Below, piece by piece: positions 1 through 64,000 of a stretch of 64,000 nucleotides of DNA. A program made the position numbers and the translations under genes. Below the pieces are notes generated by a model. That model was not told the origin of the DNA and ran no database searches. It saw only the letters and a program-made list of their open reading frames with translations. This stretch comes from Macrostomum lignano (lineage: Eukaryota): contig NIVC01001361.1 in the NCBI GenBank assembly GCA_002269645.1, positions 124,001-188,000 on the forward strand, written 5' to 3'. Every line of letters begins with the position of its first letter. Position 1 is the first letter of the stretch.

Positions 1-11
1 AACAGGCACAC

Positions 12-510
12 ATTTAGGGATATTTTAACATCTTCATTTTAGAATCCAGTCAGTTCAGAAATATTTTAGAATCCAGTCAGTTCAGAAATATTTTAGAACT
101 CAGTCATTTAGGGATATTTTAGAATCCAGTTTTTAGGGATATTTTTGAATCCAGTCAGTTCAGAAATATTTTAAAATCCAGTCATTTAGGGATATTTTAG
201 AATCCAGTCATTTGGGGATATTTTAGAATCTAGTCATTTGGGGATATTTTAAATCTAGTCATTTTAGAATCCAGTCATTTCAGGGAATTTTTAGAATCCA
301 GTCATTTAGGGATATTTATAGAATCATCTCGAAGACGTTAGACATGTCAATCTCATTAAAGGTAGTGAGCATAGCACAGGTATTCTGGGCCTCCTTTAAT
401 CGCTCGGCGATGCGCAGGGATATTTTAGAATCCAGTCATTTAGGGATATTTTAGAACTCAGTCATTTAGGGATATTTTAGAATTCAGTCATTTTAGGGAT
501 ATTTTAAAAT
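12..510. repeat. Minisatellite, ~26-bp unit (ccagtcatttagggatattttagaat), DLST intron 3
   Basis: Repeating unit visible; interrupted at 325-417 by a copy of exon sequence. Confidence 0.9.
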
Positions 511-616
511 GTTGCCATTTCGCTAATTCAGGGAATTTAACCCTTAAGTTTATGTGCATTTATCAGTTTCATTCCAGAAGGCAGCCTAAGAACTTTGCAA
601 CAAAGAAGCCGCATAC

Positions 617-902
617 CTCAATAGCCAGCTCGTTTTTGCGCGCCTTGACGCCAAGCGCCGCAATCTCGTGTTCAATGTCGGCCAGATTCATGTTGTGAAC
701 GCCGCGCAGCACAGGCACAACCAGGCCTTTGGGAGTGGCCACGGCCACGCTGATGTCAACGTAGTCCCTGTAGACAATGTCGCCGCCATCGATGACCGCA
801 TTGACAGCCGCCTGCTGCTGCAGGGCGTAAGCGGCCGCCTTCACAAATGGCGACATGAAGCCCAGCTTGACCCCGTGCTGCTTCTCGAATGCCGGCTGGA
901 AC
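617..902 (-). CDS. DLST: DLST exon 3 (catalytic domain, part)
   Basis: ctcAG|G TTC CAG...ATT GAG|GTatgc; [19 protein letters not shown]...NELAIE. Confidence 0.95.
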
Positions 903-935
903 CTGAGGGCATGTTCGATGGTAATGATTGTACAG

Positions 936-1332
936 GTGGCACACACAGTGAAGGACTGGGGGAGGGTGGCACACCTCTGAAGACTGGGGAGGGTGGCACA
1001 CACAGTGATGGACTGGGGGAGGGTGGCACACACAGTGATGGACTGGGGGAGGGTGGCACACACAGTGAAGGACTGGGGGAGGGTGGCACACACAGTGAAG
1101 GACTGGGGGAGGGTGGCACACACAGTGAAGGACTGGGGGAGGGTGGCACACACAGTGATGGACTGGGGGAGGGTGGCACACACAGTGAAGGACTGGGGGA
1201 GGGTGGCACACACAGTGATGGACTGGGGGAGGGTGGCTCACACAGTGATGGACTGGGGGAGGGTGGCACACACAGTGAAGGACTGGGGGAGGGTGGCACA
1301 CACAGTGAAGGACTGGGGGAGGGTGGCTCACA
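936..1332. repeat. Minisatellite, 30-bp unit (ggggagggtggcacacacagtgaaggactg), fills DLST intron 2
   Basis: About 13 near-identical units. Confidence 0.95.
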
Positions 1333-1354
1333 CCAGCTCATTTTCCCCACTCAC

Positions 1355-1993
1355 TTGGCCCGCATCTCGAAGACGTTAGACATGTCAATCTCATTAAAGG
1401 TAGTGAGCATAGCACAGGTATTCTGGGCCTCCTTTAATCGCTCGGCGATGCGCAGACGCATCCGGGACATCTTCACGCGACGCTCCGATCGAGCGCCGAC
1501 AGTCGAAGTCGAAGGGGCGGACGCTGACGATGAAGCCGCCGCCTGAGGCAGCGGGGGCGGCTTGGACGGCGCCTGGGAGGCCACCAGCTTGTCCTCCTTG
1601 GGTGCAGCCGGTGCCTGCTGCTCAGGCTGCTTGGGCTGCTCAGGCTGCTGCTGCGGTGCAGCTGGTTTCTCCTCCACGGCCGCCTTCTTGTCCGACTTTG
1701 CCGCAGCGGGCGCCGCTCCGCCAGCCTCAATTTTGAACACCTCCTGATGGGCCACCACCTTCTGGCCGTCCGGCACTAGCAGCTCCGTGATGACGCCGGC
1801 GCAGGGCGAGTGCACCTGCACGGAGGTCTTGTCTGTCTCAACTTCGGCTACCAGCTCGTCCTCGGCCACGGTGTCGCCGACCTGCTTCTCCCAGCGAATG
1901 TCTCCTTCAGTGACGGACTCCGCAAAAGCTGGCACTTTGCCAGTTACAACTCCGCCTCGAAGACTGCGACTTGTGTGCAGCTGCCGCCATTGG
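1355..1993 (-). CDS. DLST: DLST exon 2 (lipoyl domain, linker, start of catalytic domain)
   Basis: aaacAG|C CAA TGG...GCC AA|GTgagt; [11 protein letters not shown]...EVETDKT...FEMRAK. Confidence 0.95.
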
Positions 1994-2784
1994 CTGTTTA
2001 GTTGATGGAGTTGGGGGGACCATGTAGGTTATGCTTAGACTTTACACTCTACTCAACACTAGATTTCAGGATCGAATGTTGAGTAGATCTAATGATTCAG
2101 GAACATTTCAAGAAATTTTATATTCAATTTAAACATCTATTGAAAAAAGTTTTGTGACAATTAGTGAATCACAAAGCAAAGTAGTATGCAGTTGAATATG
2201 ATTGTAATTAGTTGGCTGTTGTGAGCATTGTCATGATCCCTGGCCCTGCCCCATCTAATGATGCGGCTGTCTTGTTTCAGAGTTTATTCATAATAAACAA
2301 AATGATTATCAATATCAACCATAAAGTTTAAAACTTAAAAAAAAAATAAAATTTGAGAATATTTTAGCTAATTTAAGTGAAAATGTTATAAAACCTTCAT
2401 ATGGCAATTAGAAATCAATCTAGATTCTAGATTCAGAATCAGGCTGTTTGTGCATTGATACTACTTTATTTATTAATAGCTCTAATAGTTTATATTTAAT
2501 ATAAATATTTCTATGCCTTTGAATGAAAATGTCTACTTTGTATGCCATGGTCAGGAAGGTCAACAAGTCCCCAATCAAATTTTTAATTGTGCACTATGTG
2601 CCAAATAAAAAAGTGCATGTGCACCAAGAAAGAAATGTAGACCTTGTATTAGGCCTAGTAACTGTTATATAGCAATATAACAAATTATAGGTTCTGAAAA
2701 ATGCATTAGTTATAATTGTGAATAAAAGAAAGATTAATGGCGATCCTACAGTTTTCTGCTTTAATTATTTTTTGGCTTTTCCGA

Positions 2785-2985
2785 GTGATCACTAACCAAT
2801 GGGCTGCCTATAATTAATTCTGGCCAATCATGTGACCATTAATCACTCTATCCGGTTTGTTGACCCCAATGATCATACCATCTATACAAACACCATTGAG
2901 GATGCATGGGCCAACTGCAAGGCCAAGTATGCATAGTACATATCCAGAGACATTCGAGATGTACCTCCAAGAGTTTTTATAGCGC
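2785..2985 (+). mobile_element. Merlin / IS1595 (ISXO2-like) DDE transposase relic
   Basis: Pieces translate as VITNQWAAYN* / HVTINHSIRFVDPNDHTIYTNTIEDAWANCKAK / FEMYLQEFL*R. These match the remembered family pattern SDxWxAY..HxTVNHS..FVDP..HTNTIEGxW..YLxEFxWR. Contains stops and a frameshift. Confidence 0.7.
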
Positions 2986-3669
2986 TGGCTGTTTCAAGAG
3001 TGTCAATTTGGGAACATGTTGTATTGGATATGCGATTATTATCCACGTTAACTGTTGTGACTATCATGAGTGACTATTATATAAGTTTATCGTCATTTCT
3101 TATTCTTGCTGTGCCTGCCATAATTTTTCAAAAAATAATTAAAAGCGGAAAACTGTAGGATTGCCAGATTAAATATGTATTGTTTGTATATTCAGAAAAA
3201 CTTAGTGTGCTATTTGAATTAAATTGAATATTTAAAAAAGGAGCAAATACACTTTCACATATGGTGAAATCCAAAAATCGGGGGCAAGTTTTATGAAAAT
3301 TCGTTTTTTGGCAATTTGAAAGCAATAAAGCTATAAAATAAATTTATTCAAGTTTTTAAAAGGTAAAAAAGTCTATTAAAGCACAAATTATTTTCGTATA
3401 GCTTTATTTTTAATAAAATGATTTGTTGAAATGGTAAGTTTAATTACGACCTAAAATGAGTCGAATGAAAATGCTAGAAAAGCTATAATAATGTATTTTA
3501 TTAACTTTAACTATCTTATAATGTTACACTCTATAATTCTACAACATATTTAACATTATTTTCAAGGGTTTATTTGTTTATCACTTTCGTTACTCTTGAC
3601 AACGTGTATTTTGTAGAGTTTGTTTGCAATAAATTGTATTCAACGTAAGTTTATTATTTAAACATACAA

Positions 3670-4022
3670 ATTCCTGTAAGGATCGGAAAATTGCATTTTA
3701 TTCAGCTTCTACTAAAGCAATTGGGAAAATTCTTTTTTTCCTGCATACACGCCGCGATGATACATGTTTTAGTGTAATTTCATTGTTCTTCGTTGCTTAA
3801 TGAGCATACAGTAAGCATCTGATTTGGAAGCCGGGTAACACATTGGAATTCCCATAAGGATTGGAAAATTGCATTTTACTCAGCTTCTACTAAAGCGATT
3901 TGGAAAATTCTTTTTTTCCTGCATACACGCCGCAATGATACATGTTTTAGTGTAATTTCATTGTTCTTTGTCGCTTAATGAGCATACAGTAAGCATCTGA
4001 TTTGGATGCCGGGTTCACATTT
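3670..4022. repeat. Two-copy tandem duplication, period ~178 bp, DLST intron 1
   Basis: ggaaaattgcatttta...gagcatacagtaagcatctgatttgga present twice. Confidence 0.9.
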
Positions 4023-5021
4023 TGTGGTACCATTTTTTGCCCAAAATTTTGAAGTCTAAATATAGGAATATTACAAATACTAATACTATGCAAGTTGATA
4101 TTTAAATGAAAGAAAACAACTTAAAGATTATTTTGCAACAAGGAATTAGTGATATATTTACTTTTAGAGAAAGATGTTTGCTGGCAAACTTTGCACTTTA
4201 TATTAGTATGAATTTTCGCAAGTTTATATGGTTTTAGAAAAACTTTGAAATCCTTAGAAATACTTCATCTTTTTGAATTGAATAAAAAGTAAAACACAGA
4301 TTACTTTCTGTTTTGTAAGTAGTAAAAAATTAGCCTTCTCTAAGGCCTACAAGTCTTAAAATTAATTGTTTAATAATGAAAAAAAGTGAAATAAAAAATT
4401 GCAAATCGGTCAACTTGGACTTTCAAAATGCTTTTTTGTGGTTTTTTCTTATTTATTCAACAATATAAAGCATGAAAACAATAGTTTTTATCCAGAACTA
4501 TTTTCTAAAGACCTATCTATCTTTCAAAAACCTTTTTTAGATACATTACTTTCTATCAAATGTCCGCAGATTTGTTTTACCATTTTATCCCACATTTTTG
4601 GATTTCGCCATATCATACTTTGTGTAAACTAAGAAAATTTTACTATATAGACTGTGCGCCGAGTGCAGCACACCATGTGCTATGTGCACCATGTGCACCA
4701 GAAAATTCCTTTGTGTGTGCCACAATTTTCTGTGAAATCTACCACCTTCCTGACTGTGGTGTATGGAATTACCCAATAACAAACTATGACTCAGGTCTAA
4801 TCTAAATGAAATTTACAACATTTTAGCATAAAGGTACCAAATTTTCCTATCATACAGTGCAATAGCTTTGTCCATAAATTGTTCTGGCGCATGGTGCATG
4901 TTAGGCCTATCCTGACTGTGTAGTAGAATAAACATATTTACATATCCTTAGAACAACTTTTCTAAGAATGAATTGATCAGGAAAAGAAATAGCATTAATA
5001 ATAAAACATTTGAAAACTTAC

Positions 5022-5215
5022 TAATAAGGAATAGAATGATGATTCATGAACACAACCTTTCCGGAAGTCAAAAACGATGCTTGATGACTATTGCTTGTTG
5101 AGTTGCAAGCCGATGAAATAGACCTGCATAAGCATTTGTGACTATTCTTTGTCAAGATAACACGAAGGAATTGCCTACTGGCAACTTGGCTAGTTTTTAT
5201 GACGTGTCCAAGCAT
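5022..5215 (-). CDS. DLST: DLST exon 1 (mitochondrial presequence)
   Basis: True ATG at 5215. MLGHVIKTSQVASRQFLRVILTKNSHKCLCRSISS is S/R/K-rich with no acidic residues. Donor TA|GTAAGT is phase 2 and matches exon 2. Confidence 0.8.
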
Positions 5216-5506
5216 TGCGTCTGTGTACTTATAAGTCAGATATAGACAAAAGAACTAATAACCTGACGAGGAGTTGTATTTTGTGCTAAAACTGGCCTTT
5301 CAAAGAAACACACTTCAAACGTTTAAATTTATTCAATATGAGTTAACAAAACATTACAACTAATAAACATAACAGTATTTAGAAGTCTTTTTGCTGCATT
5401 TCAGCTTCTTTTCCATGTATATTTCATTTTTATTAGTATAAAAATGTTTTTATTTAGTATGTAGCTTTAAAAATGCAAAGTAATCTATATTTACAAGGAC
5501 ACTTGC

Positions 5507-5556
5507 AGGACTACTCAAGTAGCATAGTAGTAGAGTAGTTCTACTTGAGTAGTCCT
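5507..5556. repeat. Perfect 16-bp inverted repeat with 18-nt spacer
   Basis: aggactactcaagtag (5507-5522) / ctacttgagtagtcct (5541-5556). Confidence 0.85.
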
Positions 5557-5733
5557 TGCCTGTATGTTGCACGTAAAAGTGCAGTGCATGCATGGTCGAA
5601 ATTTCAAAATTTTCATCCAATATGACTCGATCAATCCACGATTAGCTTACATTGATGTAATGAACATTACATTAAATTCTTCACACGCGTACAGCTGCAT
5701 GTATAGCTATCTTACATGTATAGTTAATATACA

Positions 5734-6129
5734 CAGGGGCGTCGCCATGGATTTTTTATGGTGGGGGCACAAGGCCAGAATTCTACATGTAACATGACAA
5801 GCACGGGACTATAAATTCCTACATGTTCATTATTTTCAGAATCGGTGCATGTTGTCAGAGCTTATATTTTGGCGCCGAAGCACTTATTTTTAGCGCCGAA
5901 AGAACTCATTTTGGCGCCGCAGGCACTGATGATCATTTTAGCGCCGCAGGCACTCATTTTGGTGCCACGTACAGGCGCTATTGTCGCCCTAAAAGCAACG
6001 TTATTGATTTCCAACTCGGGTCACAAGGTGGGGTGGGAGGGGCAAAGCATTGGCATGTCCCCCCCATAGCTTTTACTGGGGGGGGACAAGTCCCCCGGCC
6101 CCTGTCCCCCCTCGATTGCGACGCCCCTG
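5734..6129. mobile_element. MITE-like non-autonomous DNA element (~396 bp)
   Basis: 12-bp terminal inverted repeats caggggcgtcgc / gcgacgcccctg in a TATA-like flank; internal ~5x atttt(g/a)gcgccg repeats. Confidence 0.7.
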
Positions 6130-7136
6130 CATATACAGGTACATGTATGTAATCAAGCTACATTAATGCACACGAATGTTATAATATAATACATGTACGA
6201 GTAAGTTGTACACGTAAGTGCCCAAAAGATTGTACTTAATTAAAAAGCTGACTCTGCACTCGCGTTGGTATATTTTTTAAGCTGAACATAAAATTTACAC
6301 CATTTCTCCGAACTGCAGTTGCATGTACTGATGTACACGTTAAGCAGGCCTTTTTACGTAATTCCCATTTTAAAGTGCATTTGGAAGAATTTGCATTTTG
6401 TAAGATAAAATACGCTCGTAAAATTTATTATCAAGGCTTACACGTACGCACATTTTAGCATATTGAGAAAAGTGCGCTGAGTATAAAAATTTTAGGACTT
6501 AATTTTGAGCATACCAGTAATTCTATCGTACATGTACATGTACGATCGTAAAAAAAAGTAATGCTAAAAACTGAAAATCCCCGCCCCGAAGCTATAATTT
6601 GTACAATGCTACTAAATACATACCAAATATTCCAGTAATAGCGACCGATGCTGCTGTCTCATTGGCTACAATTGTTTCTTTTTCTGTTGTGTACCAACTG
6701 TTTCAATGCAATTATTATTCAGTAAATAGCCAGACTTCAAACATTACGTACGAGCAGCGAGTGCGGTGTTCTCATTTAACGATGCGTAAGTTCGCTTCTC
6801 CAGGGCACAAACACGAACAAGTGATCGAGTGTTTGAGTTGAGGTTTCAGCTTTATATGAACATACAATATATATGAGCTAGTGTGCTAATTATGAATCGA
6901 AGGTAATAGCTGATAAACTTTCAACCAGTTTCAAAGCATAGAATCAAATACGTTCTTGTGGTTTCGTAATACCCTATACCAAATACCCAATTAAATCAGC
7001 TGAACGTTTACAAAGTAGAAAAAAGTTTACAGAATAAAATCATTAATTCCACATATGACAACTGAGTTACAAGTCGTACATTTAATCATAAAATTTAAAA
7101 CTGATCAATCAGGGACTTATGAAAGAATGCCGACGG

Positions 7137-8324
7137 CTAAAAGAAACCATAGTTCCTCTTTAATTGGTAGCCAGAAGCCGGCTGCTTCCGTGTCAGATCG
7201 GGTTTGATCACCACTTTGGTTGGCTCGACAGAGACTCGAACAAACGGATCTCCGACGGACTGACTGCCAATAGCCGCTGTTTGATGCGGAACTGAGTCAT
7301 CAACCGGGCTATAAATGTCCTGACTCATAAGTGTGTCCTTCCAAAACTGACGAAATCTCTCAGCTGAATTTTCTTGATCGCTAATTTGCACTCTCTTTTT
7401 AAATCGTATTGCCGGAGCACTCTTCTCTGCGGTTACCTGTACTTGATTACCCGGGATATAAAACTGTCCAGCGTAACCATCTCGAGATGGCTTCCGACCG
7501 CGTGGAACTGGTACAGAACCTTCGCCGAATGAGGTCAGCCGTCGACCCTGTCTAGCAGGCGGCTGAGCTGAAGCGTTTCCCAGTTCTGAGCCCCGCGTCT
7601 GGAATTCCTCGTGCAGCCAGCGGGCTTCACTCCAACTTCGCGACCAACTGTGAGACCGGGCGTGATTTGAATAGCCGCCGTTCCTATAAAATACGTCCGG
7701 ATTGGTTGACGAAGGGTACACGATTGCGTTACCGTTGTGAAAGCCATTGTTAGCAGCTAGTTGCGTCTGCTGACCGGCGATCTCGCTTCTGCTAGGCCTG
7801 GTGAACTTCTTTCGTCTGATCGCTGTATACTCACCGGCAGACTCCTCCTCGGACGTTGCTGCCTCGTCTGCCGTGGCTTGCCTGATTCTTCGCTGCCGTC
7901 GGATTCTGGCTTTTAGGGCAGTTACTGTAATAGGCCTGCGTGCTGCGTCTGACTGGCCAAGCGTGCGGCTCTGCCTGACCGGTCGTCTGTGTTGACTCTT
8001 CGCGTGCCAGTTCTCGTCGTCGGACCAGTACTGACGTGCGTCGAGAATCTCTGTTGCTCCAAGCTGGTGCTTCTGTTTTTTCTGTCCGTCCGTCGAGCTT
8101 CGCACGTCGGCGACACTTGCCCGGGGAATCTGAACCTGATTTTTGAGCAGCTGAAAGTAGAATTGTTCACCACTGTAACTGTTAGTTCGTCGACTTGGAC
8201 CATCTCGTGAAGACGGTACTGGCAGTTGTAGGTGGCTAACCAGAACTCTGTTCAGTCCGACGCGCGCAGCAGTTGCCTTGTGCAGATTGCTATGCTCAGC
8301 TGGCAGCGCCATCGTTGCAGCCAT
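7137..8324 (-). CDS. Intronless 395-aa hypothetical protein (orphan)
   Basis: 1188-nt non-repetitive ORF in a GC-richer island. Pyrimidine tract plus AG 12 nt upstream of the ATG; ATTAAA about 50 nt after the stop. No recognised domain. Confidence 0.6.
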   Translation of the reverse strand: MAATMALPAEHSNLHKATAARVGLNRVLVSHLQLPVPSSRDGPSRRTNSYSGEQFYFQLLKNQVQIPRASVADVRSSTDGQKKQKHQLGATEILDARQYWSDDENWHAKSQHRRPVRQSRTLGQSDAARRPITVTALKARIRRQRRIRQATADEAATSEEESAGEYTAIRRKKFTRPSRSEIAGQQTQLAANNGFHNGNAIVYPSSTNPDVFYRNGGYSNHARSHSWSRSWSEARWLHEEFQTRGSELGNASAQPPARQGRRLTSFGEGSVPVPRGRKPSRDGYAGQFYIPGNQVQVTAEKSAPAIRFKKRVQISDQENSAERFRQFWKDTLMSQDIYSPVDDSVPHQTAAIGSQSVGDPFVRVSVEPTKVVIKPDLTRKQPASGYQLKRNYGFF

Positions 8325-9008
8325 TACTTTAGTGCGCTTTGAAAGAAAAATAATATGCTTGCAGTGCTCTGAAATTATGTCATCGCATTTCAGCGCGAGA
8401 CTGGCAAGTCAGGCTACAGAAATAATAGAAAATTCGAAATTTGTTGTACATTATACCTAAACTCTCGTTCGTGTAAGCAGGAGTACGACTAAATAGTGTC
8501 TTTAAGGTAAGACAATTCTGCCAACCAAACAACAACCAGACGTTGCCTAATTTTTTTTCGCCGCGGCAGCCAAGTGCGGCAGGGCGAGAGAGATAGATGT
8601 GCATACATTTTACGACACGAAGAAGTGAACTGCGAGAGAATATGCTTTCAAAAGCGCTGCCAAACCCCTCAATACAAGCGTATACTGTAGCCACGCAGGC
8701 AAAGCCTAGTTATAGCACCAAAGAACAGACTTAAATAATGCTTTCCTCCAACACTTTGTATTATCTAGCTCGTATATCAAACTACAATGAGCTATAAAAT
8801 GTAATCTAGCTTAGCTCTTTATGCGTAAAGCTAATTTTCCGGAAATATTGCAATAGCACGTACGTTATTTACATGTGTAACGTGCAGCCCGAAAATTAAA
8901 AAGTCAGGGAGCATCGCACTGCGAGCGAGCGGATAAGTCAGACCCATATGCTACGAGCTATGGCGCGTTTACGTATCGGGGGGTCTATATGAAGTTCGAT
9001 AATCATAT

Positions 9009-9257
9009 AGAAATCTGCTAGCCGAATTTGAAATTTGCCAGTCGAAATCTCCAATTGGGTCAGATTTGCAACCGACAGCTCTCAGCCGCAGCTATTTGTG
9101 CGCTGCACCTGAAGGCCGCGTGACGGCTGTTGAGTCCATGGACTGGACTCGTGGGTCACGGTTCACTAGCTTCGGCTTAGCAGCTATAGAGTTCGGCTAG
9201 AAGATTTTGGATAGCAATCAAATTTCTCAATAGGCAAACTTTTTCTAGCGGATTTCT
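9009..9257. mobile_element. Possible MITE (imperfect terminal inverted repeats)
   Basis: agaaatctgctag (9009-9021) vs ctagcggatttct (9245-9257), plus internal ctagccgaa/ttcggctag. Confidence 0.35.
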
Positions 9258-9425
9258 TTCTAGCAAATCCCGTACATTTACTCCAGTAGTACGTTCGTAC
9301 ATCTACTGCGGGCGCAGTCGTCCACGTATTGTCGGGTCGCGGATTCGACCATTTAGCCTATGTAATCTCTGGCAGGATGAAACTTACTATCCTTTCCCGA
9401 TGAGAAACCGCGTATTCCTTCATAT

Positions 9426-12400
9426 CAACAACAACAAAAAATATGCAGCCCCGCATGCAAGGTCTCAGTTAGAGCAGGGTGCGTCAGATGGCGCGCCGCA
9501 GAGCCTCCGCCCCGTTGGAAGTGTCGGGCACCCCGGCGTCGCGTAGGAGGCAGTCCACGTATCGACGGGTTTGGGCCTGACCCCGCCTGAACGGACCCTT
9601 CAAGATGAGCAGCAGGACGTCCTGAACAGGTTGGGGGCAGTAGCCCTCGGCCCGGATCACGTGGCCCGCCAGTTAAGTCACCGCCGGCGCAGGATGATAG
9701 ACGGGCGCTGCAGCTTGGCCCGATCGTACAGGGCCCCGGTCCCAACGCTCTCATCAGCTCGAAAGGCCGCACGGAGCAGCCCTGAGTGCGCTGAGTCCAA
9801 CTGCCGCTCCAGCGTAGCCCTCAGCGTCCACGTCTCGGCGTTTAAGAGTAGGACGGTTTCGACCACCGCCTGCCACAGCCAAGCTCTCTGGCGGTCGGGC
9901 AGCGCTTCGGACTGGACGACGGCCCGGATTGAACGGAAGGCCGCCCAGCAGGCAAGTCCTCTCCAGGGCGCCAGAGGTCTTCCTCCACGTGAGGCATGCA
10001 GACCGCCAAGGTAGGTGAACTGCTGGCAGCGTGCGAGCCTGGTCGTCTGCCCGTCTGCGCCGCGGCACGTCAGGTTCGCTGGGATGTCGGCCGGCACAGT
10101 CAGCACCTCGGTCTTCAGCGTGTTGACAACCAAACCGACGCTCGATGCCACCTCGACCAGCCTGTCAATCTGGCGCTGGGCGCCTTCAACGGACGAGGAC
10201 AGGAGGGCGAGGTCGTCGGCGTAGCCAAGCACGCTCAGACGCTTTTCGCCGTGGCGGCGACCGATACGTCTGCGCAGCAGAAAGCCGTCGTCAGCCGAGG
10301 GGAGTGCGGTCTGAAGCACCCAGTCCAGCAGCAGCACGAAGATTAAGAGAAAGTGTCGAATAGGTCAGACAGGCCGTCCGCCGTCACCACAGCAGCTCGA
10401 GTGTCGTAATACAGCGCCATTACAGAGTCGATTAGCTGTTTGGGTACCCGGTAGGCTCGAAGGACAAAGGGAAGCGCGGTTCTCAACACCGAGTCAAACG
10501 CCTTCCGAAAGTCAACGAAGACAATGATCAGCGTAGACTGGCAGATGCGCGCCTCCTCGATGACACGGCGGAGTGCAAGGATCTGTACCACGTTGAGGCC
10601 GGAATCCGTTCTGCTCGCACCGCAGGTACGGGTCCAGCACCGACTGCAGACGATCGAGCAGCAGCCGGTTGAAGAGCTTCGCGGTGTAGGACATCAGCGA
10701 GATCCCGCGGTGGTCTTCTTTCCGCGTTGTCCCTGCCTTCTTCGGGATCGGCACGATGTGCGCGACGGTCCACTCGGTGGGCGCGGGGGCGCCGACGAGC
10801 ACGCGGTTCATGTCGCGACACAGCGGAGCCGTAGCGCTTCGACCGGAACTTCGTCGGGGCCAAGCGCGTTGCCACCTGATGTGTTCCGAGCGAAAAGCAC
10901 AACGTCCTCCGTGGTGACTGGGGTGGTGCAGAAGTCCTCCTCAGCTGGGAGTGTCTAGTGGGAGCGCAAAACTGGCAGTCAGCGGCGAAGCGGGCGTGTT
11001 CACGATGCCGGCGAAGAAGTCGCGCAATTTAATCCTGCGCTCTTCCGGGGTGTTGCCGGCCAGGTTCAGCGCCACGCGCCTTTTGCGCCCCGTCAGGGTC
11101 CGGACGGCCGTCCACACAGCCCTGCTCTTCACGTCGGGGCCGGCTGCAGTAATAGACCGGACGGCGCCGTCGACAGCAGCCTGAAGCCGCTCATCTGGGA
11201 GGCGCTCAAATGCGTCTTCAGCGTCGCCTGTGGGCCACCGGTTTCTGCGCAGTCGCTCGATGTTGAGCCGCGCCTGCCTGATGGTCGGGTCGCTCTGTTA
11301 GACAGGCAGCGATTTCTGCGCTGGCCGCAACAGCGGAACCGTCTGCTCCACAGCGGCTCTAATGGCGGTGCTGATGTCGGAATACTCTGCCTCGCTCTGG
11401 TCTCCAAGCGCGCCGATGAAGGCGCCCGCGAAATGACGCTTCACGCGGGTATCCGACAGAGCGCGATAGTAGCACCGTGGCCGCTGCTTTGGTGGTCGGT
11501 AGAGCTGGTCGTGGAGCCGCAAGTCACAGAGAAGAAGTCAATGGTCTGACCGGAGAGCCAGTGGAGCCATGGTGTCGCAGTTGGTGACGCGGCGGCGCTC
11601 GCGAGTGCGAATCAGCGCATGATCGAGTTGCACCAGTCTCCTCGTGGCGTTCCGGGCGCGTGCGTTCCGTCGCCTTCTCTTTCAGCCCGCAAATGTGACC
11701 AGACACCACGGACACGGACACCAGGACACACGGACACGGACACGGACACGGACACCAGGTCCAGCCGGTCAAGCAGATCCTCCAGCGCATCGATATTGGC
11801 GTTCTCGCGTCCTGCGACATAGGGCGAGCGCTCGAACCTCCGCGGAACTGCGTTCAGTTCTATGATGCCAGCGTGTCGCGGTTGGGCACCTCTTCCAGCT
11901 GCCCAGCCAGGAAGTCGACGAAGGCACGAGCCTCCTCGGGGTGAGCAGCGGTGGGTACATACGCGCAGAACAGCCGGATGCAGCGGGCGCGCAGGCACAG
12001 GTCGACCCGCATCAGTCGTGGGGACAGCGAAGCGCAGTGAACGCTCAGCCAAAGGCGCGGTCCGATCAGCACGCCGACACCGCCCCGGCCGCAGTCGCCT
12101 GCCGACGTGTACAGGAGGCTCCAGCCGACTCCCGAGGTCCTCAGAGTGGAGCCCCGGCTCAGCCACGATAGAAATCTCCTGCTGCATGATGAGGTCCAGC
12201 TGTAGGTCGTGGGCCAGCTGGACGAGAGTGATGCGATGCCAGGGGGCCTTCAGAGTTCGACAGTTCATCGTGCCGAGTCTGAGGCGGCCACCTGGCAAGG
12301 ACTACTTAAGTTTAACGAACTGACTTCAGTGGTCCTTGCCACCTGGTACAGCTGGGGCCAGATGGAGATTAGCGTCGTGGTCCCAGGCGCCACCCGGCGG

Positions 12401-12444
12401 ATCCATAGTTGAAATACCAGGGACTGGGAGCGACAGGCGCCTGG
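9426..12444 (-). mobile_element. Decayed non-LTR retrotransposon (APE endonuclease + RT, RTE-like), ~3.0 kb
   Basis: EN: LRLGTMNCRTL...DLIMQQE. RT: IVPIPKK..RGISLMSYTAKLFNRLLLDRL, EQNGFRP, FVDFRKAFDSV, LGYADDLAL. (TTG)n 3' tail; possible CATAT TSD (9421-9425/12445-12449). Several frameshifts. Confidence 0.9.
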
Positions 12445-13239
12445 CATATATTTAATTAATTTTATTAAATATGAATCATGAAATTTGTTATTCTGCATAG
12501 ATTCTCTTCGCGTGAAGAAGAATGTTAAATTTGTCCAGGACACTTCCTAATTCATTTTTAATAAAATAAAGCAAAAAAAGCTTAAAATAAAGCAGTTTAC
12601 TGGTAGTTTGTACGTAATAAACAAATTTAATGCTTGTTCCTACGATTCGTACGACAGAAACTAAAGTGTCTGTAGAAGTGTCTGAATAAGTGTCGGTGAA
12701 TGTTTCATACGTATCATAGGCCATGCCTCAGGCTTTTATAATGTTTACAATGCAATGGTAAATATTTTCGTTAAACATTAAACTAAATTAAATTTAGATT
12801 AACATTTTTTACAATATTATGTTCAATATTCTGGCGCTAATATACCTTAATTCATTCCTTTTAATTTTTGGAATTTGTTTTATCTTGTTTACCTAAAAAG
12901 CGATAATCTAAAATGTATCTTTACAAGAAACAAAGATGTTTTTGTTAAACATAATTTACTACTACTACTACTAAACATAAATCCAAAATACTATAATGGT
13001 AAATTTTTTGGTTAGGAATTTTAGCGTTTTGTAACTACCGACTGTTTGTAACCCTTTGTCGTACCTTAAACTATGGGAATCGCTTATTTAAAATTCGAAT
13101 AAAAAAGTTTTAGTGCCATCATTCTTCCGTCAAATTCGTCAAATTTTGATTATATTTAACTCTTCTACTCATTTACTGATTATTAAAAACTCGCTAGTCT
13201 TGTTTTTTATGGGTGTTTGAATTTTGGCGCTAGTAATAA

Positions 13240-13299
13240 ATGGCTGATCGTAAACCTGGTGAATGGGTTCACGCCCTGCTAAATAGATTTGATTCACAG
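13240..13299 (+). CDS. NF1: NF1 exon 1
   Basis: MADRKPGEWVHALLNRFDSQ|GTAAGC. Confidence 0.92.
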
Positions 13300-14519
13300 G
13301 TAAGCTCATAGTCTTAGGGTTTACAAAGTTGCAGTTACAGTATAAAAATTGCTATGACACTATATTAAGGTCTGGGTTCAGATGACTGATGACAAATGTC
13401 TTTAAAATGTAATTTATTCCTTTCTATATGCATCCTTATCAGGTTAGGCCCTAACTAAGGATGCTAATGAATTGGGGTACAGCCACAGCAAGGAGATTAT
13501 GTCTTAATATTAATTTTAATATAGTCTTATTATAGATCGCTTTGTGTAGCAGTGTAGCCATAGTCTGGATCATGCTGGGTGCACGCCCAAACAAAAATGA
13601 AATAATTATAATGCATGCCAAAAAAATTTTGTGCATGCCTATTCTCAAAACTATGCCAGTGTTATGACAATAAATGACATTTTTGGATTGTATAAGGATC
13701 TTTTTGGCAGATAATTTGGTTAATCTTTCTGCTTGTTTGGCAATATTATTTATAGTGGAAAATTGATACATGCAAAGATTTGTTTAAATGCTCTATTACT
13801 AGCTTAAAAACTTGGAAAGCTTGAAATTTATGCTTAAAAAAGAACTTTTTTTTATATTTTTTCTATTTCACAATAACTCTTCTGTATTATTCTATAAAAT
13901 GTATACCAGGTGTGCATATACAATATTTTCTTAGGAGTGATACACGCCAACTAGGCACACCTACATTCGGTATATAAGGCCAATACATACTTGAATTTTT
14001 GGACATACACTAGTAATACTACATGATTTGGAATGATTTGAATGTATGTAGTAACTTTAATGTAGTAATATAAAGGCCTACAAGACATTTTTGAAATTTT
14101 CTATTTTATTAGAATAGAATAATTGTTTATGATAGCACTTATAATTTAAGAAAAATTGTTTATTCTTATTATTATGATGTTATATTATATAAAAAGCTTG
14201 TTTATTATAGCAGCCATCCACCTAGAGTTTTAATAGCATGCATAGCAGATATATCTTAATGTATAAAAAGTAATATATCGTTCAAATTAAAATTCAAATA
14301 AACAAAAAATAGCAATGAATTGAGATTAGTAGCCTTTATTGTATGTACATACTATATATAGGATAAAACAATATAAAACTATATAATAACAATAATTTTT
14401 AATTAGGTTTAGTTAGTAGGACCTACCTAGCAATGTACAGATTTGAGGGAAAGGGTCCAATTCACTAGGCCTATACTGTGGCCAATTGCCAGCTATTGTG
14501 CATACAATTAGAATATTGT

Positions 14520-14785
14520 GGACAGCTGCCATGCATGCAATAAAAGCACTAGGTGGATAGCCACTATGCATGCAATTAAAACACTAGGTGGATGGCTGCT
14601 ATGCATGCAATTAAAACACTAGGTGGATGGCTGCTATGCATACAATAAAAGCAATAGGTAGATAGCTGCCATCCACACAATAAAAACACTAGGTGGATAG
14701 CTACCATGCATGCAATAAAAGCACTAGGTGGATGGCCGCCATGCATGCAATTAAAACACTAGATGGATAGTTGCCATGCATGTAA
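14520..14785. repeat. Degenerate minisatellite, 35-bp unit, NF1 intron 1
   Basis: gctgccatgcatgcaataaaagcactaggtggata, about 7 copies. Confidence 0.9.
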
Positions 14786-15300
14786 GCTCTCCATATATTA
14801 TACTAATGCTTATTTAAATCTATGATGATTTCATTTGCTATATTTTGTTTGCCACTTTTTTCATTTGCAAATATTTGTGGAAAATCATTTCATCTAATAA
14901 TTTAGTGAATTCATTTCCTATAAAAATTTTCAAGCCTACAAGCTATGTGTACATATTAATTTGTAACATTTAAAGAGATGTTCAAAAAGTGTATTTTCTA
15001 TCAAAATTGAAATCAAAATAAAAATTTAGAAAACAAATTCATGACCAACACCCAATTTTTTACTTTTGATTTCTTGCTCATAGAAAAAAATGCATGTCAC
15101 ATAAATTAGTTTAATATAGCATCATGCAGGCAAAAGGACTATAAAAAGATAGATATATAACCCCCATTGTATATACTCTTCTCTATGCATGGCATTTTCT
15201 CTTGCTCTCTTGCATCTTCTATATATAGTATCACTTGATGTATGTAATGTATGTATATATATTATATATATAATTAATATATATCACTGAATAGTAAGAC

Positions 15301-16338
15301 AGAAAGCCTTTTTATTTCAATAGATATAATGGTAACAAAGATTTTATGCTACTTTGTGCATATATTTATATTTATAAATAGCACAAGATTAAGGGGCCTA
15401 GGGAGGTGCAAAAAGATGGCATGGCATGATAGGCTACACCAACCCTTCCTTAGCTAAGTGAGCCAGCTAGCTTTATGCACACCCACCCCCCCCCCCCTCA
15501 GCTAGATAAAGGTTGGGGGGTTTCCAGTGTAGCTAAACTAGTGCTTGCTGGTCACATAGTCTGGCCACCACACAGCTCCCCTTAGCATCAAGCTAGGCCC
15601 CAAATGCTAGGCAATAGCCAAGGCATCAAGTGCTGAGGAGCAGGCGCCAAAAGCAATAGAGGCACCAAAGACTGCGGAGCTATGGAGGAGTGGTTGCCAA
15701 AATCAGCTAGGTGCCAAAGACAGCAGGGTGCCAGGCAGGCGCCAAAGATAGCAGAGGTGCAGCTAGACCATATCCAAGGCAATTGATAATCAGTTGCTGC
15801 CATGAGCAGGGTCAATGCTCTTGCATAGAAGCTAGGGATGTTAGGCTAGCAACAGCGATGCTAACCTAGAATTAGCTGCTGAATTAGTTGGTCCAACGTG
15901 GGGGCCAAAAGGCAAGACCCAAGAGCTACCAGGGGGTGTGCTGACTGGGCCAATTTGTGCTGCAAAGTACTGCTGTGGCTGCTAGGCTGCAGTGTTGCTA
16001 GGCTGCTGTGCTGTGATGCTACTATTGCAATCAGCCAAGGCAGTTGGCTGCTAGGACTGCACTGGGCCAACCCAAGGATGACCAGGTAGGCCTAGCATTC
16101 TGCGCTAGGCATTGGGCTCACCAATGAGGCAGAAGGCCTTTTTATTTCAATAGATATAATGGTAGCAAAGATTTTGTGCTGCTTTGCGCATATATTTATA
16201 TTTACAAACAGTGCAAGATTGAAGGGCCTAGGGAGGTGCAAAAAGGTGGCATGGTGTGATAGGCTACCCTAGACAGGTTGGGAGGTTTATAATACGGCTG
16301 CACTGGTGCTCGCCAGTCGCATAGTCTGGTTGCCACAA
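15301..16338. repeat. Two direct copies of a 200-270 bp repeat (15301-15572; 16131-16338) flanking a CpG-poor core
   Basis: 137-bp gapless block plus a further 62-bp block align. Confidence 0.85.
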
Positions 16339-16789
16339 TAGTAATAATTGAAATCATGTAAACTATATCTTTTTATTATATATTACATATATCTTTGAAT
16401 TATACTATGCACAAAAATGCAATATATATTAGCAAACACTTTTATAGTTCTTTTAAGTTCTACAAAATTTACAAAAACTTACAGTTTTGCAAACATACTA
16501 TATATGTAAAACAGTTTTAACAAATCCAAATACTTAAAAAAAATTAAATATATCATTGATTCAAGAAAATTTGCTCTTAAAAATTCCAAAATTATGAAAA
16601 TTGAAATAGAAATTTTAGAAAATCTTTAAGCACTTAAATTTTAGAATTCTAAATTACCCATCTTTAAATGTTCCATACCTAGGATAGAATCTTTGTATAG
16701 TAATTTTGAAATAGAAAATTGTAAGCATTTTATTAGCAAATGTTTTTATACTTTTCCAGATAATATGTAAATAAATATCTACAAATAAA

Positions 16790-17002
16790 TAAGAGATAAG
16801 AGGTAAGAGAGGAAAGGAGAGACAAAGGGAGAGAGAAGTGAGTGAGGAGAGAAGAAGGGAAAGATTCGAGAGGACAGGGAAGAGAGGTAAAAGGGAGAGA
16901 GAGGCAAGAGGAGATAAAAGAGGAGAATAGAGAGGGGAGAAAGTAGAGAGGAGTAGAGAAATGGGAAAATAGAGAGCAGAGAGATGAAAGGAGAGATAAG
17001 AA

Positions 17003-17073
<71 letters not shown>

Positions 17074-17575
17074 GAGGGAGAGAGGGAGAGAGAGAGGAGG
17101 GCACCTCCAATCCCAGGCACTGACATGGTAGAAAGGACTGAAGAAAGTCAATTTAGTTGAATTGCCGATATTTCAAATTAATTAGATTTTTTCAGGGCTG
17201 TAAGATTACAGATGGGAGAAAAGAGATGAGACAGTAAAGAGTAGATAAGAGAGAGAGGAGAGAGTGGAGATATGATAGGAGAGATGAGAAATGAGAGCAG
17301 ATTTAAGAGAAGAGAAGAGGGAAGTATTGAGAGAGGGGAGAGTGAAGAATGAGAAGAGGGGAGAGAGGAGCAAAGATGGATGGAAATGTTGAGAGAGGGA
17401 GAGTGAGGATTGAGAAGAGGGGAGAGAGAAGAGAGAGTAGAGAGCAAAGAGAAATGAGAAGAGATAAGAGGAGAAATAAGAGAAGAGAGGAGAGTAGAGA
17501 GAAAAGAATAGAGGGAGGAGAAGAGATGAGAGAGACAAGAGATGAGAGAAAAGTGAGGAAACAGAAGAAGAGTCA
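16790..17575. repeat. Purine-rich (AG) low-complexity tract with (AGAC)n
   Basis: Visible composition. Confidence 0.9.
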
Positions 17576-17871
17576 GACATTCCCTGACATTCTGCGCAGC
17601 ACCCCAGCCAACAATATCAATGTTTGCCTCAAATCCTAATTTTACACAAATGTACTCCATTTTATGTTTACCTCTATCCCAAATATTAACAAGTTTTTGT
17701 TTAAATATGACCTCAGATTGTAGGGTACATGCAAAAATAGTTCTAGGGATTGAAATTCTCCAGGTTCAAAATCTGTGCATTTCAACAGCTTGTTAAACTT
17801 TATATAATTCAGCAGATTCTTAATTATGTTGAACTTTGCAATGTGCATTAGAACACTAAAATTATTTTTTG

Positions 17872-17912
<41 letters not shown>

Positions 17913-18808
17913 ATGAATAATTGATTATACCTGTACCATTTAGGCCAGATATGCAACTAACAACTTAGCTGCAGCTATCATACAACATATTTGAAGGCTG
18001 CTTATGGCTATTTAGTCCATAGACTGGAGGGTTGCCATGTATACCCATTTATTATACCAGCTGATAAAACAGTAGAATATTTTTTGGGATTAAACAATAT
18101 ATTGTCTATGTGTTGTTTTAAGAGAATCTACATAAAAATTTTTATAGAATAGAAATATTTGAAAATTCAAGTTATTTTAAAAGGGGTATGCAAGTCATAC
18201 TATTAGGGTATTAATTATCTACTTTTGAAAACATTCTACTTACTGGGTAATGTCATTCGAATAAACTAGGCCTAAAAATCAGAATAGCCTTTGTATATAA
18301 AAGTTTTGTAAGCTTTATTATAATGATGTATTTTCAAGTAATTAATGTAAAATATTATCTTACATTTGACTAATATATGTTTTTAGTGTATTTTAGTAGA
18401 ATAGTTAAAATAAAATATTTTTATAATATAGTATTATAGTTGGCAAAACTCCTTTTTTCTATCACAAAGAAAAACTTTTCTTGTCTATTTTAAACACTTT
18501 AAAAACATTATTAAGAATAATGTTGAAAGTAAATTTAAAATAGTTGTTTATGAAATAAATTTGAAAATTAAGAATGCTTCAACTTAAATTTTAATTTTTT
18601 AACTATTTAAATACTTTTGCTTGAATCTTACTTTAGTATATGTATAAAGTTTTTTTAATGATATTTCAGCATTGATGTTGCAATAGTAGTAGTCATGAAG
18701 TGTGCTTTTGAAAAAAAATTAAGTGCTATGTTAGTATTTGTTTTTACCTTTATATTGTGATTACCTACAAAAGCTATATAAAGATCTTAACTTCAATATT
18801 TTATTTAG

Positions 18809-18952
18809 TTGCCAATCAAAACTGGCCTCCACACGAACCAGTCGCTTGAAAATGTGGAGATGAACAAGCAGTGCCTCATCCGTGTCAGCAAGTACAAATT
18901 TGCGCTAGTTATATCTGAGCTTACTAAGATACTGCAGCAGGTGGACCAAATG
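18809..18952 (+). CDS. NF1: NF1 exon 2
   Basis: LPIKTGLH...SKYKFALVISELTKILQQVDQM. Confidence 0.93.
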
Positions 18953-19021
18953 GTGATTTTTGAATGCGTGAGATGTTTTAATCATTCATTTTCTATACCA
19001 GTTGTTTCCGCTTGTTGTGTC

Positions 19022-19560
19022 CCCAGATCCTCAGTTGATGTGCCAGCCTCCCAGATCCTCAGTTGCTGGGCCAGCCTCCCAGATCCTCAGTTGCTGTGCC
19101 AGCCTCCCAGATCCTCAGTTGCTGTGCCAGCCTCCCAGATCCTCAGTTGCTGTGCCAGCCTCCCAGATCCTCAGTTGCTGGGCCAGCCTCCCAGAGTGTC
19201 AGTTGCTGTGCCAGCCTCTCAGATCCTCAGTTTCTGGGCCAGCCTCCCAGATCCTCAGTTTCTGGGCCAGCCTCCCAGATCCTCAGTTGCTGGGCCAGCC
19301 TCCCAGATCTTCAGTAGCTGGGCCAGCCTCCCAGATCCTCAGTAGCTGGGCCAGCCTCCCAGATCCTCAGTTGCTGGGCCAGCCTCCCAGATCTTCAGTA
19401 GCTGGGCCAGCCTCCCAGATCCTCAGTAGCTGGGCCAGCCTCCCAGATCCCCAGTTTTTGGGTCACCGCCAGCCTCCCAGATCCTCAGTTGCTGGGCCAG
19501 TGCCACTATCCCAGATCCTCAGTTGCTGGGCCAGTGCCACTATCCCAGATCCTCCCAGAT
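19022..19560. repeat. Minisatellite, 28-bp unit (gcctcccagatcctcagttgctgggcca), NF1 intron 2
   Basis: Same unit recurs at 42212-42897. Confidence 0.95.
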
Positions 19561-19628
19561 ATCAGTGTAAGTACGAGTATTATTTCATAATTATATGAAG
19601 AGCCATCCCGCACCCCGCACCTGGCCAG

Positions 19629-19712
19629 CACGTGTACGGGCCCGACGCCGAGCGCAACTTTTGCCACTCTCAGTTCATCATTTTGGACACGCTTGAGAAA
19701 TGCCTGATTGGG
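19629..19712 (+). CDS. NF1: NF1 exon 3
   Basis: HVYGPDAERNFCHSQFIILDTLEKCLIG. Confidence 0.93.
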
Positions 19713-19814
19713 GTGAGTTTAGTATTTGCAAAACTTAATAATTCAACAGCTCATTTAGTGTTCGTTCGAGAGTCTGGAAAAACTTTTTAATAATTTTTTC
19801 AACTACTTTTACAG

Positions 19815-19883
19815 CAACCGAAAGAGACCTCGCGCTTAGACGAAGCCATTTTGGTTAAAAATCTGCTTCAGGAAATTTGCCGG
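19815..19883 (+). CDS. NF1: NF1 exon 4 (alternative in-frame donor at 19904)
   Basis: QPKETSRLDEAILVKNLLQEICR. Confidence 0.85.
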
Positions 19884-20064
19884 GTCCGAAAATTGGTGCA
19901 AAACGTGAGTTGAGAGCCGCTGCTGTTTGCTGCTTTTCTGTGTAGAGAAAATCGGATGGTTAAACGATTGAATTGCTGAATATGCAGTTATCTAACTATC
20001 TCAGCTGATCAACTCATCCACCCAAGACCCATCGGCTACAATCCTCCTTACCGACTACTTACCT

Positions 20065-20720
20065 GATCCACTAGTCACCTGGCCCACTGGTTACCTGACC
20101 CACTGGTCACCTGGCCCACTGGTTACCTGACCCACTGGTCACCTGGCCCACTAGTCACCTGGGCCACTAGTTACCTGACCCACTGGTTACCTGACCCACT
20201 AGTCACCTGGGCCACTAGTTACCTGACCCACTGGTTACCTGACCCACTAGTCACCTGGCCCACTGGTTACCTGGGCCACTAGTTACCTGACCCACTGGTT
20301 ACCTGACCCACTAGTCACCTGGCCCACTGGTTACCTGACCCACTAGTCACCTGGGCCACTAGTTACCTGACCCACTGGTTACCTGACCCACTAGTCACCT
20401 GGGCCACTAGTTACCTGACCCACTGGTTACCTGACCCACTAGTCACCTGGGCCACTAGTTACCTGACCCACTGGTTACCTGACCCACTAGTCACCTGGCC
20501 CACTAGTTACCTGACTCACTAACCACCTGACCCACTAGTCACCTGGCCCACTAATTACCTGACCCACTAGTCACCTGACCCACTAGCCACCTGACCCACT
20601 AACCAGCTGACCCACTAACCACCTGACGCACCAACCACCTGACCCACTAACCACCTGACCCGCTAGTTATCTGACCCACTAGTCCTGACCGACTAACCAC
20701 CTGACCAACCTGACCAGACA
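20065..20720. repeat. Minisatellite, 16-bp unit (cccactagtcacctga), NF1 intron 4
   Basis: Visible. Confidence 0.92.
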
Positions 20721-20809
20721 CCTGACCTTAATTGCCTCAGCACCGCATACGTCTCATATTGTACACTAAACACAAAAGTTAAAAAACTCACCCATCTCAT
20801 CCCTTGCAG

Positions 20810-21185
20810 TTCATGACCCTAACTGGCGAGAACTCAAAGATGAACGGCGAGCTGCTGACCCTGGCATCTCGGGTCATCTACGCCCTATCCGTTAACAACT
20901 TTAATACAGTGTTTAATAGAATCCTGAGCAGTCTCAATCTCAGCACGTCCGAATTAGAGGACGCCGATTGTCAAATCTCCGAGCTTGAGCTAATCCAGTA
21001 CCTGAGCATGGACCTGACCAGGCTGTCCCGACTCATCTACGAGGTCTGCACCAAATTCAAGGGCCTAAAGAAGAACGCCTATTTGGCTTTGTCCAACTTT
21101 CTCGAACGGGCGATTTGGAATTGGTTGGAAAATTTTCCCCAAGAATTCGACGAATTGCAGACTAAACCGAATGAGGAGCTGGCCG
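20810..21185 (+). CDS. NF1: NF1 exon 5
   Basis: FMTLTGEN...LSVNNFNTVFNRI...AIWNWLENFPQEF. Confidence 0.93.
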
Positions 21186-21254
21186 GTGAGTTGGCTGAGC
21201 CTGTTTAACTAAGTGTCAAAATAATCCAATCATAGTATACATAGTATACGGTAA

Positions 21255-21910
21255 ATAACCCAATGACACCATGACCTAACAGTGACTCAACAATGACAAT
21301 GACACCGTGACCCCAGTGTCATCATGACCCAACAGTGACCCCAGTGTCACCATGACCCAACAGTGACCCCAGTGTCACCATGACCCAACAGTGATCCCAG
21401 TGACCCAACAATGACTCCATGACACCGTGACCCCAGTGACACCATGACCCAACAGTGACCCCAACCCCAGTGTCATCATGACCCAACAGTGACCTCAGTG
21501 TCACCATGACCCAACAGTGACCCCAGTGACCCATGACCCAACAGTGATCCCAGTGACACCATGACCCAACAGTGACCCCAGTGACCCATGACCCAACAGT
21601 GACCCCAGTGACCCATGACCCAACAGTGACCCCAGTGACACCATGACCCAACATTAACCCCAGTGACCCATGACCCAACGACACCGTGACCCAACAGTGA
21701 CACGACCCAGCAGTGACCCAATGACACCATGACCCAACAGTAACGTAATGACACCATGACCCAACAATGACTCAATGACACCATGACCCAGCAGTGACCC
21801 AATAATACCATGACCCAGCAGTGACCCAATAATACCATGACCCAGCAGTGACCCAATAATACCATGACCCAGCAGTGACCCAATAATACCATGACCCAGC
21901 AGTGAACCAA
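21255..21910. repeat. Degenerate minisatellite (gtgaccccagtgacaccatgacccaaca), NF1 intron 5
   Basis: Visible. Confidence 0.9.
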
Positions 21911-22015
21911 TGAATGAATATTTCAATCATTTAGTGACCCGATGAAGCTTCATGACTTAAACAGTGAGTCTGCGACACAGCAGTGCCCCATGCCGCCGCT
22001 CCCATCCCCTTACAG

Positions 22016-22572
22016 AGCGTTGCGAGCGCCTATTCGACATGCTGACCCCTCTGTGCAGCGACAGCGGCCGGCGCAAAGCTCAAACTTGGCCACTGCAGGT
22101 CATGCTGCTAGTGCTGTGCCCGAATCTTCTCGAAGATATTAACAACGCGGAGAATGGCGCCCCTATTGGCGCCAGCGCGCTGCGTAAAAAGCAATTCTTT
22201 GACGATATGAAACGCGCACTGGCCTCGCATAATCACAGTTCGGCTAAGCCTAGCCTGTTAGAGGCTGCCATCTTAGCAACAGTTAACATGTGCAAATCCG
22301 CCTGCTATGTTAACATTAACGATCGCAGCAATGCCCTATTTAGCATTGTCCAACGGGTCATTAGCGACCTTAAAAGCATTCTGTTTTTGCAGGCTAAATC
22401 TGGTCTGCGGACGCCTCACGCCGATACTGAACACCTGTTAACCGAGTTTTTTGTCACCTGTTTTCGAATCACTCCGCACAATAACGAAATATTGAAGGTT
22501 TGCCTAAATCAGCAGAGTCCGCCTATCTTTCACTTTGTGCTGGTCTGTTCTCTGCATAAGATAATTACTCAG
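22016..22572 (+). CDS. NF1: NF1 exon 6
   Basis: RCERLFDML...WPLQVMLLVLCP...CFRITPHNN...LHKIITQ. Confidence 0.93.
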
Positions 22573-22604
22573 GTGAGCTGCTACCCACCTTAATATTGGA
22601 AACT

Positions 22605-23068
22605 GTAAAATGCCCTGCCAGTTTGTATCCACCGACCAGGGGAAACTGTAAAATGCCCTGCCAGTTTGTATCCACCGACCAGGGGAAACTGTAAAATGCC
22701 CTGCCAGTTTGTATCCACCGACCAGGGGAAACCGGAAAATGCCCTGCCAGTTTGTATCCACCGACCAGGGGAAACTGTAAAATGCCCTGCCAGTTTGTAT
22801 CCACCGACCAGGGGAAACTGTAAAATGCCCTGCCAGTTTGTATCCACCGAACAGGGGAAACTGTAAAATGCCCTGCCAGTTTGTATCCACCGACCAGGGG
22901 AAACCGGAAAATGCCCTGCCAGTTTGTATCCACCGACCAGGGGAAACCGGAAAATGCCCTGCCAGTTTGTATCCACCGACCAGGGGAAACCGGAAAATGC
23001 CCTGCCAGTTTGTATCCACCGACCAGGGGAAACCGGAAAATGCCCTGCCAGTTTGTATCCACCGACCA
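22605..23068. repeat. Minisatellite, 43-bp unit, NF1 intron 6
   Basis: aaatgccctgccagtttgtatccaccgaccagggg..., about 11 copies. Confidence 0.95.
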
Positions 23069-23084
23069 GGGAAGACCAGAAAAT

Positions 23085-23560
23085 ACCCCGGTAGTCTCAG
23101 TCTCAATCTCTGTCCAGGTAATACCCCGGTGATCTCAATCTATGTCCGTAATACCCCGGTGATATCAATCTCTACCCAGGTACACCCCGGTAGTCTCAAT
23201 CTCTGCCCAGGTAACACCCCGGTAGTCTCAATCTCTGCCCAGGTAATACCCCGGTGATCTCAATCTATGTCCGTAATACCCCGGTGATATCAATCTCTAC
23301 CCAGGTAACACCCCGGTAGTCTCAATCTCTGCCCAGGTAACACCCCGGTAGTCTCAATCTCTGCCCAGGTAATTCCCCGGTGATCTCAATCTATGTCCGT
23401 AATACCCCGGTGATATCAATCTCTGCCCAGGTAACACCCCGGTAGTCTCAATCTCTGCCCAGGTAACACCCCGGTAGTCTCAATCTCTGCCCAGGTAACA
23501 CCCCGGTAGTCTCAATCTCTGCCCAGGTAACACCCCGGTAGTCTCAATCTCTGCCTAGGC
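23085..23560. repeat. Minisatellite, 32-bp unit containing CAGGTAA, NF1 intron 6
   Basis: caccccggtagtctcaatctctgcccaggtaa. Confidence 0.92.
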
Positions 23561-23645
23561 AATACTCCGGTGGTCTTAAAATTGTCCGGTAATTTTAGCA
23601 CAAACAAACCAAATTTCCCACGCCCATCTCTAATTTCCAACCCAG

Positions 23646-23762
23646 CCGCGCCTGTCATGGTGGCCAACAATCAACAATTTCTATTCGAAATCGGCCGACC
23701 TTCGCAATATGTTTCTGGAAACTCTGAACCGCTTGATGCACCAGCAGCCTAGAATCAGTCAG
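23646..23762 (+). CDS. NF1: NF1 exon 7
   Basis: PRLSWWPTINNFYSKSADLRNMFLETL. Confidence 0.9.
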
Positions 23763-23829
23763 GTTTGACAGTTACCCATTGTCTTTGTTTGCTTGTGCGT
23801 ACATTCAGCGCCTGCGACCTGCTCTGGAT

Positions 23830-24125
23830 TCTCTTTCTGAGACCCTCCCCCTTAGATTCCCTCTCCCGAGACTCTCTCCCCTTTAGATTCCCTCTCCAGA
23901 GACTCTCCCCTTAGATTCCTCCTTCAGAGACTCTCCCCTTAGATTCCTTCCCCAGAGACTCTCTCCCCTTAGATTTCCTCTCCAGAGACTCTCCCCTTAG
24001 ATTTCCTCTCCAGCGACTCTCCCCTTAGATTTCCTCTCCAGAGACTCTCTCCACTTAGATTCCTTCCCCAGAAACTCTCTCCCCTTAGATTCCTTCCCTA
24101 TAGACTTTCCCATTTTAGACTCCCA
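23830..24125. repeat. Degenerate array related to 24810-27095, NF1 intron 7
   Basis: ccccttagattcc...ccagagactctc. Confidence 0.85.
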
Positions 24126-24809
24126 TCCGAGTCCTTTTTCGATTTTTTAATTGACTCACCCCCTATATTATTGTATATTAGGGGCTATATAAAGAATATT
24201 TAAGAAGTGCAATTAGCCCTGATCGAGTACACTGTATCCTAATTCATCCGCTCTCGTGTGGAAAGCGTCAAGGAGGGTTGGAAAAAAATAATGATATTGA
24301 TAATAACAGACGGACGAGACAGATGGATGCAAGCTAGCTATGGGAAGAGGGGTAGAGAGAGCAGAGGGAGCTCGGTTAGGGCTGGGGTTGTGTAAGGGAT
24401 TTGAGCCTGATCTAGATTTAGACGCCGAAAGCAGGTAGCTAACAGCCAGCTTTATGAGCGCGTATTGAAACTGACTCCCTAGGCTAGTTAGGATTCGAAA
24501 GACTAAGATTGGGAGAGGCTCAACAGGTTCCGTGTCGCCACACCCGCGCGCTCTCCCCTGCTTGTCGGGCTCTTCTCCATAGCGTGTTTCACGGCTCGAA
24601 TATTCTGCTAAGCTCAACTGGCTATAACCGAATCCTAGCTCTGCGAGCGTGGGCGGGTGTGTTCGCGCTTTCACATGCCTGTTTTTTGCTTACCTGTGTG
24701 TGCATGTCTGTGCACTTTTGTTCTTATTTGAGTCCATTCTGATTTTACTCACAGCTTTCTCTGCCAGGGTATTCAACTATATGACAACGAGACTCCCCCA
24801 GCTTTTTTT

Positions 24810-27095
24810 CCTCCCTTTGATTCTCCCCCTTAGATTTCGTCTCCAGAGGCTCTCTCTCCTTAGATTCCGTCTCCAGAGGCTCTCTCTCCTTAGATTCCGT
24901 CTCCAGAGGCTCTCTTCCCTTAGATTCCGTCTCCAGAGGCTCTCTCACCTTAGATTCCGTCTCCAGAGGCTCTCTTCCCTTAGATTCCGTCTCCAGAGGC
25001 TCTCTCACCTTAGATTCCGTCTCCAGAGGCTCTCTCTCCTTAGATTCCGTCTCCAGAGACTCTCTCTCCTTAGATTCCGTCTCCAGAGGCTCTCTCACCT
25101 TAGATTCCGTCTCCAGAGACTCTCTCTCATTAGATACCGTCTCCAGAGACTCTCTCTCCTTAGATTCTGTCTCCAGAGACTCTCTCTCCTTAGATACCGT
25201 CTCCAGAGACTCTCTTCCCTTAGATTCCGTCTCCAGAGACTCTCTTCCCTTAGATTCCGTCTCCAGAGACTCCCTCCCCTTAGATTCCGTCTCCAGAGAC
25301 TCTCTCTCCTTAGATTCCGTCTCCAGAGACTCTCTCTCCTTAGATTCCGTCTCCAGAGACTCTCTCTCTCCTTAGATTCCGTCTCCAGAGACTCTCTCTA
25401 CTTAGATTCCTTCCCCAGAGACTCTCTTCCCTTAGATACCGTCTCCAGAGACTCTCTCCTTAGATTCCGTCTCCAGAGACTCTCTCCTTAGATTCCGTCT
25501 CCAGAGACTCTCTCTCTCCTTAGATTCCGTCTCCAGAGACTCTCTCTACTTAGATTCCTTCCCCAGAGACTCTCTTCCCTTAGATTCCGTCTCCAGAGAC
25601 TCTCTTCCCTTAGATTCCGTCTCCAGAGACTCTCTCTCCTTAGATTCTGTCTCCAGAGACTCTCTCTCCTTAGATTCCGTCTCCAGAGACTCTCTCTCCT
25701 TAGATTCCGTCTCCCGAGACTCTCTTCCCTTAGATTCCGTCTCCAGAGACTCTCTTCCCTTAGATTCCTTCTCCAGAGACTCTCTCTCCTTAGATTCCGT
25801 CTCCAGAGACTCTCTCTCCTTAGATTCTGTCTCCAGAGACTCTCTCTCCTTAGATACCGTCTCCAGAGACTCTCTTCCCTTAGATTCCGTCTCCAGAGAC
25901 TCTCTTCCCTTAGATTCCGTCTCCAGAGACTCCCTCCCCTTAGATTCCGTCTCCAGAGACTCTCTCTCCTTAGATTCCGTCTCCAGAGACTCTCTCTCCT
26001 TAGATTCCGTCTCCAGAGACTCTCTCTCTCCTTAGATTCCGTCTCCAGAGACTCTCTCTACTTAGATTCCTTCCCCAGAGACTCTCTTCCCTTAGATACC
26101 GTCTCCAGAGACTCCCTCCCCTTAGATTCCGTCTCCAGAGACTCTCTCTCCTTAGATTCCGTCTCCAGAGACTCTCTCTCCTTAGATTCTGTCTCCAGAG
26201 ACTCTCTCTCCTTAGATACCGTCTCCAGAGACTCTCTTCCCTTAGATTCCGTCTCCAGAGACTCTCTTCCCTTAGATACCGTCTCCAGAGACTCTCTTCC
26301 CTTAGATTCCTTCTCCAGAGACTCTCTTCCCTTAGATTCCGTCTCCAGAGACTCTCTTCCCTTAGATTCCGTCTCCAGAGACTCTCTCCCCTTAGATTCC
26401 GTCTCCAGAGACTCTCTCTCCTTAGATTCCGTCTCCAGAGACTCTCTCTCCTTAGATTCCGTCTCCAGAGACTCTCTCTCCTTAGATTCCGTCTCCAGAG
26501 ACTCTCTCTCTCCTTAGATTCCGTCTCCAGAGACTCTCTCTACTTAGATTCCTTCCCCAGAGACTCTCTTCCCTTAGATTCCGTCTCCAGAGACTCTCTC
26601 CTTAGATTCCGTCTCCAGAGACTCTCTCTCCTTAGATTCCGTCTCCAGAGACTCTCTCTCTCCTTAGATTCCGTCTCCAGAGACTCTCTCTACTTAGATT
26701 CCTTCCCCAGAGACTCTCTTCCCTTAGATTCCGTCTCCAGAGACTCTCTCCTTAGATTCCGTCTCCAGAGACTCTCTCTCCTTAGATTCTTTCTCCAGAG
26801 ACTCTCTCTCCTTAGATTCCGTCTCCAGAGACTCTCTCTCCTTAGATTCCGTCTCCCGAGACTCTCTTCCCTTAGATTCCGTCTCCAGAGACTCTCTTCC
26901 CTTAGATTCCTTCTCCAGAGACTCTCTCTCCTTAGATTCCGTCTCCAAAGACTCTCTCTACTTAGATTCCGTCTCCAGAGACTCTCTCTCCTTAGATTCC
27001 GTCTCCAGAGACTCTCTCTACTTAGATTCCTTCCCCAGAGACTCTCTCCCTTAGATTCCTTCCCCAGAGACTCTCCTCTTTAGATTCCTTCTCCA
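24810..27095. repeat. Large minisatellite, ~30-bp unit (ccttagattccgtctccagagactctctct), NF1 intron 7
   Basis: About 2.3 kb of units. Confidence 0.97.
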
Positions 27096-27431
27096 GAGAC
27101 TCTTTTTTAGGGTTTTTTCTCTAACAGAGAATGCCCTAATATATATCCATGTATTACGAGCTATCTTCAGTCTAGTCGGTTTCATTAGTAAGCATTTTCT
27201 TTAATGCATCGTTAATCTTGTCGCCTCATATATATGTCCCGCGTAGCAGCACGGGACAGGAGATGCCTAATGGTACTTGGCACAATCCAATTAGCTTGTC
27301 ACGAGGCGGCTGAATAATTCAAACGTCAATCCTGCCAAAATACTCTCCATGTGACTGTTGAAATTGGAGCCAGCTAAAAGCAATTATTTAGTACTAATAT
27401 ATTATAATAAGTAGCTAAGTCTGCCGTGTTT

Positions 27432-27735
27432 TCAGCCCACCTGAGTCAGGCATCTCCCCACCTGAGTCAGGCATCTCCCCATCTGAGTTAGGCATCTCCT
27501 CACCTGAGTCAGGCATCTCCCCACCTGAGTCGGGCATCTCCCCACCTGAGTCAACCATCTCCCCACCTGAGTCGGGCATCTCCCCACCTGAGTCGGGCAT
27601 CTCCCCACCTGAGTCAACTATCTCCTCACCTGAGTCAGGCATCTCCCCACCTGAGTCGGGCATCTCCCCACCTGAGTCGGGCATCTCCCCACCTGAGTCA
27701 ACTATCTCCTCACCTGAGTCGGGCATCTCCCCACC
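27432..27735. repeat. Minisatellite, 21-bp unit (cccacctgagtcgggcatctc), NF1 intron 7
   Basis: Visible. Confidence 0.92.
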
Positions 27736-27773
27736 CAACAAAGGCTAACTAGCTCGATCCCATTTTCCCACAG

Positions 27774-27890
27774 TCTCGCGGCATGATTCCTCGAATGCGG
27801 GAGAAAACGGACGGCGACTTGTCGGCCAAGTACAGCCTCCTGCTCGGCATGGTTCGCCTAATCAATGACGATCCCATTCTGATGCTGCAT
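27774..27890 (+). CDS. NF1: NF1 exon 8
   Basis: SRGMIPRMREK...KYSLLLGMVRLINDDPILMLH. Confidence 0.88.
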
Positions 27891-28265
27891 GTAAGTGTTA
27901 ATTTTGTCTATTTTGAGGGACCGCCCCAATTCTATGCAACAGCTATTGTCTGTGCCTAGCTTATTGTACTAGAATGGGTATTTGGAAAATTGCTTTCACA
28001 AGCCAGTTTTATTGTTAAATCTGAGCAGCATTTTTCCGATCATTGACGCAAAAATCATATTTTTTGCCCAGCAACAACATCCTATTGACGATTTCTATTT
28101 AAACTGACGGCTTGCCTCATCTCTCGATCAGTGCAGCATGGGGGGGGGGAGAAATAAGTAGAAATTTCTTATCCCTACACGAATCCCGACTGAGCCGTTG
28201 GGTTCACGGAGATGTCGTAATAATTATAATTTTACTAAGCCGAACTCTTAACTCAATGTCATGCG

Positions 28266-29095
<830 letters not shown>

Positions 29096-29142
29096 AGCCC
29101 GGACAAGCAGTTGTACTGTTCCCCACACGCCCGGTACCGCAG

Positions 29143-29596
29143 AACCCGCCGGGCAGGTGCGGCCGCGAAGTTCAGCAGAGCACACTGGAGCTGATGAACG
29201 GTCTGGTGGACATTCTGCACTTCTCCAGCGTGGTGTGCCCGGACCTGATGCAGGAGTCCATGCAGGCGCTGCTCACCCTGCACCAGCCGCACATCATCGA
29301 GCTGTGGAACCCCGCCGAACCGATGGTGTGCTTCTGGGACATCAGCAGCCACGTGCTGTACACGGTCAGCCAGAAGCTGATCCAGCGGCAGATCGCCAAC
29401 TACGGAGACGTGCTGCGCTGGCTGAAGGACATCCTGATCTGTCGAAACGCTTTTTTGGAGAAGCACAAAGAGCTGGCGAATGTTGGCTCTAATGAGAATC
29501 TTTGTCGGCAGGCTCTCATCAAACTGGAGATGGTGTTCTTTATGTACCTGTGGTCACTGGACATTGAGGCTGTGCTCACCGCTATGAGCTGTTTCG
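29143..29596 (+). CDS. NF1: NF1 exon 9
   Basis: NPPGR...IELWNP...[13 protein letters not shown]...[10 protein letters not shown]. Confidence 0.93.
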
Positions 29597-30198
29597 GTGA
29601 GGCTTCTGCCGCTTTTGTTATAATCGCCGGCCTGAATTTTAATAAGCACTAAATTGATCTTTTTATCTTCTCTGGACTTTCGAATGGCAAATGAAGCAAG
29701 CAAATGCAATGTTGCGGCTGTACATACTTCTCTTCCTTATATAGAGTTTGTCTATGGTAAAACCTATTTAGAAGTATTTAGAACTGCAACTGTCGATCTC
29801 TGTTTGAAAGAAAATTCAATCAATTCAGCGGGGTTGAAAGAGTGCGTTTTTGTGCCAGCTGATTTTTGTCCATATGATTTTGGATAGTTTATTATAACTG
29901 TAAGTTAAATATGTAGGTCAGTGATAGATATATTGGTTATGTATGACAATTTCCTGAATTCTGTTTCTTTTCACTTTATCAATCACTAATTCACACGCTC
30001 ACTGATTCACACTCTCACTGATTCACCCACCCACAGTTTCACTTCATCACTGCATAACTCGGCCACACGCCCTGCTCACATTTATAGCCACTGTGTATTT
30101 GCACTGTGTTCTAACAAATCAGTTTCATTGTCAGTCATGTTTTTGCACCGCGTACATATCTATATGGCATGCCCGCTTCGCCCCACTTTCTCACTCAG

Positions 30199-30384
30199 GC
30201 CTGCTGTGCCAGGAGGCCGAGCTCCGGTCGCTATACGAGGATCTGAACCCGCTCACCCTGATGCCCAACTACGATATTTACCTGGAGATTGCTCACTCCA
30301 GTCACACTATTCTCACTACGGGCAGGGCCCATCTGCAGAAACAGATTATGTGTCTGTTAAGGAAGGTCCTGTATCCTACTCCTG
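30199..30384 (+). CDS. NF1: NF1 exon 10
   Basis: LLCQEAELR...TGRAHLQKQIMCLLRKVLYPTP. Confidence 0.92.
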
Positions 30385-30419
30385 GTATGTGTACTTATGC
30401 TGCTGTACTTTTATATTCA

Positions 30420-30960
30420 CCGGTTCTCTTGGGTAAAGTCACAGCTGAATTCCTCGGTTCTCCTGGGTAAGTTCACTAGTGAGTTCCCCGGTTCTCTTGG
30501 GTAAGGTCACATGTGAATTCCCCGGTTCTCCCGAGTAAAGGTGACAGGTAAATTCCCCGGTTATTTTGGTTAAGGTAACAGGTAAATTCCTCAGTTCTTC
30601 CGGGTAAGATCACAGGTGAATTCCCTGGTACTCCTGGGTAAGGTCACAGGTGAATTCCGTGGTACTCCGGGGTAAGATCACAGGTGAATTCCCTGGTACT
30701 CCTGGGTAAGATCACAGGTGAATTCCCTGGTACTCCTGGGTAAGGTCACAGGTGAATTCAATGGTACTCGTGGGTAAGGTCACAGGTGAATTCCCCGGTA
30801 TTCGTGGGTAAAGTCACAGGTGATGAATTCCCCTGTACTCCTGGGTAAGGTCACAGGTGAAGTCCCCGGTACTCGTGGGTAAGTTCACAAGTGAATTCCC
30901 CGGTATTCCTGGGTAAGGTCACAGGTGAATTCCCCGGTACTCCTGGGTAAGGTCACAGGT
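30420..30960. repeat. Minisatellite, 34-bp unit with GGTAAG and CAGGTG, NF1 intron 10
   Basis: ggtcacaggtgaattccctggtactcctgggtaa. Confidence 0.92.
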
Positions 30961-31047
30961 GATTTGTGAAAATAATCGCGTAGTACGAGTATAAAGTTCC
31001 TAACTGCCATAAGAGTCAAAATATTCTGCTTGAAATTTGCCCTTCAG

Positions 31048-31489
31048 GCAACATCCAAGCTTGGGAGGAGACTTTCATGAACTGGAAATCGGCCACCAGC
31101 TACTTGGTAGCTTATCCCAAAGTGAAATCTGATGAGAGCGCCGAGTCTTCAGCTTACAAATCTGTGTTGAAGCGGCGTCACAGCCACCAGAACTCCGAGC
31201 ACGAGCTTGAGGACACGCTGAACGAATGGGTGAATCAGACCGGCTTCCTGGCCGCTCTAGGCAGCGTCACTCTTCACTACGCTCTGCGTTCGCAGGCCGC
31301 GGCGCCCACGCCTGTGTCCGGCGGCGCCGCCTCCGCCGCTCCGGCCGGCTCTCCCGCCAACCCAGCCGGCAGTACTGCGGCGGTCTCTACCGCCACCTCT
31401 GCTGCCGCCGCGGCCGCAGCCGCAGCCGCTGCCCCAATCGATCCGCGACTTTATCCCCTTGGTGACAACCAGTACTGCCCTGTGACTCA
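31048..31489 (+). CDS. NF1: NF1 exon 11
   Basis: NIQAWEETF...EWVNQTGFLAALGSV...YCPVT. Confidence 0.92.
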
Positions 31490-31544
31490 GTGAGTCGGGT
31501 CGGTTTGCTTGTTTTTTGTTGCCTTAGGGGCTAGGAATGTGTGT

Positions 31545-32190
31545 TTTGTTGGGGTAGGAAAGTGGGGTTTATCGGGGATAGGAATGTGGGGTTTATTGGG
31601 GGTTCGAAAGTGGGGTTTATTGAGGGTAGGAAAGTGGGGTTTATTGGGGGTATAAAAGTGGGGTTTATTGGGGGTAGCAAAGTGAGGTTTATTAGGGGTT
31701 TGAAAGTGGGGTTTATTGGGGGTAGGAAAGTGGGGTTTATTGGGGATAGGAAAGAGGGGCTTATTGGGGGTAGGAAAGGGGGGTTTATTGGGGATAGGAA
31801 AGGGGGGTTTATTGGGGGTAGGAAAGTGAGGTTTATTGAGGGTAGGAAAGTGAGGTTTATTGGGGGTTGGAAAGTGAGGTTTATTGGGGGTAGGAAAGTG
31901 GGGTTTATTGGGGGTAGGAAAGTGGGGTTTATTGGGGGTAGGAAAGTAAGGTTTATTGGGGGTAGCAAAGTGAGGTTTATTAGGGGTTGGAAAGTGGGGT
32001 TTATTGGGGGTAGGAAAGTGGGGTTTATTGGGGGTAGGAAAGTGGGGTTTATTGGGGATAGGAAAGAGGGGTTTATTGGGGGAAGAAAATGAGGTTTATT
32101 AGGGGTTGGAAAGTGGGGTTTATTGGGGGTAGGAAAGGTGAGTTTATTGGGGGTAGGAAAGTGGGGTTTATCCGGGGTAGGAAAGTTGGT
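31545..32190. repeat. G-rich minisatellite, 24-bp unit (gggtttattgggggtaggaaagtg), NF1 intron 11
   Basis: Visible. Confidence 0.93.
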
Positions 32191-32425
32191 TTTGCGAGTG
32201 TTGTAAATTAGATTTAGGAACGGATTTAGCTTGGGTAGGAAAGCTTTGAGCGGTCTATATTTGCATTGAAATTTAGTAGGAATGTACTTTAAGTAGCTAC
32301 AAAGTAAATAAAGTTCAATTTGTACAATCCGTGCCCTAAACGTGACAGTATTGTATTTTTGCTGGACCTAAACTAATGCAAATTAGTGTCGAACGTGTTT
32401 GCAAATAACACATAAGATTACACAG

Positions 32426-32746
32426 CGCTGGCGGCAACTCGGAACGCTCGCCAGTTAATTTGAATTCGTCGGCGGCTGCAGCAAGTGGCACCGCGGAGCC
32501 GCCGCCGCCGCCGCCGCTGCAGCCTCCGTCGTTTTTAGAGTTGCGGCAGTCGCAGTCTGGCCAGCTGCAGCCGCCGCGCACCCTGCAGTTGGTGCGGACA
32601 CCGGACAGTCATCGGCACCAGCGGCACAGCTGGCTGTCGCCAAACGCAGTTGGCAAGAAATCGCATCTGCAGCACTTGCAGCTGCACAGGCAGTGCGCCA
32701 CCCCCCCTGCCACCGCCCTGCCCTACCTGTTCTCATACGTGCCGGA
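32426..32746 (+). CDS. Candidate in-frame NF1 cassette exon (107 codons) in intron 11
   Basis: cacAG|C ... GA|GTGAGT, phase 2-2, stop-free, GC-rich island; the acceptor lacks a good pyrimidine tract. Confidence 0.35.
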
Positions 32747-32889
32747 GTGAGTGCCTGAGAATTGGACTGGAATGCGAGCCTTTTTTGAGCGCGGATGGAC
32801 TGGCTAAAATTTGTGTGCCTTTTGTGAAGGTCGATTTTTTTAAACACTGACGATTGTTTGACTTTAAAGGTATGGACATATCTCTATCA

Positions 32890-33480
32890 ACCCTTTGAAG
32901 TGCGGCCAAAACTATCTCTCTCTCGAAACCTTTTAAAGTGCCGCCACAACTCTCTCTGAACTCTTTGAAGTGCCGCCACAACTCTCTCTAAACCCTTTAG
33001 AGTGGCGTCACAACTCTCTCTAAACCCTTTGAAGTGCCGCCACAACTCTCTCTAAACCCTTTGAAGTGCCGCCACAGCTCTTTCTGAACTCTTTGAAGTG
33101 CCGCCACAACTCTTTCTGAACCCTTTGAAGTGCCGCCGCAATTCTCTCTAAACCCTTTAGAGTGGCGTCACAACTCTCTCTGAACCCTTTAAAGTGCCGC
33201 CATAACTCTTTCTGAACCCTTTGAAGTGCCGCCACAACTCTCTCTAAACCTTTTGAAGTGCCGCCGCAATTCTCTCTAAACCCTTTAGAGTGGTGTCACA
33301 ACTCTCTCTGAACCCTTTGAAGTGCCGCCACAACTCTTTCTGAACCCTTTGAAGTGCCGCCACAACTCTTTCTGAACCCTTTGAAGTGCCGCCGCAATTC
33401 TCTCTAAACCCTTTAGAGTGGCGTCACAACTCTCTTTAAACCCTTTGAAGTGCGGCCACAACTATCTCTTTAAGTGCCAC
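32890..33480. repeat. Minisatellite, 32-bp unit (aaccctttgaagtgccgccacaactctctct...), NF1 intron 11
   Basis: Same unit at 35335-35900. Confidence 0.92.
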
Positions 33481-33923
33481 CACAACAAAGGGATGAAATA
33501 GCCAGGTTCTAAATTAAGAATTCCTATCTCGCTAGTGCATTCTGTAGAAAAATTGAGCCTTGTAGTGTTAAAAAATCGGCCTAATCCATTTCGAAGGTTT
33601 TGCTGTACAGTTTTGCGTCATTTAGTACTTGAAGAGTTGCGAAATTAGCCTGGACTGAGAGCTTTGCTGGTTTTGCATGGGTTCGAATGATAATCTGCAA
33701 TTTCTGTTTTTCAGTTGCATGAAATTAATATTCATTGTCTTTTCATTTTTAAAGACATTAAGTCATCTTGTATTCAAGGTAAACAAACCGTCGTTGCTAT
33801 GCTGTTGATATGCGGCTAAATAGAAGCGCACGAATTTGTGCTGAAGTGCAGCATGGCATCTATTTTATGAAGCTAAGTACTGTATTCCAATGCTCAATGA
33901 TTTCCTAATGGAATCTCATGCAG

Positions 33924-34098
33924 GTTCATCGGCAACATGCTGAGGCTGCTGGTCTGCCAGAATGACAAATTCGGCGCCCAGATCCAGCGCCACGTCAAGG
34001 AGCTTCTTGGCCAGCAGTTAAATCCGTTTGTCTATCCGCTGCTGTTTGAGCAGGTCAAGCTCTACATCGAGAAGTGCTTCAGCTCGCAGGGAACTCAG
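33924..34098 (+). CDS. NF1: NF1 exon 12
   Basis: FIGNMLRLLVCQNDKFG...FSSQGTQ. Confidence 0.92.
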
Positions 34099-34107
34099 GT
34101 GAATAAC

Positions 34108-34760
34108 TATGTGATGTGTCTGTGGCACAGCTGTGTCACTGTGTGATGTGTGATGTGTCTGTGGCACAGCTGTGTCACTGTGTGATGTGTGATGTGTCTG
34201 TGGCACAGCTGTGTCACTGTGTGATGTGTGATGTGTCTGTGGCACAGCTGTGTCACTGTGTGATGTGTGATGTGTCTGTGGCACAGCTGTGTCACTGTGT
34301 GATGTGTGATGTGTCTGTGGCACAGCTGTGGGACTGTATGATGTGTCTGTGGCACAGCTGTGGGACTGTATGATGTCTGTGGCACAGCTGTGAGACTGTA
34401 TGATGTGTCTGTGGCACAGCTGTGTCACTGTATGATGTGTCTGTGGCACAGCTGTGTCACTGTATGATGTGTCTGTGGCACAGCTGTGTCACTGTATGAT
34501 GTGTCTGTGGCACAGCTGTGTCACTGTATGATGTGTCTGTGGCACAGCTGTGGGACTGTATGATGTGTCTGTGGCACAGCTGTGTCACTGTATGATGTGT
34601 CTGTGACACAGCTGTGTCACTGTATGATGTGTCTGTGGCACAGCTGTGGGACTGTATGATGTGTCTGTGGCACAGCTGTGGGACTGTATGATGTGTCTGT
34701 GGCACAGCTGTGTCACTGTATGATGTGTCTGTGGCACAGCTGTGTCACTATATGATGTGT
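34108..34760. repeat. Minisatellite, 37/32-bp units (tgatgtgtctgtggcacagctgtgtcactgta), NF1 intron 12
   Basis: Visible. Confidence 0.94.
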
Positions 34761-35334
34761 CTGAGGTATACTCTCAGAATAGGTAAATAATGAATAAGGT
34801 GGTTACTATGTATAGACTATGTATTAGCATCATCAAATCCAGTAGAAATTCCACCTCGCAATACTTTTGATGACGTCATTTTTTATTATATAGAATTTCT
34901 GTCATTTTCCTCTGCGCCTACCGTGGAGAGTGGCGCGGCTGTATTTATAGAGTTGGTTAATAGGCACCCGCATTCTAGCTGCAAGCCGTCTTGCTGCCCG
35001 GTAACCCTTATAGGATTTAATTGCAAGGAAAAGAAGGGCAGTCATTAAGGGAACCTCTGTGCAGTCTTGTTTAGCATTATTTAAAGCACGCCTTGTGACG
35101 TCCTTTTTTCGGCTTAGGCTGCCTAACGAGTAGTTTTTTGCACACGACACAAGTAATATAGCTATATTGATGCTTATATTGTGAATAATAGTTTTATTTC
35201 TAACACCGATGTGCGACTGCAAAAGCTAAGGCAACTTGCGGGCATTGATGTGGTCTCGTCAGCTTCCGACTTCGGGCACATACTTTTTGTCACTTTTTGT
35301 TAAATCCAGTGGCCAATTTTTTCTCTCTAGTTCT

Positions 35335-35900
35335 TAACCCTTTGAAGTGCCGCCACAACTCTCTCCAAATCCTTTGAAATGCCGCCACAACTCCCTCTCT
35401 AAACCCTTTGAAATGCCGCCACAACTCCCTCTTTAAACCCTTTGAAGTGCCGCCACAACTCTCTCCAAACCCTTTGAAGTGCCGCCACAACTCTCTCCAA
35501 ACCCTTTGAAGTGCCGCCACAACTCTTTCTGAACCCTTTGAAGTGCCGGCACAACTCTCTCTAAACCCTTTGAAGTGCTGGCACAACTCTTTCTGAACCC
35601 TTTGAAGTGCCGCCACAACTCTTTCTGAACCCTTTGAAGTGCCGCGACAACTCTTTCTTAACCCCTTGAAGTGCCGCCACAACTCTTTCTGAACCCTTTG
35701 AAGTGCCGGCACAACTCTTTCTGAACCCTTTGAAGTGCCGCTACAGCTCTTTCTGAACCCTTTGAAGTGCCGCCACAACTCTTTCTTAACCCTTTGAAGT
35801 GCCGCTACAGCTCTTTCTGAACCCTTTGAAGTGCCGCCACAACTCTTTCTTAACCCTTTGAAGTGCCGCCACAACTCTGGACCCTTTGAAGTGCCGCCCT
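35335..35900. repeat. Minisatellite, 32-bp unit, NF1 intron 12
   Basis: Same family as 32890-33480. Confidence 0.93.
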
Positions 35901-36026
35901 AGTCAGCCTTCAATCTTGATGATGTACAGTTTACATTTTTTGCCAGTGTACTCCAGTAAACTATTTAGCACAAACAAATAACGATTCTAAATAAATGTGA
36001 GTAATTAAAAATCCCTTTCCCTACAG

Positions 36027-36302
36027 GTTCTCGTGAACGATTCCAACACGCTATTCATGGAGAACATAATCTACATTCTAAAGAGCATACTAGAGGAGAA
36101 ATCCACCCCGGCCGAGGCGCGCAGCGAGCACCTAGCCGGTTCATCTTTGGAGAGCATCATTTTAAACATTATTCGCTACGTCCGGCACGTGGAGTGTCCG
36201 CACTCCAAGTCAATTAAAATCCGACTCTGCCAGCTGGTCACAGTGCTAATGGCCCGCAGAGAGGACTTGTCATTTAGGCAGGAGATTAAATTTCGCAACA
36301 AG
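36027..36302 (+). CDS. NF1: NF1 exon 13
   Basis: VLVNDSNTLFME...DLSFRQEIKFRNK. Confidence 0.93.
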
Positions 36303-36432
36303 GTAAATTTTATTACAATTACGGCCTTTGTAAGCCACCTTTTTTCAAAGCTAAAAATATCCTAAGAGTTGTCGAGATTTTCAGCTTGCGTCAGTCTTTG
36401 TAGTTGTCTGCAGTGCCAAAGTGGATAACTTT

Positions 36433-36775
36433 TCTGTCCTCCGCTCCCTGTCCTTCAGTGCGTCACCCTCTGTCCTCAGCTCCCTGTCCTTCAGTGCATC
36501 ACCCTCTGTCCTCAGCTCCCTGTCCTTCAGTGCGTCACCCTCTGTCCTCAGCTCCCTGTCCTTCAGTGCGTCACCCTCTGTCCTCAGCTCCCTGTCCTTC
36601 AGTGCATCACCCTCTGTCCTCAGCTCCCTGTCCTTCAGTGCATCACCCTCTGTCCTCAGCTCCCTGTCCTTCAGTGCGTCACCCTCTGTCCTCAGCTCCC
36701 TGTCCTTCAGTGCATCACCCTCTGTCCTCAGCTCCCTGTCCTTCAGTGCATCACCCTCTGTCCTCAGCTCCCTGT
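36433..36775. repeat. Pyrimidine-rich minisatellite, 36-bp unit, NF1 intron 13
   Basis: ctctgtcctcagctccctgtccttcagtgcatcacc. Confidence 0.94.
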
Positions 36776-36839
36776 CTATTACTCAAAACACTATTCGAAT
36801 AATAAAAAAGCAGTTAATTTAATCCCCGGCCAACTGCAG

Positions 36840-37081
36840 GTAACCGAATACCTGCTAGACTGGCTAATGGTTAGCACTCATCCGCTCAATATACAAGCGG
36901 CCGGCGGTCCCGCTGCCGTCTCTGGCGTCTCCGTCTCCGTGGCAACGCCAGATCAGGCGTCGCGGGATCTGGACTATTGGTGCATGGAGGCGGTGGCGGC
37001 CCTGCTGGCCGGCCTGCCGCTGCAGCCGGAGGAGAGCGACAGGGGCGACCTGCTCGAGGCCAAGAGTCAGCTGTTCTCCAA
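36840..37081 (+). CDS. NF1: NF1 exon 14
   Basis: VTEYLLDWLM...LLAGLPLQPEESDRGDLLEAKSQLFS. Confidence 0.93.
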
Positions 37082-37087
37082 GTGAGA

Positions 37088-37365
37088 ATTGGGCTTGTGT
37101 CTTTGTGAGGCTTGTCTAGATTGGGTTTGTGTCTTTGCGAGGCTTGTCTAGATTGGGTTTGTGTCTTTGTGAGGCTTGTCTAGATTGGGTTTGTGTCTTT
37201 GTGAGGCTTGTCTAGATTGGGCTTGTGTCTTTGTGAGGCTTGTCTAGATTGGGCTTGTGTCTTTGTGAGGCTTGTCTAGATTGGGCTTGTGTCTTTGTGA
37301 GGCTTGTCTAGATTGGGCTTGTGTCTTTGTGAGGCTTGTCTAGATTGGGCTTGTGTCTTTGTGAG
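37088..37365. repeat. Minisatellite, 32-bp unit, starts about 7 nt after the donor, NF1 intron 14
   Basis: gattgggcttgtgtctttgtgaggcttgtcta. Confidence 0.93.
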
Positions 37366-37967
37366 TGTATCAGTATTGATAGATATGTGTTAGTATGTCC
37401 GGTTTGTGTTGATTCAGTTAGGAACTTTTTTGTGTCACCGGCAACCTGTACTAGCTACTAGAAATGGATAAGAGAGTAAGAAAGGGCAATGCTTGTCAAA
37501 GAAGATAATTGGCTTTTAATATAAAGGAAGACAAGGCAAGAAGAAGCGGACGATGCGAACTGGGCACAGTCGAAGTGTAGGCTTCCTTCTACAAGGAAAT
37601 TAGAGGCTAATTTCTCTGGGCTGTAATTTCCTCTCTTGCATCCCCATGATTATCAGCTAATTAATGAATATTACTTTCTGATAAATTGAAGCAAGCGAGT
37701 CTTCCTGGTGATTTCACTAATTACTAGCTTTTGTCATCATCGTGTTTATTATCCAATCGCTAAAAGCGTCGCAGAATGTTTCTGTATAAACACTATGCAT
37801 TGACTGTCGGATGAAAATTACTGTACATTAATTTATTGGCTATTCACTACGCTTACTGCTGCCGCACTGCTGTATTAGTTTTATGCTATTAGTTTGCAAT
37901 TTCATTATAAAACCAGTGACATACATAAAAAGGGGGTTCAGTTTCTGCCCATGGAAAAAATAGGTAG

Positions 37968-38860
37968 AGGGATTAGCGGGGTGCCTGATTGAAGGATCGG
38001 TAGAGGGATTAGCGGGGTGCCTGATTGAAGGATCGGTAGAGGGATTAGCGGGGTGCCTGATTGAAAGATCGGTAGAGGGATTAGCGGGGTGCTTGATTGA
38101 AGGATCGGTAGAGGGATTAGCGGGGTGCTTGATTGAAGGATCGGTAGAGGGATTAGCGGGGTGCCTGATTGAAAGATCGGTAGAGGGATTAGCGGGGTGC
38201 CTGATTGAAGGATCGGTAGAGGGATTAGCGGGGTGCCTGATTGAAAGATCGGTAGAGGGATTAGCGGGGTGCCTGATTGAAAGATCGGTAGAGGGATTAG
38301 CGGGGTGCCTGATTGAAGGATCGGTAGAGGGATTAGCGGGGTGCCTGATTGAAGGATCGGTAGAGGGATTAGCGGGGTGCTTGATTGAAGGATCGGTAGA
38401 GGGATTAGCGGGGTGCTTGATTGAAGGATCGGTAGAGGGATTAGCGGGGTGCCTGATTGAAGGATCGGTAGAGGGATTAGCGGGGTGCCTGATTGAAGGA
38501 TCGGTAGAGGGATTAGCGGGGTGCCTGATTGAAGGATCGGTAGAGGGATTAGCGGGGTGCCTGATTGAAAGATCGGTAGAGGGATTAGCGGGGTGCTTGA
38601 TTGAAGGATCGGTAGAGGGATTAGCGGGGTGCCTGATTGAAAGATCGGTAGAGGGATTAGCGGGGTGCTTGATTGAAGGATCGGTAGAGGGATTAGCGGG
38701 GTGCCTGATTGAAGGATCGGTAGAGGGATTAGCGGGGTGCCTGATTGAAAGATCGGTAGAGGGATTAGCGGGGTGCCTGATTGAAAGATCGGTAGAGGGA
38801 TTAGCGGGGTGCTTGATTAAAGGATCGGTAGAGGGATTAGCGGGGTGCTTGATTGAAGGA
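37968..38860. repeat. Minisatellite, 36-bp unit, NF1 intron 14
   Basis: ggtagagggattagcggggtgcctgattgaaggatc, about 25 copies. Confidence 0.96.
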
Positions 38861-38957
38861 TTAAGTGATAAAGTGATTAGCGGTAGGCATGGCATGACCG
38901 ACAAAGTGAGGCGAGGAGGACCCTCAGTACATCCGTTCTTGTTCCTCGCACCGCCAG

Positions 38958-39355
38958 GTACTTTACAATGTTCATGAACCTGCTGAACGACTGCGCTGAA
39001 GAGACCGCCGCATCGGATGCCGCCGCAGTAGCGGCCGTAGCCGCCGCCGCTGCTGGCGCCGGAGTGACTGGCGGCACCGCGACTGGCCAACTTGGCGCCG
39101 CCGCCAGCGATAGCGTGTCGCCTAGTTGCTCGCCGCAGGTCGGCGCCCTCGGCGTTGTCGGGCCAGGCGGCGGAATCGGCGGCGTAGCCGGAGGCGTCGG
39201 CGTAGTCGGCTCGGGCGGCGGAGTGGGCGGCGGAGTTGTGCAGGGCATTCGCAAGCGAAATGTCAACAATACAATTGCTCTGCGCAATGTGACGGTGACC
39301 GCCATGTCCAACCTGTTGAATGCCAACATTGAGAGCGGACTGGTGCATGCGATCG
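38958..39355 (+). CDS. NF1: NF1 exon 15
   Basis: YFTMFMNLLNDC...AMSNLLNANIESGLVHAI. Confidence 0.93.
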
Positions 39356-39402
39356 GTATGATAGAGTGCTTTGTTGGTGCTTCGCTTGCCATATTCAAAA
39401 CA

Positions 39403-39702
39403 AAGAGCGGATTTGGTAGCTGAAGAGCGGATTTGGTAGCTAAAGAGCGGATTTGGTAGCTGAAGAGCGGATTTGGTAGCTGAAGAGCGGATTTGGTAGC
39501 TGAAGAGCGGATTTGGTAGCTGAAGAGCGGATTTGGTAGCTGAAGAGCGGATTTGGTAGCTAAAGAGCGGATTTGGTAGCTGAAGAGCGGATTTGGTAGC
39601 TAAAGAGCGGATTTGGTAGCTAAAGAGCGGATTTGGTAGCTAAAGAGCGGATTTGGTAGCTAAAGAGCGGATTTGGTAGCTAAAGAGCGGATTTGGTAGC
39701 TA
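39403..39702. repeat. Minisatellite, 20-bp unit (aagagcggatttggtagctg), NF1 intron 15
   Basis: About 15 copies. Confidence 0.95.
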
Positions 39703-39749
39703 AATTGACCTTTATTGAAATTTATCTCTCCGTCCCCCGCTTCCCTAAG

Positions 39750-40314
39750 GCCTCGGCTACCACCGAGATCCGCAGACTCGCGCCGCCTTTATGGAAGTGC
39801 TCACCAGAATCCTGCTGCAGGGTACCGAGTTTGAGACTCTGGCCGAATCGGCTCTGCACGAGCGCTACAGAAAGCTGGTGGACCTCGTCACGCTGCTGGG
39901 CGATCGTAACGAGCTGCCCATAGCCATGGCGTTGGCGCACGTCGTGGCCCCCGACCAGCTGGACGACCTCAGCCGAGTCCTCGTGGCCGTATTCGACTCC
40001 AAGCATCACCTGGGCGAGCTGCTAATTAATATGTTTAATCGGGAGGCCGAGCTGGCCGACTCGTTGCAGACTCTGTTTCGCGGGAATTCTCTCAGCTCGA
40101 AAATCATGTCGCTATGCTTTCGAATCTACGGTCAGGACTACTTGAGTTCGGTGCTGCTGCCGGAACTCACTAGGATTATTAATCTGCCTAGGCAGGTGTC
40201 TTACGAAGTCGACCCGTCACGTATTGATCCGCGCGAAAATCTGGAGGAGAATCAGCGCAATCTGACCGACATCACTGAGCGAGTTTATGGCTGCATTCTC
40301 AACTCGTTCGACGA
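39750..40314 (+). CDS. NF1: NF1 exon 16 (GAP domain, arginine finger)
   Basis: LGYHRDPQTRAAFMEVL...QTLFRGNSLSSKIM...LEENQRNL; AAG acceptor. Confidence 0.95.
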
Positions 40315-40419
40315 GTAAGCGGAGTGCCTGTGCTTGCGTTCTTTTCAGCAGCTGGCGTGTTGGCAGTGGAGGCTGGATCGATTTTGGTAGATAAGTAGAT
40401 TGGCTGGTAAATTGGTAAA

Positions 40420-41005
40420 TAACCAGATTGATTGGTAGAGGGGGAGCAGATTGACTGGTAGAGGGGGAGCAGATTGACTGGTAGAAGTCAGCAGATTGAT
40501 TGGTAGAGGGGGAGCAGATTGATTGGTAGAAGGGGAGCAGTTTGATTGATAGAGGGGGAGCAGTTTGATTGGTAGAAGGGGAGCAGATTGATTGGTAGAG
40601 GGGGAGCAGATTGATTGGTAGAGGGGGGGGGCAGATTGACTGGTAGAAGTCAGCAGATTAATTGGTAGAAGTCAGCAGTTTGCAGTTTGATTGGTAGAAG
40701 GGGAGCAGATTGATTGGTAGAGGGGGAGCAGATTGATTGGTAGAGGGGGAGCAGATTGATTGGTAGAGGGGGGGGCAGATTGACTGGTAGAAGTCAGCAG
40801 ATTAATTGGTAGAAGTCAGCAGTTTGCAGTTTGATTGGTAGAAGGGGAGCAGATTGACTGGTAGAAGGGGAGCAGATTGACTGGTAGAAGGGGAGCAGAT
40901 TGATTGGTAGAAGTCAGCAGATTAATTGGTAGAAGTCAGCAGTTTGCAGTTTGATTGGTAGAGGGGGAGCAGATTGACTGGTAGAAGTCAGCAGTTTGAT
41001 TGGTA
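40420..41005. repeat. Degenerate minisatellite (gattgattggtagagggggagca), NF1 intron 16
   Basis: Visible. Confidence 0.9.
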
Positions 41006-41011
41006 TGTGGG

Positions 41012-41381
41012 TTTTTTATTAGAGTCAGATGGGTTGTGTGCACCCTGGCGCACTTTGAGCGACATTGTCACAACCCACGAGAGGCATTACTGCCCATTCC
41101 GCCGACTCCCCTGAGCAGGCACACAAGCGCGCGGATACGTACGCAGTCATACGCACAGGCACACACTCACACAGGAGTGTACAGCGGCCCTAACTTTATG
41201 TATCGTTGGGCATGCACACTTCACTGCGCCTTGGGGGTTGGGCCTCAAGGGCTTTAATTGCACGAGCAGAGCCAAGCCGAGATTCCAATTCAGCCCCAAA
41301 TCAATGCGACTGCACTTGGAATCGAGCCTGGGCCGCTGGCACATCAGAGCGCCGCGCTAAACCATTAGGCTACGGCCCCCC
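41012..41381 (-). mobile_element. Full-length tRNA-derived SINE (~370 bp)
   Basis: Minus strand begins GGGGCCGTAGCCTAATGG (A box) ... GGCTCGATTCC (B box), ends TAATAAAAAA; body matches 54925-55163. Confidence 0.8.
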
Positions 41382-41546
41382 TTAGATTGGTTGTTAGATA
41401 GGTAGTTTGATTGTTAGATAAGTAGATTGACTGTTCGATGGGTAGATTGATAGGCAGATAAGTAGACTAATAGGCAGATGGGTAGCGGTGGTCCAGCAAT
41501 TCAGTCTCTTGTATAGCCTCATAAGCTTCCACAATTCGCCTCTCAG

Positions 41547-42200
41547 CTTCCCGAAGCAGCTGAAGTTGATGTCGCACTGCCTGCTGCAAGTGATCAGCCA
41601 ACGCTTCGGGCCCAGCAGCACAGACGAGCAGATTATCTCAGTAATTGGCACCATAGTGTTCCTGCGCTTCATCAACCCGGCCATCGTGTCGCCCTACGAG
41701 CACGGCCTGTGCTCAACCGAGCCGGCGCCGAAGGTGAAACGCGGCCTGACCTTCCTGAGCAAACTGTTGCAGAGCATTGCCGGCCAGATCACATTCAGCA
41801 AGGAGCTGCACATGCTCGTGTTCAACGAGTACGTTCAGCGGCACTTTCAATCTTGTCGAGACTTCTTCCGTCGGGTGTCGGAGAATCCGCCGACAGCCGA
41901 TGCCGAGGAGGTCGCGGCGGCGGCGCCGACGGCAACAACAGACGCCGCATCCAACGTCGCCGTTTCCGCCGCATCAGCCGCAGCCGCTGCCTCATCAGAC
42001 GTTGAGTATAACTATAATGCACCGCTGAGCGACTCTCACCTGTTCCTGCTGCACCGGCTGCTGTGGATGAATCAGGAACGAATTGGCGACTTTCTGAGCA
42101 GCTCCCGCGATCATCGGCAGGTTGGCCGACGCCCGTTCGACAAGCTGGTTACCGTGCTGGCCCACCTGGGACCGCCGGAGCACCGGTCTATTGAGACTTC
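41547..42200 (+). CDS. NF1: NF1 exon 17 (GAP domain)
   Basis: FPKQLK...[14 protein letters not shown]...[19 protein letters not shown]. Confidence 0.95.
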
Positions 42201-42211
42201 GTGAGTGCCTT

Positions 42212-43146
<935 letters not shown>

Positions 43147-43204
43147 TGAGCATTCCAGCTTTCTTTGGCCATCTGCTGTTCTATGCATCTAGTGCTTTTC
43201 TTTT

Positions 43205-43890
43205 TATCAATGCTCTCATGGATCCCATCATGCTCTATCAACGCTCTCATAGATCCCATCATGCTCTATCAACGCTCTCATGGATCCCATCATGCTCTAT
43301 CAACGCTCTCATAGATCCTATCATGCTCTATCAACGCTCTCATGGATCCCATCATGCTCTATCAAGGCTCTCATGGATCCCATCATGCTCTATCAATGCT
43401 CTCATAGATTCCATCGTGCTCTATCAATGCCCTCATAAATCTCATCATGCTCTATCAACGCTCTCATAGATCCCATCGTGCTCTATCAATGCCCTCATAA
43501 ATCCCATCATGCTCTATCAATGCTCTCAAAGATCTCATCATGCTCTATCAACGCTCTCATAGATCCCATCATGCTCTATCAATGCTCTCAAAGATCTCAT
43601 CATGCTCTATCAACGCTCTCATAAATCCCATCATGCTCTATCAATGCTCTCAAAGATCTCATCATGCTCTATCAACGCTCTCATAAATCCCATCATGCTC
43701 TATCAATGCTCTCATAGATCTCATCATGCTCTATCAATGCTCTCATAGATCCCATCATGCTCTATCAACGCTCTCATAGATCCCATCATGCTCTATCAAC
43801 GCTCTCATAGATCCCATCATGCTCTATCAATGCTCTCCTAGAACCTATCATGCTCTATCAACGCTCTCATAGATCCCATCATGCTCTCAT
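43205..43890. repeat. Minisatellite, 31-bp unit (atcccatcatgctctatcaacgctctcatag), NF1 intron 18
   Basis: Visible. Confidence 0.94.
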
Positions 43891-43902
43891 GGCTTTAAAT
43901 GA

Positions 43903-44610
<708 letters not shown>

Positions 44611-45087
44611 TGTGGAACGATGTCGCTGTCGATGTACTTTTAGCGCCTAATCTATCTATTATCTGGGATGTTTTGTTTAGAAGGCAGCGGAAAAAATATG
44701 AATAGTTCTAATTAAAAAATATCAACGAAGGCCCGGCCCCGCATTCTGTTGAGTTTTGTGCTCAGATTTTTCCAGAGCCGATAAATACGGGCTGTTGAAA
44801 TTCAGAGACAGAGGAATCAGTGCAGTTGTCTCCTCTCCATGCCGTCTGCCTTCACTTCTGTCCCCAGCTTCTCAGATTGCAGCTAGCTGAGCGCATCGCT
44901 ACACTTGATGATGAGATGAGAGGTTGAGGGAGGCAGTTGAGGATTTGTTTAAATATGCTGGAGCCCGCCTGCTGAAGAAGGCAAGGTGAATTAGGATGGG
45001 AAGCTTAAGCTTGTGGGGAGTTTTCTATTCATTTGGAAAATACTCGCATCAGGCTACTTTCAATGGCATTTATAACAAATTTTGTAA

Positions 45088-45315
<228 letters not shown>

Positions 45316-45382
45316 TAGCGTTTTGCTGGATTTCTTAGGTTTTGAGTTTTTGTTGGGTTTTATAGGCTTTTGCAGGGCTTAC

Positions 45383-45832
45383 TCACAGATACTATAATAA
45401 CTAGCTGGGCCACTCTGGCATATACACTTAGTAAAACAGCTTTCTACTTTCAGTTCAGTAGCAAAGAAGAATACATAAGCTATTTTATAAAAAAGCCAGC
45501 TGAAACGACTCTGATAAGTTTAGAAGCAAGCTTGCGTAAACAGCTTGCTAATTGGTTCAGCAATAATGTACATTAGCCAGTCCACTGAAATGTACATGGC
45601 AGCTTTAGGCTGGAATTCCGAGAAAGGTAATAAAAATTGGGGTGGCGCCGGGGATAGTGTGGAAAGGCGCGGTTGGAGGGTTTAAGCTTGGGGGAGGGGG
45701 GGTAAGAGCCAAAAAATGAGCCTTGGCTTTAAAAATACATTAAAATGCTTCAGTTTAACTTACTACTGAACTGAAAGTAGCTTACACGCAAATGTGCTGA
45801 GTGGCCCATCTGGTTATTCTAGTATCGGTGTG
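45383..45832. mobile_element. MITE/foldback-like element with ~80-bp imperfect inverted arms, NF1 intron 20
   Basis: Perfect 18-bp IR ctactttcagttcagtag (45444-45461) / ctactgaactgaaagtag (45763-45780), plus outer arm similarity. Confidence 0.55.
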
Positions 45833-46003
45833 CTTACTAGGGATTTCATCCCAGGGAGAGATTTCTGAGCAGCTTTGGTGAGATTTCGGTTTATCTAATG
45901 ATGAGATCTCTGAGCTTATTGCACTTGCATTCACTCGGCATTATATTTACGAGTATGGGCAATTGGTTCCAAATCAAAATCGCCCCCGCCCCTTGATCTC
46001 CAG

Positions 46004-46228
46004 GCACTGCTGAACCTGGGCTCCAGCGACCCGAACCTGCGCTCAGCCGCCTACAATCTGCTCTGCGCTCTGACTCAAACCTTCGACCTCAAAATTGAAG
46101 GCCAACTATTGGAGACTACGGGCTTGTGCATTCCGGCCAATAACACTCTGTTTATTAAGGGCATTTCCAATACCCTGTCTCAGAATGAGTCCCATCTGAC
46201 GCTTGAGTTCCTGGAAGAGTGCATCCAG
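46004..46228 (+). CDS. NF1: NF1 exon 21
   Basis: ALLNLGSSDPNLRSAAYNLLCAL...EFLEECIQ. Confidence 0.95.
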
Positions 46229-46278
46229 GTGAGTGGCTTGTGCTTTTCTTTGCTTTTCTTTGCTTTTCTTTATTATGG

Positions 46279-46279
<1 letters not shown>

Positions 46280-46309
<30 letters not shown>

Positions 46310-46322
46310 CCTTCTGTCTGCC

Positions 46323-46359
<37 letters not shown>

Positions 46360-46422
46360 GCCTGCCTGCCTGCCTGCCTGCCTGTCTGCCTGTCTGTCTG
46401 CCTGCCTGCCTGCCTGCCTGCC

Positions 46423-46455
<33 letters not shown>

Positions 46456-46470
46456 GCCTGCCTGTCTGTC
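46280..46470. repeat. (TCTG/CCTG)n microsatellite, NF1 intron 21
   Basis: Visible. Confidence 0.95.
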
Positions 46471-46514
46471 TATCTTGAGGCGTCAACTATATGTACATTC
46501 CGCACTGTTTGCAG

Positions 46515-46885
46515 GGCTTCCAGCAGTCCTCCATCGAGATGAAGCACCTGTGCCTCGAGTACATGAGTCCCTGGCTAAAGAATCTGGTCCGCTTCTGTCG
46601 GCACCCGGACGACAACAAGCGCCAGAAGGTGGTGTGCATTCTGGACAAGCTCATCAGCGTCACGCTGTCGCAGGTGGAGATGTACCCCAACTTTCAGGCG
46701 AAAATCTGGTCGAACTTTGGCGAACTGCACGACTTATTGGACATTGTGCTGAATTGCTTTATTAAACGAAGCGTAGCCGGGGGTTTGGCAGCCTGCCAGC
46801 GGAGGTCATGGCCGACACGGCCGTCGCTCTGGCGGCGTCGAATGTTCAGCTAGTGTCAAAAAAGGTCATCACAAGACTGTGCCGC
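46515..46885 (+). CDS. NF1: NF1 exon 22 (apparent 1-bp deletion at 46787-46788)
   Basis: GFQQSSIEMKHLCLEYMSPWL..., then frame change to AEVMADTAVALAASNVQLVSKKVITRLCR. Confidence 0.9.
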
Positions 46886-46983
46886 GTAAGCAAGAATTAT
46901 TATCATCATCACTGTTTCTATTTTTATACTAGTTAGTAGTGTAGTATGCATTTCTGTTTGCAAAAATGCAATTGAAATTACAG

Positions 46984-47101
46984 ATAATCGCTGAGACTTG
47001 CACTTCGCCCACGTCAACTTTGGAGGCGCACAACATGTGGAATGACATCGCTATTCTACTGCGCTTCCTGCTAATGCTGTCATTTAATAATTCGTTAAAT
47101 G
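46984..47101 (+). CDS. NF1: NF1 exon 23
   Basis: IIAETCTSPTSTLE..MWNDIAILLRFLLMLSFNNSL. Confidence 0.93.
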
Positions 47102-47359
47102 GTAATATTCATCATTGTTTATATTTTTTTTCAATACATATCGGACATCATGTTTAGACTTTCTGTATTTACAAACTAACTTTAACTTCTTGTTAATTTT
47201 GTGTTTTTTCGATACATGCCTTATAGTTTAACAGTATAATGTCTTTTAATTAATTGTTTAATTAATTAATTTAAATTATGCAATAACTGTTAAGACAGGA
47301 TTTGAACTCCGGACTGCTCGTCGTCATAAGTCCCGCTTTTTTTTCTGCTTAACTTTCAG

Positions 47360-47497
47360 TTGCCGCCCATTTGCCGCTGCTGTTCCACATTGTCACACTG
47401 CTGGTGTGCACCGGCCCAGTGTCGCTGCGAGCCTCAATTCACGGCCTCGTTATCAACATTATTCATTCGCTGTGCACCTGCCAGCTCGAGCTTAGCG
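47360..47497 (+). CDS. NF1: NF1 exon 24
   Basis: AAHLPLLFHIVTLL...HGLVINIIHSLCTC. Confidence 0.93.
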
Positions 47498-47534
47498 GTA
47501 CGCTACACTCACCCTAACCCTTGGTTCACTAACC

Positions 47535-49120
47535 CCCCATCCAGTGATCCGCCCCCCCCATCTAGTGATCCGCCCCCCATCTAGTGATCCGCCCCCCCAT
47601 CTAGTGATCCGCCCTCCCATCTAGTGATCCGCCCCCCCATCTAGTGATCCGCCCCCCATCTAGTGATCCGCCCCCCATCTAGTGATCCGCCCCCCCATCT
47701 AGTGATCCGCCCCCCATCTAGTCGATCCTGATCCGCCCCATCTAGTTGATCCTGATCCGCCCCCCATCTAGTCGATCCTGATCCCCCCATCCAGTGATCC
47801 GCCCCCCCCATCTAGTGATCCGCCCCCCATCTAGTGATCCGCCCCCCCATCTAGTGATCCGCCCCCCCCATCTAGTGATCCGCCCCCCCATCTAGTGATC
47901 CGCCCCCCCATCTAGTGATCCGCCCCCCCATCTAGTGATCCGCCCCCCATCTAGTCGATCCTAATCCGCCCCCTCTCTAGTCGATCTTGATCCGCCCCCA
48001 TCTAGTTGATCCTGATCCCCCCATCCAGTCGATCTTGATCCGCCCCCCATCTAGTCGATCCTGATCCGCCCCATCTAGTTGATCCTGATCCGCCCCCATC
48101 TAGTCGATCCTGATCCCCCCATCCAGTCGATCTTGATCCGCCCCACCCCATCTAGTTGATCCTGATCCGCCCCCATCTAGTTGATCCTGATCCACCCCCC
48201 ATCTAGTCGATCCTGATCCCCCCATCCAGTCGATCTTGATCCGCCCCACCCCATCTAGTTGATCCTGATCCGCCCCCATCTAGTTGATCCTGATCCGCCC
48301 CCCATCTAGTCGATCCTGATCCCCCCATCCAGTCGATCTTGATCCGCCCCCCATCTAGTTGATCCTGATCCGCCCCCATCTAGTTGATCCTGATCCGCCC
48401 CCCATCTAGTCGATCCTGATCCCCCCATCCAGTCGATCTTGATCCGCCCCCCATCTAGTTGATCCTGATCCGCCCCCATCTAGTTGATCCTGATCCGCCC
48501 CCCATCTAGTCGATCCTGATCCCCCCATCTAGTTGATCCTGATCCGCCCCCATCTAGTCGATCCTGATCCCCCCATCTAGTTGATCCTGATCCGCCCCCA
48601 TCTAGTCGATCCTGATCCCCCCCTCTAGTTGATCCTGATCCGCCCCCATCTAGTCGATCCTGATCCCCCCATCTAGTTGATCCTGATCCGCCCCCATCTA
48701 GTCGATCCTGATCCGCCCCCTCTCTAGTCGATCCTGATCCCCCCATCTAGTTGATCCTGATCCGCCCCCATCTAGTCGATCCTGATCCCCCCATCTAGTT
48801 GATCCTGATCCGCCCCCCATCTAGTCGATCCTGATCCGCCCCCCTCTCTAGTCGATCCTGATCCCCCCATCTAGTTGATCCTGATCCGCCCCCCATCTAG
48901 TCAATCCTGATCCCCCCATCTAGTCAATCCTGATCCGCCCCCATCTAGTCAATCCTGATCACCCCATCTAGTCAATCCTGATCCGCTCCCATCTAGTCAA
49001 TCCTGATCCCCCCATCTAGTCAATCCTGATCCGCCCCCCCCATCTAGTCGATCCTGATCCCCCCATCTAGTCGACCCTGATCCCCCATCTAGCCGACCCT
49101 GATCCCCCATCTAGCCGGCC
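47535..49120. repeat. C-rich compound minisatellite (gatccgccccccatctagt / +cgatcct), NF1 intron 24
   Basis: About 1.6 kb. Confidence 0.95.
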
Positions 49121-49293
49121 CTGATTCGCTAAAGAATCAAACGCCCGATCTTTCAAAGCAGCTTGGAAACCCTTTTAGAACCATTAGGTTGAATAATCCG
49201 TTACAATCTCGTTAAGAATATACAAACACAATAAAAAGCCGTTTACCTAACTACTCTTTAACAACATTTCGCCTCCGCTATGTCCCAACACAG

Positions 49294-49593
49294 AGAGCAC
49301 CTTGCACCACCTAAAGCATTACCTGACCGAGTTCACCCTGACCGAGTACTACCAGGTATTCGGCATCTCTTCTATTAAAAGCGCCGCAGTGAGCGCTTTC
49401 CGTACCAAGTCAGGCGAGCGGACCGTCTCCAGCGCCGGCGAGACCGCATCTGCAGCTGCAGCTGCCGCCGCTGCCGCTGCCGCTGCTGCTGCCGCCGCCT
49501 CCGGCAACACTTCTTCTTCGGTGCATAGTGCCGAACGGCTGCCATTGAGCAGTCTGGAACTGCTCACTGACACCCTGCTGGAAGTTCTGTCGG
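49294..49593 (+). CDS. NF1: NF1 exon 25
   Basis: LTEFTL...FGISSIKSAAVSAFR...LTDTLLEVLS. Confidence 0.9.
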
Positions 49594-49699
49594 GTGAGAA
49601 TGATTTGATATTTGTCTTTAATAATTGCAATGGTAAAGACCAGAAATCCCACACTTGTCAGTGTTATCATTTTCACCCAAAGTTCACACTCATTGTCCC

Positions 49700-50893
49700 A
49701 ATCCCACACTGCTCATTGTCCCAAATCCCACACTGCTCATTGTCACAAATCCCCACACTGCTCAGTGTCCCAAATCCCCACACTGATCAGTGTCCCAAAT
49801 CCCCACACTGCTCATTGTCCCAAATCCCACACTGCTCATTTTCCCAAATCCCACACTGCTCACTGTCCCGAATCCCACACTGCTCACTGTCCCGAATCCC
49901 ACACTGCTCAGTGTCCCAATCCCACACTAATCACTGTCCCAAATCCCACACTGCTCACTGTCGCAAATCCCACACTGCTCAGTGTCCCAAATCCCACACT
50001 AATCACTGTCTCGAATCCCACACTGCTCATTGTCCCAAATCCCACACTGCTCATTTTCCCAAATCCCACACTGCTCACTGCCCCGAATCCTACACTGCTT
50101 ACTGTCCCAAATCCCACACTGCTCAGTGTCCCAAATCCCACACTGCTCACTGTCTCGAATCCCACACTGCTCATTGTCCCAAATCCCACACTGCTCAGTG
50201 TCGCAAATCCCACACTGCTCAGTGTCGCAAATCCCACACTGCTCACTGTCCCGAATCCCACACTGCTTACTGTCCCAAATCCCACACTGCTTAGTGTGCC
50301 AAATCCCACACTGCTCATTGTCCCAAATCCCACACTGCTCATTTTCCCAAATCCCACACTGCTCAGTGTCGCAAATCCCACACTGCTCACTGTCCCGAAT
50401 CCCACACTGCTTACTGTCCCAAATCCCACACTGCTTAGTGTGCCAAATCCCACACTGCTCAGTGTCCCAAATCCCACACTAATCACTGTCCCAAATCCCA
50501 CACTGCTCAGTGTCCCAAATCCCACACTGCTCAGTGTCCCAAATCCCACACTGCTCACTGTCCCGAATCCCACACTGCTTACTGTCCCAAATCCCACACT
50601 GCTCAGTGTCCAAATCCCACACTGCTCAGTGTCCCAAATCCCACACTAATCACTGTTCCAAATCCCACACTGCTCAGTGTCGCAAATCCCACACTGCTCA
50701 GTGTCGCAAATCCCACACTGCTCAGTGTCCCAAATCCCACACTGCTCACTGTCCCGAATCCCACACTGCTCAGTGTCGCAAATCCCACACTGCTCAGTGT
50801 CGCAAATCCCACACTGCTCAGTGTCCCAAATCCCACACTGCTCACTGTCCCGAATCCCACACTGCTCAGTGTCGCAAATCCCACACTGCTCAG
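49700..50893. repeat. Minisatellite, 24-bp unit (aaatcccacactgctcagtgtccc), NF1 intron 25
   Basis: Visible. Confidence 0.96.
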
Positions 50894-50927
50894 CATACTG
50901 GCTAATCATCGCCCCGTCCTCTCGCAG

Positions 50928-51374
50928 CCGTGATGAAGGACATCCCGAACTGCAACTGGCTGGAGCAGTGGACCCAGCTAGCCAAGAGATTCGCTTTCCA
51001 GCACAATCCGGCGCTGCAGTACCGCGCAATCATTGTACTCGGCTGCATCTCCAAGTCCGTATCGGAGAACGAGATCAAGCATCTGCTGCGAATCATGGTC
51101 AAATCGCTAGAGAGCTACGCGCGCGACCTCGAAGTCATCGACAAGGACGTCCGCATGCACAGGGGCGTCGAGTCGCAGTGGAACTCCGACCTGACGCTAA
51201 TCGAAGCTACTATAATGTCGGTGACTCGCCTGCTGCCGCTGTTGAACCCGAACTCGCCAATACATAAGCACATCTTCTGGATTGCCCTGTGCGTGCTGCA
51301 GTTGGACGAGGTCAGCCTGTACGCTGCCGGACTGGCCCTGCTAGAGCAGAGCTTGGACAATCTCGATAATCAGG
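50928..51374 (+). CDS. NF1: NF1 exon 26
   Basis: VMKDIPNCNWLEQWTQLAKRFAFQHNPALQ...LYAAGLALLEQ. Confidence 0.94.
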
Positions 51375-51484
51375 GTGAGAATTTGCTTACCTGCGTGTTT
51401 TTTAGTTATTTCAATTATCAAAACTGGGCCCAGTACTCATTGCTGTTAGTGATCATGGTCATAGAATCGCAAGTGAGGTCATAG

Positions 51485-51835
51485 CAGCTGGTGTTATAGC
51501 AAATTTGGTCATGACAGCTGGTATCATAGCAACTTTGGTCATAACAGCTGGTGTCATAGCAACTTTAGTCATAACAACTGGTGTCATAGCAACTTTAGTC
51601 ATAACAACTGGTGTCATAGCAACTTTAGTCATAACAACTGGTATCATAGCAACTTTAGTCATAACAGCTGGTGTCATAGCAACTTTAGTCATAACAACTG
51701 GTGTCATAGCAACTTTAGCCATAACAACTGGTGTCATAGCAACTTTAGCCATAACAACTGGTGTCATAGCAACTTTAGCCATAACAACTGGTGTCATAGC
51801 AACTTTAGTCATAACAACTGGTGTCATAGCAACTA
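51485..51835. repeat. Minisatellite, 30-bp unit, NF1 intron 26
   Basis: gtcatagcaactttagtcataacaactggt. Confidence 0.94.
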
Positions 51836-51926
51836 GGGTCATACCTCACTAGCTGCATTCTTAGATCTCCATAAAACAGCATGTTACAAAGCTCCGCTCC
51901 CCTGTCTGCCAATACAAATTTTCCAG

Positions 51927-52164
51927 GCATGTTCACCGATCGCTCATTGGAGAGCATAATGATGGAATACCGGCAGCCGCTAATCCTGCACATCTCTTAC
52001 AAACAGCTGGACAACTGTGTCGGCCTGTCATTCCGCGAGAATTTTCACTTCGCCCTAGTTGGCCACCTGTTGAAGGGTTTCCGCCATCCCAGTCCTAAAA
52101 CTCTGTCGCGCACAATTCGAGTTCTATCCATGCTACTGTCTATCGTGGCCAAGCCGGAGAAGCG
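51927..52164 (+). CDS. NF1: NF1 exon 27
   Basis: VGLSFRENFHFALVGHLLKGFRHP. Confidence 0.94.
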
Positions 52165-52286
52165 GTTAGTTAATAACAGAATAATGCGCGTATTGCACTA
52201 CTGCTCATCTGGATTAAGTAGTGCGATAAGTAAATTGTTATTATCTTAATACTTTTCTATTCTAATTCTGAATCGCCCAATAATAG

Positions 52287-52390
52287 AGACAAATACGAGG
52301 TGACGCCAAACAGCGTGGCTTACCTAACCGCCCTGGTCGCCGTCTCCGAGGAAGTCCGCAGCCGCTGCCATCTTCGATTTCATGTCAAGC
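52287..52390 (+). CDS. NF1: NF1 exon 28
   Basis: DKYEVTPNSVAYLTALVAVSEEVRSRCH. Confidence 0.92.
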
Positions 52391-52721
52391 GTAAGCGCTA
52401 TACATTGTATTGTATGTACTAATATCTTGAATTCGTACTAGTAGACGTACTACAGTACTGTAATAACTGATAATATGAGCCCTATTCAGTTGCGTACTAA
52501 CCGCGCCCGTTTTGCTTAACTTGCCCCCCCCCACTGGCGATTCTTTTCCACTAAAAATACTGTTCAAGGGCTAAAAGCAAAAATAGATCAGATTGGTCAA
52601 TCGTTTTGATCGGGTTATTTAGACCACTCGAAGGGGGTGCGAAAGTGGCTAGTCAACATATACTAAATCTTCGAGTCATGCATTGCCAATTTGCATCCCA
52701 TCCCGCCGCTGCACAATCCAG

Positions 52722-53035
52722 CCTGCCAGATGATGGGAGCAATGGTTGTTGAAAGCAATTCAACGGAGAGTGTGAGCGAACTGCAACAGCAGCAGCAGCA
52801 GCATTTGCAAGCCGTTTCGCCTGGCCTTGGCAACAGTTCTTCTCCGCCTCTGCTTCAACAGCAGCCGTCGCAAGCTTCACCATTCTCTAACTCTGCCGCT
52901 GGTCCAGTTGTTGTGCGTCAGAAGTGCTGCGACGCCGCCGCAGCTGCAGCAGCCGGCGGAGCTCCAGCTGATGCTGCTGGCACATCTGGCAGACCGACTG
53001 TCGCCCAGAAGCAACAGGCCTATCAGCTGTCTCAG
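52722..53035 (+). CDS. NF1: NF1 exon 29 (low-complexity linker)
   Basis: ccAG|CC phase matches exon 28; Q/A/S-rich ORF; donor CAG|GTGCGT phase 0. Poorly conserved, so weaker support. Confidence 0.7.
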
Positions 53036-53369
53036 GTGCGTCTTCTTTTATAATTAGTTTACGGTTTGCAAAGTTTTAGTTGTTTAATATTTTTTACAAA
53101 ATAATTTCATCTACGTTAATGGCGCTTTCCGCGTTTACTGTTTTAAACAAATCTTTTTATTATAATATAGCGCACTATAGACACTGCCTACAATGACTTA
53201 AAATTGATCTATCAGATTTAAGCAGTCAATTTCGCATACAATTATGCTATTAAGTTCTTTAGCTCAATTAATTCAATTAGGTTTTCTCTTCTGGACCAGT
53301 TTTGTTGTGTCAGCAATTTAATTATGAAATAATTAGTTATTGCAGGTGATAAAAGCTATCAAAAGCAGC

Positions 53370-54140
53370 TATCTACCCACCTTTTCTGCTATCTACCCGC
53401 CTCTGTCCGCTATCTACCCACCTCTCCGCTATCTACCCGCCTCGGCCCGCTACCTACCCGCCTCTGTCCGCTATCTATCCGCCTCTGTTCGCTATCTATC
53501 CGCCTCTGTTCGCTATCTATCCGCCTCTGTTCGCTATCTATCCGCCTCTGTCCGCTATCTATCCGCCTCTGTTCGCTATCTATCCGCCTCTGTTCGCTAT
53601 CTACCCACCTCCGTCCGCTACCTACCCGCCTCTGTTCGCTACCTACCCACCTCTGCCCGCTATCTACCCACCTCTGTCCGCTATTTACCCGCCTCTATCC
53701 GCTATCTACACACCTCTATCCGCTATCTATCCGCCTCTGTTCGCTATCTATCTGCCTCTGTCCGCTATCTATCCGCCTCTGTTCGCTATCTATCCGCCTC
53801 TGTCCGCTATCTATCCGCCTCTGTTCGCTATCTATCCGCCTCTGTTCGCTATCTATCCGCCTCTGTTCGCTATCTATCCGCCTCTGTCCGCTATCTATCC
53901 GCCTCTGTTCGCTATCTATCCGCCTCTGTCCGCTATCTATCCGCCTCTGTTTGCTATCTATCCGCCTCTGTCCGCTATCTACCCACCTCTCCGCTATCTA
54001 CCCGCCTCGGCCCGCTACCTACCCGCCTCTGTCCGCTATCTATCCGCCTCTGTTCGCTATCTATCCGCCTCTGTTCGCTATCTACCCACCTTTGTTCGCT
54101 ATCTACCCACCTCTCCGCTATCTACGCACCTTTGCCCGCC
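53370..54140. repeat. Minisatellite, 21-bp unit (ctatctatccgcctctgttcg), NF1 intron 29
   Basis: Visible. Confidence 0.94.
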
Positions 54141-54924
54141 CACCTCTGCCCACTATCTAGCCACCTCTGTCCGCCATTTATCTACCAACCTCCGCTACCT
54201 ACCCATATCTACGCTATCTACCCACTTATGTCTGTAGTCTACCCACCTGTCCGCTCCCTACCCAACCCATCTCATCCCTCTGTCTACCTATCAAATCAAA
54301 TTAGAAGGCTTGTAGATTAGATATTGAAATAAAACTGAAATCGAATGAAATAAGAATAAGGGGATTATTTTTTACACTTTTTTGTCAACTAATTTTACCT
54401 GTTTAATTTTCTCTGTTATTGCGCGAGCTGCGACCGGTTGCCATGCGGAAGTCCCCGCAATTACTCGATTGGCGATTAAAAAATAATTGCCTGAATTTCA
54501 TTCTGTAGTAGATTTTTCATGACCAACTTGTCCGAACAGCCTTGTTAATTCGAAGCAAGCATTAAATTGGTCAAAACATCAAAGCCTCCACTATCTGTTG
54601 GTATCTGTGTGTACTTGTGTGTGTGTGTTTTTTTTTAATTTACATTTTGTTGTCTGTTATAGCTTTGTGTTTTTTGTTCCCATTTTCCTACATTGCAATT
54701 TGCGTTTATTTTAACTAATTGAATCACCGATTTTACCTTTTAATTGTGCGCGCACTTGTGTTAGTTTGCTTTCCGTTCCGTGTTCCCTGCATAGTAACCC
54801 CAGCTGCACTTTTCACTTGGACTCTTAATCGGTTCTGTTTGCTCATTTTTTCTAACTATTTATGAGTAGCAATTATTGTTTGAAGTTTGTTTTGTTAATT
54901 AGTTGTCATGGTGAGGGTCAGAGC

Positions 54925-55163
54925 TTAACGGCCTTGAGAGCCAACCCCCCAAGGCGCAGTGAAGTGTACATGCCTAACAATTGATAAAGTTAGGGCCGCT
55001 GTACACTCCTGTGTGAGTGTGTGCCTGCGTACGTATCCGCGCGCTTGTGTGCCTGCTCAGGGGAGTCGGCGGAATGGGCAGTAATGCCTCTCGCCGGTTG
55101 TGTGCCCATGTCGCTTAAAGTGCGCCAGGGTGCACACAACCCCCCTGCCTCTAATAAAAAAAA
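54925..55163 (+). mobile_element. 5'-truncated SINE with A tail and 12-bp target-site duplication
   Basis: gagggtcagagc at 54913-54924 and 55164-55175; body is the reverse complement of 41012-41260. Confidence 0.85.
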
Positions 55164-55175
55164 GAGGGTCAGAGC

Positions 55176-55450
55176 GGCTCTGCAGCGGTGAACGCATCTG
55201 ACTCTCTCGCGCCGCGACCTCCCCCCCCCCTGGTTCCTGGTTCGGTTCCCCTCGCGACCACATTCATTAGGGGCTTTTGTGCGCGAAAATTGGCCGGGGG
55301 GTTGTCGTGCGATGCACAGCCCTGAGAGCCAACCCCCAAGGCACAGAAAGTGTACATGCCTGACAATTGGAAAGTCAAAGGGCTGCTGTACACCCTGTGT
55401 GAGCGTGTGTACAAGTGCGTGCCTGAGTACTGTATTTGCCCGCTTGTATG
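55176..55450 (+). mobile_element. Second, more diverged SINE copy
   Basis: tRNA-like head (..gcagcggtgaacgc..ggttcggttcc) plus the shared body. Confidence 0.6.
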
Positions 55451-55833
55451 TGCTCATGTTTATAATACACTGTAGTTGCCATGGTGACTCGCAAGCCTCG
55501 CTGAAGCGCAGCTAACAACTATTTATAGCCTGGATAGCTTATTTGCAGTCATACGTATTTAGCGGCCGTCTCTGAGGCCCCGAAAACCCCGAGGTTAGGG
55601 CCACAGACATTGGCTGCGACCATGTCAGTCAGATTCGAATGCTTTTCAAGTGGTTTCCTCCGAGTGCTAAGGCTTGTGAGCAGCACAGCAGAAGCTATAG
55701 TCTATGGTCTGAACCCCGGGGTTTTCGCTCTGCGGCCAGGCTGCTGGAGTGGCCCATCTAGGAGTATATAGAATCTGTGCTTCTACTCTGCTTAGCAAAT
55801 AAATAAACTGATCAAAGAACTTCAAGTGAGAAA

Positions 55834-55948
55834 ATGAGCGGATTGAGCGCCAGCGACAACCAGGATAGCCTTCTGGATGAGACGTCAAAATTGTCGGCTG
55901 CTTCTGCTACTGCTGCCAACTGCCACGGAGACTCGGGCGTAGAGAATG
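55834..55948 (+). CDS. Nested kinase exon 1
   Basis: MSGLSASDNQDSLLDETSKL...VEN G|GTAATT; phase 1 matches the next exon. Confidence 0.65.
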
Positions 55949-55969
55949 GTAATTTGCTGCTTTAATTGC

Positions 55970-56520
55970 GATCTAGATAGAGGAGAAGAACGATCTAGAT
56001 AGAGGAGAAGAGCGGTCTAGATAGAGGTGAAGAGCGGTCTAGATAGAGGTCAAGAGCGGTCTAGATAGAGGAGAAGAGCGGTCTAGATAGAGGAGAAGAG
56101 CGATCTAGATAGAGGTGAAGAGCGATCTAGATAGAGGTGAAGAGCGATCTAGATAGAGGAGAAGAGCGATCTAGATAGAGGTGAAGAGCGGTCTAGATAG
56201 AGGAGAAGAGCGGTCTAGATAGAGGTGAAGAGCGATCTAGATAGAGGTGAAGAGCGGTCTAGATAGAGGTCAAGAGCGGTCTAGATAGAGGAGAAGAGCG
56301 GTCTAGATAGAGGAGAAGAACGATCTAGATAGAGGAGAAGAGCGGTCTAGATAGAGGAGAAGAGCGGTCTAGATAGAGGAGAAGAGCGGTCTAGATAGAG
56401 GAGAAGAGCGGTCTAGATAGAGGAGAAGAGCGGTCTAGATAGAGGTGAAGAGCGGTCTAGATAGAGGTGAAGAGCGGTCTAGATAGAGGAGAAGAGCGGT
56501 CTAGATAGAGGTGAAGAGCG
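55970..56520. repeat. Minisatellite, 22-bp unit (tctagatagaggagaagagcgg), kinase intron 1
   Basis: Visible. Confidence 0.95.
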
Positions 56521-56556
56521 GTCTTCAGATTTGAGCATCTGTAATCCACCCCGCAG

Positions 56557-56835
56557 AATGTACAGTAATCAAAAGCCAACCAGCCGTAGCCAGTTGCCAT
56601 GACGAGGACGATGGCGAAGAGCCCAGCCGGCCTCAGCCGAATCTGCGTGTCCCGGCCGCCCAGCTGGTGGGCGCCAAGCCGGCCAGCTATCGCCAGCTTG
56701 AAGACTCGGTCTGGCCGGGGGCGTTCCGCCAGCGGATGGCCATTCCCTATGCTGAGTACGCTGAGCACTGCCCGCTCGGCCGCATCAATTGGTCCGAATG
56801 GGCGCTGGCTGAACGTGAGGACACTATTCGAAAAG
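56557..56835 (+). CDS. Nested kinase exon 2
   Basis: ccgcAG|AA...EDTIRK G|GTGAGC. Confidence 0.8.
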
Positions 56836-56858
56836 GTGAGCGGCTTTAACTGTATCGA

Positions 56859-58403
56859 GATTTAATTGGTACTCTGAGCCATGATTTAATTGGCACTCTG
56901 AGCCATGATTTAATTGGTACTCTGAGCCAGGATTTAATTGGTACTCTGAGCCATGATTTAATTGGTACTCTGAGCCATGATTTAATTGGTACTCTGAGCC
57001 AGGATTTAATTGGTACTCTGAGCCATGATTTAATTGGTACTCTGAGCCAGGATTTAATTGGTACTCTGAGCCAGGATTTAATTGGTACTCTGAGCCATGA
57101 TTTAATTGGTACTCTGAGCCATGATTTAATTGGTACTCTGAGCCAGGATTTAATTGGTACTCTGAGCCATGATTTAATTGGTACTCTGAGCCAGGATTTA
57201 ATTGGTACTCTGAGCCATGATTTAATTGGTACTCTGAGCTAGGATTTAATTGGTACTCTGAGCCATGATTTAATTGGTACTCTGAGCCAGGATTTAATTG
57301 GTACTCTGAGCCAGGATTTAATTGGTACTCTGAGCCATGATTTAATTGGTACTCTGAGCCATGATTTAATTGGTACTCTGAGCCATGATTTAATTGGTAC
57401 TCTGAGCCAGGATTTAATTGGTACTCTGAGCCATGATTTAATTGGTACTCTGAGCCAGGATTTAATTGGTACTCTGAGCCAGGATTTAATTGGTACTCTG
57501 AGCTAGGATTTAATTGGTACTCTGAGCCATGATTTAATTGGTACTCTGAGCCATGATTTAATTGGTACTCTGAGCCAGGATTTAATTGGTACTCTGAGCT
57601 AGGATTTAATTGGTACTCTGAGCCATGATTTAATTGGTACTCTGAGCCATGATTTAATTGGTACTCTGAGCCAGGATTTAATTGGTACTCTGAGCCATGA
57701 TTTAATTGGTACTCTGAGCCAGGATTTAATTGGTACTCTGAGCCAGGATTTAATTGGTACTCTGAGCCATGATTTAATTGGTACTCTGAGCCATGATTTA
57801 ATTGGTACTCTGAGCCATGATTTAATTGGTACTCTGAGCCAGGATTTAATTGGTACTCTGAGCCAGGATTTAATTGGTACTCTGAGCCATGATTTAATTG
57901 GTACTCTGAGCCAGGATTTAATTGGTACTCTGAGCCAGGATTTAATTGGTACTCTGAGCTAGGATTTAATTGGTACTCTGAGCCAGGATTTAATTGGTAC
58001 TCTGAGCCAGGATTTAATTGGCACTCTGAGCTAGGATTTAATTGGTACTCTGAGCCATGATTTAATTGGTACTCTGAGCCAGGATTTAATTGGTACTCTG
58101 AGCCAGGATTTAATTGGTACTCTGAGCCATGATTTAATTGGTACTCTGAGCCAGGATTTAATTGGCACTCTGAGCCAGGATTTAATTGGTACTCTGAGCT
58201 AGGATTTAATTGGTACTCTGAGCCAGGATTTAATTGGTACTCTGAGCCATGATTTAATTGGTACTCTGAGCCAGGATTTAATTGGTACTCTGAGCCAGGA
58301 TTTAATTGGTACTCTGAGCTAGGATTTAATTGGTACTCTGAGCCAGGATTTAATTGGTACTCTGAGCTAGGATTTAATTGGTACTCTGAGCCAGGATTTA
58401 ATT
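56859..58403. repeat. Homogeneous minisatellite, 24-bp unit (gatttaattggtactctgagccat), about 64 copies, kinase intron 2
   Basis: Variants end ccat/ccag/ctag. Confidence 0.97.
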
Positions 58404-58486
58404 CGAATTTTCTATGTGTTATCTGTGGGTTACTTCTTTTTTAGTTTGCTATAACCATGAGGAACTATCTCATCAACCTTCCACAG

Positions 58487-58806
58487 GCCACCACGCGGTT
58501 TGTCCTCTATTCCGCAGCCGCAAGACCGGCACCCTCTACCGGTGCAAGATAGTCACCTGCAGCCGGGTGCACTTTAACCTCACCGCTCTGGGCTTCAAGG
58601 CTGGCGAATTTGAGCGCCAGATTCGAGCCTGCCTGACGGAACGGCAGCTGCTGTTCGCCTTTGACCATCCGTTTGTGCGCAGCGGGCTGGGCTTCTTTAC
58701 TGACGCCTACTGCAACTTTGGCGTCTTTCTCGAGGAGTTTCCGCACGGAACTCTGTTAGATTATTATGAGAAAAATGAGGACAATAGGATTGTTAGCAAT
58801 TTTAAG
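58487..58806 (+). CDS. Nested kinase exon 3 (N-lobe)
   Basis: HHAVC..KTGTLYRCK..FERQI..FDHPFV..FLEEFPHGTLL. Confidence 0.88.
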
Positions 58807-58824
58807 GTGAGTTTATTCAACTAA

Positions 58825-58985
58825 GTTGATATGGATTAAGCTAAACCGATATGGATTAATCCAGCCGGATATGGATTAAGCTAAGCCGATATGGATTAAG
58901 CTAAGCTGATATGGATTAAGCTAAGCTGATATGGATGAAACTAAGCTGATATGGATGAAACTAAGCCGCTATGGACTAACCTAAG
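58825..58985. repeat. Minisatellite, 20-bp unit (gatatggattaagctaagcc), kinase intron 3
   Basis: Visible. Confidence 0.9.
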
Positions 58986-59136
58986 CCGAAGATTATAACG
59001 AACTCTAATATGAAATCATCTAGGTTAAAATAAATCACACTAATCCGATGGGGATTAAGCCGGGATGTTTAGTGACAATCTGATCAAGAAGGAGCTTTAA
59101 CGCCCCCGCCCCCCCCCCAACATTTGCGTCCCGCAG

Positions 59137-59368
59137 GAGGACGCCATCAGAGCGATCGCTGCCCAGACGGTGCTGGCCCTGGAGTACCTGCACTGCGTTG
59201 GCTGTGTGCATCGCGACGTTCAATCCGCTAATCTGCTTGTCGACGCCAGGGGCTACGTGAAGCTCACCGACTTTGCCATCACGGCTGTGCTGCCGGAGGA
59301 TGGGCAGCCGTTGCGCGATGTCACGTGTTTTCGGTACTACGCGGCGCCTGAGTACTTTAATGGCAAAG
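59137..59368 (+). CDS. Nested kinase exon 4 (catalytic loop, DFx, APE)
   Basis: LALEYLH..VHRDVQSANLLVDARGYVKLTDFA...YYAAPEY. Confidence 0.93.
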
Positions 59369-59479
59369 GTGCGCGGCTGGGGTCCTGCTGACTCGCTTGA
59401 GGTGCCTTTTAGTTGAAGCTTAGGGCAGAAGAGTAGACCTAAATATGCAGAAAATAGACTTGAATCGACAAAGTAGACC

Positions 59480-60200
59480 TAAATAGAAAAGGTAGATCCA
59501 ATAAGGCAGAGTAAACCTAGTTAGACAGAGTAGACCTAATTAGAAAGAAAAGACCTAATTAGCCAAAAATCAGACCTAATTCGACTGTGTAAACCTAATT
59601 AGAAAGAGCAGACCTAATTAGAAAGGGCAGACCTAATTAGAAAGGGCATACCTAATTAGAAAGGGCATACCTAATTAGAAAGAGAAGACCTAATTAGCCA
59701 AAAATCAGACCTAATTAGACTGTGTAAACCTAATTAGAAAGAGCAGACCTAATTAGAAAGGGCAGACCTAATTAAACAAAGATCAGAACTAATTAGAAAG
59801 AGTAGACCTAATTAGAAAGAGTAGACCTAATTAAAAAGAGTAGACCTAATTAGACTGTGTAAACCTGATTAGTAAGAGCAGACCTAATTAGAAAGTGTAA
59901 ACCTAATTAGAAAGAGTAGACCTAATTAGAAAGAGTAGACCTAATTAGAAAAAGTAGACCTAATTAGAAAGAGTAGACCTAATTAGACTGTGTAAACCTA
60001 ATTAGAAAGAGTAGACCTAATTAGAAAGAGTAGACCTAATTAGACTGTGTAAACCTAATTAGAAAGGGCAGACCTAATTGGACAGAGCAGAGCTAATTTA
60101 GACAGAGAGCAGAGCTAATTAGACAGAGTAAACTTAATTAGACAGAGTAAACCTAATTAGACAGAGTAAACCTAATTAGACAGAGAGTAGACTTAATTCG
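59480..60200. repeat. Degenerate minisatellite, 19-bp unit (agacctaattagaaagagt), kinase intron 4
   Basis: Visible. Confidence 0.9.
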
Positions 60201-60372
60201 ATAGACAGTAGACGTTGGACATAAATTAGATTCAATTATGAAGAGCGTTGACCTAATTGTGAAATAAGACTTACACCTGAAGACAGTGTTTCCAGTAGAG
60301 AGTCAGAGTGTAGCAGCCTCCTATTGGTCCTGAAGCACTGTGTGTGCACACTGTACATGCATTCAATTGCAG

Positions 60373-60552
60373 GCTACGGCTGTTCCGTAGATTTTTACGC
60401 GCTGGGCCTGGTGCTGTACGAACTGCTCAGGCAGGAGTGCTTCTGCGAACAGGAGGACGTTTTTGATGCCGACGGCCGCGTGGACTGGGGCCTGCTGCCC
60501 GAGGCGCTGGCCGCTGAGGAGCATCGGCGCCGGCTCACTCAGCGGCTGCTGG
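60373..60552 (+). CDS. Nested kinase exon 5
   Basis: YGCSVDFYALGLVLYELL. Confidence 0.9.
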
Positions 60553-60649
60553 GTGAGGATCAGACTGCATCGGTTGAAACATCTGCGGTTTTGGGATGTG
60601 GGATTTCTGTATGAGGATAGCCTATGGAATTCTTTGGGATATCTATGCT

Positions 60650-60900
60650 ATTTTTACATATTATCTGTATGGGATCTCTATATAGGATCTCTATATGGCA
60701 TCTCTATATGGGATCTTTATGGGATATCTATATGGGATCTTTATGTGGGATCTCTATGTGGGATATCTACATGTATATGGGATCTCTACCGGTATATTGA
60801 ATCTCTACGTATATACGATATCTATGGGATATCTGTATAGGATCTGCATGTGGTCTATATATGGATATCTAAAAGATATCTATATGGAAACTCTGTAATC
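60650..60900. repeat. Degenerate short repeat (atgggatctctat), kinase intron 5
   Basis: Visible. Confidence 0.8.
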
Positions 60901-60944
60901 CCTACATAGGATATCATTTAGCTTTCTCCGCCCCCATCGATCAG

Positions 60945-61303
60945 ACGCCCAAGCGATCAGCGGACAGGCTCCGTCAACGTCCGCCGCCAAAATGGCCGCC
61001 GCCGCCGCGCCGCCGCCGGTGAAGCGGCCGGTGCCGTCGCCTGAGGCGCGCGACTTCGTCGAAGACTGCCTGCTGTGCGAGCCGGGCTGCCGGCCGGACC
61101 GCCGCACCGCCAGGTTCTACGCCTGGTTCAGCGGCATCGACTTCGACCGGCTGTACAATCGGACCCTTGACCTGCCCTGGCGACCGCCTGTGGGCACCTC
61201 AGTGTCCTACCAGCCCGACATTGATGAGGAATATCCCATCGCTAAGGTGCTGGAGCGAAAACCCGTGCCGCCCGAGTTCCAGCCCTATCAGCACCTGTTC
61301 TAG
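60945..61303 (+). CDS. Nested kinase exon 6 (AGC-type tail)
   Basis: SPEARDFVEDCL...WFSGIDFDRLYNRTLDLPWRPPV...QHLF*. Confidence 0.88.
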
Positions 61304-61401
61304 CCCTAATACATTTTTAACACAATTATATGTTCGTGTATATGCCAGATCCAGGCCACCTACCCTGTGACTGTGAAGACTCAAACGAAACTTCATCAGT
61401 A

Positions 61402-61935
61402 TCTAGAGAGAGGGGATCAGCGATCTAGAGAGAGGGGATCAGCGATCTAGAGAGAGGGGATCAGCGATCTAGAGAGAGGGGATCAGCGATCTAGAGAGAG
61501 GGGATCAGCGATCTAGAGAGAGGGGGTCAGCAATCTAGAGAGAGGGGATCAGCGATCTAGAGAGAGGGGATCAGCGATCTAGAGAGAGGGGGTCAGCAAT
61601 CTAGAGAGAGGGGATCAGCGATCTAGAGAGAGGGATCAGCGATCTAGAGAGAGGGGATCAGCGATCTAGAGAGAGGGATCAGCGATCTAGAGAGAGGGGA
61701 TCAGCGATCTAGAGAGAGGGATCAGCGATCTAGAGAGAGGGGATCAGCGATCTAGAGAGAGGGATCAGCGATCTAGAGAGAGGGGATCAGCGATCTAGAG
61801 AGAGGGGATCAGCGATCTAGAGAGAGGGGATCAGCGATCTAGAAGGAGGGGATGAGCGATCTAGAGAGAGGGGATCAGCGATCTAGAAGAGGGGATGAGC
61901 GATCTAGAGAGGAGTGAAGAGCGATGTAGAGAGTA
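61402..61935. repeat. Minisatellite, 22-23-bp unit (gatcagcgatctagagagagggg), downstream of the kinase stop
   Basis: Visible. Confidence 0.94.
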
Positions 61936-62828
61936 ATACTTCTATTTTAATTTCTCTACTTTAGCTTAACCCTAGTAATGGTGGAAGTAGTTTAAAATTA
62001 TTTTAGAATCTATAACTATTTTGAAGAACTTTTAATTTTTGTTAAGTAGTTTTTTGTCAGAAATACAACAACAAAAATTATATAATCAAATAAACGCTTG
62101 CTTAATAGCTGGGATAGTTATTTAAATTAGGCAAAAATTTAAAACGTGTCTTGTCTTGCTAATTTACCACACTTTATGCCTATTTTGCATCTTATTACTA
62201 TAAGTAGTGCTTGGCTGCAGTATTTAAGTTTCTGCCGCAAAATCAAAAGTTTTTTGGATGCGGCAGAAACCGTGAAACCAGCGCGCTTCCGAGTCACTTC
62301 TTGGCTAATTAAAATTACCTAGCATAGATAATACTACTGGTGGATATTGGTTTAAGTAGTATATTTTATCGTTTTATGTTTTTATTTAGAAATTGCTGTG
62401 CGATTCTATATTTCGACGTGTGATCAGCCCTTCCGTTCTTATAATGCTTTTAGTCATTTGTGTTTACAATATTGTCTCTCACGTGCTGTATGCTCCGAAA
62501 CGGTGTGTCCTATCCCATTGGCATCCCATTGTTATAGGTGTATTACACTCATTAGTGATAACCAGTAGAACTATGGGCTTTGTAAGCTTATGTAATAATT
62601 CTAGTGTTAGGTAACCGGAATTTTAATAGATAATTTATACCATTGCATTCTATTTAGACCGTTTTTTGTTTATTTAAAGCAGGCGCCTTAGCGGAAAGTC
62701 TGAATCACGTGAACATAGTGAGCTTGGGTTTTGTGGTGGATACAACCGTAGACAAAAGTTGTACTTTTGCTTTCTACAAGCAGACCCATTAAATTCGCAT
62801 CTGTTTGAAGCTGCACTGCACTAAATCC

Positions 62829-63020
62829 TGTGCTCTCTCATTGGCTGAGCTAGATTGGCCCTGCCCACTAGGCTGTCTCCTTACTGCTCTCTCATTGGCT
62901 GAGCTAGATTGGCCCTGCCCACTAGGCTGTCTCCTTACTGCTCTCTCATTGGCTGAGCTAGATTGGCCCTGCCCACTAGGCTGTCTCCTTACTGCTCTCT
63001 CATTGGCTGAGCTAGATTAG
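62829..63020. repeat. 3.5 copies of a 54-bp unit, each with two ATTGG (reverse CCAAT) motifs
   Basis: tgctctctcattggctgagctagattggccctgcccactaggctgtctccttac. Confidence 0.9.
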
Positions 63021-63544
63021 GCCAGCCCCCTATGCTGAGTTTCGTCCGTCTTGCCTTCACTTGTGTACATTGATTTTAATGCTTTTTGTTCTTTCTTAAC
63101 CCCATATGGTCCTGAGGCTGTTAACCCGGAGGAAGGAAAGGAAATTCTTTGTCTGCCACATTGAACTTACTGTGCAAACAAACTACTGAAAAGAGTAGAT
63201 GCTCTTCATCCTTAAGTTAAAAGTTGCATATCTAGTTATTTTAGTATCTGCAGTGCTGTGCGACTTAAGCATGTTATTCTGACTTTCTGTATGAAACACA
63301 AGACGGAAAACAGAATGTAAAGATGGTATAAATTTAATAGAATTAGTAAACCTGTGAATGGATATACTAGACACATGTGGATACATAATCCCGCTTAAAT
63401 CCTGTTTACGTGTAGCCAATGTGTTTATTTATATATAGTAGCCATTTTGTGTTTCGCAACAATAGCTGTGCTATGCATAGCCGAATGTCGTACACTCACT
63501 CACTCTCACTCCTCTTCTTCACCTTCATTCTCCTGGCTGTGTAG

Positions 63545-64000
63545 GCTAATTTCCTATCCCCAGTGCTCCCAGTCGGCATGGCAACCGCGTCCAATATGAA
63601 ATTGTGGAAAAGCTTTGAGATTGACATTCAGACTCAGCGCGCCGTGTTGAAATCGCAGCGCGCCACTGTTGGCGCCGGCGGAGCCTCTGGCAGCCTCGGT
63701 GCCGGTAGCGGCAGCGGCTGCGGCGGCCTTCCGCCAAGGACGCGCAGCGTTGATGCTCGAAATTCGCCTCAGCAGCCGCCGCCAGCCCCCGTTCAGCCGC
63801 CCCGCCGCCGCCCCCGCCGCCTCCGCCGACGTCGACGTCGTCTGCTGGTGCCAGCGGCTTCGTTGGCAACAACAATGGCCAGTCGGCGGTGTCGGGAATG
63901 GGTGACCGCGCCGGTGCGCCAGCGGCGTCTGCAACTGCTGCCAGTCACGACGACAACGTGCTGTTAAATGCGGAGGTTATCAGAGACGAGCGAACCCAGG
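63545..64000 (+). CDS. NF1: NF1 exon 30 (apparent 1-bp deletion at 63800-63803; runs off the window)
   Basis: Polypyrimidine tract + TAG|GCT phase 0. KLWKSFE; after restoring one C it reads ...DDNVLLNAEVIRDERTQ, matching the conserved NF1 SNVLLDxEVLxDxxIQA. Confidence 0.85.

What the first reader, a model, noticed from the sequence alone, without database searches (positions are those of the whole stretch)
53036..63544. Complete six-exon kinase gene nested on the SAME strand inside an NF1 intron
The conserved NF1 C-terminal block is absent after exon 29 until 63545, where a phase-matched acceptor leads to DDNVLLNAEVIRDERTQ. Between them lies an intact 494-aa kinase gene in the same orientation. 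Multi-exon same-strand nesting is uncommon: vertebrate NF1 hosts OMG, EVI2A and EVI2B, but antisense and in another intron. Full-length NF1 must skip six exons and the guest's poly(A) site (AATAAA candidate at 62089). In Drosophila and mammals NF1 is linked to cAMP/PKA signalling, so a PKA-like guest hints at coupled or mutually exclusive expression (speculation).
Basis: partly seen in the sequence, partly recalled or inferred. Interest (0 to 1): 0.85.

Follow-up and report, generated by a model that had tools for sequence, protein, structure and literature searches.

The report
Kinase gene nested inside flatworm NF1
In the flatworm Macrostomum lignano, an intact six-exon gene for an unusual lineage-specific protein kinase sits, in the same orientation, inside a 10.5-kb intron near the 3' end of the neurofibromin (NF1) gene. 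This is a real but fairly ordinary nested gene that the public annotation missed.

Summary
The window is Macrostomum lignano scaffold NIVC01001361.1 (assembly GCA_002269645.1). The structural observation holds. NF1 exons lie on the + strand from about 18.8 kb to 53035 and resume at 63545. Between them is a complete six-exon, 494-aa kinase gene (55834-61303), identical to the annotated BOX15_Mlig023784g1. A second scaffold and an older assembly show the same arrangement, so misassembly is unlikely.

One correction. In this window the frame entered at 63545 does not reach DDNVLLNAEVIRDERTQ. A C-run at 63800-63803 is one base shorter than in the sister scaffold, which reads straight through. A second one-base homopolymer deletion, at 46779-46783, explains why the public NF1 model stops at 2131 aa. 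Both look like long-read consensus errors.

The guest is only loosely PKA-like. It is a Macrostomum-restricted, AGC-group kinase with no glycine loop, HRDVQSAN and DFA. I found no RNA evidence for the 53035->63545 junction, so splicing of NF1 across the guest is inferred.

Multi-intron same-strand guests are a minority class in Drosophila, and orientations are roughly balanced in mammals. M. lignano also has widespread SL trans-splicing and polycistronic transcription units. This is a new example of a known kind, of modest interest.

The parts
18809..53035 (+). NF1 (neurofibromin) host gene, the part upstream of the host intron. It consists of many exons separated by minisatellite-rich introns.
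   Evidence: The public gene model entering L002 from upstream has RasGAP, CRAL_TRIO_2 and PH_NF1 domains. N-terminal NF1-like ORF pieces start at 18809. Orthologue tblastn hits lie at 47359-47481, 49254-49439, 50921-51376, 51920-52165 and 52276-52392.
46779..46783 (+). G5 homopolymer, one base shorter than the G6 in the sister scaffold. It frameshifts an NF1 exon and creates the stop at 46851-46853 where the public 2131-aa NF1 model ends.
   Evidence: alignment. Frames read. The annotated gene ends at L002:1020, which is window 46853.
52722..53035 (+). It encodes a low-complexity linker and ends in phase 0 at donor CAG|GTGCGT.
   Evidence: Sequence. The spliced model of exons 26-30 stays open through this exon.
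53036..63544 (+). NF1 host intron, 10,509 bp. About 4.6 kb of it is tandem minisatellite.
55834..55948 (+). Kinase exon 1 (ATG at 55834; an in-frame TAA lies upstream at 55804).
56557..56835 (+). Kinase exon 2.
58487..58806 (+). Kinase exon 3. The acceptor is cacag|GCCACC. An upstream alternative acceptor at 58445 would add 14 aa, but neither the public model nor the paralogues use it.
59137..59368 (+). Kinase exon 4 (encodes HRDVQSAN, DFA and APE).
60373..60552 (+). Kinase exon 5.
60945..61303 (+). Kinase exon 6, encoding the AGC-type C-terminal tail. Stop TAG at 61301-61303.
62089..62094 (+). Candidate poly(A) signal of the kinase. It is the only + strand AATAAA between the kinase stop and NF1 exon 30.
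63545..64000 (+). NF1 exon after the host intron (phase-0 acceptor). It continues to window-equivalent 64021 in L002. Four more NF1 exons follow, with the NF1 stop near 66.1 kb and an AATAAA about 60 nt later.
63800..63803 (+). C4 homopolymer, against C5 in the sister scaffold. It shifts this copy of NF1 exon 30 out of frame.

Best explanation
A bona fide protein-coding gene for a Macrostomum-specific, divergent AGC-group kinase (BOX15_Mlig023784g1, 494 aa, six exons) is nested in the sense orientation inside a 10.5-kb intron of the M. lignano neurofibromin gene. The intron lies in the poorly conserved linker that precedes the conserved C-terminal block of NF1.

Shown:
- The anatomy of host and guest.
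- Phase compatibility of the two flanking NF1 exons.
- The same arrangement on two scaffolds.

Inferred:
- Full-length NF1 mRNA is made by cis-splicing 53035->63545 over the whole guest.
- The kinase is expressed as its own mRNA, ending at a poly(A) site near 62.1 kb.
- The guest most likely arose by DNA-level duplication of a member of a small Macrostomum kinase family into a long, repeat-rich intron.
- The two frameshifts in this copy of NF1 are most likely homopolymer consensus errors of the long-read assembly.
For: Identity of the sequence: L002:1-18167 matches window 45834-64000 at 100%, on NIVC01001361.1.

Guest gene:
- All six exons have GT-AG sites, consistent phases and an intact ORF identical to P0001.
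- The public model comes from a genome-guided RNA-seq transcriptome assembly (PMC5730564).
- Paralogue-type mRNA contigs L003 and L004 encode a 506-aa protein of the same family. They have their own UTRs, the same C-terminus and no NF1 sequence.
- GC3 of the kinase CDS is 0.73, against 0.68 for NF1 exons and 0.34 GC for unique intron sequence.

Host gene:
- NF1 domains lie upstream.
- NF1 orthologue matches lie on both sides, on the same strand.
- The spliced model of exons 26-30 is open across the 53035|63545 junction. With the sister scaffold's extra C it runs on into DDNVLLNAEVIRDERTQALMLAVL and then VTLVRNTTDENESQILYEYLAEASVVF.
- NF1 ends with its own stop and an AATAAA about 2.6 kb downstream of 63545.

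Replication: L001 (NIVC01000352.1) has the same order with different repeat copy numbers. The ML2-assembly model P0005 physically links kinase exons 5-6 to NF1 exon 30 and beyond.
Against: - No RNA-derived sequence spanning 53035->63545 was found in the protein collection.
- No public gene model joins the NF1 exons on the two sides of the guest.
- One ab initio model (P0005) instead splices from inside kinase exon 6 to 63545.
- This copy of NF1 carries two frameshifts as assembled.
- The kinase lacks a Gly-rich loop and has K168->Q and DFG->DFA, so catalytic activity is uncertain.
- The two scaffolds are nearly identical in introns too, so they give no test of purifying selection.
Confidence: 0.75

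Rival explanations
1. Intronic operon. The kinase has no promoter of its own. Its mRNA is cut out of the NF1 pre-mRNA by SL trans-splicing upstream of the ATG plus polyadenylation near 62.1 kb. Each primary transcript would then yield either a kinase mRNA or a full-length NF1 mRNA.
For: - In M. lignano about 30% of genes are SL trans-spliced and about 15% lie in operons.
- About 7% of assembled transcripts are multi-gene precursors (PMC8629364; PMC5730564).
- Guest and host share a strand.
- A [T/C]TNCAG acceptor-type motif lies at 55543-55548, 285 nt upstream of the ATG.
Against: - There are no SL-read data here.
- The only motif match is 285 nt upstream, with three upstream ATGs in between.
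- The paralogue mRNA contig L003 shows no SL sequence at its 5' end, although the contig may be incomplete.
- Non-conserved genes are under-represented among trans-spliced genes.
Confidence: 0.15
2. NF1 is split in this lineage. The N-terminal gene ends before the kinase. The C-terminal exons from 63545 on are expressed separately, either from the ATG in exon 30 (MATAS...) or fused to the kinase as in model P0005.
For: - P0005 fuses kinase exons 5-6 to NF1 exon 30, and P0194 starts at MATAS in exon 30.
- No public model bridges the intron.
Against: - P0005 and P0194 come from an error-rich older assembly and contain several frameshifts.
- P0005 needs a weak internal donor (CCC|GTGCCG) and discards the family's conserved C-terminus, which both P0003 and the mRNA-derived P0004 retain.
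- Exons 29 and 30 are phase-compatible.
- From established knowledge, the C-terminal HEAT block is an integral part of neurofibromin in all animals.
- The truncation of the public NF1 model is explained by a homopolymer indel, not by biology.
Confidence: 0.07
3. The copy of NF1 in this window is a decaying duplicate. The two one-base deletions are real, so the host gene on this scaffold is non-functional, and nesting is relevant only at the sister locus.
For: - There are two independent frameshifts in the same copy, at 46779-46783 and 63800-63803.
- The sequenced DV1 line carries an extra duplicated large chromosome, which relaxes constraint on one copy (PMC8629364).
Against: - Both changes are single-base deletions in G or C homopolymers, the typical long-read consensus error.
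- All other coding exons compared are 100% identical between the scaffolds.
Confidence: 0.2
4. The kinase is a dead relic or a prediction artefact rather than a functional gene.
For: The active-site motifs are degenerate: no GxGxxG, HRDVQSAN and DFA. No expression entry was found in one supplementary data set.
Against: - The 1485-nt ORF across six exons is intact, with all splice sites canonical.
- The same unusual motifs are conserved in paralogues at 55-57% identity, one of them from mRNA.
- K72, E91, D166, N171 and D184 equivalents are retained.
- The kinase core is modelled confidently, with pLDDT 85-98 over about residues 240-340.
Confidence: 0.05

Closest known systems
Same-strand nested (intronic) protein-coding genes, as catalogued in Drosophila melanogaster (PMC3814207) and in mouse and human (PMC11694760)
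   Same: The guest lies wholly inside one intron of a longer host, on the same strand. The guest is a young, lineage-restricted member of a gene family, and the host is a long conserved gene with a long intron.
   Different: The guest has five introns. In Drosophila, 72.5% of same-strand guests are single-exon and the multi-exon ones have a median of one intron. The organism also has SL trans-splicing and operons, which flies and mammals lack.
Human NF1 intron 27b hosting OMG, EVI2A and EVI2B (established knowledge, not tested here)
   Same: The host gene family is the same, and NF1 tolerates embedded genes in a large intron.
   Different: Those guests are antisense and lie just after the GAP-related domain. 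Here there is one sense-strand guest in the C-terminal linker intron. The guests are unrelated, so the two cases arose independently.
M. lignano polycistronic transcription units and SL trans-spliced operons (PMC5730564, PMC8629364)
   Same: Genes on the same strand could be co-transcribed and resolved by RNA processing. Repeat-rich spacers break RNA-seq-based models, as happened to NF1 here.
   Different: Operon genes are arranged in tandem, not one inside another's intron. Trans-splicing of this kinase has not been shown.
AGC-group kinases: PKA catalytic subunit, STK32A/YANK1, PKG
   Same: These are the best sequence and fold matches. An AGC-type C-terminal tail aligns with the PKA tail, and the K72, E91, D166, N171 and D184 equivalents are present.
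   Different: - Only about 25% identity to PKA in the alignment.
- No Gly-rich loop.
- HRDVQSAN instead of HRDLKPEN, and DFA instead of DFG.
- A 12-aa insert after strand beta-3 and a roughly 60-aa insert in the C-lobe.
- A conserved N-terminal extension of about 130 aa.
- Full-length relatives are found only in Macrostomum-type sequences.

Membership tests
Nested gene (guest entirely within one intron of a host, same strand) | Host exons lie on both sides of the guest, on one strand of one contiguous molecule | tested here: met
   NF1 orthologue matches lie upstream to 52392 (plus the linker exon to 53035) and downstream from 63545, all on the + strand. Two scaffolds and the ML2-based model agree.
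Nested gene (guest entirely within one intron of a host, same strand) | The flanking host exons are joined in the mature host mRNA | not testable with these tools
   Only indirect evidence is available. The phase is 0/0, and the ORF is continuous when the sister scaffold's C5 run is used. No RNA-derived protein spans the junction.
Nested gene (guest entirely within one intron of a host, same strand) | The guest has its own complete ORF with start, stop and splice sites, and does not overlap host exons | tested here: met
   Six exons, 494 aa, GT-AG throughout, spanning 55834-61303 inside intron 53036-63544.
Nested gene (guest entirely within one intron of a host, same strand) | The guest is transcribed as an independent mRNA with its own 5' end and poly(A) site | tested here: inconclusive
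   The public model comes from an RNA-seq-guided assembly. The paralogue mRNA is stand-alone. There is a single AATAAA candidate at 62089. No 5' or 3' end data exist for this locus.
Neurofibromin (NF1) | RasGAP domain followed by Sec14/CRAL-TRIO and NF1-type PH domains | tested here: met
   Precomputed Pfam hits PF00616, PF13716 and PF21877 on the upstream gene model.
Neurofibromin (NF1) | Conserved C-terminal block (...SEEVRSRC..., NVLL..., LYEYLAEASVVF..., GFGGLWRF...) | tested here: met
   (hits to insect, mollusc and vertebrate neurofibromins)..
PKA catalytic subunit (orthologue) | Canonical motifs GxGxxG, HRDLKPEN and DFG | tested here: not met
   No Gly-rich loop; HRDVQSAN; DFA. The same substitutions occur in paralogues P0003 and P0004.
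PKA catalytic subunit (orthologue) | Close sequence similarity to PKA, above that to other AGC kinases | tested here: not met
   PKA scores E=1e-20, with AKT, PKG and STK32A within a factor of about 50. Fold matches tie STK32A, PKG and PKA.
AGC-group protein kinase (broad sense) | Kinase fold with AGC-type C-terminal tail, and best matches among AGC kinases | tested here: met
   Pfam Pkinase at 3.5e-32. The tail aligns with PKA residues 294-319. Foldseek TM-score, normalised to the target, is about 0.70 to AGC kinases.
SL trans-spliced / operon gene of M. lignano | SL-containing reads mapping to an acceptor upstream of the ATG | not testable with these tools
   Only a motif match at 55543-55548.

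The most novel reading that the evidence does not exclude
The kinase is produced from the NF1 primary transcript itself, as an 'intronic operon'. SL trans-splicing and polyadenylation inside the intron would release a kinase mRNA at the expense of full-length NF1. Host and guest outputs would then be co-transcribed but mutually exclusive on each transcript. This would also suggest that SL trans-splicing relaxes the selection against multi-intron same-strand nested genes that is seen in flies.
Probability: 0.15. Interest if true: 0.55.

Novelty: new member of a known kind. Interest (0 to 1): 0.3.

Why it matters
- It corrects the gene model of a disease-relevant, conserved gene in a regeneration model organism. 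M. lignano NF1 is not 2131 aa. It continues for at least nine more exons, across a nested gene, to a stop near window-equivalent 66.1 kb.
- It shows how two single-base homopolymer errors and repeat-filled introns broke the annotation.
- It provides a clean test case: a five-intron sense-strand guest in an essential-type host. With the RNA-seq, SL-read and T-fill data that already exist for this species, one can ask whether organisms with SL trans-splicing handle same-strand nesting differently.
- The guest belongs to a small, Macrostomum-restricted kinase family with an unusual active site. That may interest kinase evolution specialists.
- None of this changes general understanding of nested genes.

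Tried and rejected
- My first kinase model used the acceptor at 58445 and gave 508 aa. I rejected it for 58487 because the public model and both paralogues read IRK|GHHA.
- I searched 5.8 billion proteins with a peptide spanning exons 27-31 to find RNA-derived sequences across the junction. It returned only orthologues from other animals and two error-ridden old M. lignano models.
- I tried to use the two scaffolds to test for purifying selection. The kinase CDS has 0 differences in 1485 nt, but unique intron segments are also about 100% identical, so there is no signal.
- I looked for small introns to explain the frame change in exon 30. The candidates are 69 and 75 bp, both multiples of three, so they do not restore the frame. 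The sister scaffold shows a one-base indel instead.
- I looked for transposon-like terminal repeats flanking the guest and found none.
- Rfam found no RNA genes in the window.
- The genomic context of paralogue P0003 and fragment P0202 could not be looked up; neither is on record.
- Searches for 'Mlig023784' in the paper library and in one supplementary set found nothing.
- A 22-aa insertion in NF1 exon 26 (51119-51184) is not a missed intron: it has no GT...AG and is GC-rich coding sequence.

Full report
**Identity of the sequence.** A protein search with the conceptual kinase returned a 494-aa Macrostomum lignano protein, BOX15_Mlig023784g1 (P0001), at E=0. That exact protein is encoded on two scaffolds of assembly GCA_002269645.1. 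Locus L002 (NIVC01001361.1) is 100% identical to window 45834-64000, so the window is NIVC01001361.1:124001-188000. L001 (NIVC01000352.1) is a second copy, 96-98% identical overall, and most of the differences are repeat copy numbers. The sequenced DV1 line carries a duplicated large chromosome (PMC8629364), which explains two near-identical copies.

**The guest gene.** Reading the sequence gives six + strand exons:
- 55834-55948
- 56557-56835
- 58487-58806
- 59137-59368
- 60373-60552
- 60945-61303

All have AG|...|GT boundaries, and the intron phases 1, 1, 0, 1, 1 match across every junction. My first choice of acceptor for exon 3 (58445) added 14 aa. There is an in-frame stop 30 nt upstream of the ATG. 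AATAAA at 62089-62094 is the only + strand AATAAA before the next NF1 exon. The public annotation derives from a genome-guided RNA-seq transcriptome (PMC5730564), so the exon structure has transcript support, although I could not inspect the reads. Two Logan RNA contigs from another sample (L003, L004) carry an intronless 506-aa member of the same family. It has its own 5' and 3' UTRs and the same C-terminus, so the family is expressed as stand-alone mRNAs.

**The host gene.**
- The gene model that enters L002 from upstream has RasGAP, CRAL_TRIO_2 and PH_NF1 domains.
- NF1-like coding pieces start near 18.8 kb in the window.
- With neurofibromin orthologues as probes, tblastn finds + strand exons at 47.4, 49.3, 50.9, 51.9 and 52.3 kb. 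It finds nothing conserved up to 63545, then exons at 64.6 and 64.8 kb in window-equivalent L002 coordinates. Two further terminal exons, at about 65.4 and 65.9 kb, were placed with the M. lignano model P0005 and by translation.
- NF1 ends with its own stop near 66.1 kb, followed by an AATAAA about 60 nt later.
- The next gene, SMG6-like, starts about 2.8 kb further on.
- The exon 52722-53035 and the exon starting at 63545 encode the poorly conserved linker between ...SEEVRSRCHL... and ...NVLL.... In orthologues this linker is also long and variable.
- A spliced model of exons 26-30 is open across 53035|63545, phase 0 on both sides.

So the kinase lies wholly within one NF1 intron of 10,509 bp, on the host strand.

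**A correction to the observation.** In this window the frame entered at 63545 ends at TAA 63965-63967. DDNVLLNAEVIRDERTQ is in the -1 frame. Alignment with L001 shows a single difference responsible for this: a C4 run at 63800-63803 where L001 has C5. With C5 the exon reads ...PVQPPPPPPPPPPPTSTSS...SHDDNVLLNAEVIRDERTQALMLAVL|gt without interruption.

The same kind of lesion occurs at 46779-46783, which is G5 where L001 has G6. It shifts the frame of an upstream NF1 exon and creates the stop at 46851-46853, exactly where the public 2131-aa NF1 model ends. Two single-base deletions in G/C homopolymers of a long-read assembly are most simply consensus errors. A real decaying duplicate cannot be excluded without short reads.

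**Could it be an artefact?**
- Misassembly is unlikely. Two scaffolds assembled with different repeat lengths have the same order. A model from the older ML2 assembly (P0005) physically joins kinase exons 5-6 to NF1 exon 30 and later exons.
- There is no second NF1 start between the two halves, so the exons from 63545 on are not from another paralogue.

**What the kinase is.**
- Pfam Pkinase matches at 3.5e-32.
- The best solved-structure sequence match is PKA C-alpha at 1e-20, closely followed by AKT1, PKG and STK32A.
- An AlphaFold model has mean pLDDT 70.7, with the core above 85 and the N-terminal ~135 residues mostly disordered. It matches STK32A, PKG and PKA with TM-score about 0.70 relative to the target.
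- In alignment with PKA, whose sequence I supplied from memory, the equivalents of K72, E91, D166, N171, D184, APE and R280 are present, and the AGC C-tail aligns.
- However, there is no GxGxxG loop. The catalytic loop is HRDVQSAN (K168->Q) and DFG is DFA. There are inserts after strand beta-3 and in the C-lobe.
- Paralogues at 55-57% identity share all of these peculiarities.
- An exhaustive HMMER search of 1.84 billion cluster representatives found full-length relatives only among Macrostomum-type sequences. Scores then drop from 582 to 188 bits, into generic kinases.

'PKA-like' is therefore true only at group level. The protein is a lineage-restricted atypical kinase, possibly a pseudokinase. 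A functional tie to NF1 and cAMP signalling is unsupported.

**How it probably works (inferred).** RNA polymerase transcribing NF1 must pass through the guest. Full-length NF1 requires pairing of the 53035 donor with the 63545 acceptor. That means ignoring five internal acceptors, five donors and the guest's poly(A) signal. Splicing of the NF1 donor to kinase exon 2 would be out of frame (phase 0 against 1). Ending in kinase exon 6 would truncate NF1.

Such interference is the explanation proposed for the rarity of intron-containing sense-strand guests in Drosophila. There, 71% of guests are antisense, 72.5% of sense guests are single-exon, and the rest have a median of one intron (PMC3814207). 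In mouse and human the orientations are roughly balanced (PMC11694760).

M. lignano adds a twist. [quoted passage not shown] The kinase could therefore be processed out of the NF1 precursor. I found only one acceptor-type motif, 285 nt upstream of the ATG with upstream ATGs in between, so I rate this at about 0.15.

**What could not be done.** No RNA-derived sequence spanning the host junction exists in the searchable collections. The near-identity of the two scaffolds, in introns as well, gives no selection test. The genomic context of the paralogue was not retrievable.

**Verdict.** The nested arrangement is real and was not captured by the public annotation. The signalling speculation is not supported. 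This is a new example of a known kind of gene organisation. It is somewhat unusual in having five introns on the host strand, and it is mainly useful for re-annotating M. lignano NF1 and as a test case for RNA processing in a trans-splicing animal.

Noticed in passing
window 46779-46783: A G5 homopolymer (G6 in the sister scaffold) frameshifts an NF1 exon and produces the premature stop at 46851-46853. This explains why the public M. lignano NF1 protein is only 2131 aa and lacks all later exons.
   Followed up: yes
window 55968-56524, 56859-58403, 58828-58989, 59472-60198, 60664-60773, 61401-61933; also 53368-54124 and 62831-63037: Each of the five kinase introns, its 3' flank and the rest of the host intron carries its own minisatellite, with periods of 13-54 bp and up to 64 copies. 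Together they make up about 44% of the 10.5-kb intron. NF1 introns elsewhere in the window look the same (for example 22.6-23.2, 43.1-43.7, 49.6-50.9 and 51.4-51.85 kb). Copy numbers differ between the two scaffolds.
   Followed up: partly
window 54925-55161, 55305-55456, 44493-44607, 41012-41265 (inverted): A short dispersed repeat of about 120-250 bp, at 76-87% identity, is present in three different NF1 introns, including twice in the host intron just upstream of the kinase. It may be a SINE- or MITE-like element.
   Followed up: partly
window 569-1935, - strand: ORF pieces encode a lipoyl domain and a 2-oxoacid dehydrogenase acyltransferase catalytic region. This looks like a DLST-like (E2 of 2-oxoglutarate dehydrogenase) gene upstream of NF1. 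It was identified by eye only.
   Followed up: no
window 9678-12298, - strand (GC 52-63%): ORFs with reverse-transcriptase (YADDLALL) and endonuclease-like motifs suggest a GC-rich non-LTR retrotransposon fragment between the upstream gene and NF1.
   Followed up: no
window 51119-51184: A 22-aa insertion (ARDLEVIDKDVRMHRGVESQWN) lies in an otherwise well-conserved NF1 exon, relative to orthologues. It is not an unrecognised intron, because it has no GT...AG.
   Followed up: partly
L002:23037 onward (window-equivalent about 68.9 kb): The next + strand gene after NF1 encodes an EST1/PIN-domain (SMG6-like) protein of 1300 aa, about 2.8 kb beyond the NF1 stop. NF1, the kinase and this gene are all on the same strand, so a shared transcription unit is conceivable in this operon-rich genome.
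   Followed up: no
P0002, P0005, P0194, P0202 (UniProt / ML2-assembly models): Several database proteins for this locus are frameshifted or chimeric predictions from the older assembly. One is auto-named 'greatwall' kinase, and another fuses the kinase to the NF1 C-terminus. They should not be used as evidence of isoforms.
   Followed up: yes
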